Sequence record: OR352956.1
Length of the DNA stretch: 64,000 nt
Source of the DNA: Escherichia phage AV126
Strand: one strand, 5' to 3'
Each line of letters begins with the position of its first letter. Within the stretch, counting starts at the first letter, position 1. The position numbers and the translations under genes were made by a program. The notes under the pieces were generated by a model, which worked only from the letters and a program-made list of their open reading frames with translations, had not been told where the DNA came from and did not search any database. Positions 1-64,000 of the stretch are shown piece by piece.

Positions 1-165
1 AGAGGAAACAAAATGAATACATCTAATCGCGCAGAAAAAATTCAATCTTCCAAGATCCGCAAGGCCTGGAACGAGGAAGTGATCCGCAAAGGCGACAAGC
101 GTAATAAAACAAAGCGCGGGAAGAGTGACAAATATAATTGGATGGATTTAGAGGATTAACATAAC

Positions 166-195
166 AAGGGCGCACCAAGCGCCCTTTCTTTTTAC
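166..195 (+). terminator. rho-independent terminator (GGGCGCACCAAGCGCCC hairpin plus T-run)
   Basis: GC hairpin followed by TTTCTTTTT directly upstream of next gene. Confidence 0.6.
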
Positions 196-214
196 ATGTA
201 GAGGATAAACAAAA

Positions 215-400
215 ATGACTTTAAACGAGCTTAAAACAGCGTACAGCGCAACATTAAAAATAGCCGTGCGTTACCGTGACGAATACGGTTTTATTGCGCA
301 GGGCGTGATCCTGGGCTTTTCTGACGATGGTTTGATCTATGTTGATGCACATTATAACAAGGTTAAACCGGAAAACGTTATTAGCATAAAATATCTTTAA
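215..400 (+). CDS. hypothetical protein (61 aa)
   Basis: ORF with GAGGA SD-like motif upstream; flanked by terminator and next promoter. Confidence 0.5.
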   Translation: MTLNELKTAYSATLKIAVRYRDEYGFIAQGVILGFSDDGLIYVDAHYNKVKPENVISIKYL

Positions 401-485
401 AAACGGTTGACACCATAACCGGACCTGTTAAACTGTATTACATCAGGCGGGGAATAGTTCCCCACCATACAAAAAGGTAAATATT

Positions 486-692
486 ATGATCACCGCAAAA
501 CAAGAAAAAATCATTATCGACGTTGCAGCCGTTGCCGCTATCGCTATTATTGGATCTTATTATGATACCCGTTTCCCGTCGGCTATGCATGAGGTCGCCG
601 CCGTTGCATCAGTTGGCGTACTGTTTTACGTTGGTAAACGCTATTTATCACCAATGATTAACAAGCTGACACCGTGGAAAAATAAAGGTTGA
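486..692 (+). CDS. hypothetical small hydrophobic protein (68 aa)
   Basis: ORF preceded by promoter-like TTGACA and leader hairpin; hydrophobic N-terminal half. Confidence 0.5.
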   Translation: MITAKQEKIIIDVAAVAAIAIIGSYYDTRFPSAMHEVAAVASVGVLFYVGKRYLSPMINKLTPWKNKG

Positions 693-763
693 TCCTGTTT
701 TACATTGTGTTATAGTTATCGTGTAGGGCGGCAATGGTGCCGCGCCCCTTTGAGGATGCAATC

Positions 764-1048
764 ATGAGTAAAGCTAACACCGTGCTAATGTTTTCCCTGA
801 TTAATGATCTCGCTTACTTGTCCAACATGACGCAGGAGGGTAACACATTAACGGCAACATTCACCAATAAGCTTGACCGAGTGATCATCGTCTCACTGAA
901 AACAGTTAGTAAAGGCTTTTACTCGTTAGCTTATCATTGTATCACTGACACCGACGAGACAAGCCAGGACTATAGCGCCCCTTTCCCTGAATCAATGGCA
1001 CGGGAGATCATCGCCGCCGTTGTAAATGATGGTTTGTTTACTGCATAA
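764..1048 (+). CDS. hypothetical protein
   Basis: ORF 734..1048 trimmed to internal ATG at 764, which lies after the leader hairpin and a GAGGA motif. Confidence 0.45.
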   Translation: MSKANTVLMFSLINDLAYLSNMTQEGNTLTATFTNKLDRVIIVSLKTVSKGFYSLAYHCITDTDETSQDYSAPFPESMAREIIAAVVNDGLFTA

Positions 1049-1145
1049 ATAATTTAGAAAAAGGCTTGCAATCATTTTGAGATAGTGTATATTTAATTCA
1101 TAGGGCGGCGGGAATAGTTCCCAAAGCAAACGAGAGGATTACACG

Positions 1146-1265
1146 ATGAGCAAGTACACAGTAGAATACACGGTAGAGAATCCGGCAGTATCCGAAGGTA
1201 AAAAGATGACATTTGCCATCAGTATAATCGCTTTCGTTGTCACTATCTTATCAATCATCTTATAA
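1146..1265 (+). CDS. hypothetical small membrane peptide (39 aa)
   Basis: short ORF with GAGAGGA SD-like motif and hydrophobic C-terminus; below the ORF-track size cutoff. Confidence 0.35.
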   Translation: MSKYTVEYTVENPAVSEGKKMTFAISIIAFVVTILSIIL

Positions 1266-1275
1266 GGTACACACC

Positions 1276-1437
1276 ATGAAAATAGCAGACATTATCAAAG
1301 AGATCGCCCTTGCCACTGGTATCGAGATCGAGGAAGTGATCGCGCTCAATCTTACAGAAAACGATTTGCGCAACTATGAAGCGGAAAGCGTGAAAGCAAG
1401 TGGCGCGGTCCTGGCATATAATCCGGCTAACAAATAG
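1276..1437 (+). CDS. hypothetical protein
   Basis: ORF 1237..1437 trimmed to first ATG (the track start is TTG). Confidence 0.4.
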   Translation: MKIADIIKEIALATGIEIEEVIALNLTENDLRNYEAESVKASGAVLAYNPANK

Positions 1438-1438
1438 T

Positions 1439-1466
1439 TTGACAAGCTGAATCAACCTGATAAGAT
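1439..1466 (+). promoter_or_regulatory. sigma70-like promoter (TTGACA - 16 nt - TAAGAT)
   Basis: consensus -35 and near-consensus -10 upstream of leader hairpin and gene 1518. Confidence 0.55.
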
Positions 1467-1517
1467 GTATGACATAGGGGCGACAAGCGCCCCGCCTAAC
1501 AGAAGAGAGAAAAAATC

Positions 1518-1796
1518 ATGACCATCACCAAATTATCTACCGAAGAGATCACCAACATTCTGACTACTAATCTGCAAGATTGGAAGCGTGAAGCCGATTT
1601 GCAAGCGGTTTGCAAGCTGAATGTAGAGTTAACAGAAAGCGACATTGACGCCATTATTAACCCTGATTTCTATGATGCTATTCATGATGATTCTATTATC
1701 CTTGAAACACTATTAGATAATACTTGGATCAATCCCGATTTGGCAGCTTATGACCGTAGCGCCTTTATCACTATCCACAATATCTATAACCGTTAA
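1518..1796 (+). CDS. hypothetical protein (92 aa)
   Basis: ORF with AGAGAGA SD-like motif; own promoter and leader hairpin. Confidence 0.55.
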   Translation: MTITKLSTEEITNILTTNLQDWKREADLQAVCKLNVELTESDIDAIINPDFYDAIHDDSIILETLLDNTWINPDLAAYDRSAFITIHNIYNR

Positions 1797-1918
1797 GGGG
1801 CGTAGCATGAATCCGAGAGATATGCAATCATGGAAAGGGTGCGACGATCTAAGCGCCTTGCGCAATAAGTCAAGCCGTAACCTTAGACGGTTGGAAGCAA
1901 AGAAAAAGAAAAAATAGT

Positions 1919-1946
1919 TTGACAAGTCGGCTTAGTCTGGTAATAT
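1919..1946 (+). promoter_or_regulatory. sigma70-like promoter (TTGACA - 16 nt - TAATAT)
   Basis: consensus -35/-10 followed by GTAGGGCGGCAATGGTGCCGC leader hairpin. Confidence 0.55.
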
Positions 1947-1995
1947 GTATCTTGTAGGGCGGCAATGGTGCCGCTCACAAGAAGAGAGAAAAATC

Positions 1996-2280
1996 ATGGA
2001 AATCACAAAAAGCCTAACTAATTATGCAGCACGTCGCGGATTATGTTTAACCGTTGAAAACTTAGGGAAAGAAGACTTTTTGTGTTTTTGGGAGCTTGAA
2101 AATGATTGCGAGTGGATGTTTTCCTATTCTATCTGCGAAGATCAAAACGGTTGTTTGTTAACCTGGCGCGGTAATATCTATTTACCGGAAGAAATTAAAG
2201 AAGAGTTACCAGGTACAATCATGACAGAGAGACAGCTTAAGGAAGTGATCAATTTTGTAGGGCAAAACATTAAAAAATAA
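1996..2280 (+). CDS. hypothetical protein
   Basis: ORF 1945..2280 trimmed to ATG at 1996 after leader hairpin and SD-like motif. Confidence 0.5.
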   Translation: MEITKSLTNYAARRGLCLTVENLGKEDFLCFWELENDCEWMFSYSICEDQNGCLLTWRGNIYLPEEIKEELPGTIMTERQLKEVINFVGQNIKK

Positions 2281-2281
2281 T

Positions 2282-2310
2282 TTGACAGCACGCAAACAAC
2301 GTAGTAAAGT
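2282..2310 (+). promoter_or_regulatory. sigma70-like promoter (TTGACA - 17 nt - TAAAGT)
   Basis: consensus -35, 17 nt spacer, -10-like hexamer, followed by leader hairpin. Confidence 0.55.
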
Positions 2311-2365
2311 TTACCACATAGGGCGGCGGAATGGTCCACCGCTCACAACAGAAGAGAAACAAATC

Positions 2366-2536
2366 ATGATCCCGACTATGTTTTATGTATCGCGCAAAGG
2401 TCACAATATTTTTTGGTCTGAAGATTTAAATGAAGCCATGACGTTTGCCCGTGATCGTGTTGCTATCGGTGGCGTTAACATCACCGTAACCGATGAAAAT
2501 GGCATTGAATACTATAACGGCGACGATGAAGAGTAA
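2366..2536 (+). CDS. hypothetical protein
   Basis: ORF 2282..2536 trimmed to ATG at 2366 downstream of promoter, hairpin and SD-like motif. Confidence 0.5.
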   Translation: MIPTMFYVSRKGHNIFWSEDLNEAMTFARDRVAIGGVNITVTDENGIEYYNGDDEE

Positions 2537-2602
2537 TTAATAAGGCGGGGAATACTTCCCGCCACGCAGTGAATTTTCCGTTTGGGAAGTAAAAAATAAA
2601 TC

Positions 2603-2630
2603 TTGACGATAATTTGTTATCTGATAGAAT
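2603..2630 (+). promoter_or_regulatory. sigma70-like promoter (TTGACG - 16 nt - TAGAAT)
   Basis: near-consensus hexamers followed by leader hairpin. Confidence 0.5.
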
Positions 2631-2682
2631 GTATTTCGTAGGGCGGGGCAATAAGGCAACGCCCATTAATGAGGGTAGAATC

Positions 2683-2787
2683 ATGTTAGAGAAAATTTTC
2701 ACGGTTGCAGTAGTTGGCCTGGCGTTATCGGTTGGAGTGGTTGCAACTATGGCTAATATGATCCTATCTTCCCACGGTATCGGCTAA
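2683..2787 (+). CDS. hypothetical hydrophobic peptide (34 aa)
   Basis: short ORF with GAGGG SD-like motif directly after promoter and hairpin. Confidence 0.3.
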   Translation: MLEKIFTVAVVGLALSVGVVATMANMILSSHGIG

Positions 2788-2797
2788 GGTGAAACAA

Positions 2798-3013
2798 ATG
2801 ATCACGAATAAGACAGGTAAAACGGAATTTTTACGCGGCTTGCAAGTTGGTAAACCTGAGATCTGGCATTGTACTAAATCCGCGCATAATGAAATGAAAG
2901 ATTTTACCGCTACTTTACAACGTGTTAAAATATCTATCACACAGAAAAAAGCCTTGTTAGTAGTAGAAAACGAGATCCCGCAAACTATTATTATTGTCGA
3001 GCGTACAGCATGA
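2798..3013 (+). CDS. hypothetical protein
   Basis: ORF 2789..3013 (GTG) trimmed to ATG at 2798; AAGGTG SD-like motif. Confidence 0.45.
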   Translation: MITNKTGKTEFLRGLQVGKPEIWHCTKSAHNEMKDFTATLQRVKISITQKKALLVVENEIPQTIIIVERTA

Positions 3014-3396
3014 AAACAGAAATCATTATTGAAATCATCAACGGTTATAAAGAAGCCTTTATTTTTGCTGAATCAGCAAGGGATCATGAAGGTAATTTTA
3101 TTGAAAACTTAGACGATTATGATTTTTCTCCTAGCGCGGACGAACGGATCGCCCAGGATGTAACAGCCTTTATTAATGCTAATCTTGCCGCTATCTCTGA
3201 GGCAATGAGCGACGGCGCAACAGCCAACCAGATCGGGAATGATTTACATTTTACCCGTAACGGTCACGGCGTAGGCTTTTGGGATCGCCCTGAAATATAC
3301 ACCACTAACACGGCGAACCGCCTAACCAATGCAGCTAAGTTTATGCCGAACGTGTCGGCTTACATTGGTGAAGATAATTTGATTTATATTGAATAA
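3010..3396 (+). CDS. hypothetical acidic protein (128 aa)
   Basis: ORF whose ATG overlaps the upstream stop (ATGA coupling). Confidence 0.55.
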   Translation: MKTEIIIEIINGYKEAFIFAESARDHEGNFIENLDDYDFSPSADERIAQDVTAFINANLAAISEAMSDGATANQIGNDLHFTRNGHGVGFWDRPEIYTTNTANRLTNAAKFMPNVSAYIGEDNLIYIE

Positions 3397-3402
3397 AAAG
3401 TA

Positions 3403-3430
3403 TTGACACAGATCGCCAGTGTGCTAATAT
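3403..3430 (+). promoter_or_regulatory. sigma70-like promoter (TTGACA - 16 nt - TAATAT)
   Basis: consensus hexamers followed by leader hairpin GGGCGGCAATGGTGCCGCC. Confidence 0.55.
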
Positions 3431-3477
3431 TTACCACGTAGGGCGGCAATGGTGCCGCCGATAATGAGGAAAGTAAA

Positions 3478-3777
3478 ATGGAAACTATCGCTATTGTTAC
3501 CGTAGAAAAACTGGTTGTTGGTGATGTATTCGCGTTAATGGTGCCTAACAGCAGCAAGCTGGGCGCTTATGAAGTAATGGATCATAAAAATGAATCATTT
3601 GGCGACGGTTGCACAATGGCGGTAAAATCTTTAAAGGATGGAATCATCCGCCAGGCTAACTGGCACAAAGGGAATCAAGTCGGTTTAATATCAGCTAATT
3701 TCTTGCCAGAAGAGCAAACGTTAGACCAACTATCAGGCGGTAAGACGTTAGCCGAACTACTGGAAACAGCGATCTAA
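3478..3777 (+). CDS. hypothetical protein (99 aa)
   Basis: ORF with SD-like motif after promoter and leader hairpin. Confidence 0.55.
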   Translation: METIAIVTVEKLVVGDVFALMVPNSSKLGAYEVMDHKNESFGDGCTMAVKSLKDGIIRQANWHKGNQVGLISANFLPEEQTLDQLSGGKTLAELLETAI

Positions 3778-3821
3778 TCAACAAAGGGGCGGCAACGCCC
3801 CACATCAGAAAGGAAAAGATT

Positions 3822-4058
3822 ATGAGTATTGCAACAGTATTAAACGCCGTTAAAACCGCTGAATCATCCGGCTTGCATGTTGAGCTTATAGATCAACCAG
3901 GTGGCGATCTCCTTGTCCAGGTTTACCCGCCGAAAGTAGGGGATGATTATTATTGGGCTTATTCTGATACGTTCGAACAAGTAGACACGAAAGCGATCAC
4001 GGCTTTTATTTTAAAAGCTATTGAAGAAAATAACTTTCATCATAACATCAATCAATAA
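3822..4058 (+). CDS. hypothetical protein (78 aa)
   Basis: ORF with AGGAAA SD-like motif; preceded by GGGGCGGCAACGCCCC hairpin. Confidence 0.5.
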   Translation: MSIATVLNAVKTAESSGLHVELIDQPGGDLLVQVYPPKVGDDYYWAYSDTFEQVDTKAITAFILKAIEENNFHHNINQ

Positions 4059-4112
4059 ACCATAAGCGGGGCGGTAACGCCCCATTAAACGCAATAGGAA
4101 GAGGATAGACGC

Positions 4113-4403
4113 ATGAAAAAGATGATCGCAGTAGTTGCCCTGGTTGTTGGTATTAACGCGCCTGTACTGGCTAATGAGTTGCCAGAATCCATCACGCTAA
4201 CCGATATCAACGCAATAAACCGGATCGGCGTTAATTATCGCCTATGCCTTGCCGCTAAAACTTTCCAGGACGGCACGACAGAATACCACGGATTCGAGGG
4301 TATCCGCTGCGGTGAGCTTGCACGCGACCTTAAGGAAGATCCAGACCTTGAGGCCATACCGATGACCGTAAACGGTAAAGCTTACGTAAACCGCCAACAA
4401 TGA
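4113..4403 (+). CDS. hypothetical secreted protein (N-terminal signal peptide)
   Basis: MKKMIAVVALVVGINAPVLA hydrophobic leader with Ala-x-Ala-like cleavage context. Confidence 0.5.
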   Translation: MKKMIAVVALVVGINAPVLANELPESITLTDINAINRIGVNYRLCLAAKTFQDGTTEYHGFEGIRCGELARDLKEDPDLEAIPMTVNGKAYVNRQQ

Positions 4404-4534
4404 GAAAGATAATCATCACAATGGGGATCGTAGTAGCAACGCTGGCGCTTATCCCCTTCATGGTTGAACATGTGCTGATCAGTGTTGTCCTTGTAGTCAG
4501 TGACCTATTGGAAACGGTTGGCAACTGGTTTTAA
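4400..4534 (+). CDS. hypothetical small membrane peptide (44 aa)
   Basis: short hydrophobic ORF, ATGA-coupled to the upstream gene. Confidence 0.35.
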   Translation: MRKIIITMGIVVATLALIPFMVEHVLISVVLVVSDLLETVGNWF

Positions 4535-4787
4535 GATAAATAAACAGGGCTTGTTTTTGTCCTGTTTTTTGTTATACTTATTGAACGGGCGGCACTTGGG
4601 AGCAGGTGAAGATAATCACCGGAAGATCCCGCTATATATCGATAGCTAATACCTATCAAACAACAAAACATCAAAGAGATAAACTATCAAATCTTTACAA
4701 TCCTACCTATTGACACCGGATCACGCTTACATTATTATTTATCACGTAGGGCGAGCAATACAGCAAGCCCACAAAGAGGAAAAGAAG

Positions 4788-5156
4788 ATGAGCAAATCAG
4801 CAATTAAAGCAGTTGAAAAAGCGCAAGAAGTGATCGCAACGTCAACCACTGGCGCAAAGGTTAATCTCGTTGGTTATCTGACAGATGAAGCTATCCGTAA
4901 AAATTGGCGTAATGCTGATTTACTGGCTTGCTTATTGATTAATAGTGTCGCTAATGCTTTCCAGTGTGAAACAGCCGAGAGCCTGGAGGAAAACTTGTTT
5001 GATAATATGGATCAAGCCATTGAAACCTATATACAATCAAACCTGGATAGCTGGAACAGTAAGACATGGCCTGACAGCTTACGCGATACAACTGATCAAC
5101 TGATCCGCCTTGCCCTGATGGTTGAACGCGATAACGTTCACAACCGCACAAAGTAA
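4788..5156 (+). CDS. hypothetical protein
   Basis: ORF 4710..5156 trimmed to ATG at 4788 after promoter, hairpin and AGAGGA motif. Confidence 0.5.
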   Translation: MSKSAIKAVEKAQEVIATSTTGAKVNLVGYLTDEAIRKNWRNADLLACLLINSVANAFQCETAESLEENLFDNMDQAIETYIQSNLDSWNSKTWPDSLRDTTDQLIRLALMVERDNVHNRTK

Positions 5157-5296
5157 GATTATACAAGGGGCGCACTAAGCGCCCTTTAACGTAAAGAAAT
5201 GTAAATAATGCGCTATCCCCTATTGACAGGGGATCGGCGTTATATTATATTTAACTCACTGGCAGCAAACAACGAAACGAAACAAAGGACAACACC

Positions 5297-5716
5297 ATGA
5301 ACATTAAATCAAATAATCCAGCTTACTCCTTCGATAACGCTTTTTGTCACGGTAGCGCCGCCAAAGGCTTCGAAATCGATGGTAAATTGGTTATCGTGAA
5401 CGTTGACGGGGAAGAGGTTGCAGTGTATCCGGTAAACGATGTTAAAAGCCGTTTACAATGCCGCATGGATGTTACCGCATATCAGCTTGATCCGGTCCGT
5501 GTAGTTGCCCTGGTATTAGAGGAAGAGATCAAAGCAATGCATCACAGTAATAAGTTTATTGGTGACGCGCAGGATAATATGAACGTTTGCCGCCATAAAG
5601 TTAATGAAGCATTGAAAGAATATGGTTTTAAGGATCTGATGATCAAACGTGATGAAAAATTCCGCTTTCGTAATGACCTGGCAAACCGGATCTACTCAAT
5701 CTATGAAGCGTTATAA
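5297..5716 (+). CDS. hypothetical protein (139 aa)
   Basis: ORF with AAGGA SD-like motif; followed by terminator. Confidence 0.55.
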   Translation: MNIKSNNPAYSFDNAFCHGSAAKGFEIDGKLVIVNVDGEEVAVYPVNDVKSRLQCRMDVTAYQLDPVRVVALVLEEEIKAMHHSNKFIGDAQDNMNVCRHKVNEALKEYGFKDLMIKRDEKFRFRNDLANRIYSIYEAL

Positions 5717-5730
5717 TCGACAACAAAACA

Positions 5731-5759
5731 AGGGGCGCACCAAGCGCCCTTTCTTTTTG
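5731..5759 (+). terminator. rho-independent terminator (same hairpin as at 166-195)
   Basis: GGGGCGCACCAAGCGCCC hairpin plus TTTCTTTTT. Confidence 0.6.
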
Positions 5760-6299
5760 CCTGAACAATGTTGATAGCTTTCGCCTATGAAAAACCGACA
5801 CAGAACAAAACTGAATAAATCGCGGTATCGAGCTAATCAACCATCAAACGAATAACCATACATCCCAGGGCAACAGGCTGTTAGAGAGCTATTTAGAGCG
5901 GTTAAAATCGATCTACAACCAACAACAAACCATCAAAAACACCCTTTTACCTCCTTTCTAGTGCAATGATAACCATTATCATCTACCCATGATTATCTAT
6001 GCAATATAAGCGCATAATTATAATGTTGATAATAGTTCGCAACAACTAACCAACAAACAACATAAAACAATAAGCAAACTAATCATAATCAAAGGAATAA
6101 TAGCAAGATGATTGATAACGACAAACAATCAAACCATGATGAATACTAAGCAAGATAACGATAACACGACAAAACAACCAACTAACGAACAATAACAAAC
6201 GAAACCATTAAAAGATCAACTATTAGCAAAATAGTGTCTATTGCCATAATAGTGACTGAATGAAATCATTACAAAACGAATCATTCCAAGGATCATCAT

Positions 6300-6460
6300 T
6301 AGCACGCTACGCCGGACACGTAGCGAGCTAATAATAAGCCAACTACACCCCAACAATCATAACCATCGGTGACGGTTATTTCTTGTTACTGCGTAGCTTG
6401 CAATAATTGCAAGCGTAATGACGCTTACACTTATTGCGCTGGCTTATTATTAGCATTATA
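6300..6460. repeat. nested inverted-repeat cluster in non-coding region
   Basis: 15-bp inverted repeat GCTAATAATAAGCCA (6327-6341) / TGGCTTATTATTAGC (6440-6454) enclosing palindrome CTTGCAATAATTGCAAG and hairpin CGCTACG-CCGGACA-CGTAGCG. Confidence 0.6.
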
Positions 6461-7275
6461 TGTAATTACCAAGATCATAACATTAGCGCAATAACAATAA
6501 TCATTACAATAATTACATAAGGAAACAATTAGCATAGCAATAATTATGGGGGCAATGGGAGGATGATTATCATCATTCCGATACATTGCACACTATGCAC
6601 ATAATAAGATAAAAAGCAATAATCTTGGGGGCGAAATGTTACCGCCACAGGCGGGAATGTTGAGCATCTTCTCTTAAACGTAAATAAAATCAGAAAATTC
6701 TTGATTTATTTTAGTTTTTATGTTAATAAACGTTTAAATAATAATCATTCTCATATAAATAATAGTCTGCTTGTCATGAGCGGGATTAGTTGACATTGTT
6801 CCGTCATATGATGAAGTTGCCAAGCCATTGATAAATAAGTGTTTGTGTGATTTATAATCAAGTGGCCCACCTTGTCGCTACGTTGGCATGAGCCTTGCAT
6901 AAGTCATTGAATACGAATGATAATTATTCTCATTCGCATGATATTTGGGAATTGTCGCTGCGTGGACCTGACGGCCCGAAAATTCGCGTTAAGCACTTCT
7001 TACGTATGCGCCATGATTTTTGCCATATCATATTGATTCTATTAGATATTCTTGCCATGATTGCCATGAAACAGGGTGTCCCGAAATAATCTCTCCCCGT
7101 AGATATTTTGGGTTACTTTTTATACAAGAGTGGGGTGTCAAAAATAATCGGTATATATGGGATAATTGATAGGAATCCCCTATGATAATTCGATTGTAAT
7201 TCCCTAAGATTGATCGTATGATGTTGGTGATTGATGATTGCCATGAAAGATGGCTAACGATGAGAGGAGATTATC

Positions 7276-7644
7276 ATGCAAGAGAGTAAAAATATTCCGT
7301 TGAGCAGTGCAGCATTGATTCAATTCTACAAAGCATGGATGGCTGATCACTACAGCATGGATCGCACGGAGAATGGACTGTGTTTATGTATTCATCATTT
7401 TGTGCGATCTCATCTTATGAAAGATGTGGAGAATCCCCGATGGTATGCCGACATAATAGATAGCTTGTTGTTTGAGATGCGTGCTCAGTTCAAAGACGCT
7501 GGCATTGATACGTGCGCACCCTTCAACACTGGATATGCGGATTACTTGATTGAAGTGGAAGATAAAATGTGTCACCTGAATCCACTTCGCATTCAGTGGG
7601 TGAAAGATCGCATTGAAGATGCAAATAATGCTTGCATTGAATAA
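7276..7644 (+). CDS. hypothetical protein, paralog family A (copy 1 of 5)
   Basis: GAGAGGAGA SD; shares the GLC...YPF...WVKDR pattern with the ORFs at 10714, 14040, 17338 and 18643. Confidence 0.6.
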   Translation: MQESKNIPLSSAALIQFYKAWMADHYSMDRTENGLCLCIHHFVRSHLMKDVENPRWYADIIDSLLFEMRAQFKDAGIDTCAPFNTGYADYLIEVEDKMCHLNPLRIQWVKDRIEDANNACIE

Positions 7645-7714
7645 AAATGTCTGTATGATGTTTGTATAAGATATGCAATACCGCGCATAACAAACAGCTA
7701 ATGAGGAGATTGGA

Positions 7715-7945
7715 ATGCATAGCATGAAACGCATGAAAATTCGTATTGAGAATGATGGTGGTTATAAAGGATTGGCACATGCAAAATTTCCACTTGTGCT
7801 GGAAGCTACGGTGGAATACAGTGGGCTTGCTCATGTGCGATTCTCGAAGATGATGGAAGTGCAGGAATGGTTTTGGGACGAGATAGATGCACGAGAAGGA
7901 GAAGATTATGTTTTCTTTCCTCACGAATATGAAATTATCTATTAA
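7715..7945 (+). CDS. hypothetical protein, paralog family B (copy 1 of 2)
   Basis: GAGGAG SD; shares EWF...GEDYVFF motif with the ORF at 11424. Confidence 0.55.
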   Translation: MHSMKRMKIRIENDGGYKGLAHAKFPLVLEATVEYSGLAHVRFSKMMEVQEWFWDEIDAREGEDYVFFPHEYEIIY

Positions 7946-7957
7946 GGGTTGTGTGCA

Positions 7958-8197
7958 ATGATCACACCACAACAGAATGAAGCAGCAATGGATCTTCTTG
8001 ATAGTTTGTATTTCGATAATTGGTACTCTGAATGTGAATGGATGAATGTGCAAACTCTGAAAGAGAAGACAAAAGCGTTGATTACAGTAGATCAATTTCT
8101 TGCAGAGACGGAAAGAATGAATTATGATATGGCATCTCGCGCACGACGCGTTTCCATTTTCAATAAAATGTTAGCATTATGGGGAGGTAGAAAATGA
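7958..8197 (+). CDS. hypothetical protein
   Basis: ORF 7949..8197 (TTG) trimmed to ATG at 7958. Confidence 0.45.
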   Translation: MITPQQNEAAMDLLDSLYFDNWYSECEWMNVQTLKEKTKALITVDQFLAETERMNYDMASRARRVSIFNKMLALWGGRK

Positions 8198-8655
8198 GAC
8201 AACCATCTATACTGGAAGCGCATGTGCAGTGTGTTGTAGATTATGTCAAAGAACACTCAAGTTTATTAAATGTAACCTGTGCAGTGCAAAATGATGTAGG
8301 TATTGTCTGTGTGCAACATATCTTATCTGAAACTCGTTATGAAGTGTTTCGTGCCACGTTGTTTGGATGTGATCGGGTGCATGTAAACTTCCTGGACTCC
8401 AATTATCGTTATGCTTTAGAAAATATTGATGACTATCTTCCTTGCTCTCCGACAGGATATGTAATGGTAACAGCAAACGAAGTAACACCGAGCAACAGTG
8501 AACGGGAAGCTTTGTTACGGAAGAAAATACGCCAACTGCAAGTGTTGAATGAAATGCAAGAAGAGATTGAAAAAGAACTAAAAGAAGATTTTGGTATACT
8601 TCCAAAAGACGCTTTGAAATGGTATGATGAACTAGGAGGAGAAAGTTATGAATAA
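8194..8655 (+). CDS. hypothetical protein (153 aa)
   Basis: GGGGAGG SD; ATGA overlap with upstream gene. Confidence 0.55.
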   Translation: MRQPSILEAHVQCVVDYVKEHSSLLNVTCAVQNDVGIVCVQHILSETRYEVFRATLFGCDRVHVNFLDSNYRYALENIDDYLPCSPTGYVMVTANEVTPSNSEREALLRKKIRQLQVLNEMQEEIEKELKEDFGILPKDALKWYDELGGESYE

Positions 8656-8842
8656 AGGAACCACTGTATATTTAGTGACTAAGAACACCCCATGTTGGAA
8701 TCAGTGCACAACGACTCCATATAAAATCTGTGCAACACTGGAACTAGCACAACGTGCAGAAGCAGAAGTTGACGCTATGCATTACAGTTATGGGGAGATC
8801 ATTCCTTTCACTCTGGAACAAGAAGGAGCATACAATGTTTAA
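8648..8842 (+). CDS. hypothetical protein (64 aa)
   Basis: GGAGGAG SD; start overlaps upstream stop. Confidence 0.5.
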   Translation: MNKGTTVYLVTKNTPCWNQCTTTPYKICATLELAQRAEAEVDAMHYSYGEIIPFTLEQEGAYNV

Positions 8843-9293
8843 AGAAGGCCATGTCTACCGTTTCCAGGATGAGGATTATATGCGACTGTATTCTACCTTT
8901 GATAAAGGTATTGCGACTATCATTGGAGAGAATTTTTTCGAGGTGTTGAGCACTGATACGAATGGTAATATCTTGTCAATGGTTGTAATAGGTATGAGAG
9001 ATGGTATTATCACTGCTGGTGATGGGGATCGTTACATAATCAATTCTGCTCATATAGATTATTTTGTTGACGGTGGTGTTCGTGGTGGTCGTGGAAAACC
9101 CCAAGAAGAACCTGTTGATACAACAAAAGAAGAGTGGTATGTTGTAATGACTGATGACACATGTATTTCTGGATTTGAAAGTTATGAAGAAGCTTTGAAA
9201 GAAGCAGCAGAGCATAAAATGGCTAATCCTACAGAAGAGGTTGAAGTTTATAAACGTTTGGTTGTTGCTACCATCGGCGTATCTTTTGTTTAA
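8835..9293 (+). CDS. hypothetical protein
   Basis: ORF 8754..9293 trimmed to ATG at 8835 with AAGGAG SD. Confidence 0.5.
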   Translation: MFKEGHVYRFQDEDYMRLYSTFDKGIATIIGENFFEVLSTDTNGNILSMVVIGMRDGIITAGDGDRYIINSAHIDYFVDGGVRGGRGKPQEEPVDTTKEEWYVVMTDDTCISGFESYEEALKEAAEHKMANPTEEVEVYKRLVVATIGVSFV

Positions 9294-9305
9294 AAGGAGA
9301 ATGTT

Positions 9306-9743
9306 ATGTTTAAAGTTAATGCTGTTTACTGTTTCAAAAGTAAAGCTGCATGTGAAGCTTTCTCTATGATCTCTGATGAAAATTTCAAAATGGCAGCTTT
9401 GATTGAAGGGTCTTGTTTCCGCGTCGAAGATGTTAGTGAATCAGGGTCTGTTTGCTCATTGACTTTATTGGACAGCGGGGATATTATTGAAGCTGGACAG
9501 TATCCGTTCAGAAGTTGGGAGATATTGTTAGCTCGCGGAGAGCGTAACTTTTTTATGTGCGTGTCTGCGGGGGAAGTTGTGAAAGAAACTAAGGATGTTT
9601 CTGTTTACAATTCTGAATTTATAAGTTATAGTGAGTATCAACATCTGGAAGGCATTGTTGGTCACTTGTTATCTCTGATTGACATTGAATGTGACTTGCC
9701 TGAATCATTGAAAGAAGAGTTGAAAGCATTAGATCTGTTATAA
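9306..9743 (+). CDS. hypothetical protein (145 aa)
   Basis: AAGGAGA SD upstream. Confidence 0.55.
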   Translation: MFKVNAVYCFKSKAACEAFSMISDENFKMAALIEGSCFRVEDVSESGSVCSLTLLDSGDIIEAGQYPFRSWEILLARGERNFFMCVSAGEVVKETKDVSVYNSEFISYSEYQHLEGIVGHLLSLIDIECDLPESLKEELKALDLL

Positions 9744-9770
9744 TGTTTCGCACAACGAAAGGAGAATAAG

Positions 9771-10070
9771 ATGAATCTGACCGAACAGTTACGCCGTATT
9801 GCAAAAGAAGCTTCCTTCAACTTCCCTGTTGAAGAAGTGATCGAGACATGTTTTGCTGAAGCACGAGCGGGAAACTCTTCAAGAAATTTCACGCCATCTG
9901 ATTTTGGTCTGGATAACTCCCCTACCCACCCAGGGGAGATCTACAATCAGGTGAAGTGGATGGATGAAGCAGTAGCAATTCTTCGTGAGCGTGGGCTTAT
10001 TGTTTATAAAGAAATGGATCTGAACGGGGCATACGAGTGGATCACTATTGATTGGTCGGAGGTGAAATAA
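9771..10070 (+). CDS. hypothetical protein (99 aa)
   Basis: AAGGAGA SD upstream. Confidence 0.55.
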   Translation: MNLTEQLRRIAKEASFNFPVEEVIETCFAEARAGNSSRNFTPSDFGLDNSPTHPGEIYNQVKWMDEAVAILRERGLIVYKEMDLNGAYEWITIDWSEVK

Positions 10071-10279
10071 TGGTTACTATCACATTGACAGTTACACAAG
10101 AGCAAGCAGAAGAATTACGTGATGCACTGGCATATATGGGACGCGCTTATTATATGCCTCATAAATCTCAAGATGTTTTTGCTACAGCCGTTGAGAAAGC
10201 TTTAAACAAATACCGAGAAACTCATGCCGTTCCTAAAGTATCAGCAGAAGAGTTTGGCACTTGGCACGAAGTTCACTGA
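10070..10279 (+). CDS. hypothetical protein
   Basis: ORF 10052..10279 trimmed to ATG at 10070 (GGAGGTG SD, TAATG overlap). Confidence 0.5.
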   Translation: MVTITLTVTQEQAEELRDALAYMGRAYYMPHKSQDVFATAVEKALNKYRETHAVPKVSAEEFGTWHEVH

Positions 10280-10289
10280 GGAGGTTTCG

Positions 10290-10523
10290 ATGAAAGGTAA
10301 CAAGATGAAAGTTAGTCAAGTGCCGAGCGCATACACTTTGTGGCTTGCGCGAGCGTTACACCAGACGATCAAAAACCCTAAGAAGCCAATGAAGAGCGGG
10401 AAGAAGTTTATGTCTAAGGGCAAAACAACCTTTGGCTTCACTCGTATGTCTGTTAAGATGAAAAGACTGGGATACAAGCCAAACTACGCTCGTTACCCTT
10501 CCGAATACAACTGGTTTGACTAA
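10290..10523 (+). CDS. hypothetical basic protein
   Basis: ORF 10224..10523 trimmed to ATG at 10290 with GAGGAGG SD; Lys/Arg-rich. Confidence 0.5.
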   Translation: MKGNKMKVSQVPSAYTLWLARALHQTIKNPKKPMKSGKKFMSKGKTTFGFTRMSVKMKRLGYKPNYARYPSEYNWFD

Positions 10524-10536
10524 AAGGAGAAAGATT

Positions 10537-10713
10537 ATGGCTACTTTTCAACAATTGAAAGATGTTTCACGTTTAGTAAGAAAAATCCGAGAAGCAGACG
10601 CTGCTGTGCGGAATGCACTAACACCAGCAGAGCGTGAAGATCTTGAAGAGGAGGTGAAAACAGCCGAGAATGCTTTTGCTGCGTATCTTTCAACACTGTA
10701 CACAGGAGGTTAA
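10537..10713 (+). CDS. hypothetical protein
   Basis: ORF 10516..10713 trimmed to ATG at 10537 with AAGGAGA SD. Confidence 0.45.
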   Translation: MATFQQLKDVSRLVRKIREADAAVRNALTPAEREDLEEEVKTAENAFAAYLSTLYTGG

Positions 10714-11028
10714 ATGTCAGAAGAACTTAAAGAATTTTATCAGGCATATCATAACTGGCTGTTAGCTGGTGCTCCAGATAATAATCCTTTCTGGCATGAT
10801 AAAGGGTTATGTAGTTGCCTCTATCTTTGGTCTGGTGGTTATGATGACCTAAATTATGAAATGCAAATGCAATTCCGCGAAGCAGGTTTGTCTGAAGAAT
10901 ACCCGTTTGATGATGGGGATTGGTTTAAATATGATTTTGCACAAAGAAACGGGCTGCTACATTTAAATGCTGCCCGTATAAAATGGGTAAAAGATCATGC
11001 TACACAGGAGGATGTGCAATGCCTATAG
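10714..11028 (+). CDS. hypothetical protein, paralog family A (copy 2 of 5)
   Basis: AGGAGG SD; conserved GLC...YPF...WVKD pattern. Confidence 0.6.
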   Translation: MSEELKEFYQAYHNWLLAGAPDNNPFWHDKGLCSCLYLWSGGYDDLNYEMQMQFREAGLSEEYPFDDGDWFKYDFAQRNGLLHLNAARIKWVKDHATQEDVQCL

Positions 11029-11219
11029 TGTTTGTTTTCTTGGCAATTGTTATGGTTGTTCTTTTCGCCGCATGGCTTTGGGATTTTGACCCAGGAGCCG
11101 CGCAGCAAAGAGCTACAGACTTGAAAGAACAATGTATTGTGCTCAAACATGAACGAAATGCGGAGAAATTTCTTGACCTGGAGTGTGATCGCCTTGTAAG
11201 ATACAAGCAAGATAAATAA
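11019..11219 (+). CDS. hypothetical membrane protein
   Basis: ORF 10983..11219 trimmed to ATG at 11019 (AGGAGGA SD); hydrophobic N-terminal helix. Confidence 0.45.
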   Translation: MPIVFVFLAIVMVVLFAAWLWDFDPGAAQQRATDLKEQCIVLKHERNAEKFLDLECDRLVRYKQDK

Positions 11220-11233
11220 CTTTTAGGTGCAAA

Positions 11234-11422
11234 ATGGTAATTGAGATTAAACTTGAATATGCTGGGGCTGTTGCCTTGATCGCACAAATGCTTGGAGCAA
11301 AGATTGAAGAAGTGTATATCAACGCCTGGAGCGTAGAGATTGATGTTCCTATGGACAACATTGCTAATCGCTTGCTGGTGGCAGAGTGTGAACGCACCAA
11401 CATAATCTACAAAGGAGCATAA
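11234..11422 (+). CDS. hypothetical protein (62 aa)
   Basis: ORF in operon context. Confidence 0.45.
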   Translation: MVIEIKLEYAGAVALIAQMLGAKIEEVYINAWSVEIDVPMDNIANRLLVAECERTNIIYKGA

Positions 11423-11423
11423 T

Positions 11424-11645
11424 ATGAAAATTAGAGTTTGTGATGTATTGGGTTATGTTGGTTTTGAGAATGTTCAGATTCCTTTTGTTGTTGAAGCACA
11501 TCTTGTTAGTGAGGATATGACAACATTCTTTGTTACGATAGAAGAAATGTCCAAAGTTGAGGGATGGGAGTGGTTTGAAGAAGATGTTTGGGAAGGTTGT
11601 GATTACGTATTCTTCTCTGACGAAGTGAATGTTCTTGCGGAGTAG
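11424..11645 (+). CDS. hypothetical protein, paralog family B (copy 2 of 2)
   Basis: AAGGAG SD; EGWEWFEEDVWEGCDYVFF motif matches the ORF at 7715. Confidence 0.55.
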   Translation: MKIRVCDVLGYVGFENVQIPFVVEAHLVSEDMTTFFVTIEEMSKVEGWEWFEEDVWEGCDYVFFSDEVNVLAE

Positions 11646-11647
11646 GT

Positions 11648-11854
11648 ATGTCTTGTTTTACAAAAGCAGTGTCCATATGTAAGAAACAGTATGAAAGTGA
11701 TTACGGAATATTTAATATTCCAGTAGATCATACAGTGTATTGTTCATGTGGTGGCAGAATGAAGAAAACAGTGATTTATGCGGATAATGGAGATGAACTT
11801 GTTCCAGTTATGGTTTGCAAAGCTTGTCATTCTGTTAAAACATTAAAAGCGTAA
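11648..11854 (+). CDS. hypothetical zinc-ribbon-like protein (68 aa)
   Basis: Cys pairs CSCGG ... CKACH. Confidence 0.45.
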   Translation: MSCFTKAVSICKKQYESDYGIFNIPVDHTVYCSCGGRMKKTVIYADNGDELVPVMVCKACHSVKTLKA

Positions 11855-11950
11855 GGAGTCGGGACACCCGACGATTGGAGCTAAAAATTTTGCGTACAAC
11901 CCTTTCCGCCCAACAGGGGGCGCATCGGGTAAACAAAGAGGAGAGTTTAT

Positions 11951-12349
11951 ATGAAAAAGATTATCGTAGGTTTATTGTTACTCATTGCATCTCTTGGAAC
12001 AGCAAATGCATCTCAAGTTTATGAGTGTGTATCAGACGTAGTTGTTAAAAATCTGAAAGGTGAAGTGATTTCTGGCCCTAAGAAAATGGCTTCTGTTGTC
12101 ATTAATAAAGACAACTCCTTTATCCTTAAAAATTCGGGTGGTGCTTTGATGAGCGGTATTCTTCAAAACACAGGAGGAAAGAGTAAAGATGGAAGTTCTA
12201 TGTACGGTTCACAGCAGTTTATTGGCACTACCGAAGTTGTGATGATGCGCACAGAGTATCGAGATACTTTAGCTTGGTTTGCATTTCTAAAAAATGATAA
12301 AACAATAACGAATGTTCTTACTCTAGAAGCTGATTGTACGCAACGATAA
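11951..12349 (+). CDS. hypothetical secreted protein (signal peptide)
   Basis: MKKIIVGLLLLIASLGTANA leader; AGAGGAGAG SD. Confidence 0.55.
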   Translation: MKKIIVGLLLLIASLGTANASQVYECVSDVVVKNLKGEVISGPKKMASVVINKDNSFILKNSGGALMSGILQNTGGKSKDGSSMYGSQQFIGTTEVVMMRTEYRDTLAWFAFLKNDKTITNVLTLEADCTQR

Positions 12350-12358
12350 GGGGGATTT

Positions 12359-12805
12359 ATGACTAAAGTGAGGCATTACGCTGTAAACTGCAACGATGCT
12401 TGGCGTTTGTGTCCTGATGATCCTACAGAAGGGACATTTGTAAGATATGAGGATTATAAAGAGTTATCGGATGCTGTGATCGCATTGTTAACTGATATCC
12501 GTTCACGTTATCCAGGACAAGATTTCACTTGCCCTCACATCAAACTTCTTGCTTGTCTGGTAGAAGGTGAGAAAGAAGTGGAAGATGGCTTCAAGCGTGT
12601 AGAGTATCAAGGTGAAACTTTAGATGTTCCTGAGTTTGTTAATTATATTGCAACAGATTCGAGTGGCGAGCGTTATGGCTACAGCCATAAGCCAGAGATT
12701 CCTGATTGGATTCCCGCTTGGAGATATTCCGTTAGTACCGGAGACTATATCTTCCTTGGTGTAGGTAGTAGTAAGGATTGGCGTTTCTCTTTGACAGAGG
12801 TTTAA
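12359..12805 (+). CDS. hypothetical protein (148 aa)
   Basis: ORF in operon context. Confidence 0.5.
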   Translation: MTKVRHYAVNCNDAWRLCPDDPTEGTFVRYEDYKELSDAVIALLTDIRSRYPGQDFTCPHIKLLACLVEGEKEVEDGFKRVEYQGETLDVPEFVNYIATDSSGERYGYSHKPEIPDWIPAWRYSVSTGDYIFLGVGSSKDWRFSLTEV

Positions 12806-12809
12806 TAAT

Positions 12810-13073
12810 ATGGAAGAAACATTACCAGCAGCATATCGTTTGAATGATGAGCGTATTTGGGAGTGGACCGACGTTTCTTGTTTTTACCCTGAAATAGTTC
12901 AGTATTGGCGAGCGAAAGGGTGTATTGTGGTTATCAACCCTTGTGGACCAGTGGATGAAGATTGCTTGTATCTCGATGGAAAGTGGCACAGTTATTGTCG
13001 CTGGCCTTTTGAGTGGATGTGTAAAGAAGATCTCCCAGAGGGTTGGGAGTATCCAAAAGCAAATAGGAGATAA
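12810..13073 (+). CDS. hypothetical Cys/Trp-rich protein (87 aa)
   Basis: ORF in operon context. Confidence 0.5.
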   Translation: MEETLPAAYRLNDERIWEWTDVSCFYPEIVQYWRAKGCIVVINPCGPVDEDCLYLDGKWHSYCRWPFEWMCKEDLPEGWEYPKANRR

Positions 13074-13074
13074 T

Positions 13075-13437
13075 ATGTCTAAAGATTTTGTTGAAGTGTT
13101 TGTCAAAGATGAAGAAACTGGTTTAGGCACGGGTTTCATTTGTGAAGAAACTTTTAAACGTGAACAAGAAAAAGCTATCCTTATGCGAAACTATGATCAT
13201 GCATTAGAACAATGGAAAAATGCAGAACAAAAATGCAAAAACCTTTATGCAGAAAATAGAAAACTACAAGATCAAATGGAGTTGTTAGCTATCAGTTTAC
13301 GATCTCTCATTTTGGCTGTAGAAGACGGTTTTAAAAATCCAGATGGTTTTCCTGTGAGCGATATTGAACATGATTTGTATCTTGCTCGTGGTGCTTACTT
13401 TTATGTTAAACAGAAGTCTGTAGAAGGAGAGAAGTGA
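13075..13437 (+). CDS. hypothetical protein
   Basis: ORF 12925..13437 trimmed to ATG at 13075 with AGGAGA SD. Confidence 0.5.
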   Translation: MSKDFVEVFVKDEETGLGTGFICEETFKREQEKAILMRNYDHALEQWKNAEQKCKNLYAENRKLQDQMELLAISLRSLILAVEDGFKNPDGFPVSDIEHDLYLARGAYFYVKQKSVEGEK

Positions 13438-13634
13438 TGGAAGAAAAACTGGAACGTATTATCGAGTTAGCCATGTCTATTGGCTACGACGATTGTTTTC
13501 TCCAAACTATTGGAGAAACACAGAACGATTACGACTCTTGGGTGAAAGAGTTGGAAGAACTCAAAACTTCCTTGATTGCTGACTTTGCTGAAGCAGAGGA
13601 TAGAGCGGATCGTTACAACTATCTGTGTCGATAA
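13434..13634 (+). CDS. hypothetical protein (66 aa)
   Basis: ATGA-coupled to upstream gene. Confidence 0.5.
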   Translation: MMEEKLERIIELAMSIGYDDCFLQTIGETQNDYDSWVKELEELKTSLIADFAEAEDRADRYNYLCR

Positions 13635-13695
13635 ACCTTGACATTTCTTTTATGTATGGTATACATACATTATCAACACAGATAAGGAGAGAAAA

Positions 13696-14040
13696 ATGAT
13701 TAAACTTTTATGTGCAGAGTCTTCTGTCGAGTTCCTTAAAGAGGGTAAGCAGTATCTAGCTTCCCAAGTTATAGATAATCCAGGTTTGTTTTATATTACA
13801 GACGAAGAAGGGGATACCCTGTGTATCTCTTTGATTATGGATTGTGGTCGGTTTCATGTAATTGAGGATGACACTATTCGTCTCTTTGAGGTTTCCTACA
13901 CAAAAGACAATGGTCCTGTCCGTAAATATCAAATTCCCGCAAAATCCGCCTTTAACGCATGTGTACGATTAGGTCAAATCTACGGGGACGATAAAGATTG
14001 TCGTGAAGACGTGTTTATCAATGTGATCGAGGTAAAATAA
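13696..14040 (+). CDS. hypothetical protein (114 aa)
   Basis: AAGGAGAG SD; TTGACA promoter-like motif upstream at 13638. Confidence 0.55.
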   Translation: MIKLLCAESSVEFLKEGKQYLASQVIDNPGLFYITDEEGDTLCISLIMDCGRFHVIEDDTIRLFEVSYTKDNGPVRKYQIPAKSAFNACVRLGQIYGDDKDCREDVFINVIEVK

Positions 14041-14366
14041 TGAAAACAAGTAAAGATTTGATGGAGTTTTATAAAATTTATCTAGCATGGATTGATGTTG
14101 GTGCTCCTGATGGTAAACCTTTTCGGCGGGATTGTGGTTTGTGTGCCAACTTGTTCGATTATGTGCACAGAGGTAATTACAACCCCATTATAACAACCTT
14201 ATCAGATGAAATGCACGCACAGTTTTACCATAAAAGGTTGAATCAAGGACTCCCTTTCAATGAGAACTACGATGCATATGTCTTAGAGTCAGATGCAGAT
14301 GCCTGTCACCTGAACGTGGACAGAATTAATTGGGTAAGAGATCGTATTGCAGAGGAGGATGAATAA
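14040..14366 (+). CDS. hypothetical protein, paralog family A (copy 3 of 5)
   Basis: conserved GLC...LPF...H.N.DRI.WV.DR pattern. Confidence 0.6.
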   Translation: MKTSKDLMEFYKIYLAWIDVGAPDGKPFRRDCGLCANLFDYVHRGNYNPIITTLSDEMHAQFYHKRLNQGLPFNENYDAYVLESDADACHLNVDRINWVRDRIAEEDE

Positions 14367-14593
14367 TGTCGGATTATAACTGGTATGAACTTGAAGCTGT
14401 TTGTCAGTTTTATGATTCAATAGTTCTGCGTGATCCAATCTGTCAAGAATTGAGTCGCCGTGCAAGTGCATTGGCAATCCGTGTTAAAATAAATGGTTGG
14501 AACCCAGACTTGGAAAAAGAGTTGGAATTTCTCTTAGAAACAACACGTGTCTTCCACAAAGTGTTCCCTGAATGGTTCGAGATGGAAGAATGA
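14366..14593 (+). CDS. hypothetical protein (75 aa)
   Basis: GGAGGA SD; coupled start. Confidence 0.5.
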   Translation: MSDYNWYELEAVCQFYDSIVLRDPICQELSRRASALAIRVKINGWNPDLEKELEFLLETTRVFHKVFPEWFEMEE

Positions 14594-14811
14594 TCATGTG
14601 GATTGTACGTCTTAAATATGATGGCCCTGATCCTTGGGTGCATAACGTTTGCGGTTGTGATTCCGAACAAGCAGCACATAAAGCAGGAAGAGCAGTAAGT
14701 GCCTTCTATAATGACAAACCTCTTTGTTTAGAAATGGCAGGTGTGGTTTGTATGAGTATGTTCGAATACTACTCTTATGAAATCAAAGAACACCAAGGGG
14801 AATGGAAATAA
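14590..14811 (+). CDS. hypothetical protein
   Basis: ORF 14572..14811; start placed at ATG 14590, but 14572 is also possible. Confidence 0.4.
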   Translation: MIMWIVRLKYDGPDPWVHNVCGCDSEQAAHKAGRAVSAFYNDKPLCLEMAGVVCMSMFEYYSYEIKEHQGEWK

Positions 14812-14815
14812 ATCG

Positions 14816-14844
14816 TTGACAGAAGGATCTGTCTTTGTCATAAT
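14816..14844 (+). promoter_or_regulatory. sigma70-like promoter (TTGACA - 17 nt - CATAAT)
   Basis: consensus -35 with 17 nt spacer upstream of gene 14874. Confidence 0.55.
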
Positions 14845-14873
14845 CATCTCATCGAAACAAAGAGGAGAAAATC

Positions 14874-15287
14874 ATGAAAAAGTTTATTTGCACCCGTTCC
14901 ACTAACAGTGATATCCTTGTAGGTAAGGTTATCAAAGGAGAACTCTTCCATGCAAATGGTAAGAAATATATCCTGCTGAAAGATTCTTTCAACGGGGAAT
15001 ATCCGCGCTGCACTTTCTTCAATTACAACACTCCATTTGCTTTAGAAGGAGATGCTTGGGAATGGGCTGAACTCAATCCTTGTTGTGAGGAAGAAGAATC
15101 TATGTTCTTAGGTTTAAACGTTTACCGTGTAGATTACACCATGTGCGGAGCGGAACATTCTGTTCGCGTAGAAGCCGAATCCAAACTACAAGCACCTTTC
15201 AAGGCGGGGTTGACTTTGGGTCATTGTTTGGCAAACATTGAAGATGTTGTGATCCAAAGAGTTGTTTTAGAGAAAGAGGCTATTTGA
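14874..15287 (+). CDS. hypothetical protein (137 aa)
   Basis: AGAGGAGA SD; own promoter. Confidence 0.55.
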   Translation: MKKFICTRSTNSDILVGKVIKGELFHANGKKYILLKDSFNGEYPRCTFFNYNTPFALEGDAWEWAELNPCCEEEESMFLGLNVYRVDYTMCGAEHSVRVEAESKLQAPFKAGLTLGHCLANIEDVVIQRVVLEKEAI

Positions 15288-15340
15288 TAGAAGACGGTGC
15301 AATATTTAAAATATAAAAATTAACCACAAAGGAGATAGAT

Positions 15341-15640
15341 ATGCAAGTTGAAGACCTGATCAACATTCTGAATAAAGCCAAAGAGAAAGGGGCTATTAAG
15401 GACTGGAAACGTGAAACAAGTGAAGACCTATCTCACTGTTGCCGAGAATTTTACATCGAAGGTATTGCTGACGATCATTATATTATCGAATGGTATATCA
15501 ACTTAATGACTCTTAAGCACGGTTCGTTTGAGGTTTGGTTTGATGACATTGATGTAAATGGTTTTCATCCTGGCTATAAAATTGCTATGCAGTTATCTTA
15601 TCGTAGAGAAGTTGTAGCACATTTGGGTTTACATAACTAA
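15341..15640 (+). CDS. hypothetical protein (99 aa)
   Basis: AAGGAGA SD. Confidence 0.55.
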   Translation: MQVEDLINILNKAKEKGAIKDWKRETSEDLSHCCREFYIEGIADDHYIIEWYINLMTLKHGSFEVWFDDIDVNGFHPGYKIAMQLSYRREVVAHLGLHN

Positions 15641-15650
15641 GGAGAAAAGA

Positions 15651-15974
15651 ATGCAAGCAGTTGTTAACGAAGCTATTATGAACTTATCCTTCTTGTTAGC
15701 TGGTTTAGGAGGTGTTCTCATAGGTTTGGCTCTTATCTGGTGTATTCGTCGATTAATCGGGTACCGACAAAAAGGTGTTTCATGTTTTGTATCTTACAAT
15801 TTTACAACTGCTTACAGCAATGAGGTTGGATCTGGTAATGCTCAAGCATTTTTACCAACATATCCTCCTACAGTAGAAGATATTCGAAACTTGGAAGTAG
15901 AACTTATGGGACTAGGTGATAACTATACATCTCTAGTTATTCAAAATATTTTTCGACTAAAACAGGAGGCGTGA
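15651..15974 (+). CDS. hypothetical membrane protein (107 aa)
   Basis: AAGGAGA SD; N-terminal transmembrane segment. Confidence 0.5.
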   Translation: MQAVVNEAIMNLSFLLAGLGGVLIGLALIWCIRRLIGYRQKGVSCFVSYNFTTAYSNEVGSGNAQAFLPTYPPTVEDIRNLEVELMGLGDNYTSLVIQNIFRLKQEA

Positions 15975-16187
15975 ATGAAGGTACATTACCCTCATCCCTT
16001 TGATCCTAAAAACAAAGCCGTAATTCTTCGTCAGTGGCAACGGGTTTGCCGTACTAAATGTCCAATCAATAGCCCACACAATGTAGACAAGGACTATCTT
16101 GGGACATTTATTGAATACACTTACATAGACAAAAACAAGCGTAAACAACATGTCGAGGAATACTGCTTAAGAGTAGAATGGCTGTAA
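15975..16187 (+). CDS. hypothetical protein (70 aa)
   Basis: AGGAGG SD. Confidence 0.5.
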   Translation: MKVHYPHPFDPKNKAVILRQWQRVCRTKCPINSPHNVDKDYLGTFIEYTYIDKNKRKQHVEEYCLRVEWL

Positions 16188-16199
16188 ATAATAAATACC

Positions 16200-16228
16200 T
16201 TGACAAGTGTTTATTCGTTTTGTAAAGT
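16200..16228 (+). promoter_or_regulatory. sigma70-like promoter (TTGACA - 17 nt - TAAAGT) upstream of the recombinase gene
   Basis: consensus -35, 17 nt spacer; partial palindrome AATAAATAC / GTGTTTATT flanks the -35. Confidence 0.5.
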
Positions 16229-16257
16229 GAGAATACAGCAATGGTTTAGGAGTGGTT

Positions 16258-16929
16258 ATGAAAAAGTTTGTTGTTTACAGTCGTCTTTCTAAACAGAAAA
16301 AAGGTGAGGCACAATATGGTATGGAGAGCCAAGAGAATGATATCCGTTACTTCTTAGACTCTGTGCCTGATGCGGAAGTTATTGGTCAATTTTCTGAATA
16401 CTATTCGGGTAAGGGTGATTGGAAGCAACGTAAGGAACTGGTTAAAGCGGTTGAAATGTGTAAAGCTACCGGAGCAACTTTATTGGTAGCTAAAGTTGAC
16501 CGCTTGGGTCGTAACAACGCCTCCGTAGCAACTCTTCTAGAAATGATCGATGTTAAGATAGCCATCATGCCAGACGCAGATAAAATGGTTATACAGCTTC
16601 TGTCTGTTCTGGCTGAACAAGAAGTTAGAGGTATTGCTGATCGTATTAAAAAGGGTCTTGCTGTAGCAAAAAGCAAAGGTGTTTTATTAGGCAGTGCTAA
16701 TCCTAAAACTGCCGCTGCACGTAGAAAAGGAAAAATGGAATACAACTCTGTTAAAGCAGACGCTTTTGCAGAGACATTCCGTGAACGCTTGGAGATCCTT
16801 AGAGATTTAAATACACCTTACAAAACTATTGCTGAAAAATTCAATAGTAAGAAAATAGCAACAGCACGTGGTGGTAAATGGGATGCTAAAACTGTTTCTC
16901 GTTTGTGTGCCAGACTGAACATTAAATAG
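16258..16929 (+). CDS. serine recombinase (resolvase/invertase family)
   Basis: N-terminal catalytic YSRLS serine motif, LLVAKVDRLGRN resolvase signature, C-terminal HTH-like tail; AGGAGTGG SD. Confidence 0.7.
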   Translation: MKKFVVYSRLSKQKKGEAQYGMESQENDIRYFLDSVPDAEVIGQFSEYYSGKGDWKQRKELVKAVEMCKATGATLLVAKVDRLGRNNASVATLLEMIDVKIAIMPDADKMVIQLLSVLAEQEVRGIADRIKKGLAVAKSKGVLLGSANPKTAAARRKGKMEYNSVKADAFAETFRERLEILRDLNTPYKTIAEKFNSKKIATARGGKWDAKTVSRLCARLNIK

Positions 16930-16937
16930 GAGAGGAT

Positions 16938-17360
16938 ATGAAACAAGAAAATGAATCTGTAGATCACTTAATCATGCTGTCAGCCCTTTTTGCCGGATGG
17001 AACGTATTTTTTGAAAATTTGTTCAATTCTGCTACAGATGGTTCCGATTTTATGCGCCAGTTTAAACGACGAACTGTTGAGGACTATGCTTTCTATTCAG
17101 GTCGGATTGAAAAAGGTTACGAAGATACAAATACAACACTCACCATTAAAGTTTTAGATGTGATGTTTAGTGTTATAGATGCTATCGACGAAAGTCTTCC
17201 GATCCTAGACAATTGTAATACGAAAGCCTATGTTTACAAAATAGCTCGTGCTTATGTGTCTGCAAACAGTTGTCTTCTTTCCGCCCAGATTGCCGTGAAC
17301 AATCTTGCCAACTTGTTCGATGAAGGAGAAACTTTTTATGACAATCGATTTGAAGTGTAA
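16938..17360 (+). CDS. hypothetical protein (140 aa)
   Basis: AGGAGAGGA SD. Confidence 0.5.
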   Translation: MKQENESVDHLIMLSALFAGWNVFFENLFNSATDGSDFMRQFKRRTVEDYAFYSGRIEKGYEDTNTTLTIKVLDVMFSVIDAIDESLPILDNCNTKAYVYKIARAYVSANSCLLSAQIAVNNLANLFDEGETFYDNRFEV

Positions 17361-17703
17361 GAGGATTCTTTTAGATTTCTATAATAATTGGTTAGAACAC
17401 CTCCGTCTCTTTCCAAGAGAAAGTGGTTACGCTGATGTTGGCTTATGCCGAGGTCTACGTATGTATATAAGTGATGAATTTCGGGCCGAGCATTCTTTAG
17501 CATATTCTGTTTATGGTATGCAATTAGCCAGTTTTGAAAACGCTGGCTTAGATACAACTTTCCCATTTAACACAGCAAAATCTTTTGAGCAAGAGTGTAA
17601 GGAAAAACGTTGCATGTTTAATGAAAAACGTGTACAGTGGGTTAAGGATCGAGTTAAACAACTGGAACAAGAGTTGGATTTCTTCTATGATGAGGCAGAA
17701 TAA
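17338..17703 (+). CDS. hypothetical protein, paralog family A (copy 4 of 5)
   Basis: ORF 17305..17703 trimmed to ATG at 17338 (GAAGGAGA SD); conserved GLC...FPF...WVKDR pattern. Confidence 0.55.
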   Translation: MTIDLKCKRILLDFYNNWLEHLRLFPRESGYADVGLCRGLRMYISDEFRAEHSLAYSVYGMQLASFENAGLDTTFPFNTAKSFEQECKEKRCMFNEKRVQWVKDRVKQLEQELDFFYDEAE

Positions 17704-17975
17704 TGGATAGACAAACCTTAAAAACAATGGCAGATGCCACTAATTCCCCGTACTTTGAAAAAGTAAGTAAATTGGTAGCTCAAGCCGCAGAGGAAGGATA
17801 TTATAACATAAACATCCACAACCCAAGTCTTATACTAGAAATGCCAAGTGATAAGAAGATACAAGAGAGTATCTGTGAAGGTATTGTTAGTTACTGGCGC
17901 GAGCGTGGGTGTGGTGCAAACATGGCTTTAGACAGTGCAAACATTGTAAGATATATAAATATTTCTTGGGGGTGA
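17703..17975 (+). CDS. hypothetical protein (90 aa)
   Basis: coupled start. Confidence 0.5.
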   Translation: MDRQTLKTMADATNSPYFEKVSKLVAQAAEEGYYNINIHNPSLILEMPSDKKIQESICEGIVSYWRERGCGANMALDSANIVRYINISWG

Positions 17976-17979
17976 TTTT

Positions 17980-18591
17980 ATGATTCAATGCACTCATATC
18001 CAAATTACTTGGAGAGATGAACTTTACCATTTGGGACAATTTACTGTAGGGGAAACATACCCTATCATTAAACATAATCCTAACATCGCAAACTTTGACA
18101 GGATGGTTCTTGTTGAGGACGATCTAGGTCAAACTTATTCTTTAGATCTAAAATATCCGTTTTCTTACGGCTACGATTGGATCGTTACTTTTGAAGACGT
18201 GGAGGAAAATAAAACAATGAACGAAAAAAATTCTTGGTATTATCGTTGTGAACTGCCACCAGTAGGTGAAAAGGTTATCTTTGTCCCTGATTTGGAAAGA
18301 TATTCTTGGGACAGTTCTTATTCTGTTCCTAAAGAAGGCACCGAAGTTGAAGTTATTGCACATCGCACAACTTCGCATGGTAACGATGTAGCAGTTGTTT
18401 TCTGGGATGATGAAGGCGCTGCTTGTGCAGGTGGCTTTGTTGCAGGTAATTTTGAACCCCTGCCAGATCCTTTGAAGGAGGCAATTTTAGGCGTAGCTTC
18501 TTTTGGACTCTCTTACACATCTGCACAAGAGATCGTAGAAGGTATTTTAAACGGTACCGTTCCAAACGAAATTTTTAAACAGATTAAATAA
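17980..18591 (+). CDS. hypothetical protein (203 aa)
   Basis: GGGGGTGA SD. Confidence 0.55.
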   Translation: MIQCTHIQITWRDELYHLGQFTVGETYPIIKHNPNIANFDRMVLVEDDLGQTYSLDLKYPFSYGYDWIVTFEDVEENKTMNEKNSWYYRCELPPVGEKVIFVPDLERYSWDSSYSVPKEGTEVEVIAHRTTSHGNDVAVVFWDDEGAACAGGFVAGNFEPLPDPLKEAILGVASFGLSYTSAQEIVEGILNGTVPNEIFKQIK

Positions 18592-18597
18592 TAGTTG

Positions 18598-18625
18598 CAC
18601 CCCGTTCTGCGGGGTGTTATTGTAT
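18598..18625 (+). terminator. putative intrinsic terminator (CACCCCG-TTCT-GCGGGGTG hairpin)
   Basis: GC hairpin followed by T-rich tract. Confidence 0.45.
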
Positions 18626-18642
18626 ATGTAAAGGAGGCGCTA

Positions 18643-18981
18643 ATGTATTACACTGAAGACTACATATTGTATAACTTTTTTAAAGGTTGGTTGAAATGGG
18701 CGGAACAAGCTCCTGTCGGAGATTGTGTTTTTCCTTGGGATTCTCGTCAAGGCTTGTGTCGTTGTTTGGAAGATTGGCTTATAACCACAAACTACAATTC
18801 AGAAACTAAGAAATCTACATCAAACAGATTAAAAATGTTATTTGAAGAAGATGGTTTAGATCCAATTTATCCTTTCGGTGCTGAAAGCTTCCACAATGGT
18901 CTTTTTCTTGGCACTCAACATTATGACAAAGATCGCGTAGATTGGGTAAAAGAAAAGGTAGCACAGTATGAATGGGGCTAA
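18643..18981 (+). CDS. hypothetical protein, paralog family A (copy 5 of 5)
   Basis: ORF 18595..18981 trimmed to ATG at 18643 (AAGGAGG SD); conserved GLC...YPF...WVKEK pattern. Confidence 0.55.
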   Translation: MYYTEDYILYNFFKGWLKWAEQAPVGDCVFPWDSRQGLCRCLEDWLITTNYNSETKKSTSNRLKMLFEEDGLDPIYPFGAESFHNGLFLGTQHYDKDRVDWVKEKVAQYEWG

Positions 18982-19171
18982 GACTTATCATCGTTGGTTA
19001 GAAAGTTATATTAAGAAATGTGAACTTGGTGTTCCAGGTTATACTTACGACACGGACGAGATTCTTGATGAGATGGAAGTTTGGTTTAAAGAGCCTCGTG
19101 AACTATTGTCAAATATTCTAATGGCTTGGGATGGTACAGCACAAAGCATCGGAGGAGGTAGAAATGAGTAA
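18968..19171 (+). CDS. hypothetical protein (67 aa)
   Basis: ORF in operon context. Confidence 0.45.
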   Translation: MNGAKTYHRWLESYIKKCELGVPGYTYDTDEILDEMEVWFKEPRELLSNILMAWDGTAQSIGGGRNE

Positions 19172-19315
19172 GAAATTGTTTAATATTCGTGAGAACCGTG
19201 ATGGATCGTTCTCTGTAGTTAATGAGTTTAACGTTTCGGTTGGGACTTTTATTACTAAACGTCAAGCAGAACAAGTAAGAGATACTTTAAACAAGTAAGT
19301 TTTTAAGGGGGACTT

Positions 19316-19735
19316 ATGTTAGGTAAGATCAAAGCTTTTTTCAAACGTATTATTGAAGGAAGTCCAACAGAAGGTGCATTAGGAAGATCTCTAACAGGAG
19401 AACCACTTTCCATAATTTCTATCAGTCGGTATGGTGGATATTCAATTCGACAAACACCTTTAGGTATAGAAGGTAGTATGCTTTCTTGGACAATATCTCA
19501 AGTTGGTGATAACAGACTTGCAGCTATAGCGTTACTTCGTGGGGAGTATGACCACTGTTTATCAGCATCTTGTAAAAAGCACCTCATAGAGCACATTAGA
19601 GACAGAGTAGAAAGAGAAGGCGGATACTTCTTCGAAACTAAGAGAAACGAACAAGGAACTCTTGACTTCACTAAGGTTTACTGGGACAATCATACTCGTC
19701 AAACTGTTGAACAACTTCTGGAGGAAAGATGTTAA
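19316..19735 (+). CDS. hypothetical protein (139 aa)
   Basis: AAGGGGGA SD. Confidence 0.55.
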   Translation: MLGKIKAFFKRIIEGSPTEGALGRSLTGEPLSIISISRYGGYSIRQTPLGIEGSMLSWTISQVGDNRLAAIALLRGEYDHCLSASCKKHLIEHIRDRVEREGGYFFETKRNEQGTLDFTKVYWDNHTRQTVEQLLEERC

Positions 19736-19938
19736 AAGCTTTTGCTATATACTCTACTGTAGGATTCTTTTATTGGATTATAGTTATTGTCGGATGTTGG
19801 TTAGGTTCTTGTGTTGTGATGGGAGAATGGTTAACATACAATGTATTCGAATGGGATGTAGTTTGTAGATCATTACTTGTTATATGGACTGCTATTGTTT
19901 GTTGGATAACTGTTAGTCTAACATTAGATCTATATTGA
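19729..19938 (+). CDS. hypothetical membrane protein (69 aa, two predicted TM helices)
   Basis: hydrophobic, Trp/Cys-rich sequence. Confidence 0.45.
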   Translation: MLKAFAIYSTVGFFYWIIVIVGCWLGSCVVMGEWLTYNVFEWDVVCRSLLVIWTAIVCWITVSLTLDLY

Positions 19939-20231
19939 TTAATAGATGGTAGATAGATGATCATAGTTTATCTACCTTCACTTACGTTTCATACCTCACT
20001 ATCGTGAGTAACATGAAACATTATTATATAGAAATCTACTACTCGCTATCGCTCGTAAACATATGTTTAGGGTACCATACTTTTTTGAAAAAGTCAATGG
20101 TGACTCACCTATCAATTATCTGTTTAAGATAAGTCTTACCTATCAATCTAACTCTTAACTAGTATTGCACCTATAGTAAGACTATTCCTATAGTTATTAA
20201 CCCTCTTCTTCTGTAGAATGTAATTAGATCC

Positions 20232-20261
20232 TTGACAAACTCACAAAACTTGTGTTACATT
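20232..20261 (+). promoter_or_regulatory. sigma70-like promoter (TTGACA - 17 nt - TTACAT)
   Basis: consensus -35 upstream of gene 20299 after a ~360 bp intergenic gap. Confidence 0.5.
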
Positions 20262-20298
20262 GTGTCTCACAGGTGAATAATACCGAACAGGAGGAAGA

Positions 20299-20514
20299 AT
20301 GAGTTCCAATTTTCTATACAAAGCAAAAGATTCACGAGATGGAGAGAACCATTGGTGGTTGATCACAGAAGATGGTGTTATCATCCTACCGTGGGACGGA
20401 GAGACGAAAGTTCAAATATTAGAGAAAGTAAAAGGTGTTAGTTTTAATGTTAGTCATGATATAACAACTTTCAAAGCTTTTGCTATGAATCCTAATCTTG
20501 TTGCTGAATGGTAA
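20299..20514 (+). CDS. hypothetical protein, tandem paralog 1
   Basis: GGAGGAAGA SD; C-terminus NLVAEW matches the next gene. Confidence 0.55.
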   Translation: MSSNFLYKAKDSRDGENHWWLITEDGVIILPWDGETKVQILEKVKGVSFNVSHDITTFKAFAMNPNLVAEW

Positions 20515-20527
20515 TCCAGGAGAAAAT

Positions 20528-20746
20528 ATGACTAAAATGTATGCAGCCGTTGATAAGCTGGATGGGTCTGATTCTGTTTTTATTTTGAATAAAATGGGTG
20601 TCTTAGTTTATGCCCGAACTTCTCAAAACATAGAACACCAAGTGGAAGCAGCACAAATTTTAGAGCAAATAACCCCTCCATACCTATACTCAAATGTTGA
20701 GCGTTTTAACGATGCACTTGGTTTGACGTTAATAGCGGAATGGTAG
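20528..20746 (+). CDS. hypothetical protein, tandem paralog 2
   Basis: ORF 20498..20746 trimmed to ATG at 20528 (AGGAGAA SD); C-terminus LTLIAEW. Confidence 0.5.
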   Translation: MTKMYAAVDKLDGSDSVFILNKMGVLVYARTSQNIEHQVEAAQILEQITPPYLYSNVERFNDALGLTLIAEW

Positions 20747-20748
20747 TA

Positions 20749-20946
20749 ATGGCGAAAATGTTGGAAATTGATAATGTCGTAACAATCACTACGTCCATAC
20801 CTTGTCCTCCTATGCCTTGCCCCTATTGTGGTGGTGCAGGATATGTTATGGCGGACGTAGGTCAAATTTACGAGTGCAACCCGTGCAAAACCACAGGTTA
20901 TATCCAAATAGAATCAGAGGAGAAACACTATGAGCCAAAACGCTAA
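20749..20946 (+). CDS. zinc-finger mini-protein (DnaJ-type CxxCxGxG motif)
   Basis: CPYCGGAGY and CNPCKTTGY repeats. Confidence 0.5.
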   Translation: MAKMLEIDNVVTITTSIPCPPMPCPYCGGAGYVMADVGQIYECNPCKTTGYIQIESEEKHYEPKR

Positions 20947-21379
20947 AGAAAAAGAAGTAATCACGGTAATCCGTCAGATGGAAGGTGCCGAAAACAATGC
21001 TTTTGTTACTAAGATTCTTCTTAATATCTTTGAAGATGTTATTTTAAACAACCCTGGTCATAAAGATTATCAGTATGATGTTATGATGGGTGCTTTGCTT
21101 GAGATTAACAAAAACACTTTTGCTGAATATGAGCAACACATGCTTTTACCAGAGGAAGATCAGGATTATTTGTTATCTGGTGCTTTAAGTGCACAAGAAA
21201 ATTTCTACCACGTTCTTAATATGGCTTATGCAGATGAACTTGCTGTTTCCCTTGAAGAGCGTATTCAAATGGTTCGTGATGTGATGAATGAACAAATCCA
21301 AGAAGTTGAAGACTTGGTAGCAGAACCTTTAGCAGAAATTCGTGCAGCTATTGAAAAACAAAAAGGAACTCAATCATGA
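20930..21379 (+). CDS. hypothetical acidic protein (149 aa)
   Basis: ORF in operon context. Confidence 0.55.
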   Translation: MSQNAKEKEVITVIRQMEGAENNAFVTKILLNIFEDVILNNPGHKDYQYDVMMGALLEINKNTFAEYEQHMLLPEEDQDYLLSGALSAQENFYHVLNMAYADELAVSLEERIQMVRDVMNEQIQEVEDLVAEPLAEIRAAIEKQKGTQS

Positions 21380-21539
21380 TGCAAGTAGGTGATGTGGTTT
21401 GCCTTAAAGGTGCAAACAAACAAATGACAGTAATAGAAAGTTATGGTGAATCTTGTAAAGTAACTTGGTTCGATGAAAACGGGGAATTGCAACACGCCAT
21501 ATTCGATCAAAAAGCTTTGAGGAAGGTTGAAGAAAAAGA

Positions 21540-21803
21540 ATGAGCCATCCGTCAATATTTTTCTGTTTTGTAGATCTTGAAAACGAGTCTTTAATCGTTG
21601 ATAGTGAGGGTTACTTCACTTATTGGGAATCCGAGCACGAAACTATAAGTGTAGTGAAAGAAATTATGCAAACCAATCCAAGCCTACCAGCGCATAAGTA
21701 CGGTATTGCAAAAGTGTTTGTTACTAAAACAGAGTACACAAAAGAGCGAAGCACTTTGTACCATAATATTGAAGTGATTCACTATTTCAAAGATGTTATT
21801 TAG
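21540..21803 (+). CDS. hypothetical protein (87 aa)
   Basis: ORF in operon context. Confidence 0.5.
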   Translation: MSHPSIFFCFVDLENESLIVDSEGYFTYWESEHETISVVKEIMQTNPSLPAHKYGIAKVFVTKTEYTKERSTLYHNIEVIHYFKDVI

Positions 21804-21811
21804 GAGGTTAT

Positions 21812-22420
21812 ATGGAAGAGAAGATTTGGGATGGTAAAGATCCTTTAGAAGTTGGACACGTAGCGCGTGTCAAAAAATCTACTACAGGTCCTGGTTTTTC
21901 TGGTTTGTATCATATACCAGAAGAAGGTCAGCACGTTACAATTTTGGCTCGTGACAAACAAAACGGAGCAACGCCTGTGTGGATTGTTCGTTGGTATGAC
22001 AAAGATCTTAACATTTGCTTGTCACCTATTATGGCTCATTTGCTGGAAGCCCCTTGCTCTGAAGAAGCTCTAATTTTTGTTTCGGCTTTTCAGAAAGCCA
22101 CAGGTTTAACATTAGATGCAAAAGATGTGCAAAAAGCATTTGACATTATTCAGGAAGACAACGATACTACATCTAACGACGAACTGGTTGAAGTTACAAT
22201 CTTATCTTCAGCAGATATCCGAGAGATTGATAATTGTGATTTTCCAATCACATTTAAAATGTCGCAGAAAGACATGCAGTCATCTGGAAGTTGTTTTGGT
22301 ATACCTCGTTGGTTTTTTGATTCTATCAAAAATTCTACTACAGAGGGATCAGACTATGATCAAGATGACGTGCTTTGGTTCTTAAAAAACCGAGAGATTG
22401 TTCTCTCACCACTTAAATAA
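21812..22420 (+). CDS. hypothetical protein (202 aa)
   Basis: GGAGG SD. Confidence 0.55.
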   Translation: MEEKIWDGKDPLEVGHVARVKKSTTGPGFSGLYHIPEEGQHVTILARDKQNGATPVWIVRWYDKDLNICLSPIMAHLLEAPCSEEALIFVSAFQKATGLTLDAKDVQKAFDIIQEDNDTTSNDELVEVTILSSADIREIDNCDFPITFKMSQKDMQSSGSCFGIPRWFFDSIKNSTTEGSDYDQDDVLWFLKNREIVLSPLK

Positions 22421-22583
22421 GGAGAAATAATGGTTTCATTTATCGTAGGTGTAGTTGTAGGCTATCTTATTAACAAATATCAAGACGTTATCACGGCAAA
22501 AGTAAAAGACATTTTAGACTCATCTAAATAATCTATCAAAGCTGCATCTTCAATAGGTGCAGCCTTTTAAAAGGAGATATGGC

Positions 22584-22757
22584 ATGACTAAACGCACTGA
22601 TTTTAAATGTATGCATTGTGGGAAATCTTTTGGGGATCATCAAGCTCGCACATTCAACTGTCCACGTAAAGGTCGCGGAAATTTTAAAGGTTTTAATCCC
22701 GCACATGTTTATTCTCCAGATTACGATAAGCCAGAAGAAGAAAAATTTGTTATTTAA
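22584..22757 (+). CDS. hypothetical zinc-ribbon protein
   Basis: ORF 22557..22757 trimmed to ATG at 22584 (AAGGAGA SD); CMHCGK ... FNCPRKG motifs. Confidence 0.45.
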   Translation: MTKRTDFKCMHCGKSFGDHQARTFNCPRKGRGNFKGFNPAHVYSPDYDKPEEEKFVI

Positions 22758-22769
22758 TAAGGAGGTCAT

Positions 22770-23051
22770 ATGGAACTCGTTCAAGAATTGTATAATGCTT
22801 TAGGAGCAAAAGGAAAGGATTGGCCCGAACATGCGCTTATCGCTATAAGAGACTCCGATGGTGAGATTAAGTTCTCTAGTGTAAGTAAAGAACACATCGT
22901 AGAAAATGAGTTTGGTATTTACATGCGTGGAACTTATTGCTTATTCAACACCAGAATGGTAGAAGCCCCTGTTATTGAGTGTGGAACAAAAGATTGCCCC
23001 ACAATCGTAACAAAATCTGAATATGAGAAGTTTTTCTACGCTAAAGCTTGA
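22770..23051 (+). CDS. hypothetical protein (93 aa)
   Basis: AAGGAGG SD. Confidence 0.55.
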   Translation: MELVQELYNALGAKGKDWPEHALIAIRDSDGEIKFSSVSKEHIVENEFGIYMRGTYCLFNTRMVEAPVIECGTKDCPTIVTKSEYEKFFYAKA

Positions 23052-23094
23052 CACAGAAACAATACTATAGGATAGTGATTCTATCGTAGCAATA

Positions 23095-23118
23095 GAACCC
23101 GCTTCGGCGGGTTTTTTC
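23095..23118 (+). terminator. rho-independent terminator (AACCCGCTTCGGCGGGTT plus T-run)
   Basis: GC hairpin with TTCG loop followed by TTTTTT. Confidence 0.65.
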
Positions 23119-23142
23119 ATATCTGTAGCAATAGGAGGTCGT

Positions 23143-23373
23143 GTGTTAAATAAAATCGAAGAAGGTTGTATGGCATTTTTGGTAGATAACCCGTTTCCGT
23201 TTATGGTTAAGATCCATGTAGGAGAGTATTTAGGTAATGACGAATGGGATTGTAGTATCAATAGCGAAATGCACTACTACCAACCAACAATACTTAAGAC
23301 GGATCAAATGGCGCGTATCACAGTAGAGGATGAATTGATCATTGAGTTATACGAGAGAGCACTGCACAAGTAA
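23143..23373 (+). CDS. hypothetical protein (76 aa)
   Basis: AGGAGG SD; possible GTG start. Confidence 0.4.
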   Translation: MLNKIEEGCMAFLVDNPFPFMVKIHVGEYLGNDEWDCSINSEMHYYQPTILKTDQMARITVEDELIIELYERALHK

Positions 23374-23413
23374 GCTAGAACCCACCTAAATCGAACAGAG
23401 ACGCTCTAAAATA

Positions 23414-23448
23414 GAAAAGGCACCCACTTGGGTGCCTTTGTTTTATTC
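23414..23448. terminator. bidirectional terminator at the convergence of plus and minus gene blocks
   Basis: AAAGGCACCCACTTGGGTGCCTTT hairpin with T-tracts on both strands. Confidence 0.6.
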
Positions 23449-23715
23449 TTCGTTAGATTGCGTTTCAGATGCGTTAAATTCGGTTTCAGTACAACTTGCT
23501 AGGTAACTTATATTTTGCATCACTACAACTACAGGTGTTTGAAGTTTATCTTCTAGCCCCGCAGCCACTTGAGCCAAGGCATTATCAATATTTGATTTCC
23601 TAACACCTGTTCCATGTCCTGTTGCCAAGTAAAGATTACCTTCCCCTTTTTGTGTAGCATTAGCAAAGTAGTAAACGTAATGTGCAAGGTAGTAATCACG
23701 GATTTCTTCAGTCAT
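23443..23715 (-). CDS. hypothetical protein (90 aa)
   Basis: ORF at end of minus-strand block. Confidence 0.45.
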   Translation of the reverse strand: MTEEIRDYYLAHYVYYFANATQKGEGNLYLATGHGTGVRKSNIDNALAQVAAGLEDKLQTPVVVVMQNISYLASCTETEFNASETQSNEE

Positions 23716-23758
23716 TTTATTCTCCTGATAAGAAAGGGGCCGAAGCCCCTTGAGTGGT

Positions 23759-24559
23759 TTATTTGTTTAAATGGTCTTCAACCATTTTGATAAAGCCTTC
23801 ATCACTGAAGACTGTTCCTGCTTTCTCTCGGTAGACAAGCACTCCACGTTCTTCGTAGAGAGTTTGTTCTACAAAATTCAAACCTGGGTTAACTACTACC
23901 ATCTTAACCCCAATATTCAGGGCAGGGAAGAGTTCCCAGTTGAAGTTGATTACTTGGTTAGAGCAGCCTACAACGATAACCATATCTTGTGATGTTAGTT
24001 GATCCAGTTTGTGATACATGTCTGTGTAGAGTGGTGCATTCTCACCAAAAAACACCACATTAGGCTTCACATATTTGTAATCGTCTACATCAATAGCTGC
24101 GTAACCCACATCTTTGATAATTTTGTTATCAACAACAACTTCTGGCAAGAAGCCATGAACGTGCAATATTTCTTCTCTATCGATTCCAGCGCGTTCTAAT
24201 AGATCGTCAACGTTAGTAGTAATGTTAATAATCCTTTCTGCACCGTATTTTTCGAACCATTCTCCAATCTGAAGATGTGCTGGATTCGGGTCAACTTTCT
24301 CTAATTCCACGCGACGTTTATTGTAGAAGTCGTGAGTTTTACGGTAGAGGTTATATCCTTCCACATCTAAGCCACCCATAGCATCAGGAATACCCTGTTC
24401 TTGCTGATAACCGTCACGGAAGTTGAAAATGTCACAGACTTCTGTTAAATCGTATTCATCCCATAATGCCTTTCCAGAATCTGTTTCTGTGCGAAATGTT
24501 TGGATTCCGCTGTCAGCACTTAGTCCCGCACCACTAATAAAATATACACGTCTTGGCAT
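23759..24559 (-). CDS. Sir2-like NAD-binding protein (no zinc-ribbon cysteines)
   Basis: GAGLSADSGI Rossmann motif, sirtuin-like NITTNVDDLLERAG, HG and VVFFGE motifs; no CxxC pairs. Confidence 0.55.
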   Translation of the reverse strand: MPRRVYFISGAGLSADSGIQTFRTETDSGKALWDEYDLTEVCDIFNFRDGYQQEQGIPDAMGGLDVEGYNLYRKTHDFYNKRRVELEKVDPNPAHLQIGEWFEKYGAERIINITTNVDDLLERAGIDREEILHVHGFLPEVVVDNKIIKDVGYAAIDVDDYKYVKPNVVFFGENAPLYTDMYHKLDQLTSQDMVIVVGCSNQVINFNWELFPALNIGVKMVVVNPGLNFVEQTLYEERGVLVYREKAGTVFSDEGFIKMVEDHLNK

Positions 24560-25032
24560 TATTCGTCCTCCTCAAATGGATCATAAGAATCATATTCGTA
24601 AGTATCATCTTCTGAAAATTCTACTTCGAAATAAATATCAAACTCTGCAAACAGACGTAGGATGTTAGACATGCTATAATAATTATCGTAGGCAGATTCA
24701 GCTTCATAGTAAACATAAAGCAAATGGTTAGCCTTATCATCTTCCAAATATTTCCCGTCTGCATACGCATAGTCTGCATATGCTTTACCTGCATCTTCTA
24801 CAAGAGAACGATCAAGCAGAGTAGGAAATGGTTTCTCTTTTTCTTTTAGTTTGCTCACCAACCAATGTGCAATATCATTCCATTCTGCATCCATACCACT
24901 AAAGCAACTTGCTTCTTCTCCAAAAGAAGCTTCTCCTAAATCGCCACTAATACGAACAACATTAGATGAATTATAGCCACACGTTTCACAATCAGAGTAA
25001 CTATTATGCACATTGACATTTACTTGAAACAT
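24559..25032 (-). CDS. hypothetical acidic protein (157 aa)
   Basis: start overlaps upstream stop. Confidence 0.5.
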   Translation of the reverse strand: MFQVNVNVHNSYSDCETCGYNSSNVVRISGDLGEASFGEEASCFSGMDAEWNDIAHWLVSKLKEKEKPFPTLLDRSLVEDAGKAYADYAYADGKYLEDDKANHLLYVYYEAESAYDNYYSMSNILRLFAEFDIYFEVEFSEDDTYEYDSYDPFEEDE

Positions 25033-25090
25033 ATTCCCTCCTATAAAAGAAAAGCCCCCTGAAACAGGAGGCTTTGTTCAGATGTTGGCA

Positions 25091-25744
25091 CTATACCAGA
25101 CTTTGTAGGTATTTGTCAAGGGCTTCTTGATCACCTTGGCAAACATAGCAACGGAAGTCTTGAGCCGAAGGTTGTTTATTTTCATCCCAATCCCAATAAA
25201 CGTTACCTTTATAACGTGAACCAGGGAACTCAAAAGAGGCTGTATGTGTAATGTACCCTGGGCCACCAGTGAAATCACAGAATGAAAATTGAGGGTATGC
25301 CGCCTTTACTGCCTCAATAAACCAAGCTTTACGATCTAAGGCTTCATTGATGCTATATGCATGTCTCTCCATTTCTTCCCAAGTTTTCCAGACGCTTCTC
25401 TCATCAGGAGAGAAGACAAGCCATTCTGGAAGGTAGAGAGTGTCATAGTAATCATCATATTCGATCTCGGATGCGCACGAAGCTGACTCCTCCAACTTTG
25501 AGTAGTCAAAAGCGGAATATACCCACCAACCATCTTCCAGCAAGGCTTTGATAGGGACAAAACCTTTATCTGCATATTGATCAAATTGTTTGACACGGTG
25601 GCTTGTGCAGTCTTCAAACTCACATTCTAAACGATATGCACCTTTTCGACGAGCCTCAAGACCGTGTGTACTGAAAATAACAACACTTCCTTCACCATCA
25701 TTACGATCTACTTGATAAGCAACTACTGGTTTTGAATTTGACAT
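25091..25744 (-). CDS. hypothetical protein (217 aa)
   Basis: coupled to the MTase-like gene. Confidence 0.5.
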   Translation of the reverse strand: MSNSKPVVAYQVDRNDGEGSVVIFSTHGLEARRKGAYRLECEFEDCTSHRVKQFDQYADKGFVPIKALLEDGWWVYSAFDYSKLEESASCASEIEYDDYYDTLYLPEWLVFSPDERSVWKTWEEMERHAYSINEALDRKAWFIEAVKAAYPQFSFCDFTGGPGYITHTASFEFPGSRYKGNVYWDWDENKQPSAQDFRCYVCQGDQEALDKYLQSLV

Positions 25745-26427
25745 TATTTCTCCTTATCTAGAAGATTGTTAGACAAAAACACTGCACGAGCAAAACCACG
25801 TGCGGTTAGTGATCTAAGTTGTTTTGTTTTTGCACTGGCTCCGCCTAAGCTTTTCCAACCCCAGAAGCAGCCTATATGATCTACTGGTTTCTTCACTGGT
25901 TGAACAAAACCATTGCCGTGCCAAATACAAGTTTTCTTTGTATACCCATCACGGGTAGGCATTTTAGGATGAAAGCTTCCTTCCTCTTCAAACAAATACC
26001 CACCATACTCATAAGGATCAAAGTAAAAATCGGGTTTACGCCATAAGGTTGAAAGTTTACCTACTGGGTTTTCAATCATCCAAGGAACATTATATTTGTT
26101 ACCCAAAGCTTCCACTACACGAATATTAGCTAAAGCTTCGTCTAATTCCTCTGTGCTGCGTTCGTGTTTGCTACCACTACCTGCTAACATAGTGCAAGGT
26201 GGAAATCCAAAAATAATATCGGGTTTAGGTATTCCATGATCTTCAGGGTTGAATGTAGAATCTATCCAAGCATTCACATAGGTTATGTTTGGGTGTTCCA
26301 TCCTAACCTCGTATTTACCGTGGTCCCCTTCATCAGCGTTTACACAAAAACACTTGTGACCTGCTTCGGCATAACGTAACACCATGATCCCAGATCCGTC
26401 AAACATAGACAAAACTGTTTTACTCAT
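25744..26427 (-). CDS. DNA cytosine-5 methyltransferase-like protein (divergent, short)
   Basis: motif I-like FDGSGI, motif IV-like GFPPCT (PCQ position), motif VI-like ENPVG; start trimmed to ATG at 26427 with GGAGGG SD. Confidence 0.5.
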   Translation of the reverse strand: MSKTVLSMFDGSGIMVLRYAEAGHKCFCVNADEGDHGKYEVRMEHPNITYVNAWIDSTFNPEDHGIPKPDIIFGFPPCTMLAGSGSKHERSTEELDEALANIRVVEALGNKYNVPWMIENPVGKLSTLWRKPDFYFDPYEYGGYLFEEEGSFHPKMPTRDGYTKKTCIWHGNGFVQPVKKPVDHIGCFWGWKSLGGASAKTKQLRSLTARGFARAVFLSNNLLDKEK

Positions 26428-26833
26428 TACCCCTCCATTCAAGACAAGCCATAACTTTACGCCAATCACTTTCTGTAAGAAAAATCTCGTTTGCTTTCTT
26501 CCACAAATCTAGATCGTGAAGGGTTGGAATACGATATGTTAGTTCACAGAATCTATGTTCTTCTTCTGTAATATAACCAAAATGCAAAGCCACATCGTGA
26601 AACCAACACCAACCATGCATCTCTCGAACAACATGATCATGTTGAGACATTGTTTTATGACGTAAACCTAACCAACAAGGAACAGATACTTTAGTAGTCT
26701 TTAATCTGTGATCAACAGTATTAGAGTATTCAATAATAGCTATCAATTTCAATCGTGCTTTTTCTAAATCCTCATGCGGCACTTTGAAATAACTTTCTGA
26801 AAGATATCCACACATATTAATAACCTCCTTCAA
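26420..26833 (-). CDS. hypothetical protein (137 aa)
   Basis: coupled within operon. Confidence 0.5.
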   Translation of the reverse strand: MKEVINMCGYLSESYFKVPHEDLEKARLKLIAIIEYSNTVDHRLKTTKVSVPCWLGLRHKTMSQHDHVVREMHGWCWFHDVALHFGYITEEEHRFCELTYRIPTLHDLDLWKKANEIFLTESDWRKVMACLEWRGNE

Positions 26834-27758
26834 AAGGCTTAACTACATGTTGATTAGCTTTAAAACGTTCAACATAGTCGTTTTCACCCATGTTTTCATA
26901 TAGCTTAGTAACAACATAAAAGTTCTCCCAAGCATATTCCCTAAACCAACCACTAGTGATAGATGTGCAAACTTTAGATAAAGCCATCATAAAACTTTGC
27001 TTAGGGGTTGGACCTCCGATCTCTTCACCGAAAGGAATTTGTGAACGTTCCAAAGCCAAAACACACGCTTCTTCATAAACACCTAACAGGCGCACATGTT
27101 TTGGTTGAGCAAAAAACTTTTCTTTGCTGGTCATAACTTCACTTCCATCTTTCATATAAGATTTATATGCTGGAGCATCCATTACTGCGATTGCTTCATG
27201 AATAGAGTCATGATCATAAACATACGGAACCTCATCACCTTTAAAGAAGTCTTTACTTCTCACGTTTAAGTTTGGATGAGAGTAAGTATATGTTTCTTTC
27301 TCACGCAACTCATAAATACTCTTAAGATTTTCTGGGATCTTTGCGCCTAGTGATCGCATGAAATGAATATCTTTCATAGTTTTAAAGAAGTAAGGACTAT
27401 CCTTTTTAAAACGATGACTCATTTTAAGAAGGTAGAGCACATCTAAAGGAGCAACAACGTGTCCAGCGTAAGTTCGACGAATATCATCACAGTCTTCACA
27501 ATAACTAATCAAAGCTTCTGTGCTATTTCCTTGAGAAGCAATATCGTATTCCAAATGTGCACCCGCTATCATTTTGACATGGCCCTTGTTCCCTTTACGC
27601 TCTACAAGTTCAACAAACTCATCTTGAGAGAACATTTTTGATAATTCTTCCCACTCTTGTTCTGTACAGAGATAATCTAAATCTACACAAGGGCGATACA
27701 AGTCTTTTCCCATGTCCATAGCATGAATTTGTAATGCACGGCTACCAATTAACACCAT
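26817..27758 (-). CDS. hypothetical protein, possible Pol-beta-fold nucleotidyltransferase
   Basis: N-terminal IGSRAL ... DLDYL resembles the GS-x(n)-DxD nucleotidyltransferase signature; AGAGGAGAA SD. Confidence 0.35.
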   Translation of the reverse strand: MVLIGSRALQIHAMDMGKDLYRPCVDLDYLCTEQEWEELSKMFSQDEFVELVERKGNKGHVKMIAGAHLEYDIASQGNSTEALISYCEDCDDIRRTYAGHVVAPLDVLYLLKMSHRFKKDSPYFFKTMKDIHFMRSLGAKIPENLKSIYELREKETYTYSHPNLNVRSKDFFKGDEVPYVYDHDSIHEAIAVMDAPAYKSYMKDGSEVMTSKEKFFAQPKHVRLLGVYEEACVLALERSQIPFGEEIGGPTPKQSFMMALSKVCTSITSGWFREYAWENFYVVTKLYENMGENDYVERFKANQHVVKPFEGGY

Positions 27759-27788
27759 AATATTTCTCCTCTATTGGTTGATAGGTTA

Positions 27789-27817
27789 AGTTTATCAAGC
27801 TTCCAGATTTCTGTCAA
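27789..27817 (-). promoter_or_regulatory. sigma70-like promoter (TTGACA - 17 nt - TAAACT) for the 27758..25091 operon
   Basis: on minus strand: terminator hairpin, then TTGACAGAAATCTGGAAGCTTGATAAACT, then SD and ATG. Confidence 0.55.
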
Positions 27818-27848
27818 TAAAAAACCCGCCGAAGCGGGTTATTATTTA

Positions 27849-28121
27849 CTAACACATTGAGGAAGAAGAGATCCAAACACCTCTTGTGGTTAAACCATTT
27901 TCATCCAACTCTACACCATAATCTTCACAAATGAAATCAATATAGTGATCTGCGGCTGGCGTTCCTGTAGGGTAATAAGTTTCTCCGTTGCCGTAGTCAC
28001 CTATCCAAGCTTGTTCCTGAAACTGTTCACAAAGTTCTTCGATTTCCTTACGAAACTTTCTTTGTGCTTGTTCCATCTCTTTAACTTTCTTTTTTATCAG
28101 CAGTTCGCCTTCAGACTCCAC
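27849..28121 (-). CDS. small acidic protein, C-terminal W-x-SSS-x-C family (copy 1)
   Basis: ends GVWISSSSMC. Confidence 0.5.
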   Translation of the reverse strand: MESEGELLIKKKVKEMEQAQRKFRKEIEELCEQFQEQAWIGDYGNGETYYPTGTPAADHYIDFICEDYGVELDENGLTTRGVWISSSSMC

Positions 28122-28130
28122 AATCTCTCC

Positions 28131-28391
28131 TTAACAGCTACTACTGTGCCAAACGCCTTGAGAATTAACGACGAAACCATCATCACCTTCACCATAACAA
28201 GAAGAGGATTGCCAATCTTCAAAACAGATTGCGTTATCTTCTAAACTAAGACCAAAACCAGCATCTTCAGCTTCTTTTGTAAGTTCGTCCACTAAAGCCA
28301 TAATAGCTTGGGCTTTTTCAGTTAATTCTTCAACATTACGATCACTCATTAGTATTTCTCCTCCGGTTGGAAAACTGAACGACAAGCCCAC
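28131..28391 (-). CDS. small acidic protein, C-terminal W-x-SSS-C family (copy 2)
   Basis: ends QGVWHSSSC. Confidence 0.5.
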   Translation of the reverse strand: MGLSFSFPTGGEILMSDRNVEELTEKAQAIMALVDELTKEAEDAGFGLSLEDNAICFEDWQSSSCYGEGDDGFVVNSQGVWHSSSC

Positions 28392-28663
28392 ATACTAGCT
28401 TCTTTTAAATGTTTAATAGCACAACGGATTTGATCAATACGCTCGTATGCAACATCTAATTCTTTTTCTGTGCCGTCAAAAGACCCATGATATGCTTCAC
28501 AATACTCTTCCTCTAAAGCTTTGAAGATTAAACCTAAACGCTCTTCTGCATCTTTAATAGCGTTAACCTTGCCAATCTTATCGTCGGTATGCGCCTTATA
28601 ACCTTTGATATCTTCGATTCCCACTTTACCTCCTATTAACAACTTAAAGAAGATGGATGCCAA
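28349..28663 (-). CDS. hypothetical protein (start uncertain)
   Basis: ORF overlaps neighbour by 43 nt. Confidence 0.4.
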   Translation of the reverse strand: MASIFFKLLIGGKVGIEDIKGYKAHTDDKIGKVNAIKDAEERLGLIFKALEEEYCEAYHGSFDGTEKELDVAYERIDQIRCAIKHLKEASMWACRSVFQPEEKY

Positions 28664-28833
28664 TTTGTCCCAGTATTCTCATTTTCATCTTCTGGATCAT
28701 AATAACCACCCATCCCATATTCAGGGGAGAAATGGAAACCTTCTCCAGTCTCGTCTGCTAACTGCTCTGCTTCCGCTAAAGCATCATAAGCTGCTTTTAC
28801 GGCTTCTTCTACTGTTTTAAACTTGGTCGTCAT
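28636..28833 (-). CDS. small acidic protein, C-terminal W-x-SS-x-C family (copy 3)
   Basis: ends TNWHPSSLSC. Confidence 0.5.
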   Translation of the reverse strand: MTTKFKTVEEAVKAAYDALAEAEQLADETGEGFHFSPEYGMGGYYDPEDENENTGTNWHPSSLSC

Positions 28834-29107
28834 AAAATTTCTCCTCTCCTAAAGACATGGTGACATGAAATGCACGATATGTAAATTCGTTGTCCGTTGT
28901 ATTTGAATAAAACTCAAATTGAACAACACCGTCTTGAGAAGACAAATACATGCCAATTTGAACTGTACCTTCTGGTACTAGGTAAGCATACTCTGGGCGT
29001 AGTGTTACATTGTAAAAATAAAGTTCACCAACACCCATTTCATCCCAAGCTTCCCAAGCGGTAACGAAGTTACTTTCAAAACTTGTTACTGATCCGAACT
29101 CTGCCAT
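28817..29107 (-). CDS. hypothetical protein (96 aa)
   Basis: ORF in operon. Confidence 0.5.
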   Translation of the reverse strand: MAEFGSVTSFESNFVTAWEAWDEMGVGELYFYNVTLRPEYAYLVPEGTVQIGMYLSSQDGVVQFEFYSNTTDNEFTYRAFHVTMSLGEEKFYDDQV

Positions 29108-29598
29108 AAAACCTCCTCAATTTTGTAGTTTGACTCCATCTCCAACACATTTCCACGAACGTCTCTCCGAAGAAAGGCATAAGCTTTATTAGGTATTGTA
29201 GACTCATATTTAACCATATCTGGCACAGCAAAAGATACTACTACTCCTTCTGGGCTTCTGTCAAGAGCCTTATTAATATTTCTAAGGATATCGTTAGCCA
29301 AGATTTCTGCCAATTCTCCAAGAACAGTTTCGGTTATATCTTTATACCCCATTAAATATTTGTTAATATCTTTCATCTCTGCATTGTTCAGAGTATAGTC
29401 TAAAGGATAGAAATTCAAAGCGGAGTCACTTTTATGTGTCCACATGAAATGTACCCGATCCGAGCAGAATCGTAACCCTCTACGAAGAATGTCTTCTACA
29501 ACAGGGAGAATTTCTTTTGTCACATCATTAACCATGTTGTAATCTAAGATTTCTGCCAAGTTTGTTCTTTGTTCACCACGTTTACGTTTAGGAATCAC
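29086..29598 (-). CDS. hypothetical protein (170 aa)
   Basis: ORF in operon. Confidence 0.5.
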   Translation of the reverse strand: MIPKRKRGEQRTNLAEILDYNMVNDVTKEILPVVEDILRRGLRFCSDRVHFMWTHKSDSALNFYPLDYTLNNAEMKDINKYLMGYKDITETVLGELAEILANDILRNINKALDRSPEGVVVSFAVPDMVKYESTIPNKAYAFLRRDVRGNVLEMESNYKIEEVLWQSSDQ

Positions 29599-30169
29599 TT
29601 GTTATTGCCCTCATTACCAAAGGTCGTAGAAAATCATAAATCTCTTGTTTTGTTTTCCCACGAATGTTTAAACAAGGAACATTATTTGCTTTAGCTATCT
29701 TCCAAGCCGTAGCTGTTCCGCCTTTTGCATCTCCGTGTTTATCAGTATCGGCACAAGCCAACAAGAAACATGATGGAGCAGGATTCTCCAAATCTTTACC
29801 TAACACCTGATGCACATTACGTTGGTGCAATTTTCTAGCGCCCTGCTTAAGCTTTTCATAAGCTGGGTGAACATCTTTGATCCATTGCACAGAGATAGCA
29901 TAGTTCATTGTATCTGGTTTTGCAAGAACAATAACATCACCTGGAATCTGATTACCTTTGAAATTTTCCCAAGGTACATAAATCTCCTTGTTAGTAGGAT
30001 TTTCAGACTCTTGGACACCTGTTTCAAAAGCAGAATCACTACCCTCTGCCTTCCCAGACCTTAATTTAAACCCAAGGTTTGAAAGCCATTTCCCTATGCC
30101 TACCATCAAAGCCCACTCTTCTTCAGATATGTCTCTACTTCCAACTCCCGTATAGAACAGTTCTGCCAT
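29588..30169 (-). CDS. DprA/SLOG-like Rossmann-fold protein (tentative)
   Basis: GVGSRD and SGKAEGSDSAFETG motifs resemble the DprA/Smf nucleotide-binding core; start trimmed to internal ATG. Confidence 0.35.
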   Translation of the reverse strand: MAELFYTGVGSRDISEEEWALMVGIGKWLSNLGFKLRSGKAEGSDSAFETGVQESENPTNKEIYVPWENFKGNQIPGDVIVLAKPDTMNYAISVQWIKDVHPAYEKLKQGARKLHQRNVHQVLGKDLENPAPSCFLLACADTDKHGDAKGGTATAWKIAKANNVPCLNIRGKTKQEIYDFLRPLVMRAITSDS

Positions 30170-30176
30170 AATCACC

Positions 30177-30485
30177 TCAACAAGTAATTTCAAAAGGTGT
30201 ATAGGGTTCCGTATTTCTCATGATCCAAGGACTGCTAGGATTGCTCGGATCATAAGGACCAAAAGGTTTTATGGTAGGTTGTGTCTCTTTCTTCTGAATC
30301 TCTTCAAAAATACGACGAAGTTCAGAATATTCTTGATCCACCATAAGATTCGGTGCATCTGATTCTACAGCTTGCAGGTTATCTTCCTTAAAAATAATCT
30401 CTCGAACAAGATTAACATCTTCTGTTTCTAAGATAACTTCTTTACGGATATTACCTACACTTTGAATAATTGTAATCTTATACAT
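30177..30485 (-). CDS. hypothetical protein (102 aa)
   Basis: ORF in operon. Confidence 0.5.
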   Translation of the reverse strand: MYKITIIQSVGNIRKEVILETEDVNLVREIIFKEDNLQAVESDAPNLMVDQEYSELRRIFEEIQKKETQPTIKPFGPYDPSNPSSPWIMRNTEPYTPFEITC

Positions 30486-31228
30486 TAATCCTCCTCAAGA
30501 GTTGAATAAAATTGAAGACCACCGTCCATATCGAAATAAGCAAATGTTAAGTTATTATTGAACACAGATCCAGTATCCATATAAACACGATTCGCATTGA
30601 TAATAGGTGTTTTTACATAAGAGTGTCCATGAAACACATAGTCCACACCCATCACAACAGGAAGTTTCATTCCCTCTTTAGCACAGTCCACCATATCTCT
30701 GTCCCACATAAGTGCTTCAGCAAAACGGTTTTCCTGTGTTTTTGTCATCTTCAAAGTGTATTCTGGAATATCTGTTACAGGGAGATATTCCAAAGAAGAT
30801 GGATACCCACCATGAATAAACGCAAGTTTCATGCCTCTGTAGTTAACAATGAGAACAACAGGTAAATCTTCTGTCATCATTGCTAAGGCTGTAGCTCCTT
30901 CTTCACCACATTCTTCAAGGACTGTATATCCTCCATTTTGATACCAACACTCGAAGTAGCTACGATCTCCTTCCAGCATACCTTTAATCATCATGTCTTC
31001 ATGATTTCCACGAATAGCATAGCGGTTGTGTTTACGAGTAAATTCTAAAACACAACGAAAGTTTTGCTTTCCACGGTCAGTAAGATCTCCTAAAGATACA
31101 ACTACATCTGTATCTCGGATACCTAACTTTGCCTTTCCTTTTTCATACAAATTATAACAACCGTGTAGATCTCCAATTATAAAAAGATCTTGATCGCTTT
31201 TAACAGTAATTTCTCTATGTATGATCAC
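30485..31228 (-). CDS. serine/threonine protein phosphatase (PPP/calcineurin-like family)
   Basis: GDLHG, GDLTDRG and GNHE metallophosphatase motifs in canonical order. Confidence 0.75.
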   Translation of the reverse strand: MIIHREITVKSDQDLFIIGDLHGCYNLYEKGKAKLGIRDTDVVVSLGDLTDRGKQNFRCVLEFTRKHNRYAIRGNHEDMMIKGMLEGDRSYFECWYQNGGYTVLEECGEEGATALAMMTEDLPVVLIVNYRGMKLAFIHGGYPSSLEYLPVTDIPEYTLKMTKTQENRFAEALMWDRDMVDCAKEGMKLPVVMGVDYVFHGHSYVKTPIINANRVYMDTGSVFNNNLTFAYFDMDGGLQFYSTLEED

Positions 31229-31554
31229 TTATCCTCCTCAAAATCTAAGAAAATAAAAATATTCACCTTTCCTTCAATCTCTTGTTCTAAAACAAGATCG
31301 GCAAATTCTGCATAAGCTTTCTCTTCAACTTTTTCAATATGCTCTGCGGCATCTTTAAAAGGTGTATCCCCATCCACCTTTACTAATAAGAAAAGAGATC
31401 GCATTTCGACGCTTTTACTGTTACGAGGAAGGAAATCTACAGCTTCAACAATTCTCCAACCCAAATAGCCAGGAGTTTTATGAATCTCCCCTAAATGCTT
31501 TTCTAAGATTTTACGACCCTCGTCGATAAGGGCTTGTTCTGTAGTAATTTCCAT
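31225..31554 (-). CDS. hypothetical protein (109 aa)
   Basis: coupled ORF. Confidence 0.5.
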   Translation of the reverse strand: MEITTEQALIDEGRKILEKHLGEIHKTPGYLGWRIVEAVDFLPRNSKSVEMRSLFLLVKVDGDTPFKDAAEHIEKVEEKAYAEFADLVLEQEIEGKVNIFIFLDFEEDK

Positions 31555-31564
31555 TCCTTCCTCC

Positions 31565-32155
31565 TCAAATTATTAACGAAACCGCATGACTAAATTTTGG
31601 TTCAGATATAACCTCTGCTACAGTCACATATGTATCGTGCAGCCAAAAAGATTCTACTCTACAAACACAAATACCGTTGATAATGAAATCTACACAGGCT
31701 TTATTATTTTCGCACACTTGTTGACTATAAACAACCCCTAAAGAGTCATAAAGTGATCTAACTGTTGCTACCATTTCATCTGTTTCATCTTCGTGCGAAA
31801 CAAAGAAAACGAATACAGACAAGTTGTTAGCGAAAGTACTGCTATTCTCTACTTCAACCGACTTACAAGGTAAAAAGGAGTAATATTTACCGTTAGGTAT
31901 CAATTTCGCCTCAACCTGGTTAAGTATGCTTTGAGATGGTTTTGTTACATAAAAAAGATTTTCTGTTGGGTTTTCAACATTACTCCTTACTATGCAACGA
32001 GTGGGGTTCGAAGGATCAAAAACATGATCAAAATCGACACACACAGGTAGGTTAACAACTTTAAACTTTTTGCTAAGAATGCTTACTGCTGTAAAAATCA
32101 AACCAGCATTTATTTTGCCAGTGAAAGTTGAACGCATAACTACTCCTCGGATCAT
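31565..32155 (-). CDS. hypothetical protein (196 aa)
   Basis: ORF in operon. Confidence 0.5.
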   Translation of the reverse strand: MIRGVVMRSTFTGKINAGLIFTAVSILSKKFKVVNLPVCVDFDHVFDPSNPTRCIVRSNVENPTENLFYVTKPSQSILNQVEAKLIPNGKYYSFLPCKSVEVENSSTFANNLSVFVFFVSHEDETDEMVATVRSLYDSLGVVYSQQVCENNKACVDFIINGICVCRVESFWLHDTYVTVAEVISEPKFSHAVSLII

Positions 32156-32346
32156 TCTACCAAAGAGAATTCCGCCTCTTCCAGGTAGATTACAGACCTT
32201 GTTGCATGATATTTAACGCTCCAGAAATTACCTTCGCGCCGTAAAAGTATCTCATTCACATCAAGATTGCTTAGAAAAACCATATAACTTAAAGCTTGTT
32301 GACGCGTTGAGAATTGTTTCTCTAAAAGTTCTTCTCCGCTCTGCAT
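32152..32346 (-). CDS. hypothetical protein (64 aa)
   Basis: coupled ORF. Confidence 0.45.
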   Translation of the reverse strand: MQSGEELLEKQFSTRQQALSYMVFLSNLDVNEILLRREGNFWSVKYHATRSVIYLEEAEFSLVE

Positions 32347-32392
32347 AATCCCTCCTTAAAAATACTCCCTCCGAGAAGGGAGTATAAGTATA

Positions 32393-32596
32393 TCACGTAG
32401 TTGTTATGTTGCCTTCTTGGATACTAGAATCCACTTCTGCAAACATATCTTCTGCACTGTAATTATTTCCAGTCCAGCGTGATAAAAGGATAGCACCAAT
32501 CTCTTTTGCATGAGATTCAGACTCCGCATAAACGTTAGTCCCAGTGTCACCTTTCTTCTTTTCATGTGCATAAATGCAGTAATAATTGTAAGCCAT
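32393..32596 (-). CDS. hypothetical protein (67 aa)
   Basis: ORF in operon. Confidence 0.45.
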   Translation of the reverse strand: MAYNYYCIYAHEKKKGDTGTNVYAESESHAKEIGAILLSRWTGNNYSAEDMFAEVDSSIQEGNITTT

Positions 32597-32832
32597 TAGT
32601 CTTCCCAGTCATTGTCCTCGGTAGAGTGAACCAAAGCTCGCACGATACCACCGTAATCTACTGCCTGATTTGCAGCATGTTCGGCATAAACTTCAATGGC
32701 TTTTTTGAAGAAAAGAGCAGTAGCTGCTTCAATATTATCCATTTCGCCGTCTACATCAGTAGAAAGTGAAAGGTTGAGGCTTTCATCTACTTCATCAAAA
32801 TCAATAGCCACTGTCATAATTAGTTTACCCAT
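32596..32832 (-). CDS. hypothetical acidic protein (78 aa)
   Basis: coupled ORF. Confidence 0.45.
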   Translation of the reverse strand: MGKLIMTVAIDFDEVDESLNLSLSTDVDGEMDNIEAATALFFKKAIEVYAEHAANQAVDYGGIVRALVHSTEDNDWED

Positions 32833-32844
32833 AGTTCACACTCC

Positions 32845-33354
32845 TTAAACAAAATAAAATGGTTGAGAGAGGCCCAAACGATTCTTTGGGTCGTATACAT
32901 ACCAAGCGTATGCTGTCTTATCTGTTCCACCTGCAACAAACGAAGGCCGTTCTGAAAGAACTATAAGGTTTGTCGGTGGATTCTTTTGATGGAACTCTCG
33001 TCGTTTCTTTGACTCCAAGAAGCCCAACCGAAGAAGATAAATACAAACATCCGCCTCTTTTAAGCTCTTTTCCAAGAACTCCATTGCTAACTTAAATGGA
33101 GGGTTTGTGATTATAATGTCGGGACGATTTTCCCACTCGTGACTAAAATAATCCTTACCTTCTTCAAGTTCACAATATTCTGAACCTTCAGGAAAATGGC
33201 GATAAATCGCTTCAGCTTCACCTCTGCAAGGTTCTGCAAAAACCCAACCTTCTTCCTTTAGATTTTTGAAATCTATAACACTAAACAAACTGTTGATTGC
33301 TTTTTGCGGTGTCGGATAATAATCGCTCGTTGGGCGATCATAATCTAATGCCAT
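32845..33354 (-). CDS. DNA N6-adenine methyltransferase (small phage Dam-like)
   Basis: YYPTP motif and IIITNPPF (DPPY-type) catalytic motif. Confidence 0.6.
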   Translation of the reverse strand: MALDYDRPTSDYYPTPQKAINSLFSVIDFKNLKEEGWVFAEPCRGEAEAIYRHFPEGSEYCELEEGKDYFSHEWENRPDIIITNPPFKLAMEFLEKSLKEADVCIYLLRLGFLESKKRREFHQKNPPTNLIVLSERPSFVAGGTDKTAYAWYVYDPKNRLGLSQPFYFV

Positions 33355-33772
33355 CTAAAATCTCCTCTTTTGTAATATTATCCAACTCTTTAAAGGATGA
33401 AATCTCGTTTAATAATCCTATTTGATCAGCCTCTAGAGGATAAGTGTTTTTATCTGTTTTTCTAGACAGAATATCTTCAACAAACTTATCAATAGCCAAA
33501 GAAGAATCATAAAATTTTAAAAGTTGGTAATCCATAGGAGATATTTTGTCATCTCTTAGAAATATTTCTAACATGTTTTCAGGAGTATCGTGGTTTAGTT
33601 TATGTTCACCAAAAATATTAACTTCGTAAACATCTTTGCCAAACCAACGTTTTTTCTTTTCAACAGTATAGGTTTTTGCCACCAGACCATCTAAACAGTT
33701 TCTTGCCCTCTTACATGTTTGACGGTAAGAGTGGATAGCGCCTTCAACAAACTTAGCAGGAACTTGTAACAT
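33338..33772 (-). CDS. hypothetical protein (144 aa)
   Basis: ORF in operon. Confidence 0.5.
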   Translation of the reverse strand: MLQVPAKFVEGAIHSYRQTCKRARNCLDGLVAKTYTVEKKKRWFGKDVYEVNIFGEHKLNHDTPENMLEIFLRDDKISPMDYQLLKFYDSSLAIDKFVEDILSRKTDKNTYPLEADQIGLLNEISSFKELDNITKEEILDGIRL

Positions 33773-33817
33773 TATTAATCTCCTATGTTTAAGAAATGCC
33801 CCCGAAGGGGCAGTTTG

Positions 33818-34510
33818 TTAAATAGCGGTTCCTTCGAAATCCGCCACATTTACGAGATTAATATTTTCAGATTTAGAAGTCAAGTTGTTTTCTGCAACAG
33901 ATTTTTCTTCAGTATCCGCCTCGTTACCTGCCACGTTACGAGGTTCTTCTTCACCGTAGGGATTACCGAATTTCAAAAGATTGATCAATTCTTCTTTGGA
34001 GAAGTTTTCTAAATCATCGTCTGTTAATTCAATAATCTCATCTTGTTCTTCAACAAATGTTTCACCACCAGAAAAAGCATCTCGCTTTTTAGCTACTTCC
34101 ATAGCCTGTTCTGGTGTTGCCCCTGCATCAAGAGCAGCTAAAGCAAAGTCTGACCCGCTTCCTACCGCATAATATTCTTCATCAATCGGATATGCACGTG
34201 TTGGGTTGTTACCTTCGTGCAGGAAAATACGTCCGTCAGGATGAACAACAAGTGCAATAAACTCTTCATCTTCTTTATCTGGATCAGAGTGAATCATCAA
34301 ACCAGGGACAGCATCACGTGCTGCTTCGCACTGTAGGTTTTGTTCAAACCATTGAAAGAAAGAAAGCACGGAGGTCAGACGACCAGCACCACCTACAAGG
34401 TAATCTCCAATTTTTCGGACCTTTTTGAAATTAATAGAATCTACACGTCCGCCAAAAGTTACCTTACCATCACTCAAAATCTTATTCTTGGTTGCAATAA
34501 TTGTCGTCAC
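33818..34510 (-). CDS. HslV-like N-terminal-threonine peptidase with acidic C-terminal extension
   Basis: MTTIIATKN start (Thr directly after Met), GGAG and AVGSGSDFALAAL blocks align with HslV; about 50 extra acidic residues at the C-terminus. Confidence 0.6.
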   Translation of the reverse strand: MTTIIATKNKILSDGKVTFGGRVDSINFKKVRKIGDYLVGGAGRLTSVLSFFQWFEQNLQCEAARDAVPGLMIHSDPDKEDEEFIALVVHPDGRIFLHEGNNPTRAYPIDEEYYAVGSGSDFALAALDAGATPEQAMEVAKKRDAFSGGETFVEEQDEIIELTDDDLENFSKEELINLLKFGNPYGEEEPRNVAGNEADTEEKSVAENNLTSKSENINLVNVADFEGTAI

Positions 34511-35013
34511 TATTCTTCCTCCTCTGTTAATGTTTTAAGAACCGCTTTCCCGCCATTCACATATTTGCAGATGTATTCTATCGCACGTAGTGTCTCTTTG
34601 TCAACAAAAATTTGATCAGACGTTGCGAGCGGGTTATTAAGAAGATCACTGCAATCACGAACAAGCAGTGCTTTCTTATTAAACAAATTACTTAAGAACA
34701 GTAACTTCGCCTCTTCTTCTGTTATGTGCAGAAGGCTAGGATCGGAGCCAGCTATTCCTATTATACAATCAAACAAGCTTTCTTTACTATCAGAAAGTTC
34801 TTGAAAATGGTTTAAAAGCCAATCTTCTCCTAGACACCAACATTTAAACATTTCCAGTTTATCTCGGAGGGTCATATTCTCTAAAGTAAGAGCAATCTCT
34901 TTTTCAATATGGTTTACACAAATTTGACGAAATTCGTTAGGTTTTACGAGTCCCGTTTGATAGCACTCATCTATACCGCTTCTTCCGATAGCTATTGTTG
35001 CTACACCCATCAA
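34510..35013 (-). CDS. hypothetical protein (167 aa)
   Basis: coupled ORF. Confidence 0.5.
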   Translation of the reverse strand: MMGVATIAIGRSGIDECYQTGLVKPNEFRQICVNHIEKEIALTLENMTLRDKLEMFKCWCLGEDWLLNHFQELSDSKESLFDCIIGIAGSDPSLLHITEEEAKLLFLSNLFNKKALLVRDCSDLLNNPLATSDQIFVDKETLRAIEYICKYVNGGKAVLKTLTEEEE

Positions 35014-35045
35014 TCCTCCTTATAAATGGCTTCCCTGCCACGTTA

Positions 35046-35804
35046 TTAAATAAACACTTCAGTAATCAGTTTAGACAAACGTCCACGTTTATTATCGTCC
35101 GTTGTCAGTTCAACATATCCAATAAAATCTACAATTGGCTCACGAACACCTTCTTCATTTTCTGGATATAAAAGTTCCAAAATTTGATGCAGACCATTGC
35201 TACGTTTTTTAATTGCATATGTCTGGCGAACATCACCTAATACAATAACATGCGTATTAATACCTGCACGTTCAATAAGAAGTTTAAGTGTTTCTGTTGA
35301 CATAAGTTGTGCTTCGTCAATAATGACAATTGTATTATCCAGGGTAGCTCCCAACAAATAGTTAGGAATATTCAATTCGATCTTACCTGATCCAATATCG
35401 TTTTCCAATTTGTTGGCTGTCATGAATTGCTGGAAAATACGTTTTGTAGATTCATAGTGTGCTGCTAGTTTATCTGTTTTATCCCCAGACAAGAAACCAA
35501 TCTGGTCATCTCCGACTTCAGTAGGGTTTTTGATAAAAAGTAGTTTACGGAAGTCTCCTGAACGAAGCATCTGCAAAGCTTTCCATAAAGCAACAGAGGT
35601 TTTACCAGTCCCTGCCGGAGCATTTACAACAGTCAGATCATTCCAAATCATGCTTTGAACAATCTTATTTTGGTCCCCTTCAGGCATAAATTCATCTAAA
35701 CGGTAATCGTCATTACCTACCGCTTTTGCTGCATAACGGCTTTCAATCTTTGCTGAATTAGCCAGTTTCTGCCGTTGTGTTTTAGCTGCGGTTTTATTTC
35801 CCAT
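35046..35804 (-). CDS. phoH: PhoH-like ATPase
   Basis: Walker A GTGKTSVAL and Walker B IIDEAQ; start trimmed to ATG at 35804 with AAGGAG SD. Confidence 0.8.
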   Translation of the reverse strand: MGNKTAAKTQRQKLANSAKIESRYAAKAVGNDDYRLDEFMPEGDQNKIVQSMIWNDLTVVNAPAGTGKTSVALWKALQMLRSGDFRKLLFIKNPTEVGDDQIGFLSGDKTDKLAAHYESTKRIFQQFMTANKLENDIGSGKIELNIPNYLLGATLDNTIVIIDEAQLMSTETLKLLIERAGINTHVIVLGDVRQTYAIKKRSNGLHQILELLYPENEEGVREPIVDFIGYVELTTDDNKRGRLSKLITEVFI

Positions 35805-35841
35805 AGTAGCACTCCTTTTAGAAGGGGCCGAAGCCCCTTTA

Positions 35842-36342
35842 TTAGTTGTAAGCATCTAAAGTTCCAGAAGTCAGAACTTTAATTACTCGTTCAGCACGGT
35901 TTGGCGTCTGGCTATACCATCGGCTTTTACGCATGTTTTTACCTGCTTGAGTATAATATGCATTGCTGATTAAAGTCAAGCTATTTTGAAACCCTTCAGC
36001 ACCTTTTAACCCCAACTGGAAAACCATGTTGATTATTCCCAATTTACGAGTATCACTCACCTTATCATAGATTGGTGATAAGATAGCACTGTTTTTTATG
36101 TCTCTCTTCACTTTTGCAACATCGTCAGCAAAGATTTGACGGGCTTCTTTTTCTGTGATAACTCCATTGGTCTTACGACCAAGGAGATTATCTAAGATTT
36201 GAATAGCCTTTGCTTTATCTTTTATTTTAGTCAGAAGGTGTCCTATGCCGACTGTCCAATAACCAAGATGGTCTTGATAAACAGTAAGCTTCAGTCCTTC
36301 ATCGACTCGTAGCATATCAAACTCATCTACTACTTTAGCCAT
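35842..36342 (-). CDS. T4-type lysozyme (glycoside hydrolase family 24 endolysin)
   Basis: near-collinear match to the T4 lysozyme sequence, including EGLKLTVYQD, YWTVGIGHLL and WYSQTPNRAERVI. Confidence 0.9.
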   Translation of the reverse strand: MAKVVDEFDMLRVDEGLKLTVYQDHLGYWTVGIGHLLTKIKDKAKAIQILDNLLGRKTNGVITEKEARQIFADDVAKVKRDIKNSAILSPIYDKVSDTRKLGIINMVFQLGLKGAEGFQNSLTLISNAYYTQAGKNMRKSRWYSQTPNRAERVIKVLTSGTLDAYN

Positions 36343-36504
36343 TTACTTCCTATTCGTCGTCTCCTACTCCGTGATCCAACTCGTTAAACAATAGATGTTC
36401 TGGAGAAGTTTCACGTTTTGGTTTCGTTTTCTTTATGTTGGACTTCAGCTCATTTGCCAAAGCACGAGAAAAGATCTTACGTTTCTGTTTACTTTTCATA
36501 ATTG

Positions 36505-36765
36505 TTACTCCGCAATTTGAGCCATGAGATCACGCAGTTCGGTAAAACCGCCTACGTATGTTACCTCCCCGTTCACTTCAGACAGAATTTGTGGAAATGT
36601 GCGTGGAGGAACTCCGGTAAGATCAACAACTGTTTTAGTCATTGATTCTAAATCGTAGTCTTGGTCAAGACTTAAATATTCAAACTGTTTATTGCGCATG
36701 GTTAATAGTTGTTTTGACATTTCACAAAATTGACAGTTAGGTTTACCAAAAATTACAAATTCCAT
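36505..36765 (-). CDS. glutaredoxin/NrdH-like redoxin
   Basis: CQFC active-site motif in an 86 aa thioredoxin-fold-sized protein next to RNR genes. Confidence 0.7.
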   Translation of the reverse strand: MEFVIFGKPNCQFCEMSKQLLTMRNKQFEYLSLDQDYDLESMTKTVVDLTGVPPRTFPQILSEVNGEVTYVGGFTELRDLMAQIAE

Positions 36766-37607
36766 TACCTCTCCTTATTAAGTAATACTGCTAAAGACTG
36801 TTCAATACCTTTATTTAAATCTGATTTTGTAAGATAGTGACTGGTTACTAGTTGTGACTTCACCGGACGTGCTGCTGGAGCATTATAGGTTGAAGCTGAT
36901 ACCGCCGATATCTTAACAGGTTCTGGCATCTGTGTCAAGATCTTTTCCGCAAACTCCGCCCAAGAAATAAGATGGCTTCCTGCAAAATGGTAAGTCTTAA
37001 CAGATCTTGACCAACCTGTTTTTAATACTTCAAAAATAGCTTCTGCTAAATCTGGGGCATATGTTGGACAAGAGAACTGATCAGCAACAATAATAAAATC
37101 ACGTTGTCCATCATTATAGCGAGACAACATGGTTTTTAGAAAGTTATTTCCAAATTCGCTATATACCGAGGCTGTTCGAATAATATATGCATTTGGGTTA
37201 ACTCCTCGCACCATTTTTTCACCAAGTTCTTTCGTATACCCATAATTGTTTATTGGGTTAGGTGTAGTATCTTCAAAAATAGGATGAGAATAATTAAAAA
37301 TATAGTCTGTAGAAATATGCACAAAATCAATTTTAAGTTTGCTGCACACTGCCGCAATATTTGCAGGTCCATACGCATTAACAGCCAAAGCAGTAGCAAA
37401 TTCATGTTCTGCTTTATCTACCGCCGTATAAGCGGCGCAATTAATAACACCATCTACATAATCTTCAACAATAGCGTTTCGCACAGCTTCAAAATTTGTA
37501 ATATCTACACGTTCTTTAGGATAAATTAAAGATACATTTGCAGGGGCAACTTTACGTAAAGCTTGTCCCAGTTGTCCATTACCACCCAATACCAAATATG
37601 TTAGCAT
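36765..37607 (-). CDS. rmlD: dTDP-4-dehydrorhamnose reductase
   Basis: N-terminal LVLGGNGQLGQAL Rossmann motif; size and position within rml cluster. Confidence 0.8.
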   Translation of the reverse strand: MLTYLVLGGNGQLGQALRKVAPANVSLIYPKERVDITNFEAVRNAIVEDYVDGVINCAAYTAVDKAEHEFATALAVNAYGPANIAAVCSKLKIDFVHISTDYIFNYSHPIFEDTTPNPINNYGYTKELGEKMVRGVNPNAYIIRTASVYSEFGNNFLKTMLSRYNDGQRDFIIVADQFSCPTYAPDLAEAIFEVLKTGWSRSVKTYHFAGSHLISWAEFAEKILTQMPEPVKISAVSASTYNAPAARPVKSQLVTSHYLTKSDLNKGIEQSLAVLLNKER

Positions 37608-38167
37608 ACACCCTCGCTACGTAACTGTTGAAAAGATTTAGCCATTGCATCTTTTGTTGATAGGATAGGTTTAAAACCTTCATCAAAAATCATATCGAAG
37701 CCCCAATCGATCCCTATATCAGGATCATCCCAACGTAAACTTTGTTCACTAGAAGAGTCGTATGGAGTTGTGCATTTGTATTCAAAGATAGCATCCATAC
37801 TCAAAACTATAAAACCATGTGCCAAACCAGGTGGAAGCCAAAACTGCGTATGGTGTCGTGCACGAAGAACAACACCGTCCCAAGCACCGTAAGTAGGACT
37901 ATCTTTACGTAAGTCTACAGCGAAATCCAATACTTCACCACTTACACAACGAACAAGCTTACCTTGCGGATTATTTGTTTGAAAGTGCATTCCTCGCAAA
38001 ACACCGAAGTTTGATTTAGACATGTTATCTTGAACGAAAGTTTGTCTACCAATAATATCTTCGTATTTTTGTTCATTATATGTTTCTAAAAAGAAACCAC
38101 GGTCATCTTTATAAACGTCTGGTTTGATAATTACCGCACCTTCAATTTTTGTCTTTTCTACTTTCAT
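37601..38167 (-). CDS. rmlC: dTDP-4-dehydrorhamnose 3,5-epimerase
   Basis: cupin-fold epimerase signature (DDRGFF..E, RGMHFQ); start trimmed to ATG at 38167, ATGA-coupled to rmlA. Confidence 0.8.
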
Positions 38168-39042
38168 TTTCTCTCCGCTAATTTGAGTAGGTATTGCCCG
38201 TACTCTGTTTTCTTCAGTGAGTTTCCATGATATACCAAAGTCTCTAAAGAAATCCACCCTTTTTTGAAAGCAATTTCTTCCAGGCACGCAATCTTCAACC
38301 CTTGACGGTTCTCAATAGTCTGCACGAATTGACCAGCTTCCATCAGACTGGCGTGTGTTCCTGTGTCAAGCCAAGTAAATCCTCGTCCGAGAACTTCCAC
38401 TTGTAACTTCCTGTCTTCGAGGTAGCTGCGATTGATATCTGTGATCTCCAGTTCTCCCCGCGCGGAAGGGGTTACTTCTAATGCACGTTCAACAACAGAG
38501 TTATCATAGAAATACAAACCTGTGACAGCATAATCTGATTTAGGATTTTCAGGTTTCTCTTCAATAGAAATAGCTTGACGATTACTCCCAAATTCAACCA
38601 CACCGAATCGTTCAGGATCTTTCACCAAATACCCGAAGATACAAGCTCCGCCACAAACATCTACCATCTCACTGGCGTTAATCAGTAGTTTACCAAAGCT
38701 TTGTCCGAAGAATAGGTTGTCACCTAAAATAAGAGCAACAGAGTCTTCTCCGATAAAATCTTTACCGATGATGAAAGCGTCCGCAAGACCTCGTGGCTCG
38801 GATTGGATTGCGTAAGTGAGTTTTATCCCAAACATAGACCCATCTCCGAGAAGATACTCAAAGTCTTCCTGATCGCCTGGTGTGGTGATGATTAAGATAT
38901 CCTTAATGTCAGCCAACATCAATACCGATAAAGGGTAGTAGATCATGGGTTTGTCATACACAGGGAGCAATTGCTTGCTCACACTGCGTGTTACCGGATG
39001 AAGGCGGGTTCCACTTCCTCCCGCCAAAATAATACCTTTCAT
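38164..39042 (-). CDS. rmlA: glucose-1-phosphate thymidylyltransferase
   Basis: [14 protein letters not shown] nucleotidyltransferase motif; start trimmed to ATG at 39042 with AAGGAGGG SD. Confidence 0.85.
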
Positions 39043-39050
39043 AGCCCTCC

Positions 39051-40043
39051 TTAAATCTTCCCACTCCACCATTGAGGGTTGTTTAAGTACCATTCAATCG
39101 TTGAGTAGAGATCTTGTTCAAATGTAGAGTTTGCACTCCAACCCAGTTCAGACTCTATTTTAGAAGGATTGATTTCATAACGCAAGTCATGTCCTTTACG
39201 ATCTTCAACAAAAGTTATCAAGTTGGAAGAAGGGTAGGTTCCTGCTTCTGGATGTACAGCATCCATGTAGTCACAAACCATATAGATGATCTCCATATTG
39301 GTTTTGGGATTACGTGTTCCAACATTATACGTTTGACCTGGTTCTCCACCTGTTGCCACTTGAAGAATAGCTCGCGCATGATCCTCAACAAAAAGCCAGT
39401 CTCGCACCTGATCGCCTTTACCATACACCGGAATCTCTTTATTCGTCAAGATACTTGTGATGATTTTTGGGATCAGCTTTTCTGGATGTTGATAAGGTCC
39501 AAAGTTATTGGAGCAGTTGGTTATCACAACAGGTAAACCGTAGGTACGGTACCAAGCTTTCACAAGATGGTCAGATGCTGCCTTAGACGCACTGTACGGG
39601 CTTGAAGGGGCATAAGCTGTCTCTTCGGTAAAGGGAACGCCAGAGTCTGCCATATCGCCGTACACTTCGTCTGTGGAGACGTGTACGAACATCTTCAGTT
39701 TATTTTTTGGGAGGAGCCTTGCAGCTTCCAATAAATTGTATGTGCCAATAATATTGGAGTCGATGAAAACTCGTGGATTCTTGATAGAATTATCCACATG
39801 ACTCTCTGCCGCTAAGTGAATGATGAAATCGGGATTGCACTCTACTACTAAACTTTTGACCTGGGTTTCGTTTGCCAAATCTGTTATGCTTAGTTTAACG
39901 TGAGTGATATCGCCTACATTCTCAATATCTGCTGCATAGCCCATCTTATCAACGACAAAAACTTCGTTATTGGGATCTTGACAAAGAGAGCGCACCACGG
40001 CACTCCCAATAAAACCAAGACCACCTGTTACCAGATAGCGCAT
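39051..40043 (-). CDS. rmlB: dTDP-glucose 4,6-dehydratase
   Basis: [13 protein letters not shown] Rossmann motif, YSASKAASD catalytic YxxxK context. Confidence 0.85.
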
Positions 40044-40052
40044 CAGTTCTCC

Positions 40053-40379
40053 TTACCAGACATGTTGAGAAATAATAGTTTCCGTTTTAATGTTATATTT
40101 TTCAAGTAGCTTTGCATAGGCTTCTTTTGCATTCTCATTCAATTGCTCAAGATCTACAGCTATGCTTCCTTCTCCGCCTTCTAAATCAAGGCCATATATG
40201 CAATAAGACTCATCCGCATCGTAGAAAGGAGAGATGCGGCTTAAGTCAAGACCTTCTTGTAAGAACCAGTTAAAATCTCCGTCAAATTCTTCTTCAATTC
40301 TAGGATCTTCTCCTACAGCCTCTTCCCACTTATTAAAAGGTGCACCCTGTAACATACGCCATTCGATATCAATACCCAT
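40053..40379 (-). CDS. hypothetical acidic protein (108 aa)
   Basis: ORF in operon. Confidence 0.5.
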   Translation of the reverse strand: MGIDIEWRMLQGAPFNKWEEAVGEDPRIEEEFDGDFNWFLQEGLDLSRISPFYDADESYCIYGLDLEGGEGSIAVDLEQLNENAKEAYAKLLEKYNIKTETIISQHVW

Positions 40380-40522
40380 TTTTCATCTCCTCCTCTTCTT
40401 GAGCAGCTTTAATAATTGCTTCATAAATATCGTAAGCAATGCCTCCACAACATCTAGCTTCGAAAGCTATTGCTTCTGCAATGTGATCTGTTAATTCTCG
40501 TGGAATGCGAACATACTCTTTT

Positions 40523-40675
40523 TCACTCTCCATCTTCTACCTCCAACCCTTCTTTTTCAAAGACTACTACTCGTCCCTCACCATGACAATTCAGGCAAGG
40601 AAATGTTACCATAATTTCCACTTCCATCTGTCCCGTCCCACCGCACACAGGACAAAAAATAAGTTTTTCAGCCAC
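40523..40675 (-). CDS. hypothetical zinc-ribbon mini-protein (50 aa, GTG start)
   Basis: CPVCGG ... CLNCHG; AGGAGGA SD; below the ORF-track cutoff. Confidence 0.35.
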   Translation of the reverse strand: MAEKLIFCPVCGGTGQMEVEIMVTFPCLNCHGEGRVVVFEKEGLEVEDGE

Positions 40676-40884
40676 TATTCCTCCTTAATTATTTCAAATT
40701 TGGCAACACCATTTACAATAATATGACCACAAGACATAACTCCTAGCCAAGGATCGCCGTTTTTCTTCAGGCGTTTACCGAATACATCACAAAAACCATT
40801 CTTCATTTCAGAGGCTTCATAAGAAGCCCCTTTATCAAAAACGTCTTTGAATGTGTCGATTATACCAACACATTTCAAAATCAT
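40675..40884 (-). CDS. hypothetical protein (69 aa)
   Basis: coupled to nrdB. Confidence 0.45.
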   Translation of the reverse strand: MILKCVGIIDTFKDVFDKGASYEASEMKNGFCDVFGKRLKKNGDPWLGVMSCGHIIVNGVAKFEIIKEE

Positions 40885-41969
40885 TCGAAGTCAAGCTCCT
40901 CATCATCAGAGAGATCTTTGTTAGCTGAATTCAATTTGTAATTAGTTAACTGAATCTCTTGGGCTGCTGACTGAATCAAATCAGGATTCAACCATTTTTC
41001 CATCCAAGCTAAAGGACTGTGTTTAGGTGCTTTAAACTTGGCTTTCATTTTCAATCGACGATAAATAGGAGCAGCATTGAAATAAACCCACTGTTTAGAC
41101 AATTCGGCGTTAAGACCTACAATAAAACGACCTTCACTAAACAGGTAGTCACACCACTGTTCCTCTTGTTCAACAACAGTGTCGAGGATCAAAGTCAACT
41201 CTTCAATATTGTCTTCGTAAATTTTACGCCAAATTGGGTCATGCATCAATGCATCAATTACAGCATAATCCATCTTAACATGCAAGATTTCATCTAGCAT
41301 AATTTTCTGGATCAGTTTACAAGCTCCAACAAACAGTTGTTGTTCTGCCATAGCAAAAGTAGCAGAGAAGGAAGATATAAACTGGATACCTTCTAACCCA
41401 ATCAGGGCTACCATCCCTTTAAGAATCAGCAATCGAAGTTCATCGTTAGCTTCAATCAATCCTAGAGCATACTTATGACCAGCTTCTTCCAACTGACCCA
41501 TGATATCAGCAATGATACCCATACGATTGAAAATTTTATCATTAACCATAATCTGATTGATGACTTCAATTGGATCTGGAGTACATTGACGGATTATTTC
41601 AGAATACGTTAACGCATGGAGAACTTCCATTTCACTCTGCTTCATCATCATAGCACAGGCTTCATTGTTACTCAAGAATGGAGAGAACAAAGTGATGATT
41701 GATTTTGCAAGAGAATCATTTTCCCATTGGAACGATAAGTTTTTAATCATAACATCATAGTTGTTTTTAGAACAAGCTACGAAATCTTTACGTGTCTGAT
41801 CTAGATTAACTTCGTTTTCATCCCAATCTTGTGCTTTTTGAAGTTTGTAGAGTTTGTGCATTTCTGGATAAGTTACGTTAACAGAATCAAAGATCCCTAA
41901 TTGCTCCCCCAAAAATACTGGATATTTTCCTGTTTTGTAAACTTCATTGTGTAAATTAATTGCTGCCAT
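40881..41969 (-). CDS. nrdB: ribonucleotide reductase small subunit (class Ia beta)
   Basis: di-iron ligand motifs EGIQFISSF and DEILH; size ~360 aa. Confidence 0.85.
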   Translation of the reverse strand: MAAINLHNEVYKTGKYPVFLGEQLGIFDSVNVTYPEMHKLYKLQKAQDWDENEVNLDQTRKDFVACSKNNYDVMIKNLSFQWENDSLAKSIITLFSPFLSNNEACAMMMKQSEMEVLHALTYSEIIRQCTPDPIEVINQIMVNDKIFNRMGIIADIMGQLEEAGHKYALGLIEANDELRLLILKGMVALIGLEGIQFISSFSATFAMAEQQLFVGACKLIQKIMLDEILHVKMDYAVIDALMHDPIWRKIYEDNIEELTLILDTVVEQEEQWCDYLFSEGRFIVGLNAELSKQWVYFNAAPIYRRLKMKAKFKAPKHSPLAWMEKWLNPDLIQSAAQEIQLTNYKLNSANKDLSDDEELDFE

Positions 41970-42012
41970 TTAAAATTCTCCTCAATAAAAGGGGGCCGAA
42001 GCCCCTTTATAT

Positions 42013-42669
42013 TTAGCCTCGAAATACTGTTTTTGTTTCCGCCAGGTGCCAATAGAAATCAGCTTTGTTTACAAGAGTGTTGTACACCTCTGGATAAAAA
42101 TGTTCTTCCTCTTTGTAACGATCTGCTGTTTCCCTGATTGACTTAGCTTTATCCTTTAGCCAAGCGAAGTGTGCCTCTTCCTCTGTAGAGAAGTAGCCTA
42201 AATGCTTTCCTTTACTCCCAGAAGCTTTGGCATAAATCTTACCATCTTTCCTAACATGTGCTCCTAGTAAGTATTTTCTTTCATACCTCTTAGCATAACT
42301 TAAGAGTGTATTTATATAAGGAGGAACAAACCTACAATATTCAGGACAATAAACAGTATTTCCTTCAAGAACAAGATCTTTATCTAAAACAAAGCCTTCC
42401 ACATTGTGTTCTTGATACTAGTTATCAAAGTTTGAAAAGGTGAACCAAGCATCACACACAGTAACATCTTTATAACCTGGTCTAATGTTTTCCATACGAT
42501 ATGCACGATTAAACATGCCTTTCCAAGCTGCATAGGAAGGGTCTATGAATGTATTAACCCTTTTCCCATTGATAACACCACCTTCCCACAATCTACGTTC
42601 AACATCCACAATCAAGGGGATTTCTCCCCTCTCTGTGAGAACGGTAACTTTACGTTTACCCTTCTTCAT
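42013..42669 (-). pseudogene. homing-endonuclease-like gene (AP2-domain type) interrupted by an in-frame TAG
   Basis: ORFs 42418..42669 and 42013..42402 are in the same frame, separated by an amber codon at 42418-42420; C-terminal part has an AP2-like HLGYFSTEEEAHFAW motif. Confidence 0.45.
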
Positions 42670-42680
42670 CTGTTCTCCTA

Positions 42681-44924
42681 CTACATTTTACAGGCACTAC
42701 ACCCTTCGTCTTCAGAATCTTCTTGTGCTAAAGAATCTGCTGATTTTGTTCTACTGTTAAGGTAATACAATGACTTACCACCCAGTCTAGCAAAATTCAG
42801 AATAAACTGCATCTCAGCTTTCACTGATAAACGTCCACCTACCAATTTAGAATAATCTAGCCAAGAATCACAAGAAATTCCTTGGTCCGTAAACTTGGTA
42901 AAGATACCATACATTTCTGCAAGATCTTTAGCCGGAGTGTCCCAGGCAGACTGGTAGAACATTTTCAGTTTTTCATAATCTGGAACAATAAATAATACGC
43001 TACCTTTCTGACTTTGTTTATACATAATAGTATCACGAACAGGGTACAGAGAGTTAGTAGTATTGCTTACCAAACTGCTGGACTCATTAGGTGCAATAGC
43101 AGCCAAGACACTGTTACGGATACCACCTTGTTCAATGATTTCAGCACGTAAGCCTTCCCAGTCCATTTTAAGATCAAAATTACCGATACTATCTACTGTT
43201 TTAGCATAAGTGTCAATTGGTAGCCAACCTTGAGGCCATTTGGTCTTATCGATCCATTCTGCATTACCTTTTTCCTTAGCCAGACGCAGAGAGGCTTTTG
43301 CCAACCAAAAGTAATGACGTTCTGCAAGTTCATGCATTAATTTTTTAGCATAAGCATCTGAATAATTTACAAAATTACTTGCCAAATAATGCGCTAAGTT
43401 TGTAATACCTACACCAATAGATCTACGTGCTTTAGCAGTTATTTCGTTATGTTTAAATGGATAATCCATTGTTTCAATAACGTTGTCAATTGTCAATACA
43501 GTGTAGTATGCAACATCCTCATATTCTTCAGGTAAGACACGACCAGCGACAATAGAAGATAAGAAGCATAAAGCCAATTCTTGATCTTCTGTATTCTCAC
43601 CAGTAAAGAGATCCGGCATACTGTGGAAAGCTTTAGTTGGTAAGAAGATCTCTTGACACAGGTTTGATTGATACACCGTATCCAGGAAAGGTGTATGGTT
43701 GTTAACGTTGTCAGCAAAGAACATGTAAATACGTCCTGTTTCTGCACGTTGAACAATAATCTCTGTCAGAAGATCACGAGCCTTAACAAATTTTTTCTTA
43801 ATGCGACGACGGCTTACTTTGTCATAAACTGCATCAAACTCTTCTTCACTTTTATACAAGGCTTCATAAAGTTCAGGAGCATCATCACAACTAACTAACA
43901 TCCAGTCTTCGTTTTTTGCTGCTCGACGCAAGAACGAACGGTTAACAACAATAGAATAATCTAGTTTGTCTACTCGTTTATCTATAGGTGTTGTTGGATT
44001 CTTCAGTCGAATCAGATCGTCGAAGTCTGGTTCAAGTATGGTAAAGGTAACTGTAGCACTACCTCCACGGCTTGCTTGCTTCGAAGCTCCAACACTATCT
44101 TCCATCCATTTCAGATATGGAAGAAGACCACCATGAATAATACGATTATTCTTAACACCTTGACCTGTGGCACGAGTTTGAAGATTAACACCAATACCTG
44201 CGTTATTCAACGTATACTCATGAGCTAAGTAATTAGCAATGGCTAAAGACTCTGCCGTATCGTCTGCACGGAACAAACAACAAGACGCACTTCCTTTGAT
44301 TGGAGTTCGTAGAGTTGTCAGATACGGCGATGGCAGATTAATCTTGAGATCGCTAACATAAGTATAAAGTTTTTTAATATCTTCTATACGGCGTTCTTTT
44401 GGTTGGATCTCCATAACCTTCATTGCGATACCAATGAAAAGAAACTGTGGAGACTCATGCACCACATCGTTTACTGCATCTCGAATAAGATATTTATCTA
44501 CCATCTGACGTAAAACAGAATAACCATAAGTTAGATTTTTATTATGCTTTACAATCTTACCGATTTCTTTGATCTCTTCATCAGTATAATCCATTTTAGC
44601 CCAATGTCCACGTTCTACCATATCATGATAAAAGGTATTCAGTGAAGGGATACTGTGGTATCCCCCATGAGCCTGTTTGTAAATCATACCCAGAAGAAGT
44701 CTTCCTGCCATATCACTGTAAGCTTGTGTTTTCTTGTCAATACACGCTGCAATCATTGCTTTATGCAGATCACGTGTAGACACACCGTCATAACACCGCT
44801 TCACAGCTTCTAATTCAATTTCAGACCAGTTTAGTTTACCTGCTGCAAATTCAGACCACTTGCGAAGTTTTTCTGGATTAAACTCCTCTGTCTTACCATT
44901 AGATTTAGTTACAAAACGAATCAA
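42681..44924 (-). CDS. nrdA: ribonucleotide reductase large subunit (class Ia alpha)
   Basis: N-terminal ATP-cone, ~750 aa, adjacent to nrdB. Confidence 0.9.
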   Translation of the reverse strand: MIRFVTKSNGKTEEFNPEKLRKWSEFAAGKLNWSEIELEAVKRCYDGVSTRDLHKAMIAACIDKKTQAYSDMAGRLLLGMIYKQAHGGYHSIPSLNTFYHDMVERGHWAKMDYTDEEIKEIGKIVKHNKNLTYGYSVLRQMVDKYLIRDAVNDVVHESPQFLFIGIAMKVMEIQPKERRIEDIKKLYTYVSDLKINLPSPYLTTLRTPIKGSASCCLFRADDTAESLAIANYLAHEYTLNNAGIGVNLQTRATGQGVKNNRIIHGGLLPYLKWMEDSVGASKQASRGGSATVTFTILEPDFDDLIRLKNPTTPIDKRVDKLDYSIVVNRSFLRRAAKNEDWMLVSCDDAPELYEALYKSEEEFDAVYDKVSRRRIKKKFVKARDLLTEIIVQRAETGRIYMFFADNVNNHTPFLDTVYQSNLCQEIFLPTKAFHSMPDLFTGENTEDQELALCFLSSIVAGRVLPEEYEDVAYYTVLTIDNVIETMDYPFKHNEITAKARRSIGVGITNLAHYLASNFVNYSDAYAKKLMHELAERHYFWLAKASLRLAKEKGNAEWIDKTKWPQGWLPIDTYAKTVDSIGNFDLKMDWEGLRAEIIEQGGIRNSVLAAIAPNESSSLVSNTTNSLYPVRDTIMYKQSQKGSVLFIVPDYEKLKMFYQSAWDTPAKDLAEMYGIFTKFTDQGISCDSWLDYSKLVGGRLSVKAEMQFILNFARLGGKSLYYLNSRTKSADSLAQEDSEDEGCSACKM

Positions 44925-44940
44925 CTTCTCCTCCCTATTA

Positions 44941-45195
44941 TTAATGCATATTCAAAACATCTACATCATAACCGAACTTCATTTCATTAAAAAGTCCATT
45001 AGCATATAGAAAACCTTCAAAATGAGTTATGTCATCAAACCCTTTTGCTTTTGCTCGACGGTCTGCTTCTTGTCTTTTAGGAGATAAACGTTTTGAAGTG
45101 TCTAGAATTACAGTTACATTACAACCAACAGTTTCATCAAAATAGACTTCGATTTCACAGCCTTCATATTTATTATCAGTCATTGTCCCTCTCAT
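44941..45195 (-). CDS. hypothetical protein (84 aa)
   Basis: ORF in operon. Confidence 0.45.
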   Translation of the reverse strand: MRGTMTDNKYEGCEIEVYFDETVGCNVTVILDTSKRLSPKRQEADRRAKAKGFDDITHFEGFLYANGLFNEMKFGYDVDVLNMH

Positions 45196-45635
45196 TGATT
45201 AGTATCATCTGCTTTCGCAGGATCATAAGAGTTACCGAAATCATCCATCTTAATATGTGACGCACCCCAACCTGTAAATTCTTCATCACCAAAATGAAAA
45301 ATATCATTTTCTTGATAGATTCGTTTAAAACCACAATTAGGTGAAACAGGGAAAGTGAAAAGCGTTGTATTTGCAAACACTACTCGCTTATCGTTATTGC
45401 TTCGGATATTCACATTACGCTCAACAGAATAGTGTGAATCTTCAGCCATACCCAGCATTACAAGCGACGCTCTAATAACAGCATTTTGTTTCTCGTGTGG
45501 GATATTGCCATTGTGTTTATTTGATTCTAGTTTCCAGATAGGGGTAGACATTACAGTAGACATGCTTACGGTAGCCCAAGTTGTAGTATTTACTAATGAC
45601 ATATTTTCTCCTTCATTTTGAATGGGAGGACTCAC
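45192..45635 (-). CDS. hypothetical protein (start uncertain)
   Basis: coupled ORF. Confidence 0.45.
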   Translation of the reverse strand: MSPPIQNEGENMSLVNTTTWATVSMSTVMSTPIWKLESNKHNGNIPHEKQNAVIRASLVMLGMAEDSHYSVERNVNIRSNNDKRVVFANTTLFTFPVSPNCGFKRIYQENDIFHFGDEEFTGWGASHIKMDDFGNSYDPAKADDTNQ

Positions 45636-45700
45636 CTCCTCCCAGTATTGTGCTATATTATACTAAAACTAATACTAAAGTCAATAGCTATTTAAACAGA

Positions 45701-46693
45701 TCACCATTTAGTATGATTTGTTAAAAGTTGACGATGTTGAATCCAGCCTTTGAAATTTCCAGACCACAAACAACATTTACGATCCATATGTGTAATACCT
45801 TCTTCCCAAGTAGTAGGGAATGGGGGCATATTAACACCACCTTTTTGTTGTTTTAATCCTGACAAATCCATTTCTTTCATTGGAGTTGCTTGATGTTCAA
45901 ACGGAGAAGCATGGACTTTACGTCCAGTCAGCAAACGCCCGTAGATATCCAAAGCTTTATCTTTGGTTGCATTTAAACGACGATAGCTAACCTGTGCACA
46001 ACACGAAGCTGAAATAGCTTTGGCTTCTTCCAAAGTAAGCACAACGACTTCTCCAGATTCATCTTGAACGTAGTATCCACCAAAAACAAAATGATCGTCA
46101 CCTTCTGTGCCAATAGTATCATAGAAATGGTCTACATAAGGTGTGTGCCATTGCCCTGGTTTCAGCACTTCTGGTGTAGATCCTTCATACTCTTTGTGCA
46201 TCTCTTTAGCCAAAGCTTCGATAGTAGGATCGGCTTCTTTGTCATCACGTAGCCACCAGAAATTTTCATATTCTGTTGCTGTCAGAACTGTTTTAATTCG
46301 TTGGAAAGGTTCCAGAAGACGGTTTGCAACTTGTTTGTGGTACCCTGCCAAAGAGAATTCTTCTGCAAAACGTGCTGCACTAAGCGCGGCAAGATCCCAC
46401 CACTCTTGAGCAGTATAACCTGCATCAATAAGAGCGTCATGATCAACACCTTTATCCTGCATACCAGGTTGGTTAGCCCCAAAACGATAAGGACGAGCAG
46501 GTTGATTTCGCACCATTTCAATCAGTGTTTTAACAGGTATAGCACGGCTAGAAGCAGCATTACGACTGAACATGCGGTGAGTCATCAATTCTGAATGAAT
46601 AATACGTGGATATTCTAGTTCAAAAGTTACAATCTCTTTTCCGTCTTCAGTGATGGAATGCGCAATAATACTAGCCGAAATCTGTTTTGTCAT
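45701..46693 (-). CDS. thyX: flavin-dependent thymidylate synthase
   Basis: ThyX signature RHRxxSxxxxSxR present as THRMFSRNAASSRA. Confidence 0.85.
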   Translation of the reverse strand: MTKQISASIIAHSITEDGKEIVTFELEYPRIIHSELMTHRMFSRNAASSRAIPVKTLIEMVRNQPARPYRFGANQPGMQDKGVDHDALIDAGYTAQEWWDLAALSAARFAEEFSLAGYHKQVANRLLEPFQRIKTVLTATEYENFWWLRDDKEADPTIEALAKEMHKEYEGSTPEVLKPGQWHTPYVDHFYDTIGTEGDDHFVFGGYYVQDESGEVVVLTLEEAKAISASCCAQVSYRRLNATKDKALDIYGRLLTGRKVHASPFEHQATPMKEMDLSGLKQQKGGVNMPPFPTTWEEGITHMDRKCCLWSGNFKGWIQHRQLLTNHTKW

Positions 46694-46702
46694 TTTTTCT
46701 CC

Positions 46703-47311
46703 TTAGTTTTTAAAATTGTTCAAAGTGTTAAAAACGTCCAAACATGTTAGCCACTGATCTTCTAAACCTGTGATCACAACATTTGGTTTTTTCTTTAGTT
46801 CTTCTAGATGGTTATCTTTATAAGGTGTATTAAAATATATTTTAACCACTTCATCTGGAAAATATAGTAGGTTATCAGCCCTGTCATCTATTGCTATATC
46901 ACAAGGCAATAAATATTTTTCTTTTGTAGCAAAAAAGCCGTTACCAGATCCTTTGCTAAAATCAATCGTATCTAATGTTCTTAAAACATGTTTATGTTTA
47001 GAACTTAAGTGACCACCTTTTGTAACACTTGCGATCAAAAGATTACTACCTTTTCTTGAAACATATTTTAAGAAATCCGGCATACCTGTAACAAAACCCA
47101 TTGTATCATAGAGATGAGGATTATCCAGAAATCCGTAAGGATCTATATTGAACTCCTCCCTGAAACCAGGGAAGTAGTTGGTAAGATCGTAGTCTGCATT
47201 TTTTGTGAATGTGTCTATCTTAACACCAAGTCCACTAATCTTATTCAACCATTCTAACCAAGCAACATCTAATGGAGCCACAACTAAATCCCAATCACAT
47301 ACTATCTGCAT
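46703..47311 (-). CDS. HAD-superfamily hydrolase, possible 5'-deoxyribonucleotidase
   Basis: N-terminal CDWDLVV (DxDxV HAD motif I). Confidence 0.4.
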   Translation of the reverse strand: MQIVCDWDLVVAPLDVAWLEWLNKISGLGVKIDTFTKNADYDLTNYFPGFREEFNIDPYGFLDNPHLYDTMGFVTGMPDFLKYVSRKGSNLLIASVTKGGHLSSKHKHVLRTLDTIDFSKGSGNGFFATKEKYLLPCDIAIDDRADNLLYFPDEVVKIYFNTPYKDNHLEELKKKPNVVITGLEDQWLTCLDVFNTLNNFKN

Positions 47312-47347
47312 AAAACCTCCTCTCTCTTTTAGTATAGTTATCTTATA

Positions 47348-47923
47348 CTAACTTTCAATTTCCTGCAATAGGATTTTGACTATTTGTTTACGGCGTTTTG
47401 CTACTGTGCTTTCAGGTTCTATTTTACGCTTCTTCAGCCATGCTTTATCTTTCTTAGCTCTGCACAAAGCTATCGCTTCTTTTTCAGCTTTCGCTTCTTC
47501 AAAAGATATACCTTGTTTATCTGCATAAGCAAGAATAGAGTTGCACAATTTACAAACCATGCGCAAATCTTCTTCTTTCACATAGATTAAACGGAAAACA
47601 AAAAGAGGAATATCATCAAAACATTGAAGTTGTTTTGCTGCGTGAATATGATCCACTTGGAAGTCTTTCATTCCTCCTCTATGTCCACATATTTCGCACT
47701 CACAATTCCAAACTTGTTTTGGTTTTCCAGTTTTCTTGTCTATCATTACATTGCCGTCTTTATCTACGCGATCAACTTTAAAACGCCTTGCATTGATAAC
47801 CTTAATTTTATTAGGGTGTCTCATCCATGCTTTTCTAAAGCATCCCCTAAGATAAGTATAAAATTCAGCTTGTGTTTTCCAGGGTGTTCCTTCACCCCAC
47901 ATTATTTTTGGTTCACCTGCCAA
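47348..47923 (-). CDS. HNH endonuclease
   Basis: CECEICGH ... DFQVDHIH ... CKLCN HNH motif. Confidence 0.65.
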   Translation of the reverse strand: MAGEPKIMWGEGTPWKTQAEFYTYLRGCFRKAWMRHPNKIKVINARRFKVDRVDKDGNVMIDKKTGKPKQVWNCECEICGHRGGMKDFQVDHIHAAKQLQCFDDIPLFVFRLIYVKEEDLRMVCKLCNSILAYADKQGISFEEAKAEKEAIALCRAKKDKAWLKKRKIEPESTVAKRRKQIVKILLQEIES

Positions 47924-48146
47924 TATTGCTCACCTTTTTAGCTGTATATTCCCCTGGTGGGATATTATGTTTAAAAAACAAAAGGCGGTCTAACCCCGCC
48001 TTGCACATTGTTTCTGGAATAGTCAAAGTTAGTAAAAGTTTATCACCTTTGCGGTTGAATATTTTATAAACTTCTCCTGCTCCATATTGTTTAGTATTAC
48101 TCGCCACTAATACGTTCCTTAAGTTGTTTAATAGCTTCGATTGCAT
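47913..48146 (-). CDS. hypothetical protein (77 aa)
   Basis: ORF in operon. Confidence 0.45.
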   Translation of the reverse strand: MQSKLLNNLRNVLVASNTKQYGAGEVYKIFNRKGDKLLLTLTIPETMCKAGLDRLLFFKHNIPPGEYTAKKVSNIGR

Positions 48147-48492
48147 CTACATAAGAAGAGTTATACATGTGTTTCAGTGCCACTCGGATTAAAGGATCTT
48201 TTGTGAAGAAATCAATAAGAAGCATAGCTTGATCATGTTTAGCTGCACTAGTCATAGATGGATAATTTTCACGAACCATATACGTGTTATTTTGCATAAG
48301 GGTTCTTTCTAGTTCAATACAATGAATAGCTTTATCTAGGTTAATCTGACGTTCACCTTTAATACGTGTTGCATATTTTGCCAATTTGCAAAAACAAGGT
48401 GTGCCACCAACCAAATAAGCTAGTTCAATAGGTTGCATTGCCATTTTTGTGTAGTGATCACCGTCAACCTGATTATCAAAAGCATTAGACAT
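48097..48492 (-). CDS. hypothetical protein (131 aa)
   Basis: ORF in operon. Confidence 0.45.
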   Translation of the reverse strand: MSNAFDNQVDGDHYTKMAMQPIELAYLVGGTPCFCKLAKYATRIKGERQINLDKAIHCIELERTLMQNNTYMVRENYPSMTSAAKHDQAMLLIDFFTKDPLIRVALKHMYNSSYVDAIEAIKQLKERISGE

Positions 48493-48748
48493 AATTTTCC
48501 TCCTGAATTCCTACTGCGCCTTCTTCTGGGTAGTCTGTATAATAAGCTACCCTACCTTGATAGATAACATCACCATCATTATTGTAGATTGCTGTATCTT
48601 CTTGAATTGTTATTTCAACATCAAGTAAATCTGGGTCTTTCTCGATGGTATAGTTCAAACCTAACATTTCAAACAGTTCGAAAATTTCGTTACCTGTTAA
48701 TGTAATGCTCATATTTCCTCCTTTTATTGTGGTTAGCAGAGTATACAC
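48485..48748 (-). CDS. hypothetical protein (87 aa)
   Basis: coupled ORF. Confidence 0.45.
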   Translation of the reverse strand: MYTLLTTIKGGNMSITLTGNEIFELFEMLGLNYTIEKDPDLLDVEITIQEDTAIYNNDGDVIYQGRVAYYTDYPEEGAVGIQEENYV

Positions 48749-48798
48749 TAATATAAAATTTTTGTCAATAAAAAAGGGAGCAATAAGCTCCCTGATTA

Positions 48799-49758
48799 TT
48801 AGATTCCAATGATAGTTGCTGCTCGTTTATCCTTGGATCTGGTGTTTGCTCTACTACGTGACAAACCGCCGCAAGATTCACAACGAATGATATCGAAAGA
48901 ACTTACCGCAGTGTGGTATTGTTTACCAGTAACAACGTGAACGTGATCACTGCCACAACGAGAACAACGGACCTTCTCATCTGGATAATAAGCGGATAAG
49001 TTAGGATGTTGTGGAATCCACGGAAGGATTTTCATATACAAATCACGGAGTGAAACAACATCACCATCATTGTAAATCTGCATACGTTCAAAAGCATCAC
49101 GATCACCTTCACAACATGCTTTCCATAAAGGGAAACCCTCGTTATCCAGTTTTTCACTTTCTGTTTCGAAATATGCTCCCATTTCTTTAAGGGAGTTGGA
49201 AGGAAGTGCAAATTGTTTCTTAGCCGCCTTCAATGTATCAACAACTACATAGTTAGAAGGAGGAGCCATATCGTGATATGCAAAGCGTTGGTTAATGTAT
49301 GCACGGTCAAACTTATATCCGTTGTGTGCCACAACTACATCTGCCTCATTTAGAAGGTTCCAAAGATCTTGGCAAAGCTCCCAATCATCTGTATGATCAA
49401 TGTCAAAAAGAGGATAAGAAGACAAGTTCTTACCTTCCACTTCACCAGTATACAGGTCAGCAGAAGAGTAAGATAACAAATAACCCCTACGAATTACTTG
49501 ATCTGGAGAAATGAAGGCTTTGAATCGACGGAAAGTATATGCAATCTCTGGTGCAGTTTCAACATCAATAATTTTAATAACTGGTTGTTTCTTTTTAACT
49601 GGCTCTTGTTTACTTGCTCCGAATCGTGCAAGGAAATCGTTCACTGTGCTTTTTCTTGTTGGACTACCTAAAACAATTGCTGCAATATTGCGAGAAGACA
49701 TACCCTCTGCACTCATACTAAGGATATCTGCTTTCTGCTCTTCTGTTAATCTGCTCAC
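48799..49758 (-). CDS. DnaQ-like (DEDD) 3'-5' exonuclease with N-terminal HTH region
   Basis: IKIIDVETAPE (Exo I DxE) and VVAHNGYKFDRAY (Exo II) motifs; two C-terminal CxxC pairs. Confidence 0.5.
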   Translation of the reverse strand: MSRLTEEQKADILSMSAEGMSSRNIAAIVLGSPTRKSTVNDFLARFGASKQEPVKKKQPVIKIIDVETAPEIAYTFRRFKAFISPDQVIRRGYLLSYSSADLYTGEVEGKNLSSYPLFDIDHTDDWELCQDLWNLLNEADVVVAHNGYKFDRAYINQRFAYHDMAPPSNYVVVDTLKAAKKQFALPSNSLKEMGAYFETESEKLDNEGFPLWKACCEGDRDAFERMQIYNDGDVVSLRDLYMKILPWIPQHPNLSAYYPDEKVRCSRCGSDHVHVVTGKQYHTAVSSFDIIRCESCGGLSRSRANTRSKDKRAATIIGI

Positions 49759-50873
49759 TCTTCCTCCTGTTGTGAGATGTATGACTGAAGCATACTCTCA
49801 AATGTTGTATCGTCGTTATCCCAGCGTTTCATGTATACCAACTGGAAAATTGTTTCTATCCATTCATCTGTTGTCATATGGACTTCTTCTCCATCCCAAG
49901 AAGTAAAATTAACACCATCTGGGAACCATGAGTAGTAAGTATCTTTAACTGTTTGGAAAAGCTCTGCTTGAGTTTTACAAGCTGAAAGAAGATTAAAACA
50001 AGTAATATCTCCAAACTTAATATCAAAATCTTGATAAGGTCGGATACTATCTGTTTTATCTCCCATTAGCATCTGATATGCTAACCAGTAACTGCCCCAA
50101 CCTTTAACTTCTTTCTTTTTACCTTTATCTACGACCCATATGTCGCCAATAGATTCATCAATAAGAATTATATCTGGGTTTTTAAAGACTCCATCTTCTT
50201 TGTAGAAATTAAAAAGGATACTAGGAGTATGTAAACTATCTTTATCTATAGACACTACGATATAAGAAAATTTACCCGTCCTTTTATAATCTTTATAACC
50301 CTGGAAACCATATTTCTCCAACTCATCGTCAGCCTCTATTACAGTAACAACATCACCATTGTGGAACTCCACAAGATAATCTTTGGTTTCTGAAAGCTGA
50401 AGTGGTTTGATATCTAACCGTTCAGATTTATATTCTACGGGCATTTTGAAGGCGTGTCTGAAAGTTTTTCCTACGCCAATAACTCCGCAATATTTTTCTA
50501 AACGTAGATGTTTTAGAATGCCTAAGACTTTTGTTTTAGCTGCTTGGAAGGTGTGTCCGATATCTTCTGGTGGGTATTGCTTATCAATGATTTCGAACTC
50601 TTCCTTTGTGAAGGGACGTTTGTTTTTGGAGGCTCTTTCTGCATTTGTATCTCCTAGCCAACCTCCAATTTTAGTCTTACTTTTACCCCAAAACTCTGTC
50701 TTATTTTTAAATTCCTTTTGAGCACCTGAAGGGATGTGCTTCGCAATGATTGTTCTTTTCTCTAATGCAGACGCTGCTTGGAAAGCGATCTGATCATAAT
50801 CAATTGCAGCTATTGTTTCTTCGTTGACATATAAATGAAGATCTTCAGGTTTAATTAAAATATAACCGCTAAT
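49755..50873 (-). CDS. T4 RNase H-like 5'-3' exonuclease / flap endonuclease (non-canonical start)
   Basis: blocks IAAIDYDQIAF, EYKSER, VIEADDEL, YIVVSIDKD and MGDKTDSI align in order with T4 RNase H; reading frame is open back to 50885 with no in-frame ATG/GTG/TTG upstream of 50444; start placed at ATT after a GGGGGA motif. Confidence 0.55.
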   Translation of the reverse strand: MSGYILIKPEDLHLYVNEETIAAIDYDQIAFQAASALEKRTIIAKHIPSGAQKEFKNKTEFWGKSKTKIGGWLGDTNAERASKNKRPFTKEEFEIIDKQYPPEDIGHTFQAAKTKVLGILKHLRLEKYCGVIGVGKTFRHAFKMPVEYKSERLDIKPLQLSETKDYLVEFHNGDVVTVIEADDELEKYGFQGYKDYKRTGKFSYIVVSIDKDSLHTPSILFNFYKEDGVFKNPDIILIDESIGDIWVVDKGKKKEVKGWGSYWLAYQMLMGDKTDSIRPYQDFDIKFGDITCFNLLSACKTQAELFQTVKDTYYSWFPDGVNFTSWDGEEVHMTTDEWIETIFQLVYMKRWDNDDTTFESMLQSYISQQEEE

Positions 50874-50885
50874 ATTTCCCCCTAG

Positions 50886-51095
50886 TTATTCATCGTCATC
50901 CTCTGTTGAGAATGTTTTAGTATACGGACATTGACGACTTTTCGGGATTGCTATAACTTCATCTTGGTTAGCGTTAGAATAGTAGCAATATTTTGTGTTG
51001 CCATTAACTTCAGAATCAGACAAGATTAAAGTAATTTGACCTGCTGCTACTGTGAAACTAAAAGCTAAAAGAACGACTGTCAGAATCTTTTTCAT
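50886..51095 (-). CDS. small secreted protein (signal peptide, two Cys)
   Basis: MKKILTVVLLAFSFTVAAGQ leader; acidic C-terminus. Confidence 0.5.
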   Translation of the reverse strand: MKKILTVVLLAFSFTVAAGQITLILSDSEVNGNTKYCYYSNANQDEVIAIPKSRQCPYTKTFSTEDDDE

Positions 51096-51167
51096 AACGC
51101 CTCCTAAAAAGCCTACCTCATTAAGTAGGTAGGCATAATATCATAACTAATCCCGCAAGTCAAGAAT

Positions 51168-52046
51168 TTATTTAAGGATTGTTGCTTTGGTTAAATCTTC
51201 CATCAGACCTCGAATCTCATTGAAGCACAGAAGGACTGAAGCTTCAATACTACCTTCTTCGTCTGCAAAATATTTCGGAAAACGTAGTTTAGAAAGCTTA
51301 AACTCTTTATCCACTACAAAATCTACAACACCATCGTATTCAAGACCGATTGCAACCACATCTTTACCATCTTCTTTTAGTTCGACAGCTTTAGATTCGT
51401 ATAGAGATTCTTTACTCCAAACAACAACGCCCTCGCTATCCTCCATTTTAATATAATTTCCGAGAGTAATACGATCTGCTTCGTGATTCTCCAGCAATTC
51501 ACCAAAACCTTTTACAATAGCTTCTTCGTGCACACTAAAACCTACCGAAGGGAAAGTCCCAAGAACGGAACGGAGGAAAGAAGTAATCTCTTCTGCAACC
51601 TTTTTACTTCCATTAAGAACATAAAGAAGATTCGTAGTTTTATCCAAGACAACATAGTTAAAGAAATCTTCAGGTTCTGTTTCAGGCAATAGTGCAAATT
51701 CAATATCTTCCTTCATTGCTTTGACTACTTCTTTATCGACATAAAACTCTTTACCTTCGCTCTCCATGTCCTGACGCATTTCTTCTAGACGTTCATTCAA
51801 AATACGTTTAACTTTCTTTTTATCTACCTTCTTCACAGATTGACCTACATTAAGCAGTTCAAGATCTGAAAACTCTTTTACAAATTTAGAGTCATCTTCG
51901 AAACGAACAAGACCGATAGTGTGTGACTGGGAGCCTTCTGCTGTTACAAATTCCAGAGGAATATCTGTAATGCTGTTAATGGATGCTACAGAAGCATTGT
52001 CACCAACAACCATAGGCAGAGCGAATTTAAAAGATTTTACAAACAT
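51168..52046 (-). CDS. rdgC: RdgC-like recombination-associated protein
   Basis: N-terminal MFVKSFKF and internal FLRSVLGTFPSVGFS resemble RdgC; ~290 aa. Confidence 0.5.
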   Translation of the reverse strand: MFVKSFKFALPMVVGDNASVASINSITDIPLEFVTAEGSQSHTIGLVRFEDDSKFVKEFSDLELLNVGQSVKKVDKKKVKRILNERLEEMRQDMESEGKEFYVDKEVVKAMKEDIEFALLPETEPEDFFNYVVLDKTTNLLYVLNGSKKVAEEITSFLRSVLGTFPSVGFSVHEEAIVKGFGELLENHEADRITLGNYIKMEDSEGVVVWSKESLYESKAVELKEDGKDVVAIGLEYDGVVDFVVDKEFKLSKLRFPKYFADEEGSIEASVLLCFNEIRGLMEDLTKATILK

Positions 52047-52102
52047 GTTTCCTCCTATTTAATACATCTCACATTACCGCCCGTAAAGGGCGGCTTACAA
52101 CA

Positions 52103-52828
52103 TTACTTGTTAATAATACCTGCAATGTTAGGTTTAATGAAACCTGACCACTTCATGATCTTACCTTTATCATCAAAGAACACATACACTTTCTGTTTTT
52201 CATTATAAACAGCATGAACACCAGTGTATGCCCCTTCTGGACGATTGGCATTTCGTTCTTCAATTGCAGCGCATTCTTGTGCAATGGCTGAATCAATATC
52301 TGAAGTTTTCCAAGTTTTCAGCAACTGTTGTTTAGTTGGATACTTGGAATCATTACTTTTCAATACCTCTTTAATAACTTTCTTTTCTGGATATTTTGAA
52401 CGGATTAGAGTGTCACGAGACATACGCATAATACCAGCAGCCATTAGCGCCATTTGAACTGGCTCTGTAAATGTTTGTTCCAAAGCATCAAAATCAGTAT
52501 ACACAGTTGGAGTAAAAACATCGCCTACAGCATAGTCCAAGAAATTCATCGTATGTTCTTCACCAAAGAACATGTAAGTCAGATAACTGGATACTACAAA
52601 AATATCCGCTGCTGCATCCAAGAGTTCTACATGATCGTTTACTTTCGCGGCTGTTTCATACTCTTTAAGCTCTTCACGAACGAACCCGATTTGGGACATA
52701 AATAACTCTTGAGTGAATTCAGGTTGTTCACCACCTCGTGCTTTGGCATTCCAATCAATTACGTGCTTTGCTGCATTTTTGAAAAATTCAGTATCGAATT
52801 TAATATCTTTAAAAAAATTCTCGATCAT
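52103..52828 (-). CDS. hypothetical protein, possible MazG-like NTP pyrophosphohydrolase
   Basis: EELKEYE ... ELLDAAADI resembles the MazG ExxE...E..D motif. Confidence 0.35.
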   Translation of the reverse strand: MIENFFKDIKFDTEFFKNAAKHVIDWNAKARGGEQPEFTQELFMSQIGFVREELKEYETAAKVNDHVELLDAAADIFVVSSYLTYMFFGEEHTMNFLDYAVGDVFTPTVYTDFDALEQTFTEPVQMALMAAGIMRMSRDTLIRSKYPEKKVIKEVLKSNDSKYPTKQQLLKTWKTSDIDSAIAQECAAIEERNANRPEGAYTGVHAVYNEKQKVYVFFDDKGKIMKWSGFIKPNIAGIINK

Positions 52829-52837
52829 TATAACTCC

Positions 52838-53098
52838 TTATTTAAAATAGCTTTCTAGAAAGTTGCTAATATTTACTACAGTCTCACCCATGTAAATTCC
52901 TGCGAAACCGAAAACAAGCATACGTGGAATATTGAAATACCATTTATCCGCCGGAAAAGATGCCAGAATTACAATAGCAATTGCTATCAACATCATAAGA
53001 ATTGTTGCTAAAATTATCATAAAAATGCCTCCAGGTATTTTGCACAATAATAAGCTAAGAAACAAGAAACTACCGCATACCCAACTCCAGACATACAT
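52838..53098 (-). CDS. hypothetical membrane protein (86 aa)
   Basis: two to three predicted TM helices. Confidence 0.45.
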   Translation of the reverse strand: MYVWSWVCGSFLFLSLLLCKIPGGIFMIILATILMMLIAIAIVILASFPADKWYFNIPRMLVFGFAGIYMGETVVNISNFLESYFK

Positions 53099-53211
53099 GA
53101 ATCAATCGCAACACATATGGTTCTTTTCTTTGAATTCTTAGGAAAGTTTTCCGAAGCATTCATACAATAAAAAGAAAGCACACTGAAAACGATTAAAATG
53201 GCTAAGAACAT
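53017..53211 (-). CDS. hypothetical membrane protein (64 aa, overlaps neighbour out of frame)
   Basis: hydrophobic ORF; 80 nt overlap makes one of the two starts doubtful. Confidence 0.35.
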   Translation of the reverse strand: MFLAILIVFSVLSFYCMNASENFPKNSKKRTICVAIDSCMSGVGYAVVSCFLAYYCAKYLEAFL

Positions 53212-53220
53212 TTTTCCTCC

Positions 53221-54348
53221 TTACTCTGCTGGTTCCCAAGTGCCTGGGATCATTTCTCGAATACGAACACCAACAGGTTTTGTTGGAATACCTTCATCTG
53301 AAAATTCTTCATACTCTATTTCAACGAACTGATTAATCAAGGTAGAAGCATTCTCTGCTTTACGATAATTGATAGTCTCATGAGCATCTTTACGCATTAA
53401 GAATTCGACTACTTTACCATTTTCCATCTCACCTGTCAACACTCCATCGCCATTTTTATCGCTTTTTGAATTTGTTACTTTAACTTCAAGGGTATGGCGA
53501 GGCTTACGTTTAATAACATCATAAGAACGTTTATCAAATTCGTAAACTCCGTGAGCATTACGATATACTACACCTTCAGCTTTCTCAAGTAAAGCTTTTT
53601 CATAGAAAGCATTAAACTGTTCTTGGTTTTCAATATACTCTGTATGAACTACACAAATAAGCTCGTCAAGACCATAATCTTCAACTACGGCCTTAAGAGC
53701 AGCAAGAGCATCAACACGTTTTTCAAACGGTAGACCTGGAACTGGAATATCGTATACGTAATAATTCAGCAAAGGTGTATTTGCATTATGCTTCTTCCAA
53801 GCACTGTTAATTTGTTGCAGACTAAGGACGCCTAACCCAGCAAACACTTCACCATCAAGAGGATGACCAACAACTTCACTAATAAAGTTTGGAATACCTT
53901 TCCAATGAGGTGGCAGGTTATACACTTCCCCAGCTTTTGATAAACACTCCCCTTTCATGTTAATCATAGAACGTAACCCGTTCAGTTTGTATTGTGCATA
54001 ACCAGGGAACACAACCTTTTCAGGATAATCTTTATAATCCTGGCATTTCATTGGTGTGGAAGGAACATGGTTTTCAGCTTCTTCTTTTGTTTTATAATAG
54101 CCATTCTTTAACTGTTTTGTCCATTTGGCAAAAGCTTCAAGTTCAGCTTGTTCTTCCGGTGTTGTTTCATTGGAACGACCAATGTTTTTTGCTTCTGCTG
54201 TATAAGATTTTTCTGTGATTTTTCCACCTACCCTTCCATGAGCTACAGTAACAACTGCACCATCTGTATACACTGTCCACTGTTTAAGTTTTCCTTTTGA
54301 ATCTTTACCATACAGCGTTTGATTTGTTTGTTGCATTAGTCCTCCCAT
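53221..54348 (-). CDS. ATP-dependent DNA ligase-like nucleotidyltransferase
   Basis: motif I KLNGLR (Asn at the usual Asp position), motif III HPLDGEVF, motif IV EGVVYR, motif V DVIKRKP in canonical order. Confidence 0.6.
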   Translation of the reverse strand: MGGLMQQTNQTLYGKDSKGKLKQWTVYTDGAVVTVAHGRVGGKITEKSYTAEAKNIGRSNETTPEEQAELEAFAKWTKQLKNGYYKTKEEAENHVPSTPMKCQDYKDYPEKVVFPGYAQYKLNGLRSMINMKGECLSKAGEVYNLPPHWKGIPNFISEVVGHPLDGEVFAGLGVLSLQQINSAWKKHNANTPLLNYYVYDIPVPGLPFEKRVDALAALKAVVEDYGLDELICVVHTEYIENQEQFNAFYEKALLEKAEGVVYRNAHGVYEFDKRSYDVIKRKPRHTLEVKVTNSKSDKNGDGVLTGEMENGKVVEFLMRKDAHETINYRKAENASTLINQFVEIEYEEFSDEGIPTKPVGVRIREMIPGTWEPAE

Positions 54349-54557
54349 TTAAAAACTGAAATTTTCAATCTGTTACACACTTCATCCAAATCCGCGTCGA
54401 GTAACGTTGTAGATGTTGCCAACATATAATCAATGCTTGTGAAACCTTGCCCTTTGGCATAGTCAAGCATATCTTCATACATATCTTCAAGATCACCGTC
54501 ATCAAAAGTAGCTAGAAAATCCTCGTCCCCGCTACGAACATAAAATGCAGTACTCAT
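54336..54557 (-). CDS. hypothetical acidic protein (73 aa)
   Basis: coupled ORF. Confidence 0.45.
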   Translation of the reverse strand: MSTAFYVRSGDEDFLATFDDGDLEDMYEDMLDYAKGQGFTSIDYMLATSTTLLDADLDEVCNRLKISVFKWED

Positions 54558-54745
54558 TCATCTTCATCCCAAGATTCAAAAGCACAACAATCATCGGTTT
54601 CTATAATACCAACACGTCCGCAGGTATTGCAAGTGATTTTATCCCCGTAGAATAAATAATTTTTATCACCCTCTGTGTTTACAGTTATGTCATTACTACC
54701 ACAAGGGCAAGTCAGCCAACCAACAACAACGATATCTTTTTTCAT
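54554..54745 (-). CDS. zinc-ribbon mini-protein (63 aa)
   Basis: CPCG ... CNTCG Cys pairs. Confidence 0.5.
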   Translation of the reverse strand: MKKDIVVVGWLTCPCGSNDITVNTEGDKNYLFYGDKITCNTCGRVGIIETDDCCAFESWDEDE

Positions 54746-54754
54746 AATCCCTCC

Positions 54755-55081
54755 TTAAGCGTTCAGTTCGTTGTTGAGTTCGTAAATCTCTTCTTGAAGA
54801 GCATCAATCTCTTCCTCCAAACGGGAGATCTCTTCTTTTAGATATACCATTTCGGATTCTTTCTCTTCTAATTCATTTTCAAATTTTACTTTATTAGCCT
54901 CATTTTCATAATGCAGTTCAGCGTAATCATCACGCATTTGTTCAATAAGATGAATCAGAGACAAGATATAATTGTCTCCCGTTTCATCACGCCACTCTTC
55001 ACCGTGACGGAGAACGGTAATTCGTCCAGTGTCTTCATCTAAAATTGTCTCATATTTACGATCATCTATATAAATCTGCAT
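54755..55081 (-). CDS. hypothetical coiled-coil protein (108 aa)
   Basis: Glu/Leu heptad-rich C-terminus. Confidence 0.5.
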   Translation of the reverse strand: MQIYIDDRKYETILDEDTGRITVLRHGEEWRDETGDNYILSLIHLIEQMRDDYAELHYENEANKVKFENELEEKESEMVYLKEEISRLEEEIDALQEEIYELNNELNA

Positions 55082-55089
55082 TGTTCCTC

Positions 55090-55635
55090 CTATAAAATAA
55101 TTTTATGATGGTCTACAGTGATAACTTCTCGTTTTTCCATCATTTCGATAATTTCATCAAAATGCAGGATCTTACCGTGTGCATCCCAACCCACATCTAA
55201 CATTTTACCATAAGCTTCATCAGGGAAAGATCCGTGGGAATGCCCGTGTAGCATGATTGATCCACGACCTTGTTTATTCCAGGAGGCCATAGGGTAATGA
55301 CTTAAGACGAAGAACAGCTTCTGATATTTCACTTCGTCATAATACACCACTTCACCATACTCTGCAAGCACTTCTCGGTGTTTGCTGTAGTCATGGTTCC
55401 CAACACAGTAGGTGATATCTCCTTGGAGACGGGAAGCAATTTTACGGGTATCTTCTTCAGTTCCGAAACAGAAGTCGCCCAAATGCCACATCTTAACACC
55501 AGGAGTAGTAGCACATTTGTTCCATGCTTCGATCAAGGCTTCTGTCATGTGGTCCATATCTTCCCACGGACGATATTCAGGAGCAAACTCTCGAATACGT
55601 TTATGCATAAAATGCAAATCGCTTGTAATAAACAT
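55090..55635 (-). CDS. metallophosphoesterase
   Basis: SDLHF, GDF, GNHD and GHSH calcineurin-like motifs. Confidence 0.6.
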   Translation of the reverse strand: MFITSDLHFMHKRIREFAPEYRPWEDMDHMTEALIEAWNKCATTPGVKMWHLGDFCFGTEEDTRKIASRLQGDITYCVGNHDYSKHREVLAEYGEVVYYDEVKYQKLFFVLSHYPMASWNKQGRGSIMLHGHSHGSFPDEAYGKMLDVGWDAHGKILHFDEIIEMMEKREVITVDHHKIIL

Positions 55636-55991
55636 TAGTATAATCCCTCGCTAAATAATTCATGGTCGTGACCATTACGCTCATGGTCGATCTGGTCAGC
55701 ATTTTCCGCGATGATGTAAGCATCCGCACGACTCCACCAATTGTAATACTGATCGATAAAGCCTTGATTGTTTGGAAGACAATGCACTTTATCAAGAACA
55801 CCTGCTTCTTTCAACACGTTTAACTGTGCATATAGTACAGGATTTGCATGTCGAACACAAGGAATAATTAACTCTTCACCATTATTCAAAATATACTTAT
55901 TTGCAGCACAGACGATAACACGTTGCGCATAATGACCCTCACCCATCCAGGTAAGAGGTTGGTAACAAATATTGTTTTCAATACTACTCAT
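55635..55991 (-). CDS. hypothetical protein (118 aa)
   Basis: coupled ORF. Confidence 0.5.
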   Translation of the reverse strand: MSSIENNICYQPLTWMGEGHYAQRVIVCAANKYILNNGEELIIPCVRHANPVLYAQLNVLKEAGVLDKVHCLPNNQGFIDQYYNWWSRADAYIIAENADQIDHERNGHDHELFSEGLY

Positions 55992-56150
55992 TGTTTCCTA
56001 ATCCTCCTCTCTTAAGTTATCCTCGAAAAAACTAGTGTCTGGAAGTAAAAGATCATTACTTGTGTCGGGCCAATCCTCTTCTTCTCGGTAGATAAAGTAA
56101 CCTTCGTCCTCTTCTTGTTCCGACCAAACCGAATGATGCATGTTCTCTCC

Positions 56151-56495
56151 TTAGTAGTGCACACGAATCATTTTAATACCATAACGCAGCATGGATTCTT
56201 TTGCAAGCATGAATTTATCCCCAGCGGCGGGATTAGAAGTATGCACGAAAATGGTGGGTGAACCAAAGCAAGGTTTACCAAACGCCAGAAGTTCTTCCAG
56301 GTACAGGAAAACATCATACCCATCTTGGTCTGACTCCATACCTAAATCATTGTCAAAAGACCACTCGGTTACTCTTCGATACAGTTTAGCAGGATCGTTG
56401 AGAAAGGCCATAGCTTCTTGTGACGTTTTAAACCAAATCGCATCCTCCTGTCCATAGTCGGCTGGGTTCCGCATATCATCTATCCAAACTTTCAT
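56151..56495 (-). CDS. hypothetical protein (114 aa)
   Basis: ORF in operon. Confidence 0.5.
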   Translation of the reverse strand: MKVWIDDMRNPADYGQEDAIWFKTSQEAMAFLNDPAKLYRRVTEWSFDNDLGMESDQDGYDVFLYLEELLAFGKPCFGSPTIFVHTSNPAAGDKFMLAKESMLRYGIKMIRVHY

Positions 56496-56505
56496 ATAAC
56501 CTCCT

Positions 56506-56976
56506 TTAAGCTGGCATGATTAAAAAAGAACTTTCCACTTCAAAATGCCAATCATCAACAAGCCCTGATTCCCAATCCTTCTCTTCATGGAAAGAGCAAA
56601 TCCAACGGTACATACCTGGCGGTGTATTCTCAACATCTTCTGGCAACCCATAATCCAAAGCTGTCTTACCGTTCTCTGTAAAACCAGGATGGAGATTAGG
56701 AGCCTTCAGTACAGAAACCATACCTCCAACATCCACAGCTACGATCCACTCTGTCATGTATGGGCTGTCATATTGAGGCTCATCAGAACCTACCTCAACA
56801 GCCTCTGTGCGTAAGATGATAATAGCCTGCTCTGTGATTGGGGCTTTGACAATATAACCGTGGTCCTCAAAAAGATCGATAACCTCGAACTCATCGCCGT
56901 TTTCGACACCATAACTCTTATTCAAAGAGATAAACTTCGGGTTATCATCGTAAGCTTTAGTTACTTTAATTCTCAT
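56506..56976 (-). CDS. hypothetical protein (156 aa)
   Basis: ORF in operon. Confidence 0.5.
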   Translation of the reverse strand: MRIKVTKAYDDNPKFISLNKSYGVENGDEFEVIDLFEDHGYIVKAPITEQAIIILRTEAVEVGSDEPQYDSPYMTEWIVAVDVGGMVSVLKAPNLHPGFTENGKTALDYGLPEDVENTPPGMYRWICSFHEEKDWESGLVDDWHFEVESSFLIMPA

Positions 56977-57197
56977 TTTTCCTCCTTCACTTTAACCTCA
57001 AATTCTACAGGATTACCCTCAATGTAAAAACACTGATACTCTGCCTTATCATCATCATCACGAGGCCAAGTTACCAAGGAGTTATAGCAATCTTCTGGTG
57101 CTTTGAAGATGGTTTTAGTCTCCACAGTAACATTCCCATTAAGTGTTGCCAATACCACCCACCCAGCTACATGGATCATAGTGCCTCCACTTTCCAC
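56973..57197 (-). CDS. hypothetical protein (74 aa)
   Basis: coupled ORF. Confidence 0.45.
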   Translation of the reverse strand: MESGGTMIHVAGWVVLATLNGNVTVETKTIFKAPEDCYNSLVTWPRDDDDKAEYQCFYIEGNPVEFEVKVKEEK

Positions 57198-57358
57198 GTT
57201 TTACCATTATCAACCAAGGTTTTTGCTACAGCATACTCCTTCCCATTAATAATGAAATAATAAACTATAAAAGATTTTCCGATTGTTACTGTCTTAGTAA
57301 CCTCTACACGTTTAACACCTTGCATGTATTTCGCCTTACCGGAATAAAGTAAAATCAT
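57176..57358 (-). CDS. hypothetical protein (60 aa)
   Basis: ORF in operon. Confidence 0.4.
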   Translation of the reverse strand: MILLYSGKAKYMQGVKRVEVTKTVTIGKSFIVYYFIINGKEYAVAKTLVDNGKTWKVEAL

Positions 57359-57636
57359 TTTGCATTCCTCTTATTGTTGATAACATCCATAGTAGTATAT
57401 GGTTTATTAGTGCCATGATACTCCAGAATCATTGGAGAGCCTTCTTGCACTACTTCAAAAATACCATAAACAGAACTTTCAGCAAATACCATTTGCTTCG
57501 TGCCTTCATCGTTTACAACGAGAGAAAACTTCTTGCCTGTCCCGTTGAGGATCTCGTATTTCTTGCCAGCAGTGAATAATCCAGAGTACCACTCATTATC
57601 TGTTGCTTTTACACACTTCAGGAAAGTCTTGATCAT
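57355..57636 (-). CDS. hypothetical protein (93 aa)
   Basis: coupled ORF. Confidence 0.45.
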   Translation of the reverse strand: MIKTFLKCVKATDNEWYSGLFTAGKKYEILNGTGKKFSLVVNDEGTKQMVFAESSVYGIFEVVQEGSPMILEYHGTNKPYTTMDVINNKRNAK

Positions 57637-57986
57637 TTCTTTTTGCTCCTCTTTTTAGATTTCTCATACAAACCTAACACAGCCGCTTCTTTTGCACAAG
57701 TAGGAACTGAAGTCATTCCTCTTCTTTTTGCTTCTGGTAGTTGCAAAGTCCATATTCCCCACCAATAAATTTGGTCTGCCGTGAGTGGTTCAGCCATTGG
57801 ATCTGCCTCCTGCTCCTCAAGACGTTGCAACGCTTCTTCAATCTTCTCGATTGGTGTGTCAAAGACGAATGCCTCCGTATCAAATTTATCTTTCTTAGGA
57901 ACTGATTTAGCTACTTTGAGAACCTCGTTTTTCGGTTTCTTAGTAACGTTCTTTGGCTTTGATAACTTCTTCGGTGTTTTCGCCAC
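57633..57986 (-). CDS. hypothetical basic protein (Lys-rich termini)
   Basis: KKPK-rich N- and C-termini suggest nucleic-acid binding. Confidence 0.45.
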   Translation of the reverse strand: MAKTPKKLSKPKNVTKKPKNEVLKVAKSVPKKDKFDTEAFVFDTPIEKIEEALQRLEEQEADPMAEPLTADQIYWWGIWTLQLPEAKRRGMTSVPTCAKEAAVLGLYEKSKKRSKKK

Positions 57987-58179
57987 TTACTACCTCCATA
58001 CGATCTAAAAAGTCATTCACAAATCTCCAGTAACGTTGACCTGTTCTAAGATCTTCATAGATAACCACAGGATCAAACACTTTAGATATTCCGGCAGGTT
58101 TTGGAAATTCCACTACTGTATATAAACCACCTTTTGCTACACAAGAATAGGTTACGCCTGTAATTGGATAGTTGCTCAT
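57940..58179 (-). CDS. hypothetical protein (79 aa)
   Basis: ORF in operon. Confidence 0.4.
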   Translation of the reverse strand: MSNYPITGVTYSCVAKGGLYTVVEFPKPAGISKVFDPVVIYEDLRTGQRYWRFVNDFLDRMEVVSGENTEEVIKAKERY

Positions 58180-58370
58180 TTCTTTACGTACTCCATGATT
58201 GGGGTATGGTCGCCAGTAAGCGTAACACGGCTGTAGGACACATCTTGTGTCTTCAATGTATCAATCCACTCTAAGAAGTGTTCTTTCGCTTCTGTGTAGT
58301 TCTGTGTGCCTTTAACAACGTGTATACCATCTAGGGTTACACGAAATACCATTTGAATAACGTCTTTCAT
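58176..58370 (-). CDS. hypothetical protein (64 aa)
   Basis: coupled ORF. Confidence 0.4.
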   Translation of the reverse strand: MKDVIQMVFRVTLDGIHVVKGTQNYTEAKEHFLEWIDTLKTQDVSYSRVTLTGDHTPIMEYVKK

Positions 58371-58466
58371 TTCTTACCTCCTTTGTTGTCAAAGTAGCTT
58401 ACCAGAACATCGTGAACCACACACATGGCAAAAATCAGAACAATTGTTGCCAGGATTGGGTTCTCA

Positions 58467-58790
58467 CTAATTAGTGCTATCATCTTTAACCACCTCCAAT
58501 TGCCTTTCGAGTTTGACTCTGTTTGAGAACTGATAATGACACAACTTACATTGCATGTCAACAATCTGATCGTGATTTAACCCTACAATTTTAACTTCCT
58601 TTGCACCATCCCACTCCAAATACTCAAAGCCATCCAAATGATTACTCTTGTCCAACAGGAATGCTATCTGCTGCCATTCAATCTGAATATCATTTAAATG
58701 ATATGCTGCACAGAAGATATCCTCATAGTAAAAGACGATCATTGTCATTGCTTCGTCTAGTACAACTACCTCTTGTCTTGTAAATCTCAC
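58467..58790 (-). CDS. hypothetical protein (107 aa, GTG start), first gene of the minus-strand block
   Basis: AGGAGG SD upstream of GTG. Confidence 0.45.
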   Translation of the reverse strand: MRFTRQEVVVLDEAMTMIVFYYEDIFCAAYHLNDIQIEWQQIAFLLDKSNHLDGFEYLEWDGAKEVKIVGLNHDQIVDMQCKLCHYQFSNRVKLERQLEVVKDDSTN

Positions 58791-59039
58791 TCTAGCCTCC
58801 TAAACGCGTCTCTGACGCACTTTTTATATATAAGATGATAAATCACCTTACCTAGTAAGTAAACTTGCTCTACGAGCCTCTTATGAAGCTTGTGTTATAG
58901 GCTATACTATTGCTACCTGTTTAAGCAAGGTTTTGCACACAGAAAATAATTTTTAATAAAACTCTTGACTTTTGTGTTCGAAGTATGCTACCCTAGAAAT
59001 CTATTAACGAGCGCAGCGAGTTAAGGTTTTAGGTTGTTG

Positions 59040-59230
59040 ATGTAGTACTCTGTACTCAAGTACTGTACTCCGTACTAGATTAATAATTATTAAATATTAA
59101 TAATAAATAATTATTAGATCTAACGAACAGGTACAGTGTATCAGAACTGGTACGTACAGATCAACTTCTATCAATTAAAAATAAAATAATAAATTATTAT
59201 AAATAATACTTGATCTATAGATCAGTATGA
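59040..59230. repeat. GTACT-repeat and palindrome cluster in divergent intergenic region (candidate origin or control region)
   Basis: five GTACT units within 59044-59078; perfect palindromes TTAATAATTATTAA (59080-59093) and TGATCTATAGATCA (59211-59224). Confidence 0.55.
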
Positions 59231-59270
59231 AGTACAGTACGTAACATCTTAACAAGAATGGAGGTGTACA

Positions 59271-59456
59271 ATGATTAGTGAGAATCCGTGCAAATGGCAT
59301 CATGTGCCTATTAAAGATTGTATGTCTTGTAATCCACGTTCTATTTATAACATTGCATCTTATGATGATGACAATGTGTTAGACGATGATGAAGGCTGGG
59401 AGGATTTAGATTGGACTGATTATGAAACCAAAAAGGATAAAATTATTCCTAGTTGA
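59271..59456 (+). CDS. hypothetical acidic protein (61 aa)
   Basis: GGAGGTG SD. Confidence 0.45.
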   Translation: MISENPCKWHHVPIKDCMSCNPRSIYNIASYDDDNVLDDDEGWEDLDWTDYETKKDKIIPS

Positions 59457-59493
59457 CTTAAGATATCCTTCGTGCTAAACTAGAAGTGAGGAG

Positions 59494-59745
59494 ATGCCGA
59501 TCACTCCCCATTTGGGGTTCGAAGGATATATGCAAAATAGTTTTTATTTTAGGTGCCGTGCTTGTAATAGGCATTTGACAAACCACTCCAGACGTGATAA
59601 AAATGGAGTCATCAAGGAATCAGACCTCTGTTCTATTTGCACAGGTTTGGCTTTTGATGATAGTCCCGAAAGGGTTTATCAGCATCAATGTATAACAGAC
59701 GTTCTCGTGTCAAACTTGGTAGAGGACGAACAACTAACAGATTAG
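59494..59745 (+). CDS. hypothetical zinc-ribbon protein (83 aa)
   Basis: CRACNRH ... CSICTG Cys pairs. Confidence 0.45.
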   Translation: MPITPHLGFEGYMQNSFYFRCRACNRHLTNHSRRDKNGVIKESDLCSICTGLAFDDSPERVYQHQCITDVLVSNLVEDEQLTD

Positions 59746-59753
59746 GAGGAACA

Positions 59754-60002
59754 ATGTCTCTATTAGAAAAACACGTGTTTGAAGATGGTAACGGCAATGC
59801 AGTTTTTCTTTTCCATCCAGAAAAATACACATCTGAAAACAATGGTACAACTTCTATTGTAATCACTAAAGATGTTAAAGTTATTGATTTCTTGGCTCTG
59901 ATGCGAGAGATGGATCTTGAAATTAATACTTTTAACGCAGAAGCTTTGGTTGTTGCTCTTCTGGAAAAGAAAGATAGTGAAGAAGTAGCAGAATATGCTT
60001 AA
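59754..60002 (+). CDS. hypothetical protein
   Basis: ORF 59688..60002 trimmed to ATG at 59754 with AGGAGGA SD. Confidence 0.45.
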   Translation: MSLLEKHVFEDGNGNAVFLFHPEKYTSENNGTTSIVITKDVKVIDFLALMREMDLEINTFNAEALVVALLEKKDSEEVAEYA

Positions 60003-60248
60003 ATAACTATTGACAAACGTATCCTTCATATGTTAGGATACGTTCATCAAGTGTGGTAACAGGGTCGTTGACTTTTGTTAAGAGGGGCTTGCACTGCGGT
60101 AGTGTTAGAGACTACTTCTTCAGAGGTTAGCTACCAAAGAGGAAAAGGAATAGTCTCGGCTCAAGAACTTTTACGCTGAAAGTTGGGCTTGGTCTTAGAG
60201 AATGTAGCGGTTCTCTACAATCGTCAGCGTCTCTGTTACCACATTTAT

Positions 60249-60323
60249 GGCCCTGTAGCTCAATGGGAGAGCTGTCGGCTCATAACCGATAGGTAGCTGG
60301 ATCGAAACCAGCCAGGGCCACCA
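60249..60323 (+). tRNA. tRNA with CAT anticodon (Met or lysidine-Ile2 type)
   Basis: cloverleaf folded by eye: acceptor GGCCCTG/CAGGGCC, anticodon loop CTCATAA, T-arm GCTGG-ATCGAAA-CCAGC, CCA encoded. Confidence 0.7.
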
Positions 60324-60325
60324 AC

Positions 60326-60400
60326 GTCTTTATGGTGTAATGGATAGCACAGGAGTCTTCTAAACTCTTAGTCAAGGTTCGATTCCTTGTAAAGACACCA
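60326..60400 (+). tRNA. tRNA-Arg (TCT)
   Basis: acceptor GTCTTTA/TAAAGAC, anticodon loop CTTCTAA, T-loop TTCGATT, CCA encoded. Confidence 0.7.
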
Positions 60401-60645
60401 GAACATTTTAACATGAATTAGCTCAAGTGATTTGAACCCACTACTGATCATGGTGGCAGAGAATGAGGCAAGTATGTCAGACATTATAAACAAAGGCCAC
60501 GGTTATATTAGAAGACATAAATGCTCGAAGAGCACCGTTCGTGGAGAACGGGGGTTGGTGGAGTCACCATTCATGGTAAAATGTTTTAAAAAACTATTGA
60601 CAACAAACATTATTTTATGTTAGATTATAAGTATGGAAGGGCAAA

Positions 60646-60727
60646 TCGACGTGGCGACGAAAACGGTCTTGAAAACCGCCGAGCTTGAAAGAGCCTTGGG
60701 AGTTCGACTCTCCCTCCTTCAGCCAGA
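60646..60727 (+). tRNA. tRNA-like element, possibly degenerate tRNA-Ser (TGA)
   Basis: canonical T-arm GGGAG-TTCGACT-CTCCC and candidate anticodon loop CTTGAAA, but imperfect acceptor and D arms; promoter-like TTGACA at 60597. Confidence 0.3.
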
Positions 60728-60729
60728 TT

Positions 60730-60815
60730 AGGTAGATTGGTGAAATGGTAGCCACGACAGTTTGCTAAACTGTAGTCGGAAACGGCGTGTAGGTTCGAGT
60801 CCTACATCTACCGCC
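60730..60815 (+). tRNA. tRNA-Ser (GCT)
   Basis: acceptor GGTAGAT/ATCTACC, anticodon loop TTGCTAA, long variable arm, G discriminator, CCA encoded. Confidence 0.7.
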
Positions 60816-60946
60816 AAGTTCTTTTTAATGTAGCTTACTTTAGCAGAGTAAATCTTCGGCAAGTGGCGGTAACCACTTTACCGATAACTCATAGTTAGTG
60901 GTGCGAACACTGGCTATTTTAAAAAGAATTTAAATATTAGTATTTA

Positions 60947-61034
60947 GGTGAGTTAATTCCGTAGGGGTAGCGGGGCAGACTGTAAATCTGTTATCATTGC
61001 GATTCGGGTGGTTCGACTCCATCACTCACCACCA
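60947..61034 (+). tRNA. tRNA-Tyr (GTA)
   Basis: acceptor GGTGAGT/ACTCACC, anticodon loop CTGTAAA, long variable arm, T-loop TTCGACT. Confidence 0.7.
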
Positions 61035-61040
61035 AATTAA

Positions 61041-61126
61041 GATGAGTTGGCTGAATGGTTTAAGCGGCGGACTGTTAATCCGTGTTCGAAAGAACAATAT
61101 AGGTTCGAATCCTATACTCATCGCCA
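61041..61126 (+). tRNA. type-II (long variable arm) tRNA with GTT (Asn) anticodon
   Basis: perfect acceptor GATGAGT/ACTCATC, Ser-like D arm, anticodon arm GCGGA-CTGTTAA-TCCGT, variable hairpin GTTC-GAAA-GAAC, T-arm ATAGG-TTCGAAT-CCTAT, G discriminator. Confidence 0.55.
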
Positions 61127-61133
61127 GAATTAT

Positions 61134-61211
61134 GGACTTGTAGAGTTAAGGTAAACCCCCCAGTCGCCAATAGGCTTCTGGAATTGCAGGTATCGAATCC
61201 TGCCGAGTCCC
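61134..61211 (+). ncRNA. tRNA-like element, unresolved
   Basis: 7-bp acceptor-like pairing GGACTTG/CGAGTCC and T-arm-like GCAGG...CCTGC but no canonical anticodon arm found by eye. Confidence 0.25.
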
Positions 61212-61217
61212 AGCATT

Positions 61218-61292
61218 GCTCCTATAGTATAATGGCTATTACAACGGTTTTGTAATCCGTGGATCTCTGTTCGATTCAGTGTGGGAGCACCA
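61218..61292 (+). tRNA. tRNA-Thr (TGT)
   Basis: acceptor GCTCCTA/TGGGAGC, anticodon loop TTTGTAA (one mismatch in anticodon stem), CCA encoded. Confidence 0.55.
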
Positions 61293-61565
61293 ACACAACA
61301 TTAAGAGCACTGTGATTGATCGTCGTATCCTGTGCACAAGGTCTGCTCGAAAGACAGTGTTCTTAGTATTGTGTTGATCACAAAAAGAGTCACCCGAAAC
61401 TTGACCGGAGTAGGGTTGGATGGGGAAAAATGAGAAGCGGCTCTCCCATTGACAGCAACGAAGAATAATATTTGACTTTGGTTTTGTATTATTTTAAGTT
61501 AGCTTACCGAACGTAGGGCTAGTCACCCAACGGGATACTCGTCACTGTCCCAATCAATAAAAGTC

Positions 61566-61595
61566 TTGACAACAAATAGTAAAATGTAGTATAGT
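61566..61595 (+). promoter_or_regulatory. sigma70-like promoter (TTGACA - 18 nt - TATAGT) driving the downstream tRNA group
   Basis: consensus -35 and near-consensus -10 about 11 nt upstream of tRNA-Gly. Confidence 0.6.
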
Positions 61596-61606
61596 AAATA
61601 TATAGG

Positions 61607-61680
61607 GCGTTCTTGGTGTAGCGGTAGCATTCCGTCCTTCCAAGTCGGCGGCACGAGTTCGATCCTCGTAGAACGCTCCA
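61607..61680 (+). tRNA. tRNA-Gly (TCC)
   Basis: acceptor GCGTTCT/AGAACGC, anticodon loop CTTCCAA, U discriminator, CCA encoded. Confidence 0.65.
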
Positions 61681-61778
61681 AATTATTTAATAAAGGGTTG
61701 CCAGAAAACTTTCTCTTTTACTCATGGTTTTCTCCTTCTCTCACACTTCTTCTGGTTGCCCTTCATTAAATGATTTAT

Positions 61779-61854
61779 TGGTTTGTAGTGTAGTCCGGTA
61801 GCACACGACACTTTGACTGTCGTAGGTTTGGTTCAAATCCAGACAGACCAGCCA
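61779..61854 (+). tRNA. tRNA-Gln (TTG)
   Basis: acceptor TGGTTTG/CAGACCA with U1-A72, anticodon stem CGACA/TGTCG, loop CTTTGAC, G discriminator. Confidence 0.7.
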
Positions 61855-61859
61855 TATAA

Positions 61860-61936
61860 CGGAATTTAGCTCAGTTTGGTAGAGCATACGCTTTGGGAGC
61901 GTAGGGTCGCAGGTTCGAATCCTGCAATTCCGACCA
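61860..61936 (+). tRNA. tRNA-Pro (TGG)
   Basis: acceptor CGGAATT/AATTCCG, D arm GCTC-AGTTTGGTA-GAGC, anticodon loop TTTGGGA, T-loop TTCGAAT. Confidence 0.75.
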
Positions 61937-61942
61937 ATTTAA

Positions 61943-62016
61943 TGTTTCGTAGTTCAATGGTAGAACCCACGACTGATAATCGTGAGACACAAGTTCGATT
62001 CTTGTCGAAACAACCA
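61943..62016 (+). tRNA. tRNA-Ile (GAT)
   Basis: acceptor TGTTTCG/CGAAACA, anticodon stem CACGA/TCGTG, loop CTGATAA, T-loop TTCGATT. Confidence 0.75.
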
Positions 62017-62018
62017 GT

Positions 62019-62091
62019 TTCCCGTTAGACTTACAGGATAAGAGTTCCACAGCTTATTGTGATGCTGGTTCGAATCCAGCACGGGATACCC
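62019..62091 (+). ncRNA. tRNA-like element, anticodon unresolved
   Basis: canonical T-arm GCTGG-TTCGAAT-CCAGC and acceptor-like TTCCCGT/ACGGGAT, but D and anticodon arms could not be folded by eye. Confidence 0.3.
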
Positions 62092-62094
62092 AAT

Positions 62095-62174
62095 AGCGGG
62101 ATAGAGGAGTCTGGTCGTCCTCGCCAGTTTCATATGCTGGAGATCATCGGTTCGAATCCGATTCCCGCCTCCAA
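62095..62174 (+). tRNA. tRNA-Met (CAT), 1:72 mismatch
   Basis: acceptor AGCGGGA/TCCCGCC with unpaired A1/C72, anticodon stem CCAGT/GCTGG, loop TTCATAT, T-loop TTCGAAT. Confidence 0.6.
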
Positions 62175-62288
62175 ATATCGCTTGCCAGCGGTATCTTTGA
62201 AGACCTTGCCTGGTTCCTTCTAAGATGGAGGGGTGCGACTCCTTAACGCACAATTATAATAAAGCATTTCAACTTAACAGTATTTATT

Positions 62289-62313
62289 AGCCTCCTTATT
62301 GGAGGCTTTTTGC
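62289..62313 (+). terminator. rho-independent terminator closing the tRNA cluster
   Basis: AGCCTCC-TTAT-TGGAGGCT hairpin plus TTTTTG. Confidence 0.65.
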
Positions 62314-62330
62314 TATCTATTGAATAAAAC

Positions 62331-62360
62331 TTGACTTATTATTTTTTATATGTTAAGATA
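62331..62360 (+). promoter_or_regulatory. sigma70-like promoter (TTGACT - 18 nt - TAAGAT)
   Basis: -35/-10-like hexamers upstream of gene 62381. Confidence 0.5.
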
Positions 62361-62380
62361 AAGTTTAGGAGGATTTTATT

Positions 62381-62677
62381 ATGCCTAAACTAAAACGTGG
62401 TCGTGGAAGACCAACAGCCGAAATGCAACAGATTTACGCAATGGATGCGGCGCAAGCAAGTGTAAAAGAATTATTTGCAGAGCATTATTTAGAAGCTATG
62501 CGGTATATTGTTGAACTTGTTAATGATAAGGATGCAGCAAAACCTCTCCGCTTCCAAGCAGCTAAAGCTATTAAAGAGCAAGTAGAAGAATGGTTAGAAG
62601 AACATTATGAAGCTATGGAAGAAGAAACTCCTGCCGTGCAGAATACAGATGACGTTCCTAAAAAGATCGTAATCTAA
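62381..62677 (+). CDS. hypothetical DNA-binding protein (AT-hook-like KRGRGRP)
   Basis: AGGAGGA SD; N-terminal KLKRGRGRPT motif; acidic C-terminal half. Confidence 0.5.
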   Translation: MPKLKRGRGRPTAEMQQIYAMDAAQASVKELFAEHYLEAMRYIVELVNDKDAAKPLRFQAAKAIKEQVEEWLEEHYEAMEEETPAVQNTDDVPKKIVI

Positions 62678-62724
62678 TCCCTCTCCTCTCTTGGGGCTTT
62701 GCCCCTCCTCCTTGTTATTTTTAA

Positions 62725-62757
62725 CACCCCTCTCCGAAAGGTTAGGGGCTTTTTTAT
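62725..62757 (+). terminator. putative intrinsic terminator
   Basis: CCCCTCTCCGAAAGGTTAGGGG hairpin followed by CTTTTTTATTTT. Confidence 0.5.
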
Positions 62758-62816
62758 TTTAATGCTTGCAATTGTATATCCTTTTGTGATAAGATCAGAT
62801 ATGAGGAGGATAAAAT

Positions 62817-62987
62817 ATGCGCAATTTTGTAGTTAAAAATGATTTTAACCGTTCTTCTTATCATAAAGATAAAAAGAATGATTACACACGGGCTTGGAAC
62901 TTGGAGGAAGAACTTTATGATGACAGAGAAGACGTGGGAAGAGATCCTAGCGGAGGCTCAACCAATGGAAGTGAAGAAGATAGTTAA
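62817..62987 (+). CDS. hypothetical small protein (56 aa)
   Basis: strong GAGGAGGA SD 7 nt upstream of ATG; overlaps track ORF 62839..63054 in another frame. Confidence 0.35.
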   Translation: MRNFVVKNDFNRSSYHKDKKNDYTRAWNLEEELYDDREDVGRDPSGGSTNGSEEDS

Positions 62988-63037
62988 TAATGCCCCTTCT
63001 CTTCCTAAAATAAAATTTTATGAGGAAGCAGAAGATA

Positions 63038-63430
63038 ATGAATCTAAAGACTAAAACTGTATTAGGTTTTGTTTTAATTGTTGTTCTTATTCTTACCGGA
63101 ATGTTTGCTTATAACAAGATACGTGAGTCTGGCTACAAAGATGGTGTTGCCTATCAAACGCAATTATATCAAGCAGCCCAAGCAAAAGCAAAACAGGATT
63201 TTGATGTTCTTCAAAAAAGAGCCGATGAAGAAAGAGCATTATTAAATACCCAAATAAACAACTTGTCTAAAAACAATGCACAATTAAAAGCAGATTTAGA
63301 GAAGAAGAAACAAACGATCAATGAGGATACAACGAATTATGCAAAAACTAATTCTGGCAGTATGTCTTGCTTTGCCCCTAATGATGACGGGTTGTTCATC
63401 ATCAACAAAAGTTTCCCCAGTTCTTATTGA
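63038..63430 (+). CDS. inner-membrane spanin (i-spanin, Rz-like)
   Basis: N-terminal TM helix VLGFVLIVVLILTGMF followed by coiled-coil-like Gln/Lys-rich domain; overlaps the o-spanin-like gene. Confidence 0.55.
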   Translation: MNLKTKTVLGFVLIVVLILTGMFAYNKIRESGYKDGVAYQTQLYQAAQAKAKQDFDVLQKRADEERALLNTQINNLSKNNAQLKADLEKKKQTINEDTTNYAKTNSGSMSCFAPNDDGLFIINKSFPSSY

Positions 63431-63665
63431 TGAGTGTAAGGCTGTAGCCATAGAAAAGGTTAAAGGTCCAGATTCAGACTTGATGGATAAAGTATCGACA
63501 CCTGTGCCATACACTAAAAATCAAATTGCAAAAGGGGTCAGTAGATCTGAAGTTGTTAACAATCAAACTCAAAACAACGCTCTTTGGGAGCAAGATAGAC
63601 GAAAGGTTTTAGGTTTACAAACATATATTAAAACACTGCAAGAAAAAGGTATTATTGCTGAATAA
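63339..63665 (+). CDS. outer-membrane lipoprotein spanin (o-spanin, Rz1-like)
   Basis: signal peptide with lipobox-like LMMTGC; starts inside the i-spanin gene in a different frame. Confidence 0.55.
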   Translation: MQKLILAVCLALPLMMTGCSSSTKVSPVLIDECKAVAIEKVKGPDSDLMDKVSTPVPYTKNQIAKGVSRSEVVNNQTQNNALWEQDRRKVLGLQTYIKTLQEKGIIAE

Positions 63666-63674
63666 GGAGGGAAT

Positions 63675-64000
63675 GTGGCAAAGAAAAAGGCAGCAGGTAG
63701 TTTAGCTGGAGTAGATATTGAAGTAAAGGCTCAACCAGGTAAACAGACTCTTGCAATGGATTTAATGCCAGAAGTTATGATTTATGGTGGTGCCGCTGGG
63801 TGTGTTTCTGCCGAAACAGAATATCTTACAAAAGATGGTTGGAGACAGATTAGTGAATATTCAGGAGAGGATATTTACCAATACAACCCTAAGAATAAGC
63901 GTTTAGAATTGGTAACACCTTATTTTGTAGAATACGATTTAAATGGAGATAACCTATACAGAATAACAAATGGTGTAGGATTGTTCCAAGAACTTAGTAT
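63675..64000 (+). CDS. P-loop protein, 5' fragment, with intein-like block after GGAAG (truncated by window end)
   Basis: AAGGAGGG SD then GTG; MIYGGAAG immediately followed by CVSAETEYLTKDGW, which resembles an intein N-terminal splice block. Confidence 0.4.
   Translation, partial: MAKKKAAGSLAGVDIEVKAQPGKQTLAMDLMPEVMIYGGAAGCVSAETEYLTKDGWRQISEYSGEDIYQYNPKNKRLELVTPYFVEYDLNGDNLYRITNGVGLFQELS

What the first reader, a model, noticed from the sequence alone, without database searches (positions are those of the whole stretch)
63675..64000. Possible intein inserted in the P-loop of a late-gene ATPase (truncated at window end)
The last ORF begins with a sequence leading into MIYGGAAG, the first half of a Walker A motif, which is followed directly by CVSAETEYLTKDGW instead of the expected GK[ST]. 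A Cys at the junction followed by this pattern resembles an intein N-terminal splice block, and P-loops are classic intein insertion sites. The gene follows the spanin pair, so it may be a packaging or replication ATPase.
Basis: inference. Interest (0 to 1): 0.45.

Follow-up and report, generated by a model that had tools for sequence, protein, structure and literature searches.

The report
Mini-intein splitting the terminase P-loop
The last gene in the window is a coliphage DNA-packaging ATPase (large terminase) whose ATP-binding loop is interrupted by a small self-splicing protein element (a 159-residue mini-intein), a known kind of element that database annotations and the standard intein models searched here do not flag in this phage group.

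Summary
The window comes from a Phapecoctavirus (phAPEC8-like coliphage). The ORF starting at GTG 63675 is the large terminase subunit (TerL), cut off by the window end at codon 108. In genomes whose first 108 residues are identical, the gene encodes 691 aa. Residues 43-201 are an in-frame 159-aa insert between G42 and S202.

Removing the insert restores the Walker A motif GGAAG|SGKS and a full-length Terminase_6N match. More distant TerL homologues have the uninterrupted loop.

The insert is a HINT-domain mini-intein:
- It has Cys1, an SxxH block B, a C-terminal Asn and Ser at +1.
- A profile built only from non-TerL relatives hits it at E = 1e-18 to 1e-23.
- The family profile finds one solved protein, the AceL NrdHF intein (6ZGQ).
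- An AlphaFold model matches only inteins and HINT domains in the PDB.

Relatives carrying a homing endonuclease sit at the same P-loop position in other ATPases. The endonuclease has been lost here, and no closely related phage genome searched has an uninterrupted junction.

Two features are unusual. The penultimate residue is Gly rather than His (T-G-N). An invariant Cys sits at the position I read as block F:4, as in class 3 inteins, yet Cys1 is also invariant. The splicing route is therefore open. This is a new, unannotated member of a known kind.

The parts
63664..63670 (+). Shine-Dalgarno sequence AAGGAGG, 4 nt upstream of the GTG start of terL
   Evidence: Read directly from the sequence.
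63675..63800 (+). N-extein of the large terminase subunit (TerL residues 1-42), ending in MIYGGAAG
   Evidence: Translation. Identical to the annotated TerL of 64 Phapecoctavirus records. After in-silico splicing, Pfam Terminase_6N profile positions 1-7 map here.
63786..63800 (+). First half of Walker A (G38-G-A-A-G42). The second half (SGKS) lies 159 codons downstream, outside the window.
   Evidence: Intein-less homologues read IYGGSAGSGKS, LYGGAAGSGKT and VIGGAAGSGKS without interruption.
63801..64000 (+). N-terminal 66 residues (plus 2 nt) of the 159-aa mini-intein. Cys1 is at 63801-63803 and block A is CVSAETEYLTKDGW. The window ends at L65-S66 (63993-63998), the start of block B (LSMEH).
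   Evidence: Non-TerL family profile E=1.9e-18. Family profile versus PDB 6ZGQ intein E=7e-7. hhalign to the gp41-1 intein places C1 on C1 and SxxH on SxxH.
63038..63430 (+). i-spanin (context: the lysis genes immediately upstream)
   Evidence: ORF listing. Annotated Rz-like spanin / i-spanin in ukendt and the BASEL phages.
63339..63665 (+). o-spanin (context). It overlaps the i-spanin in another frame and carries the signal/lipobox ...ALPLMMTGC.
   Evidence: ORF listing. Annotated o-spanin in BASEL relatives.

Best explanation
The ORF is terL, the large terminase (DNA-packaging ATPase-nuclease) of a Phapecoctavirus. It is translated as a precursor of about 79 kDa and 691 aa. In the precursor, a 159-aa HINT-domain mini-intein (precursor residues 43-201) sits inside the Walker A P-loop, between G42 and S202.

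Proposed mechanism. The intein folds and excises itself, joining G42 to S202. This rebuilds GGAAGSGKS and yields a mature TerL of about 60 kDa (532 aa) plus a free intein of about 18.6 kDa. Until splicing happens the ATP-binding loop does not exist, so packaging activity depends on splicing.

Likely catalytic residues (intein numbering):
- Cys1
- Ser66 and His69 (block B, SxxH)
- Arg70 (B:11), probably replacing the missing penultimate His, as shown for the AceL NrdHF intein
- Cys138 (read as block F:4)
- Thr157-Gly158-Asn159 (block G)
- Ser+1

Proposed chemistry. A thioester forms at the N-junction, on Cys1 and/or Cys138. The acyl group transfers to Ser+1. Asn159 cyclises to release the intein. 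An O-to-N shift then forms the peptide bond.

History. The element belongs to a large family that usually carries a LAGLIDADG-like homing endonuclease and targets the G|[S/T/C]GK[S/T] step of P-loops. Here the endonuclease has been deleted. Every close relative found carries the intein, and it is inherited vertically with terL.

Shown: the gene's identity, the exact insertion point, homology to inteins, the fold, conservation of the catalytic positions, and loss of the endonuclease. Inferred: that splicing actually occurs, and which cysteine starts it.
For: (1) Identity and boundaries. The full gene in ukendt has C43...T-G-N201|S202. Pfam Terminase_6N matches the precursor only from S202, at profile position 8 (62.7 bits). 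After in-silico excision it matches profile positions 1-214 (69.6 bits).

(2) Empty sites. Vibrio phage K406 (56% identical over the query), Kolesnikvirus SB18 and Vequintavirus MaxTheCat have an uninterrupted GG[SA]AGSGK[ST].

(3) Homology to inteins.
- The family profile hits a single solved protein, the 6ZGQ AceL NrdHF intein, at E=2e-6 and 7e-7, in register from residue 6 through block B.
- hhalign to the gp41-1 intein gives probability 72% and E=3e-5, with C1 on C1, S66xxH69 on S60xxH63 and F71 on F65.
- A profile of 47 non-TerL members hits ukendt TerL in two pieces, 24-131 (5.5e-23) and 161-208 (4.5e-16), skipping the endonuclease columns.

(4) Fold. The AlphaFold2 model of the 77%-identical orthologue has pLDDT 71 and pTM 0.67 and is all-beta plus one helix. 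All 50 listed Foldseek PDB hits are inteins, HINT or BIL domains; the best is 6ZGQ at E=4e-6, TM 0.56-0.62.

(5) Same element in unrelated exteins at the same P-loop step. It occurs in Avunavirus 18-1-2 TerL, Pseudomonas KIL4 primase-helicase, Enterocloster phage DnaB-like helicase and Acinetobacter P577 PhoH. These copies are 317-330 aa with an extra middle domain. It also occurs in RecD2-like, SNF2, DnaC and other proteins.

(6) Conservation. In 124 representatives Cys1, His B:10, Tyr-Cys (block F) and the terminal Asn are invariant. Gly-1, Thr G:5, Gly G:6 and the +2/+3 G-K are at least 90% conserved.

(7) Selection. Between Phapecoctavirus and Justusliebigvirus the intein is 87.3% identical, with 56 synonymous and 20 non-synonymous codon changes. 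The C-extein is 87.1% identical with 193 and 63.

(8) Necessity. The TerL query matched a single place in each close-relative genome listed. No close relative has an uninterrupted junction: 0 of 130 records.

(9) Precedent. T-G-N|S, Ser B:7, Arg B:11 and Cys at F:4 with Pro four residues later are the features of the experimentally splicing AceL NrdHF intein (PMC7891396).
Against: - No experiment or proteomic datum shows the spliced product.
- No Pfam or NCBIfam intein model matches the insert or the four phage-borne relatives scanned, even at E<=10 for the insert and E<=1 for the relatives. No intein-fold model appeared among the 25 most-matched Pfam families in 48 further family members.
- The penultimate His, usually important for Asn cyclisation, is Gly. 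The block F:13 His also seems absent.
- The C-terminal half could not be aligned by sequence to any solved intein. The F:4 assignment of Cys138 therefore rests on motif spacing and on the fold.
- The structural model is of moderate confidence (pLDDT 71; the other four models scored 45-49) and was made for a 77%-identical orthologue.
- 93 of the 159 intein residues lie outside the window and are inferred from near-identical genomes.
Confidence: 0.92

Rival explanations
1. It is an intein, but it splices by the class 3 route. Cys138 (block F:4), not Cys1, attacks the N-terminal junction and forms a block-F branched thioester. The acyl group then passes to Ser+1. Cys1 would be dispensable, or would serve another role such as a redox switch or a back-up nucleophile.
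For: - The only solved homologue found by sequence, and the best structural match, is AceL NrdHF, a proven class 3 intein. It has the same Ser B:7, His B:10, Arg B:11, non-Trp B:12, Cys F:4 with Pro at +4, and T-G-N|S (PMC7891396).
- The block F Cys is invariant and Thr G:5 is at least 90% conserved across 124 representatives.
- The habitat matches that described for class 3 inteins: P-loops of DnaB, SNF2, RecD-like helicases and TerL, phage-borne, mostly with Ser or Thr at +1 (PMC2807308).
- WCT inteins beginning with Ser1 or Cys1 are on record.
Against: - Cys1 is present at all 166 N-termini in the best 150 representatives and is an invariant column. That argues it is used.
- Class 3 is defined by the absence of an N-terminal nucleophile.
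- Trp B:12 is absent (Phe or Val).
- Class 1 inteins with Cys at F:4 are known and were reported to be polyphyletic, lying outside the class 3 clade (PMC3196547).
- Many family members have Cys at +1.
Confidence: 0.35
2. The insert is a decayed, non-splicing HINT-derived domain that stays in the mature terminase as a permanent insertion, or it merely cleaves like a bacterial intein-like (BIL) domain.
For: - No standard intein HMM recognises it.
- The penultimate His is missing.
- The homing endonuclease is gone, and the element is fixed in the clade with no empty-site allele. A domesticated insert would also look like this.
- BIL domains are among the structural hits.
Against: - The insert separates GGAAG from SGKS, so an unspliced protein has no Walker A loop. 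TerL is essential, and the query matched a single place in each close-relative genome listed.
- Every residue needed for splicing is conserved: Cys1, SxxH, terminal Asn and the +1 Ser.
- The same T-G-N|S architecture splices efficiently in AceL NrdHF.
- BILs lack the +1 nucleophile, which is present here.
- Cleavage without ligation would leave a 42-residue fragment carrying half of the P-loop.
Confidence: 0.04
3. The interruption is removed at the nucleic-acid level (a group I/II intron or another mobile DNA insert), or it is an assembly or annotation artefact fusing two genes.
For: - Phages of this group carry introns and homing endonucleases (BASEL table S5).
- The Pseudomonas phage KIL4 record annotates its helicase as a two-piece join across the related element.
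Against: - The insert is in frame with no stop across 159 codons.
- It is present in 133 independent phage records.
- It evolves under protein-level purifying selection like its exteins: 56 synonymous and 20 non-synonymous codon changes.
- It has protein homology and fold similarity to inteins.
- Its boundaries fall exactly at Cys1 and Asn|Ser.
Confidence: 0.01

Closest known systems
AceL NrdHF split class 3 intein (PDB 6ZGQ; Hoffmann et al. 2021, PMC7891396)
   Same: It is the only solved protein found by the family profile (E about 1e-6) and the best fold match. It shares the unusual active-site set: Ser at B:7, His B:10, Arg B:11, a non-Trp B:12, Cys in block F followed by Pro four residues later, and a T-G-N|Ser C-terminal junction without the penultimate His. 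It is probably phage-borne.
   Different: AceL NrdHF starts with Ala1 (obligate class 3), is naturally split, and sits in a ribonucleotide reductase beta subunit. The TerL element starts with an invariant Cys1, is contiguous, and sits in a P-loop. Sequence similarity is detectable only in the N-terminal half.
Mycobacteriophage TerL P-loop inteins (TerL1-a and TerL1-b; Kelley et al. 2016, PMC5050341)
   Same: These are inteins inside the Walker A loop of the terminase ATPase domain. Splicing is required to form the active site. They are phage-borne and were shown experimentally to splice.
   Different: The terminase family differs: Terminase_1 there, Terminase_6N here. In that study Terminase_6-type TerL carried inteins only at the C-motif. 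The 'classic' P-loop site described there for TerL1-a is between Lys and Thr; here the site is two residues earlier, G|SGKS. No sequence similarity between the inteins was detected.
Full-length members of the same intein family with a LAGLIDADG-like middle domain (Avunavirus 18-1-2 TerL, Pseudomonas phage KIL4 primase-helicase, Enterocloster phage CB457P1 DnaB-like helicase, Acinetobacter phage P577 PhoH, many RecD2-like helicases)
   Same: They share blocks A, B, F and G (29-34% identity over the splicing domain), the same G|[S/T]GK[S/T] insertion step, Cys1, the YCF motif and the TGN end.
   Different: They are 317-330 aa, with an additional domain of about 170 aa that is deleted in the Phapecoctavirus/Justusliebigvirus TerL element. 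They are therefore probably still mobile, whereas this one is not.
Canonical class 1 mini-inteins (gp41-1, Ssp DnaB mini, Npu DnaE)
   Same: HINT fold, Cys1, block B S/TxxH, terminal Asn, a +1 nucleophile and a size of 125-160 aa. hhalign aligns the N-terminal half to gp41-1, and Foldseek hits all of them.
   Different: They have Asp at F:4 and a penultimate His. This family has Cys and Gly at those positions. Class 1 inteins with Cys at F:4 have been noted before (PMC3196547).

Membership tests
Intein (self-splicing HINT domain) | In-frame insertion in a conserved motif of a host protein that is absent from homologues; removing it restores the motif | tested here: met
   The 159-aa insert lies between G42 and S202. 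Excision restores GGAAGSGKS and a full Terminase_6N match at profile positions 1-214. K406, SB18 and MaxTheCat TerL are uninterrupted.
Intein (self-splicing HINT domain) | HINT fold | tested here: met
   AlphaFold2 model of the 77%-identical orthologue: pLDDT 71, pTM 0.67. All 50 listed Foldseek PDB hits are inteins, Hedgehog or BIL domains, with 6ZGQ best at E=4e-6. Model confidence is moderate.
Intein (self-splicing HINT domain) | Block A N-terminal nucleophile (Cys/Ser/Thr at position 1) | tested here: met
   Cys43 of the precursor, codon TGT at 63801-63803. It is invariant in 166 of 166 family N-termini.
Intein (self-splicing HINT domain) | Block B T/SxxH | tested here: met
   S66-M-E-H69. 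It aligns to S65/H68 of AceL NrdHF and to S60/H63 of gp41-1. His is invariant. Only L65-S66 lie inside the window.
Intein (self-splicing HINT domain) | C-terminal Asn followed by a Cys/Ser/Thr +1 extein nucleophile | tested here: met
   N201|S202 in ukendt. Asn is invariant across the family, and +1 is S, T or C. This lies outside the window.
Intein (self-splicing HINT domain) | Penultimate His (block G:6) | tested here: not met
   Gly158 (T-G-N). This feature is common but not obligatory. AceL NrdHF also has Gly here and splices, with Arg B:11 compensating. This family mostly has Arg at B:11.
Intein (self-splicing HINT domain) | Match to curated intein HMMs (Pfam Intein_splicing/Hint families, NCBIfam TIGR01445/TIGR01443) | tested here: not met
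   No hit for the insert at E<=10, or for four long relatives at E<=1. No intein-fold model appeared among the 25 most-matched Pfam families in 48 members. This reflects model coverage; it is not a defining feature of inteins.
Intein (self-splicing HINT domain) | Demonstrated protein splicing (ligated exteins plus free intein) | not testable with these tools
   Needs expression, western blot or MS. Predicted masses are 78.7 kDa giving 60.1 + 18.6 kDa.
Class 3 inteins | No Cys/Ser/Thr nucleophile at intein position 1 | tested here: not met
   Cys1 is invariant. Definitions are in PMC7891396 and PMC2807308.
Class 3 inteins | WCT triplet: Trp B:12, Cys F:4, Thr G:5 | tested here: inconclusive
   Phe71 at B:12 (aligned to gp41-1 F65), Cys138 at the inferred F:4, and Thr157 at G:5. 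This is an F-C-T triplet, comparable to the M-C-T of AceL NrdHF. The F:4 assignment rests on spacing and fold, not on a residue-level alignment.
Class 3 inteins | Block-F branched thioester intermediate; Cys F:4 obligatory | not testable with these tools
   Requires C1A and C138A mutants and trapping of the intermediate.
Large terminase subunit, Terminase_6 type | N-terminal ATPase domain (Pfam Terminase_6N above its gathering score) with Walker A | tested here: met
   62.7 bits for the precursor and 69.6 bits for the spliced form, against a cutoff of 22.
Large terminase subunit, Terminase_6 type | C-terminal RNase H-like nuclease domain | tested here: inconclusive
   Terminase_6C at E=0.0016, 18.9 bits, below the 22.6 cutoff. 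TIGR01630 at 23.6 bits, below 41.65. The gene lies next to the portal gene.
Homing (LAGLIDADG) intein | Endonuclease domain between blocks B and F | tested here: not met
   The element is 159 aa. The alignment to relatives of 317-330 aa shows a deletion of about 170 aa. It is a mini-intein.

The most novel reading that the evidence does not exclude
The TerL element belongs to a large, mostly phage-borne, P-loop-targeting intein family: at least 1,612 representative clusters at E<=1e-10. The family keeps both the class 1 nucleophile (Cys1) and the class 3 hallmarks (Cys F:4, Thr G:5, no penultimate His). Its nearest solved relative is a proven class 3 intein.

The most novel reading is that this family is the extant 'Cys1-retaining' sister or progenitor lineage of class 3 inteins, as Tori and Perler postulated for a phage intein that later lost its N-terminal nucleophile. 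Under that reading it splices through Cys F:4, or through a Cys1-to-Cys F:4 thioester relay, possibly gated by a Cys1-Cys138 disulfide. That would couple DNA packaging to the redox state of the infected cell.
Probability: 0.25. Interest if true: 0.6.

Novelty: new member of a known kind. Interest (0 to 1): 0.4.

Why it matters
Practical consequences:
- The terminase of more than 130 sequenced phAPEC8- and phi92-like coliphages, many proposed for therapy, is annotated as a plain 691-694-aa protein. The active enzyme should be 532 aa, and it exists only after protein splicing. This affects annotation, TerL-based phylogeny and typing (the intein should be removed first), structure prediction and recombinant expression.
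- Even a study that set out to list inteins counted none in a phage whose TerL carries this element (BASEL table S5, phage EmilieFrey). A 2024 paper states that coliphage inteins are unreported (PMC11162368).
- The element shows that curated intein HMMs miss a family with thousands of members.

Scientific and applied interest:
- The family combines Cys1 with the class 3-type Cys at F:4 and a T-G-N end. It offers a compact, E. coli-compatible 159-aa test case for how class 1 and class 3 splicing relate.
- It is a candidate small intein for protein engineering, with Ser at +1 and tolerance of glycine-rich flanks.

Tried and rejected
- Pfam and NCBIfam scans found no intein model. I scanned the window fragment, the full precursor, the isolated insert and four long relatives.
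- A single-sequence phmmer search of the insert against PDB sequences gave only chance hits, the best a portal protein at E=0.05. Only the family profile reached an intein.
- A profile of the C-terminal 37-39 residues against PDB, and hhalign against the gp41-1 C-fragment, gave nothing. Cys138 = F:4 therefore stays an inference.
- The word-indexed protein search found only 5 and then 20 proteins, mostly fragments, which wrongly suggested a tiny family. The exhaustive HMMER search found 7,396.
- The MAFFT alignment of whole fragments (A4) misaligned C-terminal fragments onto the N-extein P-loop and was discarded. Trimmed alignments A5 and A6 were used instead.
- The search for an empty-site allele among close relatives found none: 0 of 130 records span the spliced junction. 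The nearest uninterrupted TerL is Vibrio phage K406, at 56% identity over the query.
- Tori & Perler 2011 (J Bacteriol 193:2035), the key paper on class 3 inteins with Ser1/Cys1, is not held. Its content is cited only through other papers.
- I considered and rejected an intron, an assembly artefact, a BIL domain and a retained non-splicing domain (see the rival explanations).
Full report
**1. Observation**

Window 63675-64000 (+) is an open frame with no stop. It starts at GTG 63675, 4 nt after a strong AAGGAGG site. That site overlaps the stop codon of the upstream o-spanin ORF. The frame reads ...QPGKQTLAMDLMPEVMIYGGAAG-CVSAETEYLTKDGWRQISEY...QELS and runs off the window end at codon 108. 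GGAAG is encoded at 63786-63800 and the Cys codon at 63801-63803.

**2. Origin of the window and identity of the gene**

Megablast of 60000-64000 finds 296 phage records. The best are Phapecoctavirus (phAPEC8-like, Stephanstirmvirinae) coliphages at 98-99% identity. The 108-aa fragment is 100% identical to the N-terminus of the annotated 'terminase large subunit' in 64 records.

In Escherichia phage ukendt (NC_052661) the gene is 2076 nt and encodes 691 aa. It follows the spanin pair and precedes the portal gene. Its first 326 nt differ from the window at 7 positions, none of which changes an amino acid. I used this gene as the continuation of the window ORF.

**3. The insert and its exact borders**

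The full protein reads ...MIYGGAAG|C43VSAETEYL...FRRGDHCFVTGN201|S202GKSRLLLLK....

- On the precursor, Pfam Terminase_6N matches from residue 202 only, beginning at profile position 8 (62.7 bits).
- After residues 43-201 are deleted in silico, the match covers profile positions 1-214 (69.6 bits). Terminase_3, AAA_25 and Terminase_6C then also appear weakly.
- Three more distant TerL proteins carry an uninterrupted loop: Vibrio phage K406 (56% identical over the query; IYGGSAGSGKS), Kolesnikvirus SB18 (LYGGAAGSGKT) and Vequintavirus MaxTheCat (VIGGAAGSGKS).

The insert therefore sits between the fourth and fifth residues of the Walker A octet G-A-A-G|S-G-K-S.

**4. Evidence that the insert is an intein**

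Curated models are silent. No Pfam or NCBIfam intein family hits the insert, even at E<=10. A single-sequence search of PDB sequences gives only noise. The case rests on other evidence.

(a) *Relatives in other host proteins.* tblastn finds weak two-piece matches inside unrelated proteins. Reading them shows the same element at the same step of the P-loop:

| Host protein | N-terminal junction | C-terminal junction |
|---|---|---|
| Avunavirus 18-1-2 TerL | GGAAG\|CLSKDHEVL | VVTGN\|SGKS |
| Pseudomonas phage KIL4 primase-helicase | GSASG\|CVDKDTEYL | FITGN\|TGKS |
| Enterocloster phage CB457P1 DnaB-like helicase | GGSG\|CVDSETEYF | FITGN\|SGKT |
| Acinetobacter phage P577 PhoH | GFAG\|CVDADTEFL | FVTGN\|TSKT |

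These copies are 317-330 aa. In the alignment the Phapecoctavirus element matches their first 107 or so residues and their last 50 or so, and it lacks a middle domain of about 170 aa. That domain gives weak LAGLIDADG_3 matches in some family members.

(b) *Link to solved inteins.* A profile of the seven sequences hits exactly one solved protein, the AceL NrdHF intein 6ZGQ, at E=2e-6 (7e-7 after the endonuclease columns are trimmed). The match is in register from residue 6 through block B. hhalign to the class 1 intein gp41-1 aligns Cys1 with Cys1, S66xxH69 with S60xxH63 and F71 with F65, at probability 72% and E=3e-5. I recalled the gp41-1 sequence from memory. Its numbering agrees with the residue numbers given in PMC7664689.

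(c) *Independent profile.* A profile built from 47 representatives in other host proteins, with no TerL among them, hits the window ORF at E=1.9e-18. It hits the full ukendt TerL in two pieces, residues 24-131 (5.5e-23) and 161-208 (4.5e-16), skipping the endonuclease columns.

(d) *Fold.* An AlphaFold2 model was made for the 77%-identical metagenomic orthologue P0001, using an 18-row alignment. It has pLDDT 71 and pTM 0.67 and is all-beta with one helix. In Foldseek against the PDB, all 50 listed hits are inteins, Hedgehog or BIL HINT domains. The best is 6ZGQ at E=4e-6, TM 0.56-0.62.

(e) *Catalytic positions.* These are Cys1, Ser66/His69, Asn159 and Ser+1. Across 124 representatives Cys1, His B:10, Tyr-Cys in block F and the terminal Asn are invariant. 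Gly-1, Thr G:5, Gly G:6 and the +2/+3 Gly-Lys are at least 90% conserved.

**5. Evolutionary state**

The mini-intein occurs in 133 phage records: Phapecoctavirus, Justusliebigvirus/phi92, Klebsiella FKP3 and Citrobacter Tr1. No close relative has an uninterrupted junction; 0 of 130 records span it.

Between ukendt and EmilieFrey the intein is 87.3% identical, with 56 synonymous and 20 non-synonymous codon differences. The C-extein is 87.1% identical, with 193 and 63. The element has therefore co-diverged with terL under purifying selection.

This is the expected end state of the homing cycle: the element becomes fixed and then loses its endonuclease. The TerL query matched a single place in each close-relative genome listed. 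An unspliced protein would have no P-loop, so splicing must occur. That last step is inference.

**6. The family at large**

An exhaustive HMMER search of 1.84 billion representative proteins finds 7,396 hits at E<=1e-3, 1,612 at E<=1e-10 and 389 at E<=1e-30.

- In the best 150, all 166 N-termini begin with Cys. Most of the listed C-termini read [IV]TGN followed by S, C or T, and a YC[FV] motif lies about 21 residues upstream.
- Among 48 sampled members the hosts are mainly RecD2-like helicases (26-28). DnaB-like and Toprim primase-helicases, SNF2, pol III delta' and ribonucleotide reductase also occur. No HINT-domain Pfam model appears among the 25 most-matched families shown.
- Metagenomic fragments add PhoH, DnaC, RecA and an ABC-like ATPase. 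They also include S-adenosylmethionine synthetase, interrupted at GAF|SGKD.

**7. Mechanism**

Hoffmann et al. (PMC7891396) showed that AceL NrdHF splices within minutes. It has Ala1, Ser65 (B:7), His68 (B:10), Arg69 (B:11), Met70 (B:12), Cys124 (F:4), Pro128-Gly129, and Thr144-Gly145-Asn146|Ser. Splicing there goes through Cys124 (class 3), and Arg69 partly compensates for the missing His.

The TerL element has Ser66, His69, Arg70, Phe71, Cys138, Pro142 and Thr157-Gly158-Asn159|Ser. The spacing is nearly the same: Cys to Asn is 21 residues against 22, and Pro lies four residues after Cys in both. It differs in having an invariant Cys1.

- Class 3 is defined by the absence of an N-terminal nucleophile.
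- Class 1 inteins with Cys at F:4 are known and were reported as polyphyletic.
- Three WCT inteins with Ser1 or Cys1 were noted by Tori et al..

I therefore call this a class 1-type intein by sequence definition, with class 3-like active-site furniture. I put about 0.35 on Cys138 being the initiating nucleophile. The F:4 assignment of Cys138 is inferred from spacing and fold. The C-terminal half could not be aligned by sequence to a solved intein.

**8. Comparison with what is known, and novelty**

Inteins in terminase P-loops are well established:
- Kelley et al. 2016 describe mycobacteriophage TerL1-a and TerL1-b.
- Tori et al. 2010 note that class 3 inteins live in the P-loops of DnaB, RecG, SNF2 and TerL.
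- Hoffmann et al. mention an AceL TerL intein characterised earlier from the same lake.

What is new is this instance.
- It lies in a Terminase_6N-type TerL, at the G|SGKS step.
- All the GenBank and RefSeq records I inspected annotate a plain TerL or a hypothetical protein.
- The BASEL study states that it identified inteins precisely, yet it lists 0 inteins for phage EmilieFrey, whose TerL carries the element.
- None of the 39 papers in the library that match at least two of the four search terms (intein, Phapecoctavirus, Justusliebigvirus, Stephanstirmvirinae) reports an intein in TerL.
- One 2024 paper says coliphage inteins are unreported.

The kind is known, so I rate the finding a new member of a known kind, of moderate interest.

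**9. Verdict**

- Confidence that this is a splicing mini-intein in the TerL P-loop: about 0.92.
- The splicing route (Cys1 versus Cys138) is open and can be tested with a handful of mutants.

Noticed in passing
window 60249-62173 (+): A cluster of 10 tRNA genes (Met, Arg, Ser, Asn, Thr, Gly, Gln, Pro, Ile, Met) lies about 1.5 kb upstream of the spanin/terminase genes. The same cluster is annotated in ukendt.
   Followed up: no
window 63321-63665 (+): The o-spanin ORF carries a signal/lipobox-like N-terminus (MQKLILAVCLALPLMMTGC) if it starts at ATG 63339. The RefSeq annotation of ukendt starts it at the equivalent of 63381, which would remove most of the signal peptide. This is probably a mis-called start.
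   Followed up: partly
window 42681-44924 (-), 40881-41969 (-), 53221-54348 (-): These are the only three ORFs of 350 aa or more in the 64 kb. They encode a class I ribonucleotide reductase large subunit (with ATP-cone), the RNR small subunit and an ATP-dependent DNA ligase. Their Pfam matches are continuous, with no sign of an intein, although RNR is a common intein host.
   Followed up: partly
window 35049-35855 (-): This ORF weakly matches the helicase/AAA extein part of the RecD2-based profile (E=0.0015...VIIDEAQLMS...VLGDVRQ). It is probably a PhoH/RecD-like P-loop ATPase. No intein is present.
   Followed up: no
L008 (Escherichia phage 18-1-2, OK136180) 2411-5156: This Avunavirus TerL carries a full-length (329-aa) member of the same intein family at the identical P-loop site. 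In addition, the gene is annotated as two TerL CDSs (2411-3757 and 3997-4413) followed by an HNH homing endonuclease. That suggests a second intervening element or a disrupted gene.
   Followed up: no
P0015, P0019 (metagenomic proteins): Family members are inserted in S-adenosylmethionine synthetase at GAF|SGKDPTKVDRS. This is not a Walker A loop, but it shares the S-G-K step. The homing site may be recognised through the DNA that encodes [ST]GK.
   Followed up: no
P0021-P0030, P0036, P0041, P0044, P0055: Several representative proteins contain two copies of this intein family, seen as four matched stretches. Some second copies lie at non-P-loop sites and are followed by sequences such as CGAGVGTTL, CGFGGRML or CDxxAA.
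   Followed up: no
L007 (Pseudomonas phage KIL4, KU130129) 1430-4231: The primase/helicase CDS is annotated as a two-piece join across the related intein, and the neighbouring DNA polymerase is also a two-piece join. The depositors apparently treated protein-level elements as spliced at the nucleic-acid level.
   Followed up: no
records MG065639, MG065645, MG065650 etc.; OP562383: Records named 'Campylobacter phage' (A150, A145, B15 and others) and 'Acinetobacter phage vB_AbaM_ABPW7' are 98-100% identical to E. coli Phapecoctavirus/Justusliebigvirus genomes in this region. The host labels look doubtful.
   Followed up: no
L001 5127-5603 (intein) versus the rest of terL: The intein DNA is somewhat more AT-rich than the C-extein: 34.4% against 38.6% GC, and GC3 of 27.0% against 29.5%. 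The difference is small, consistent with long residence in the genome.
   Followed up: partly
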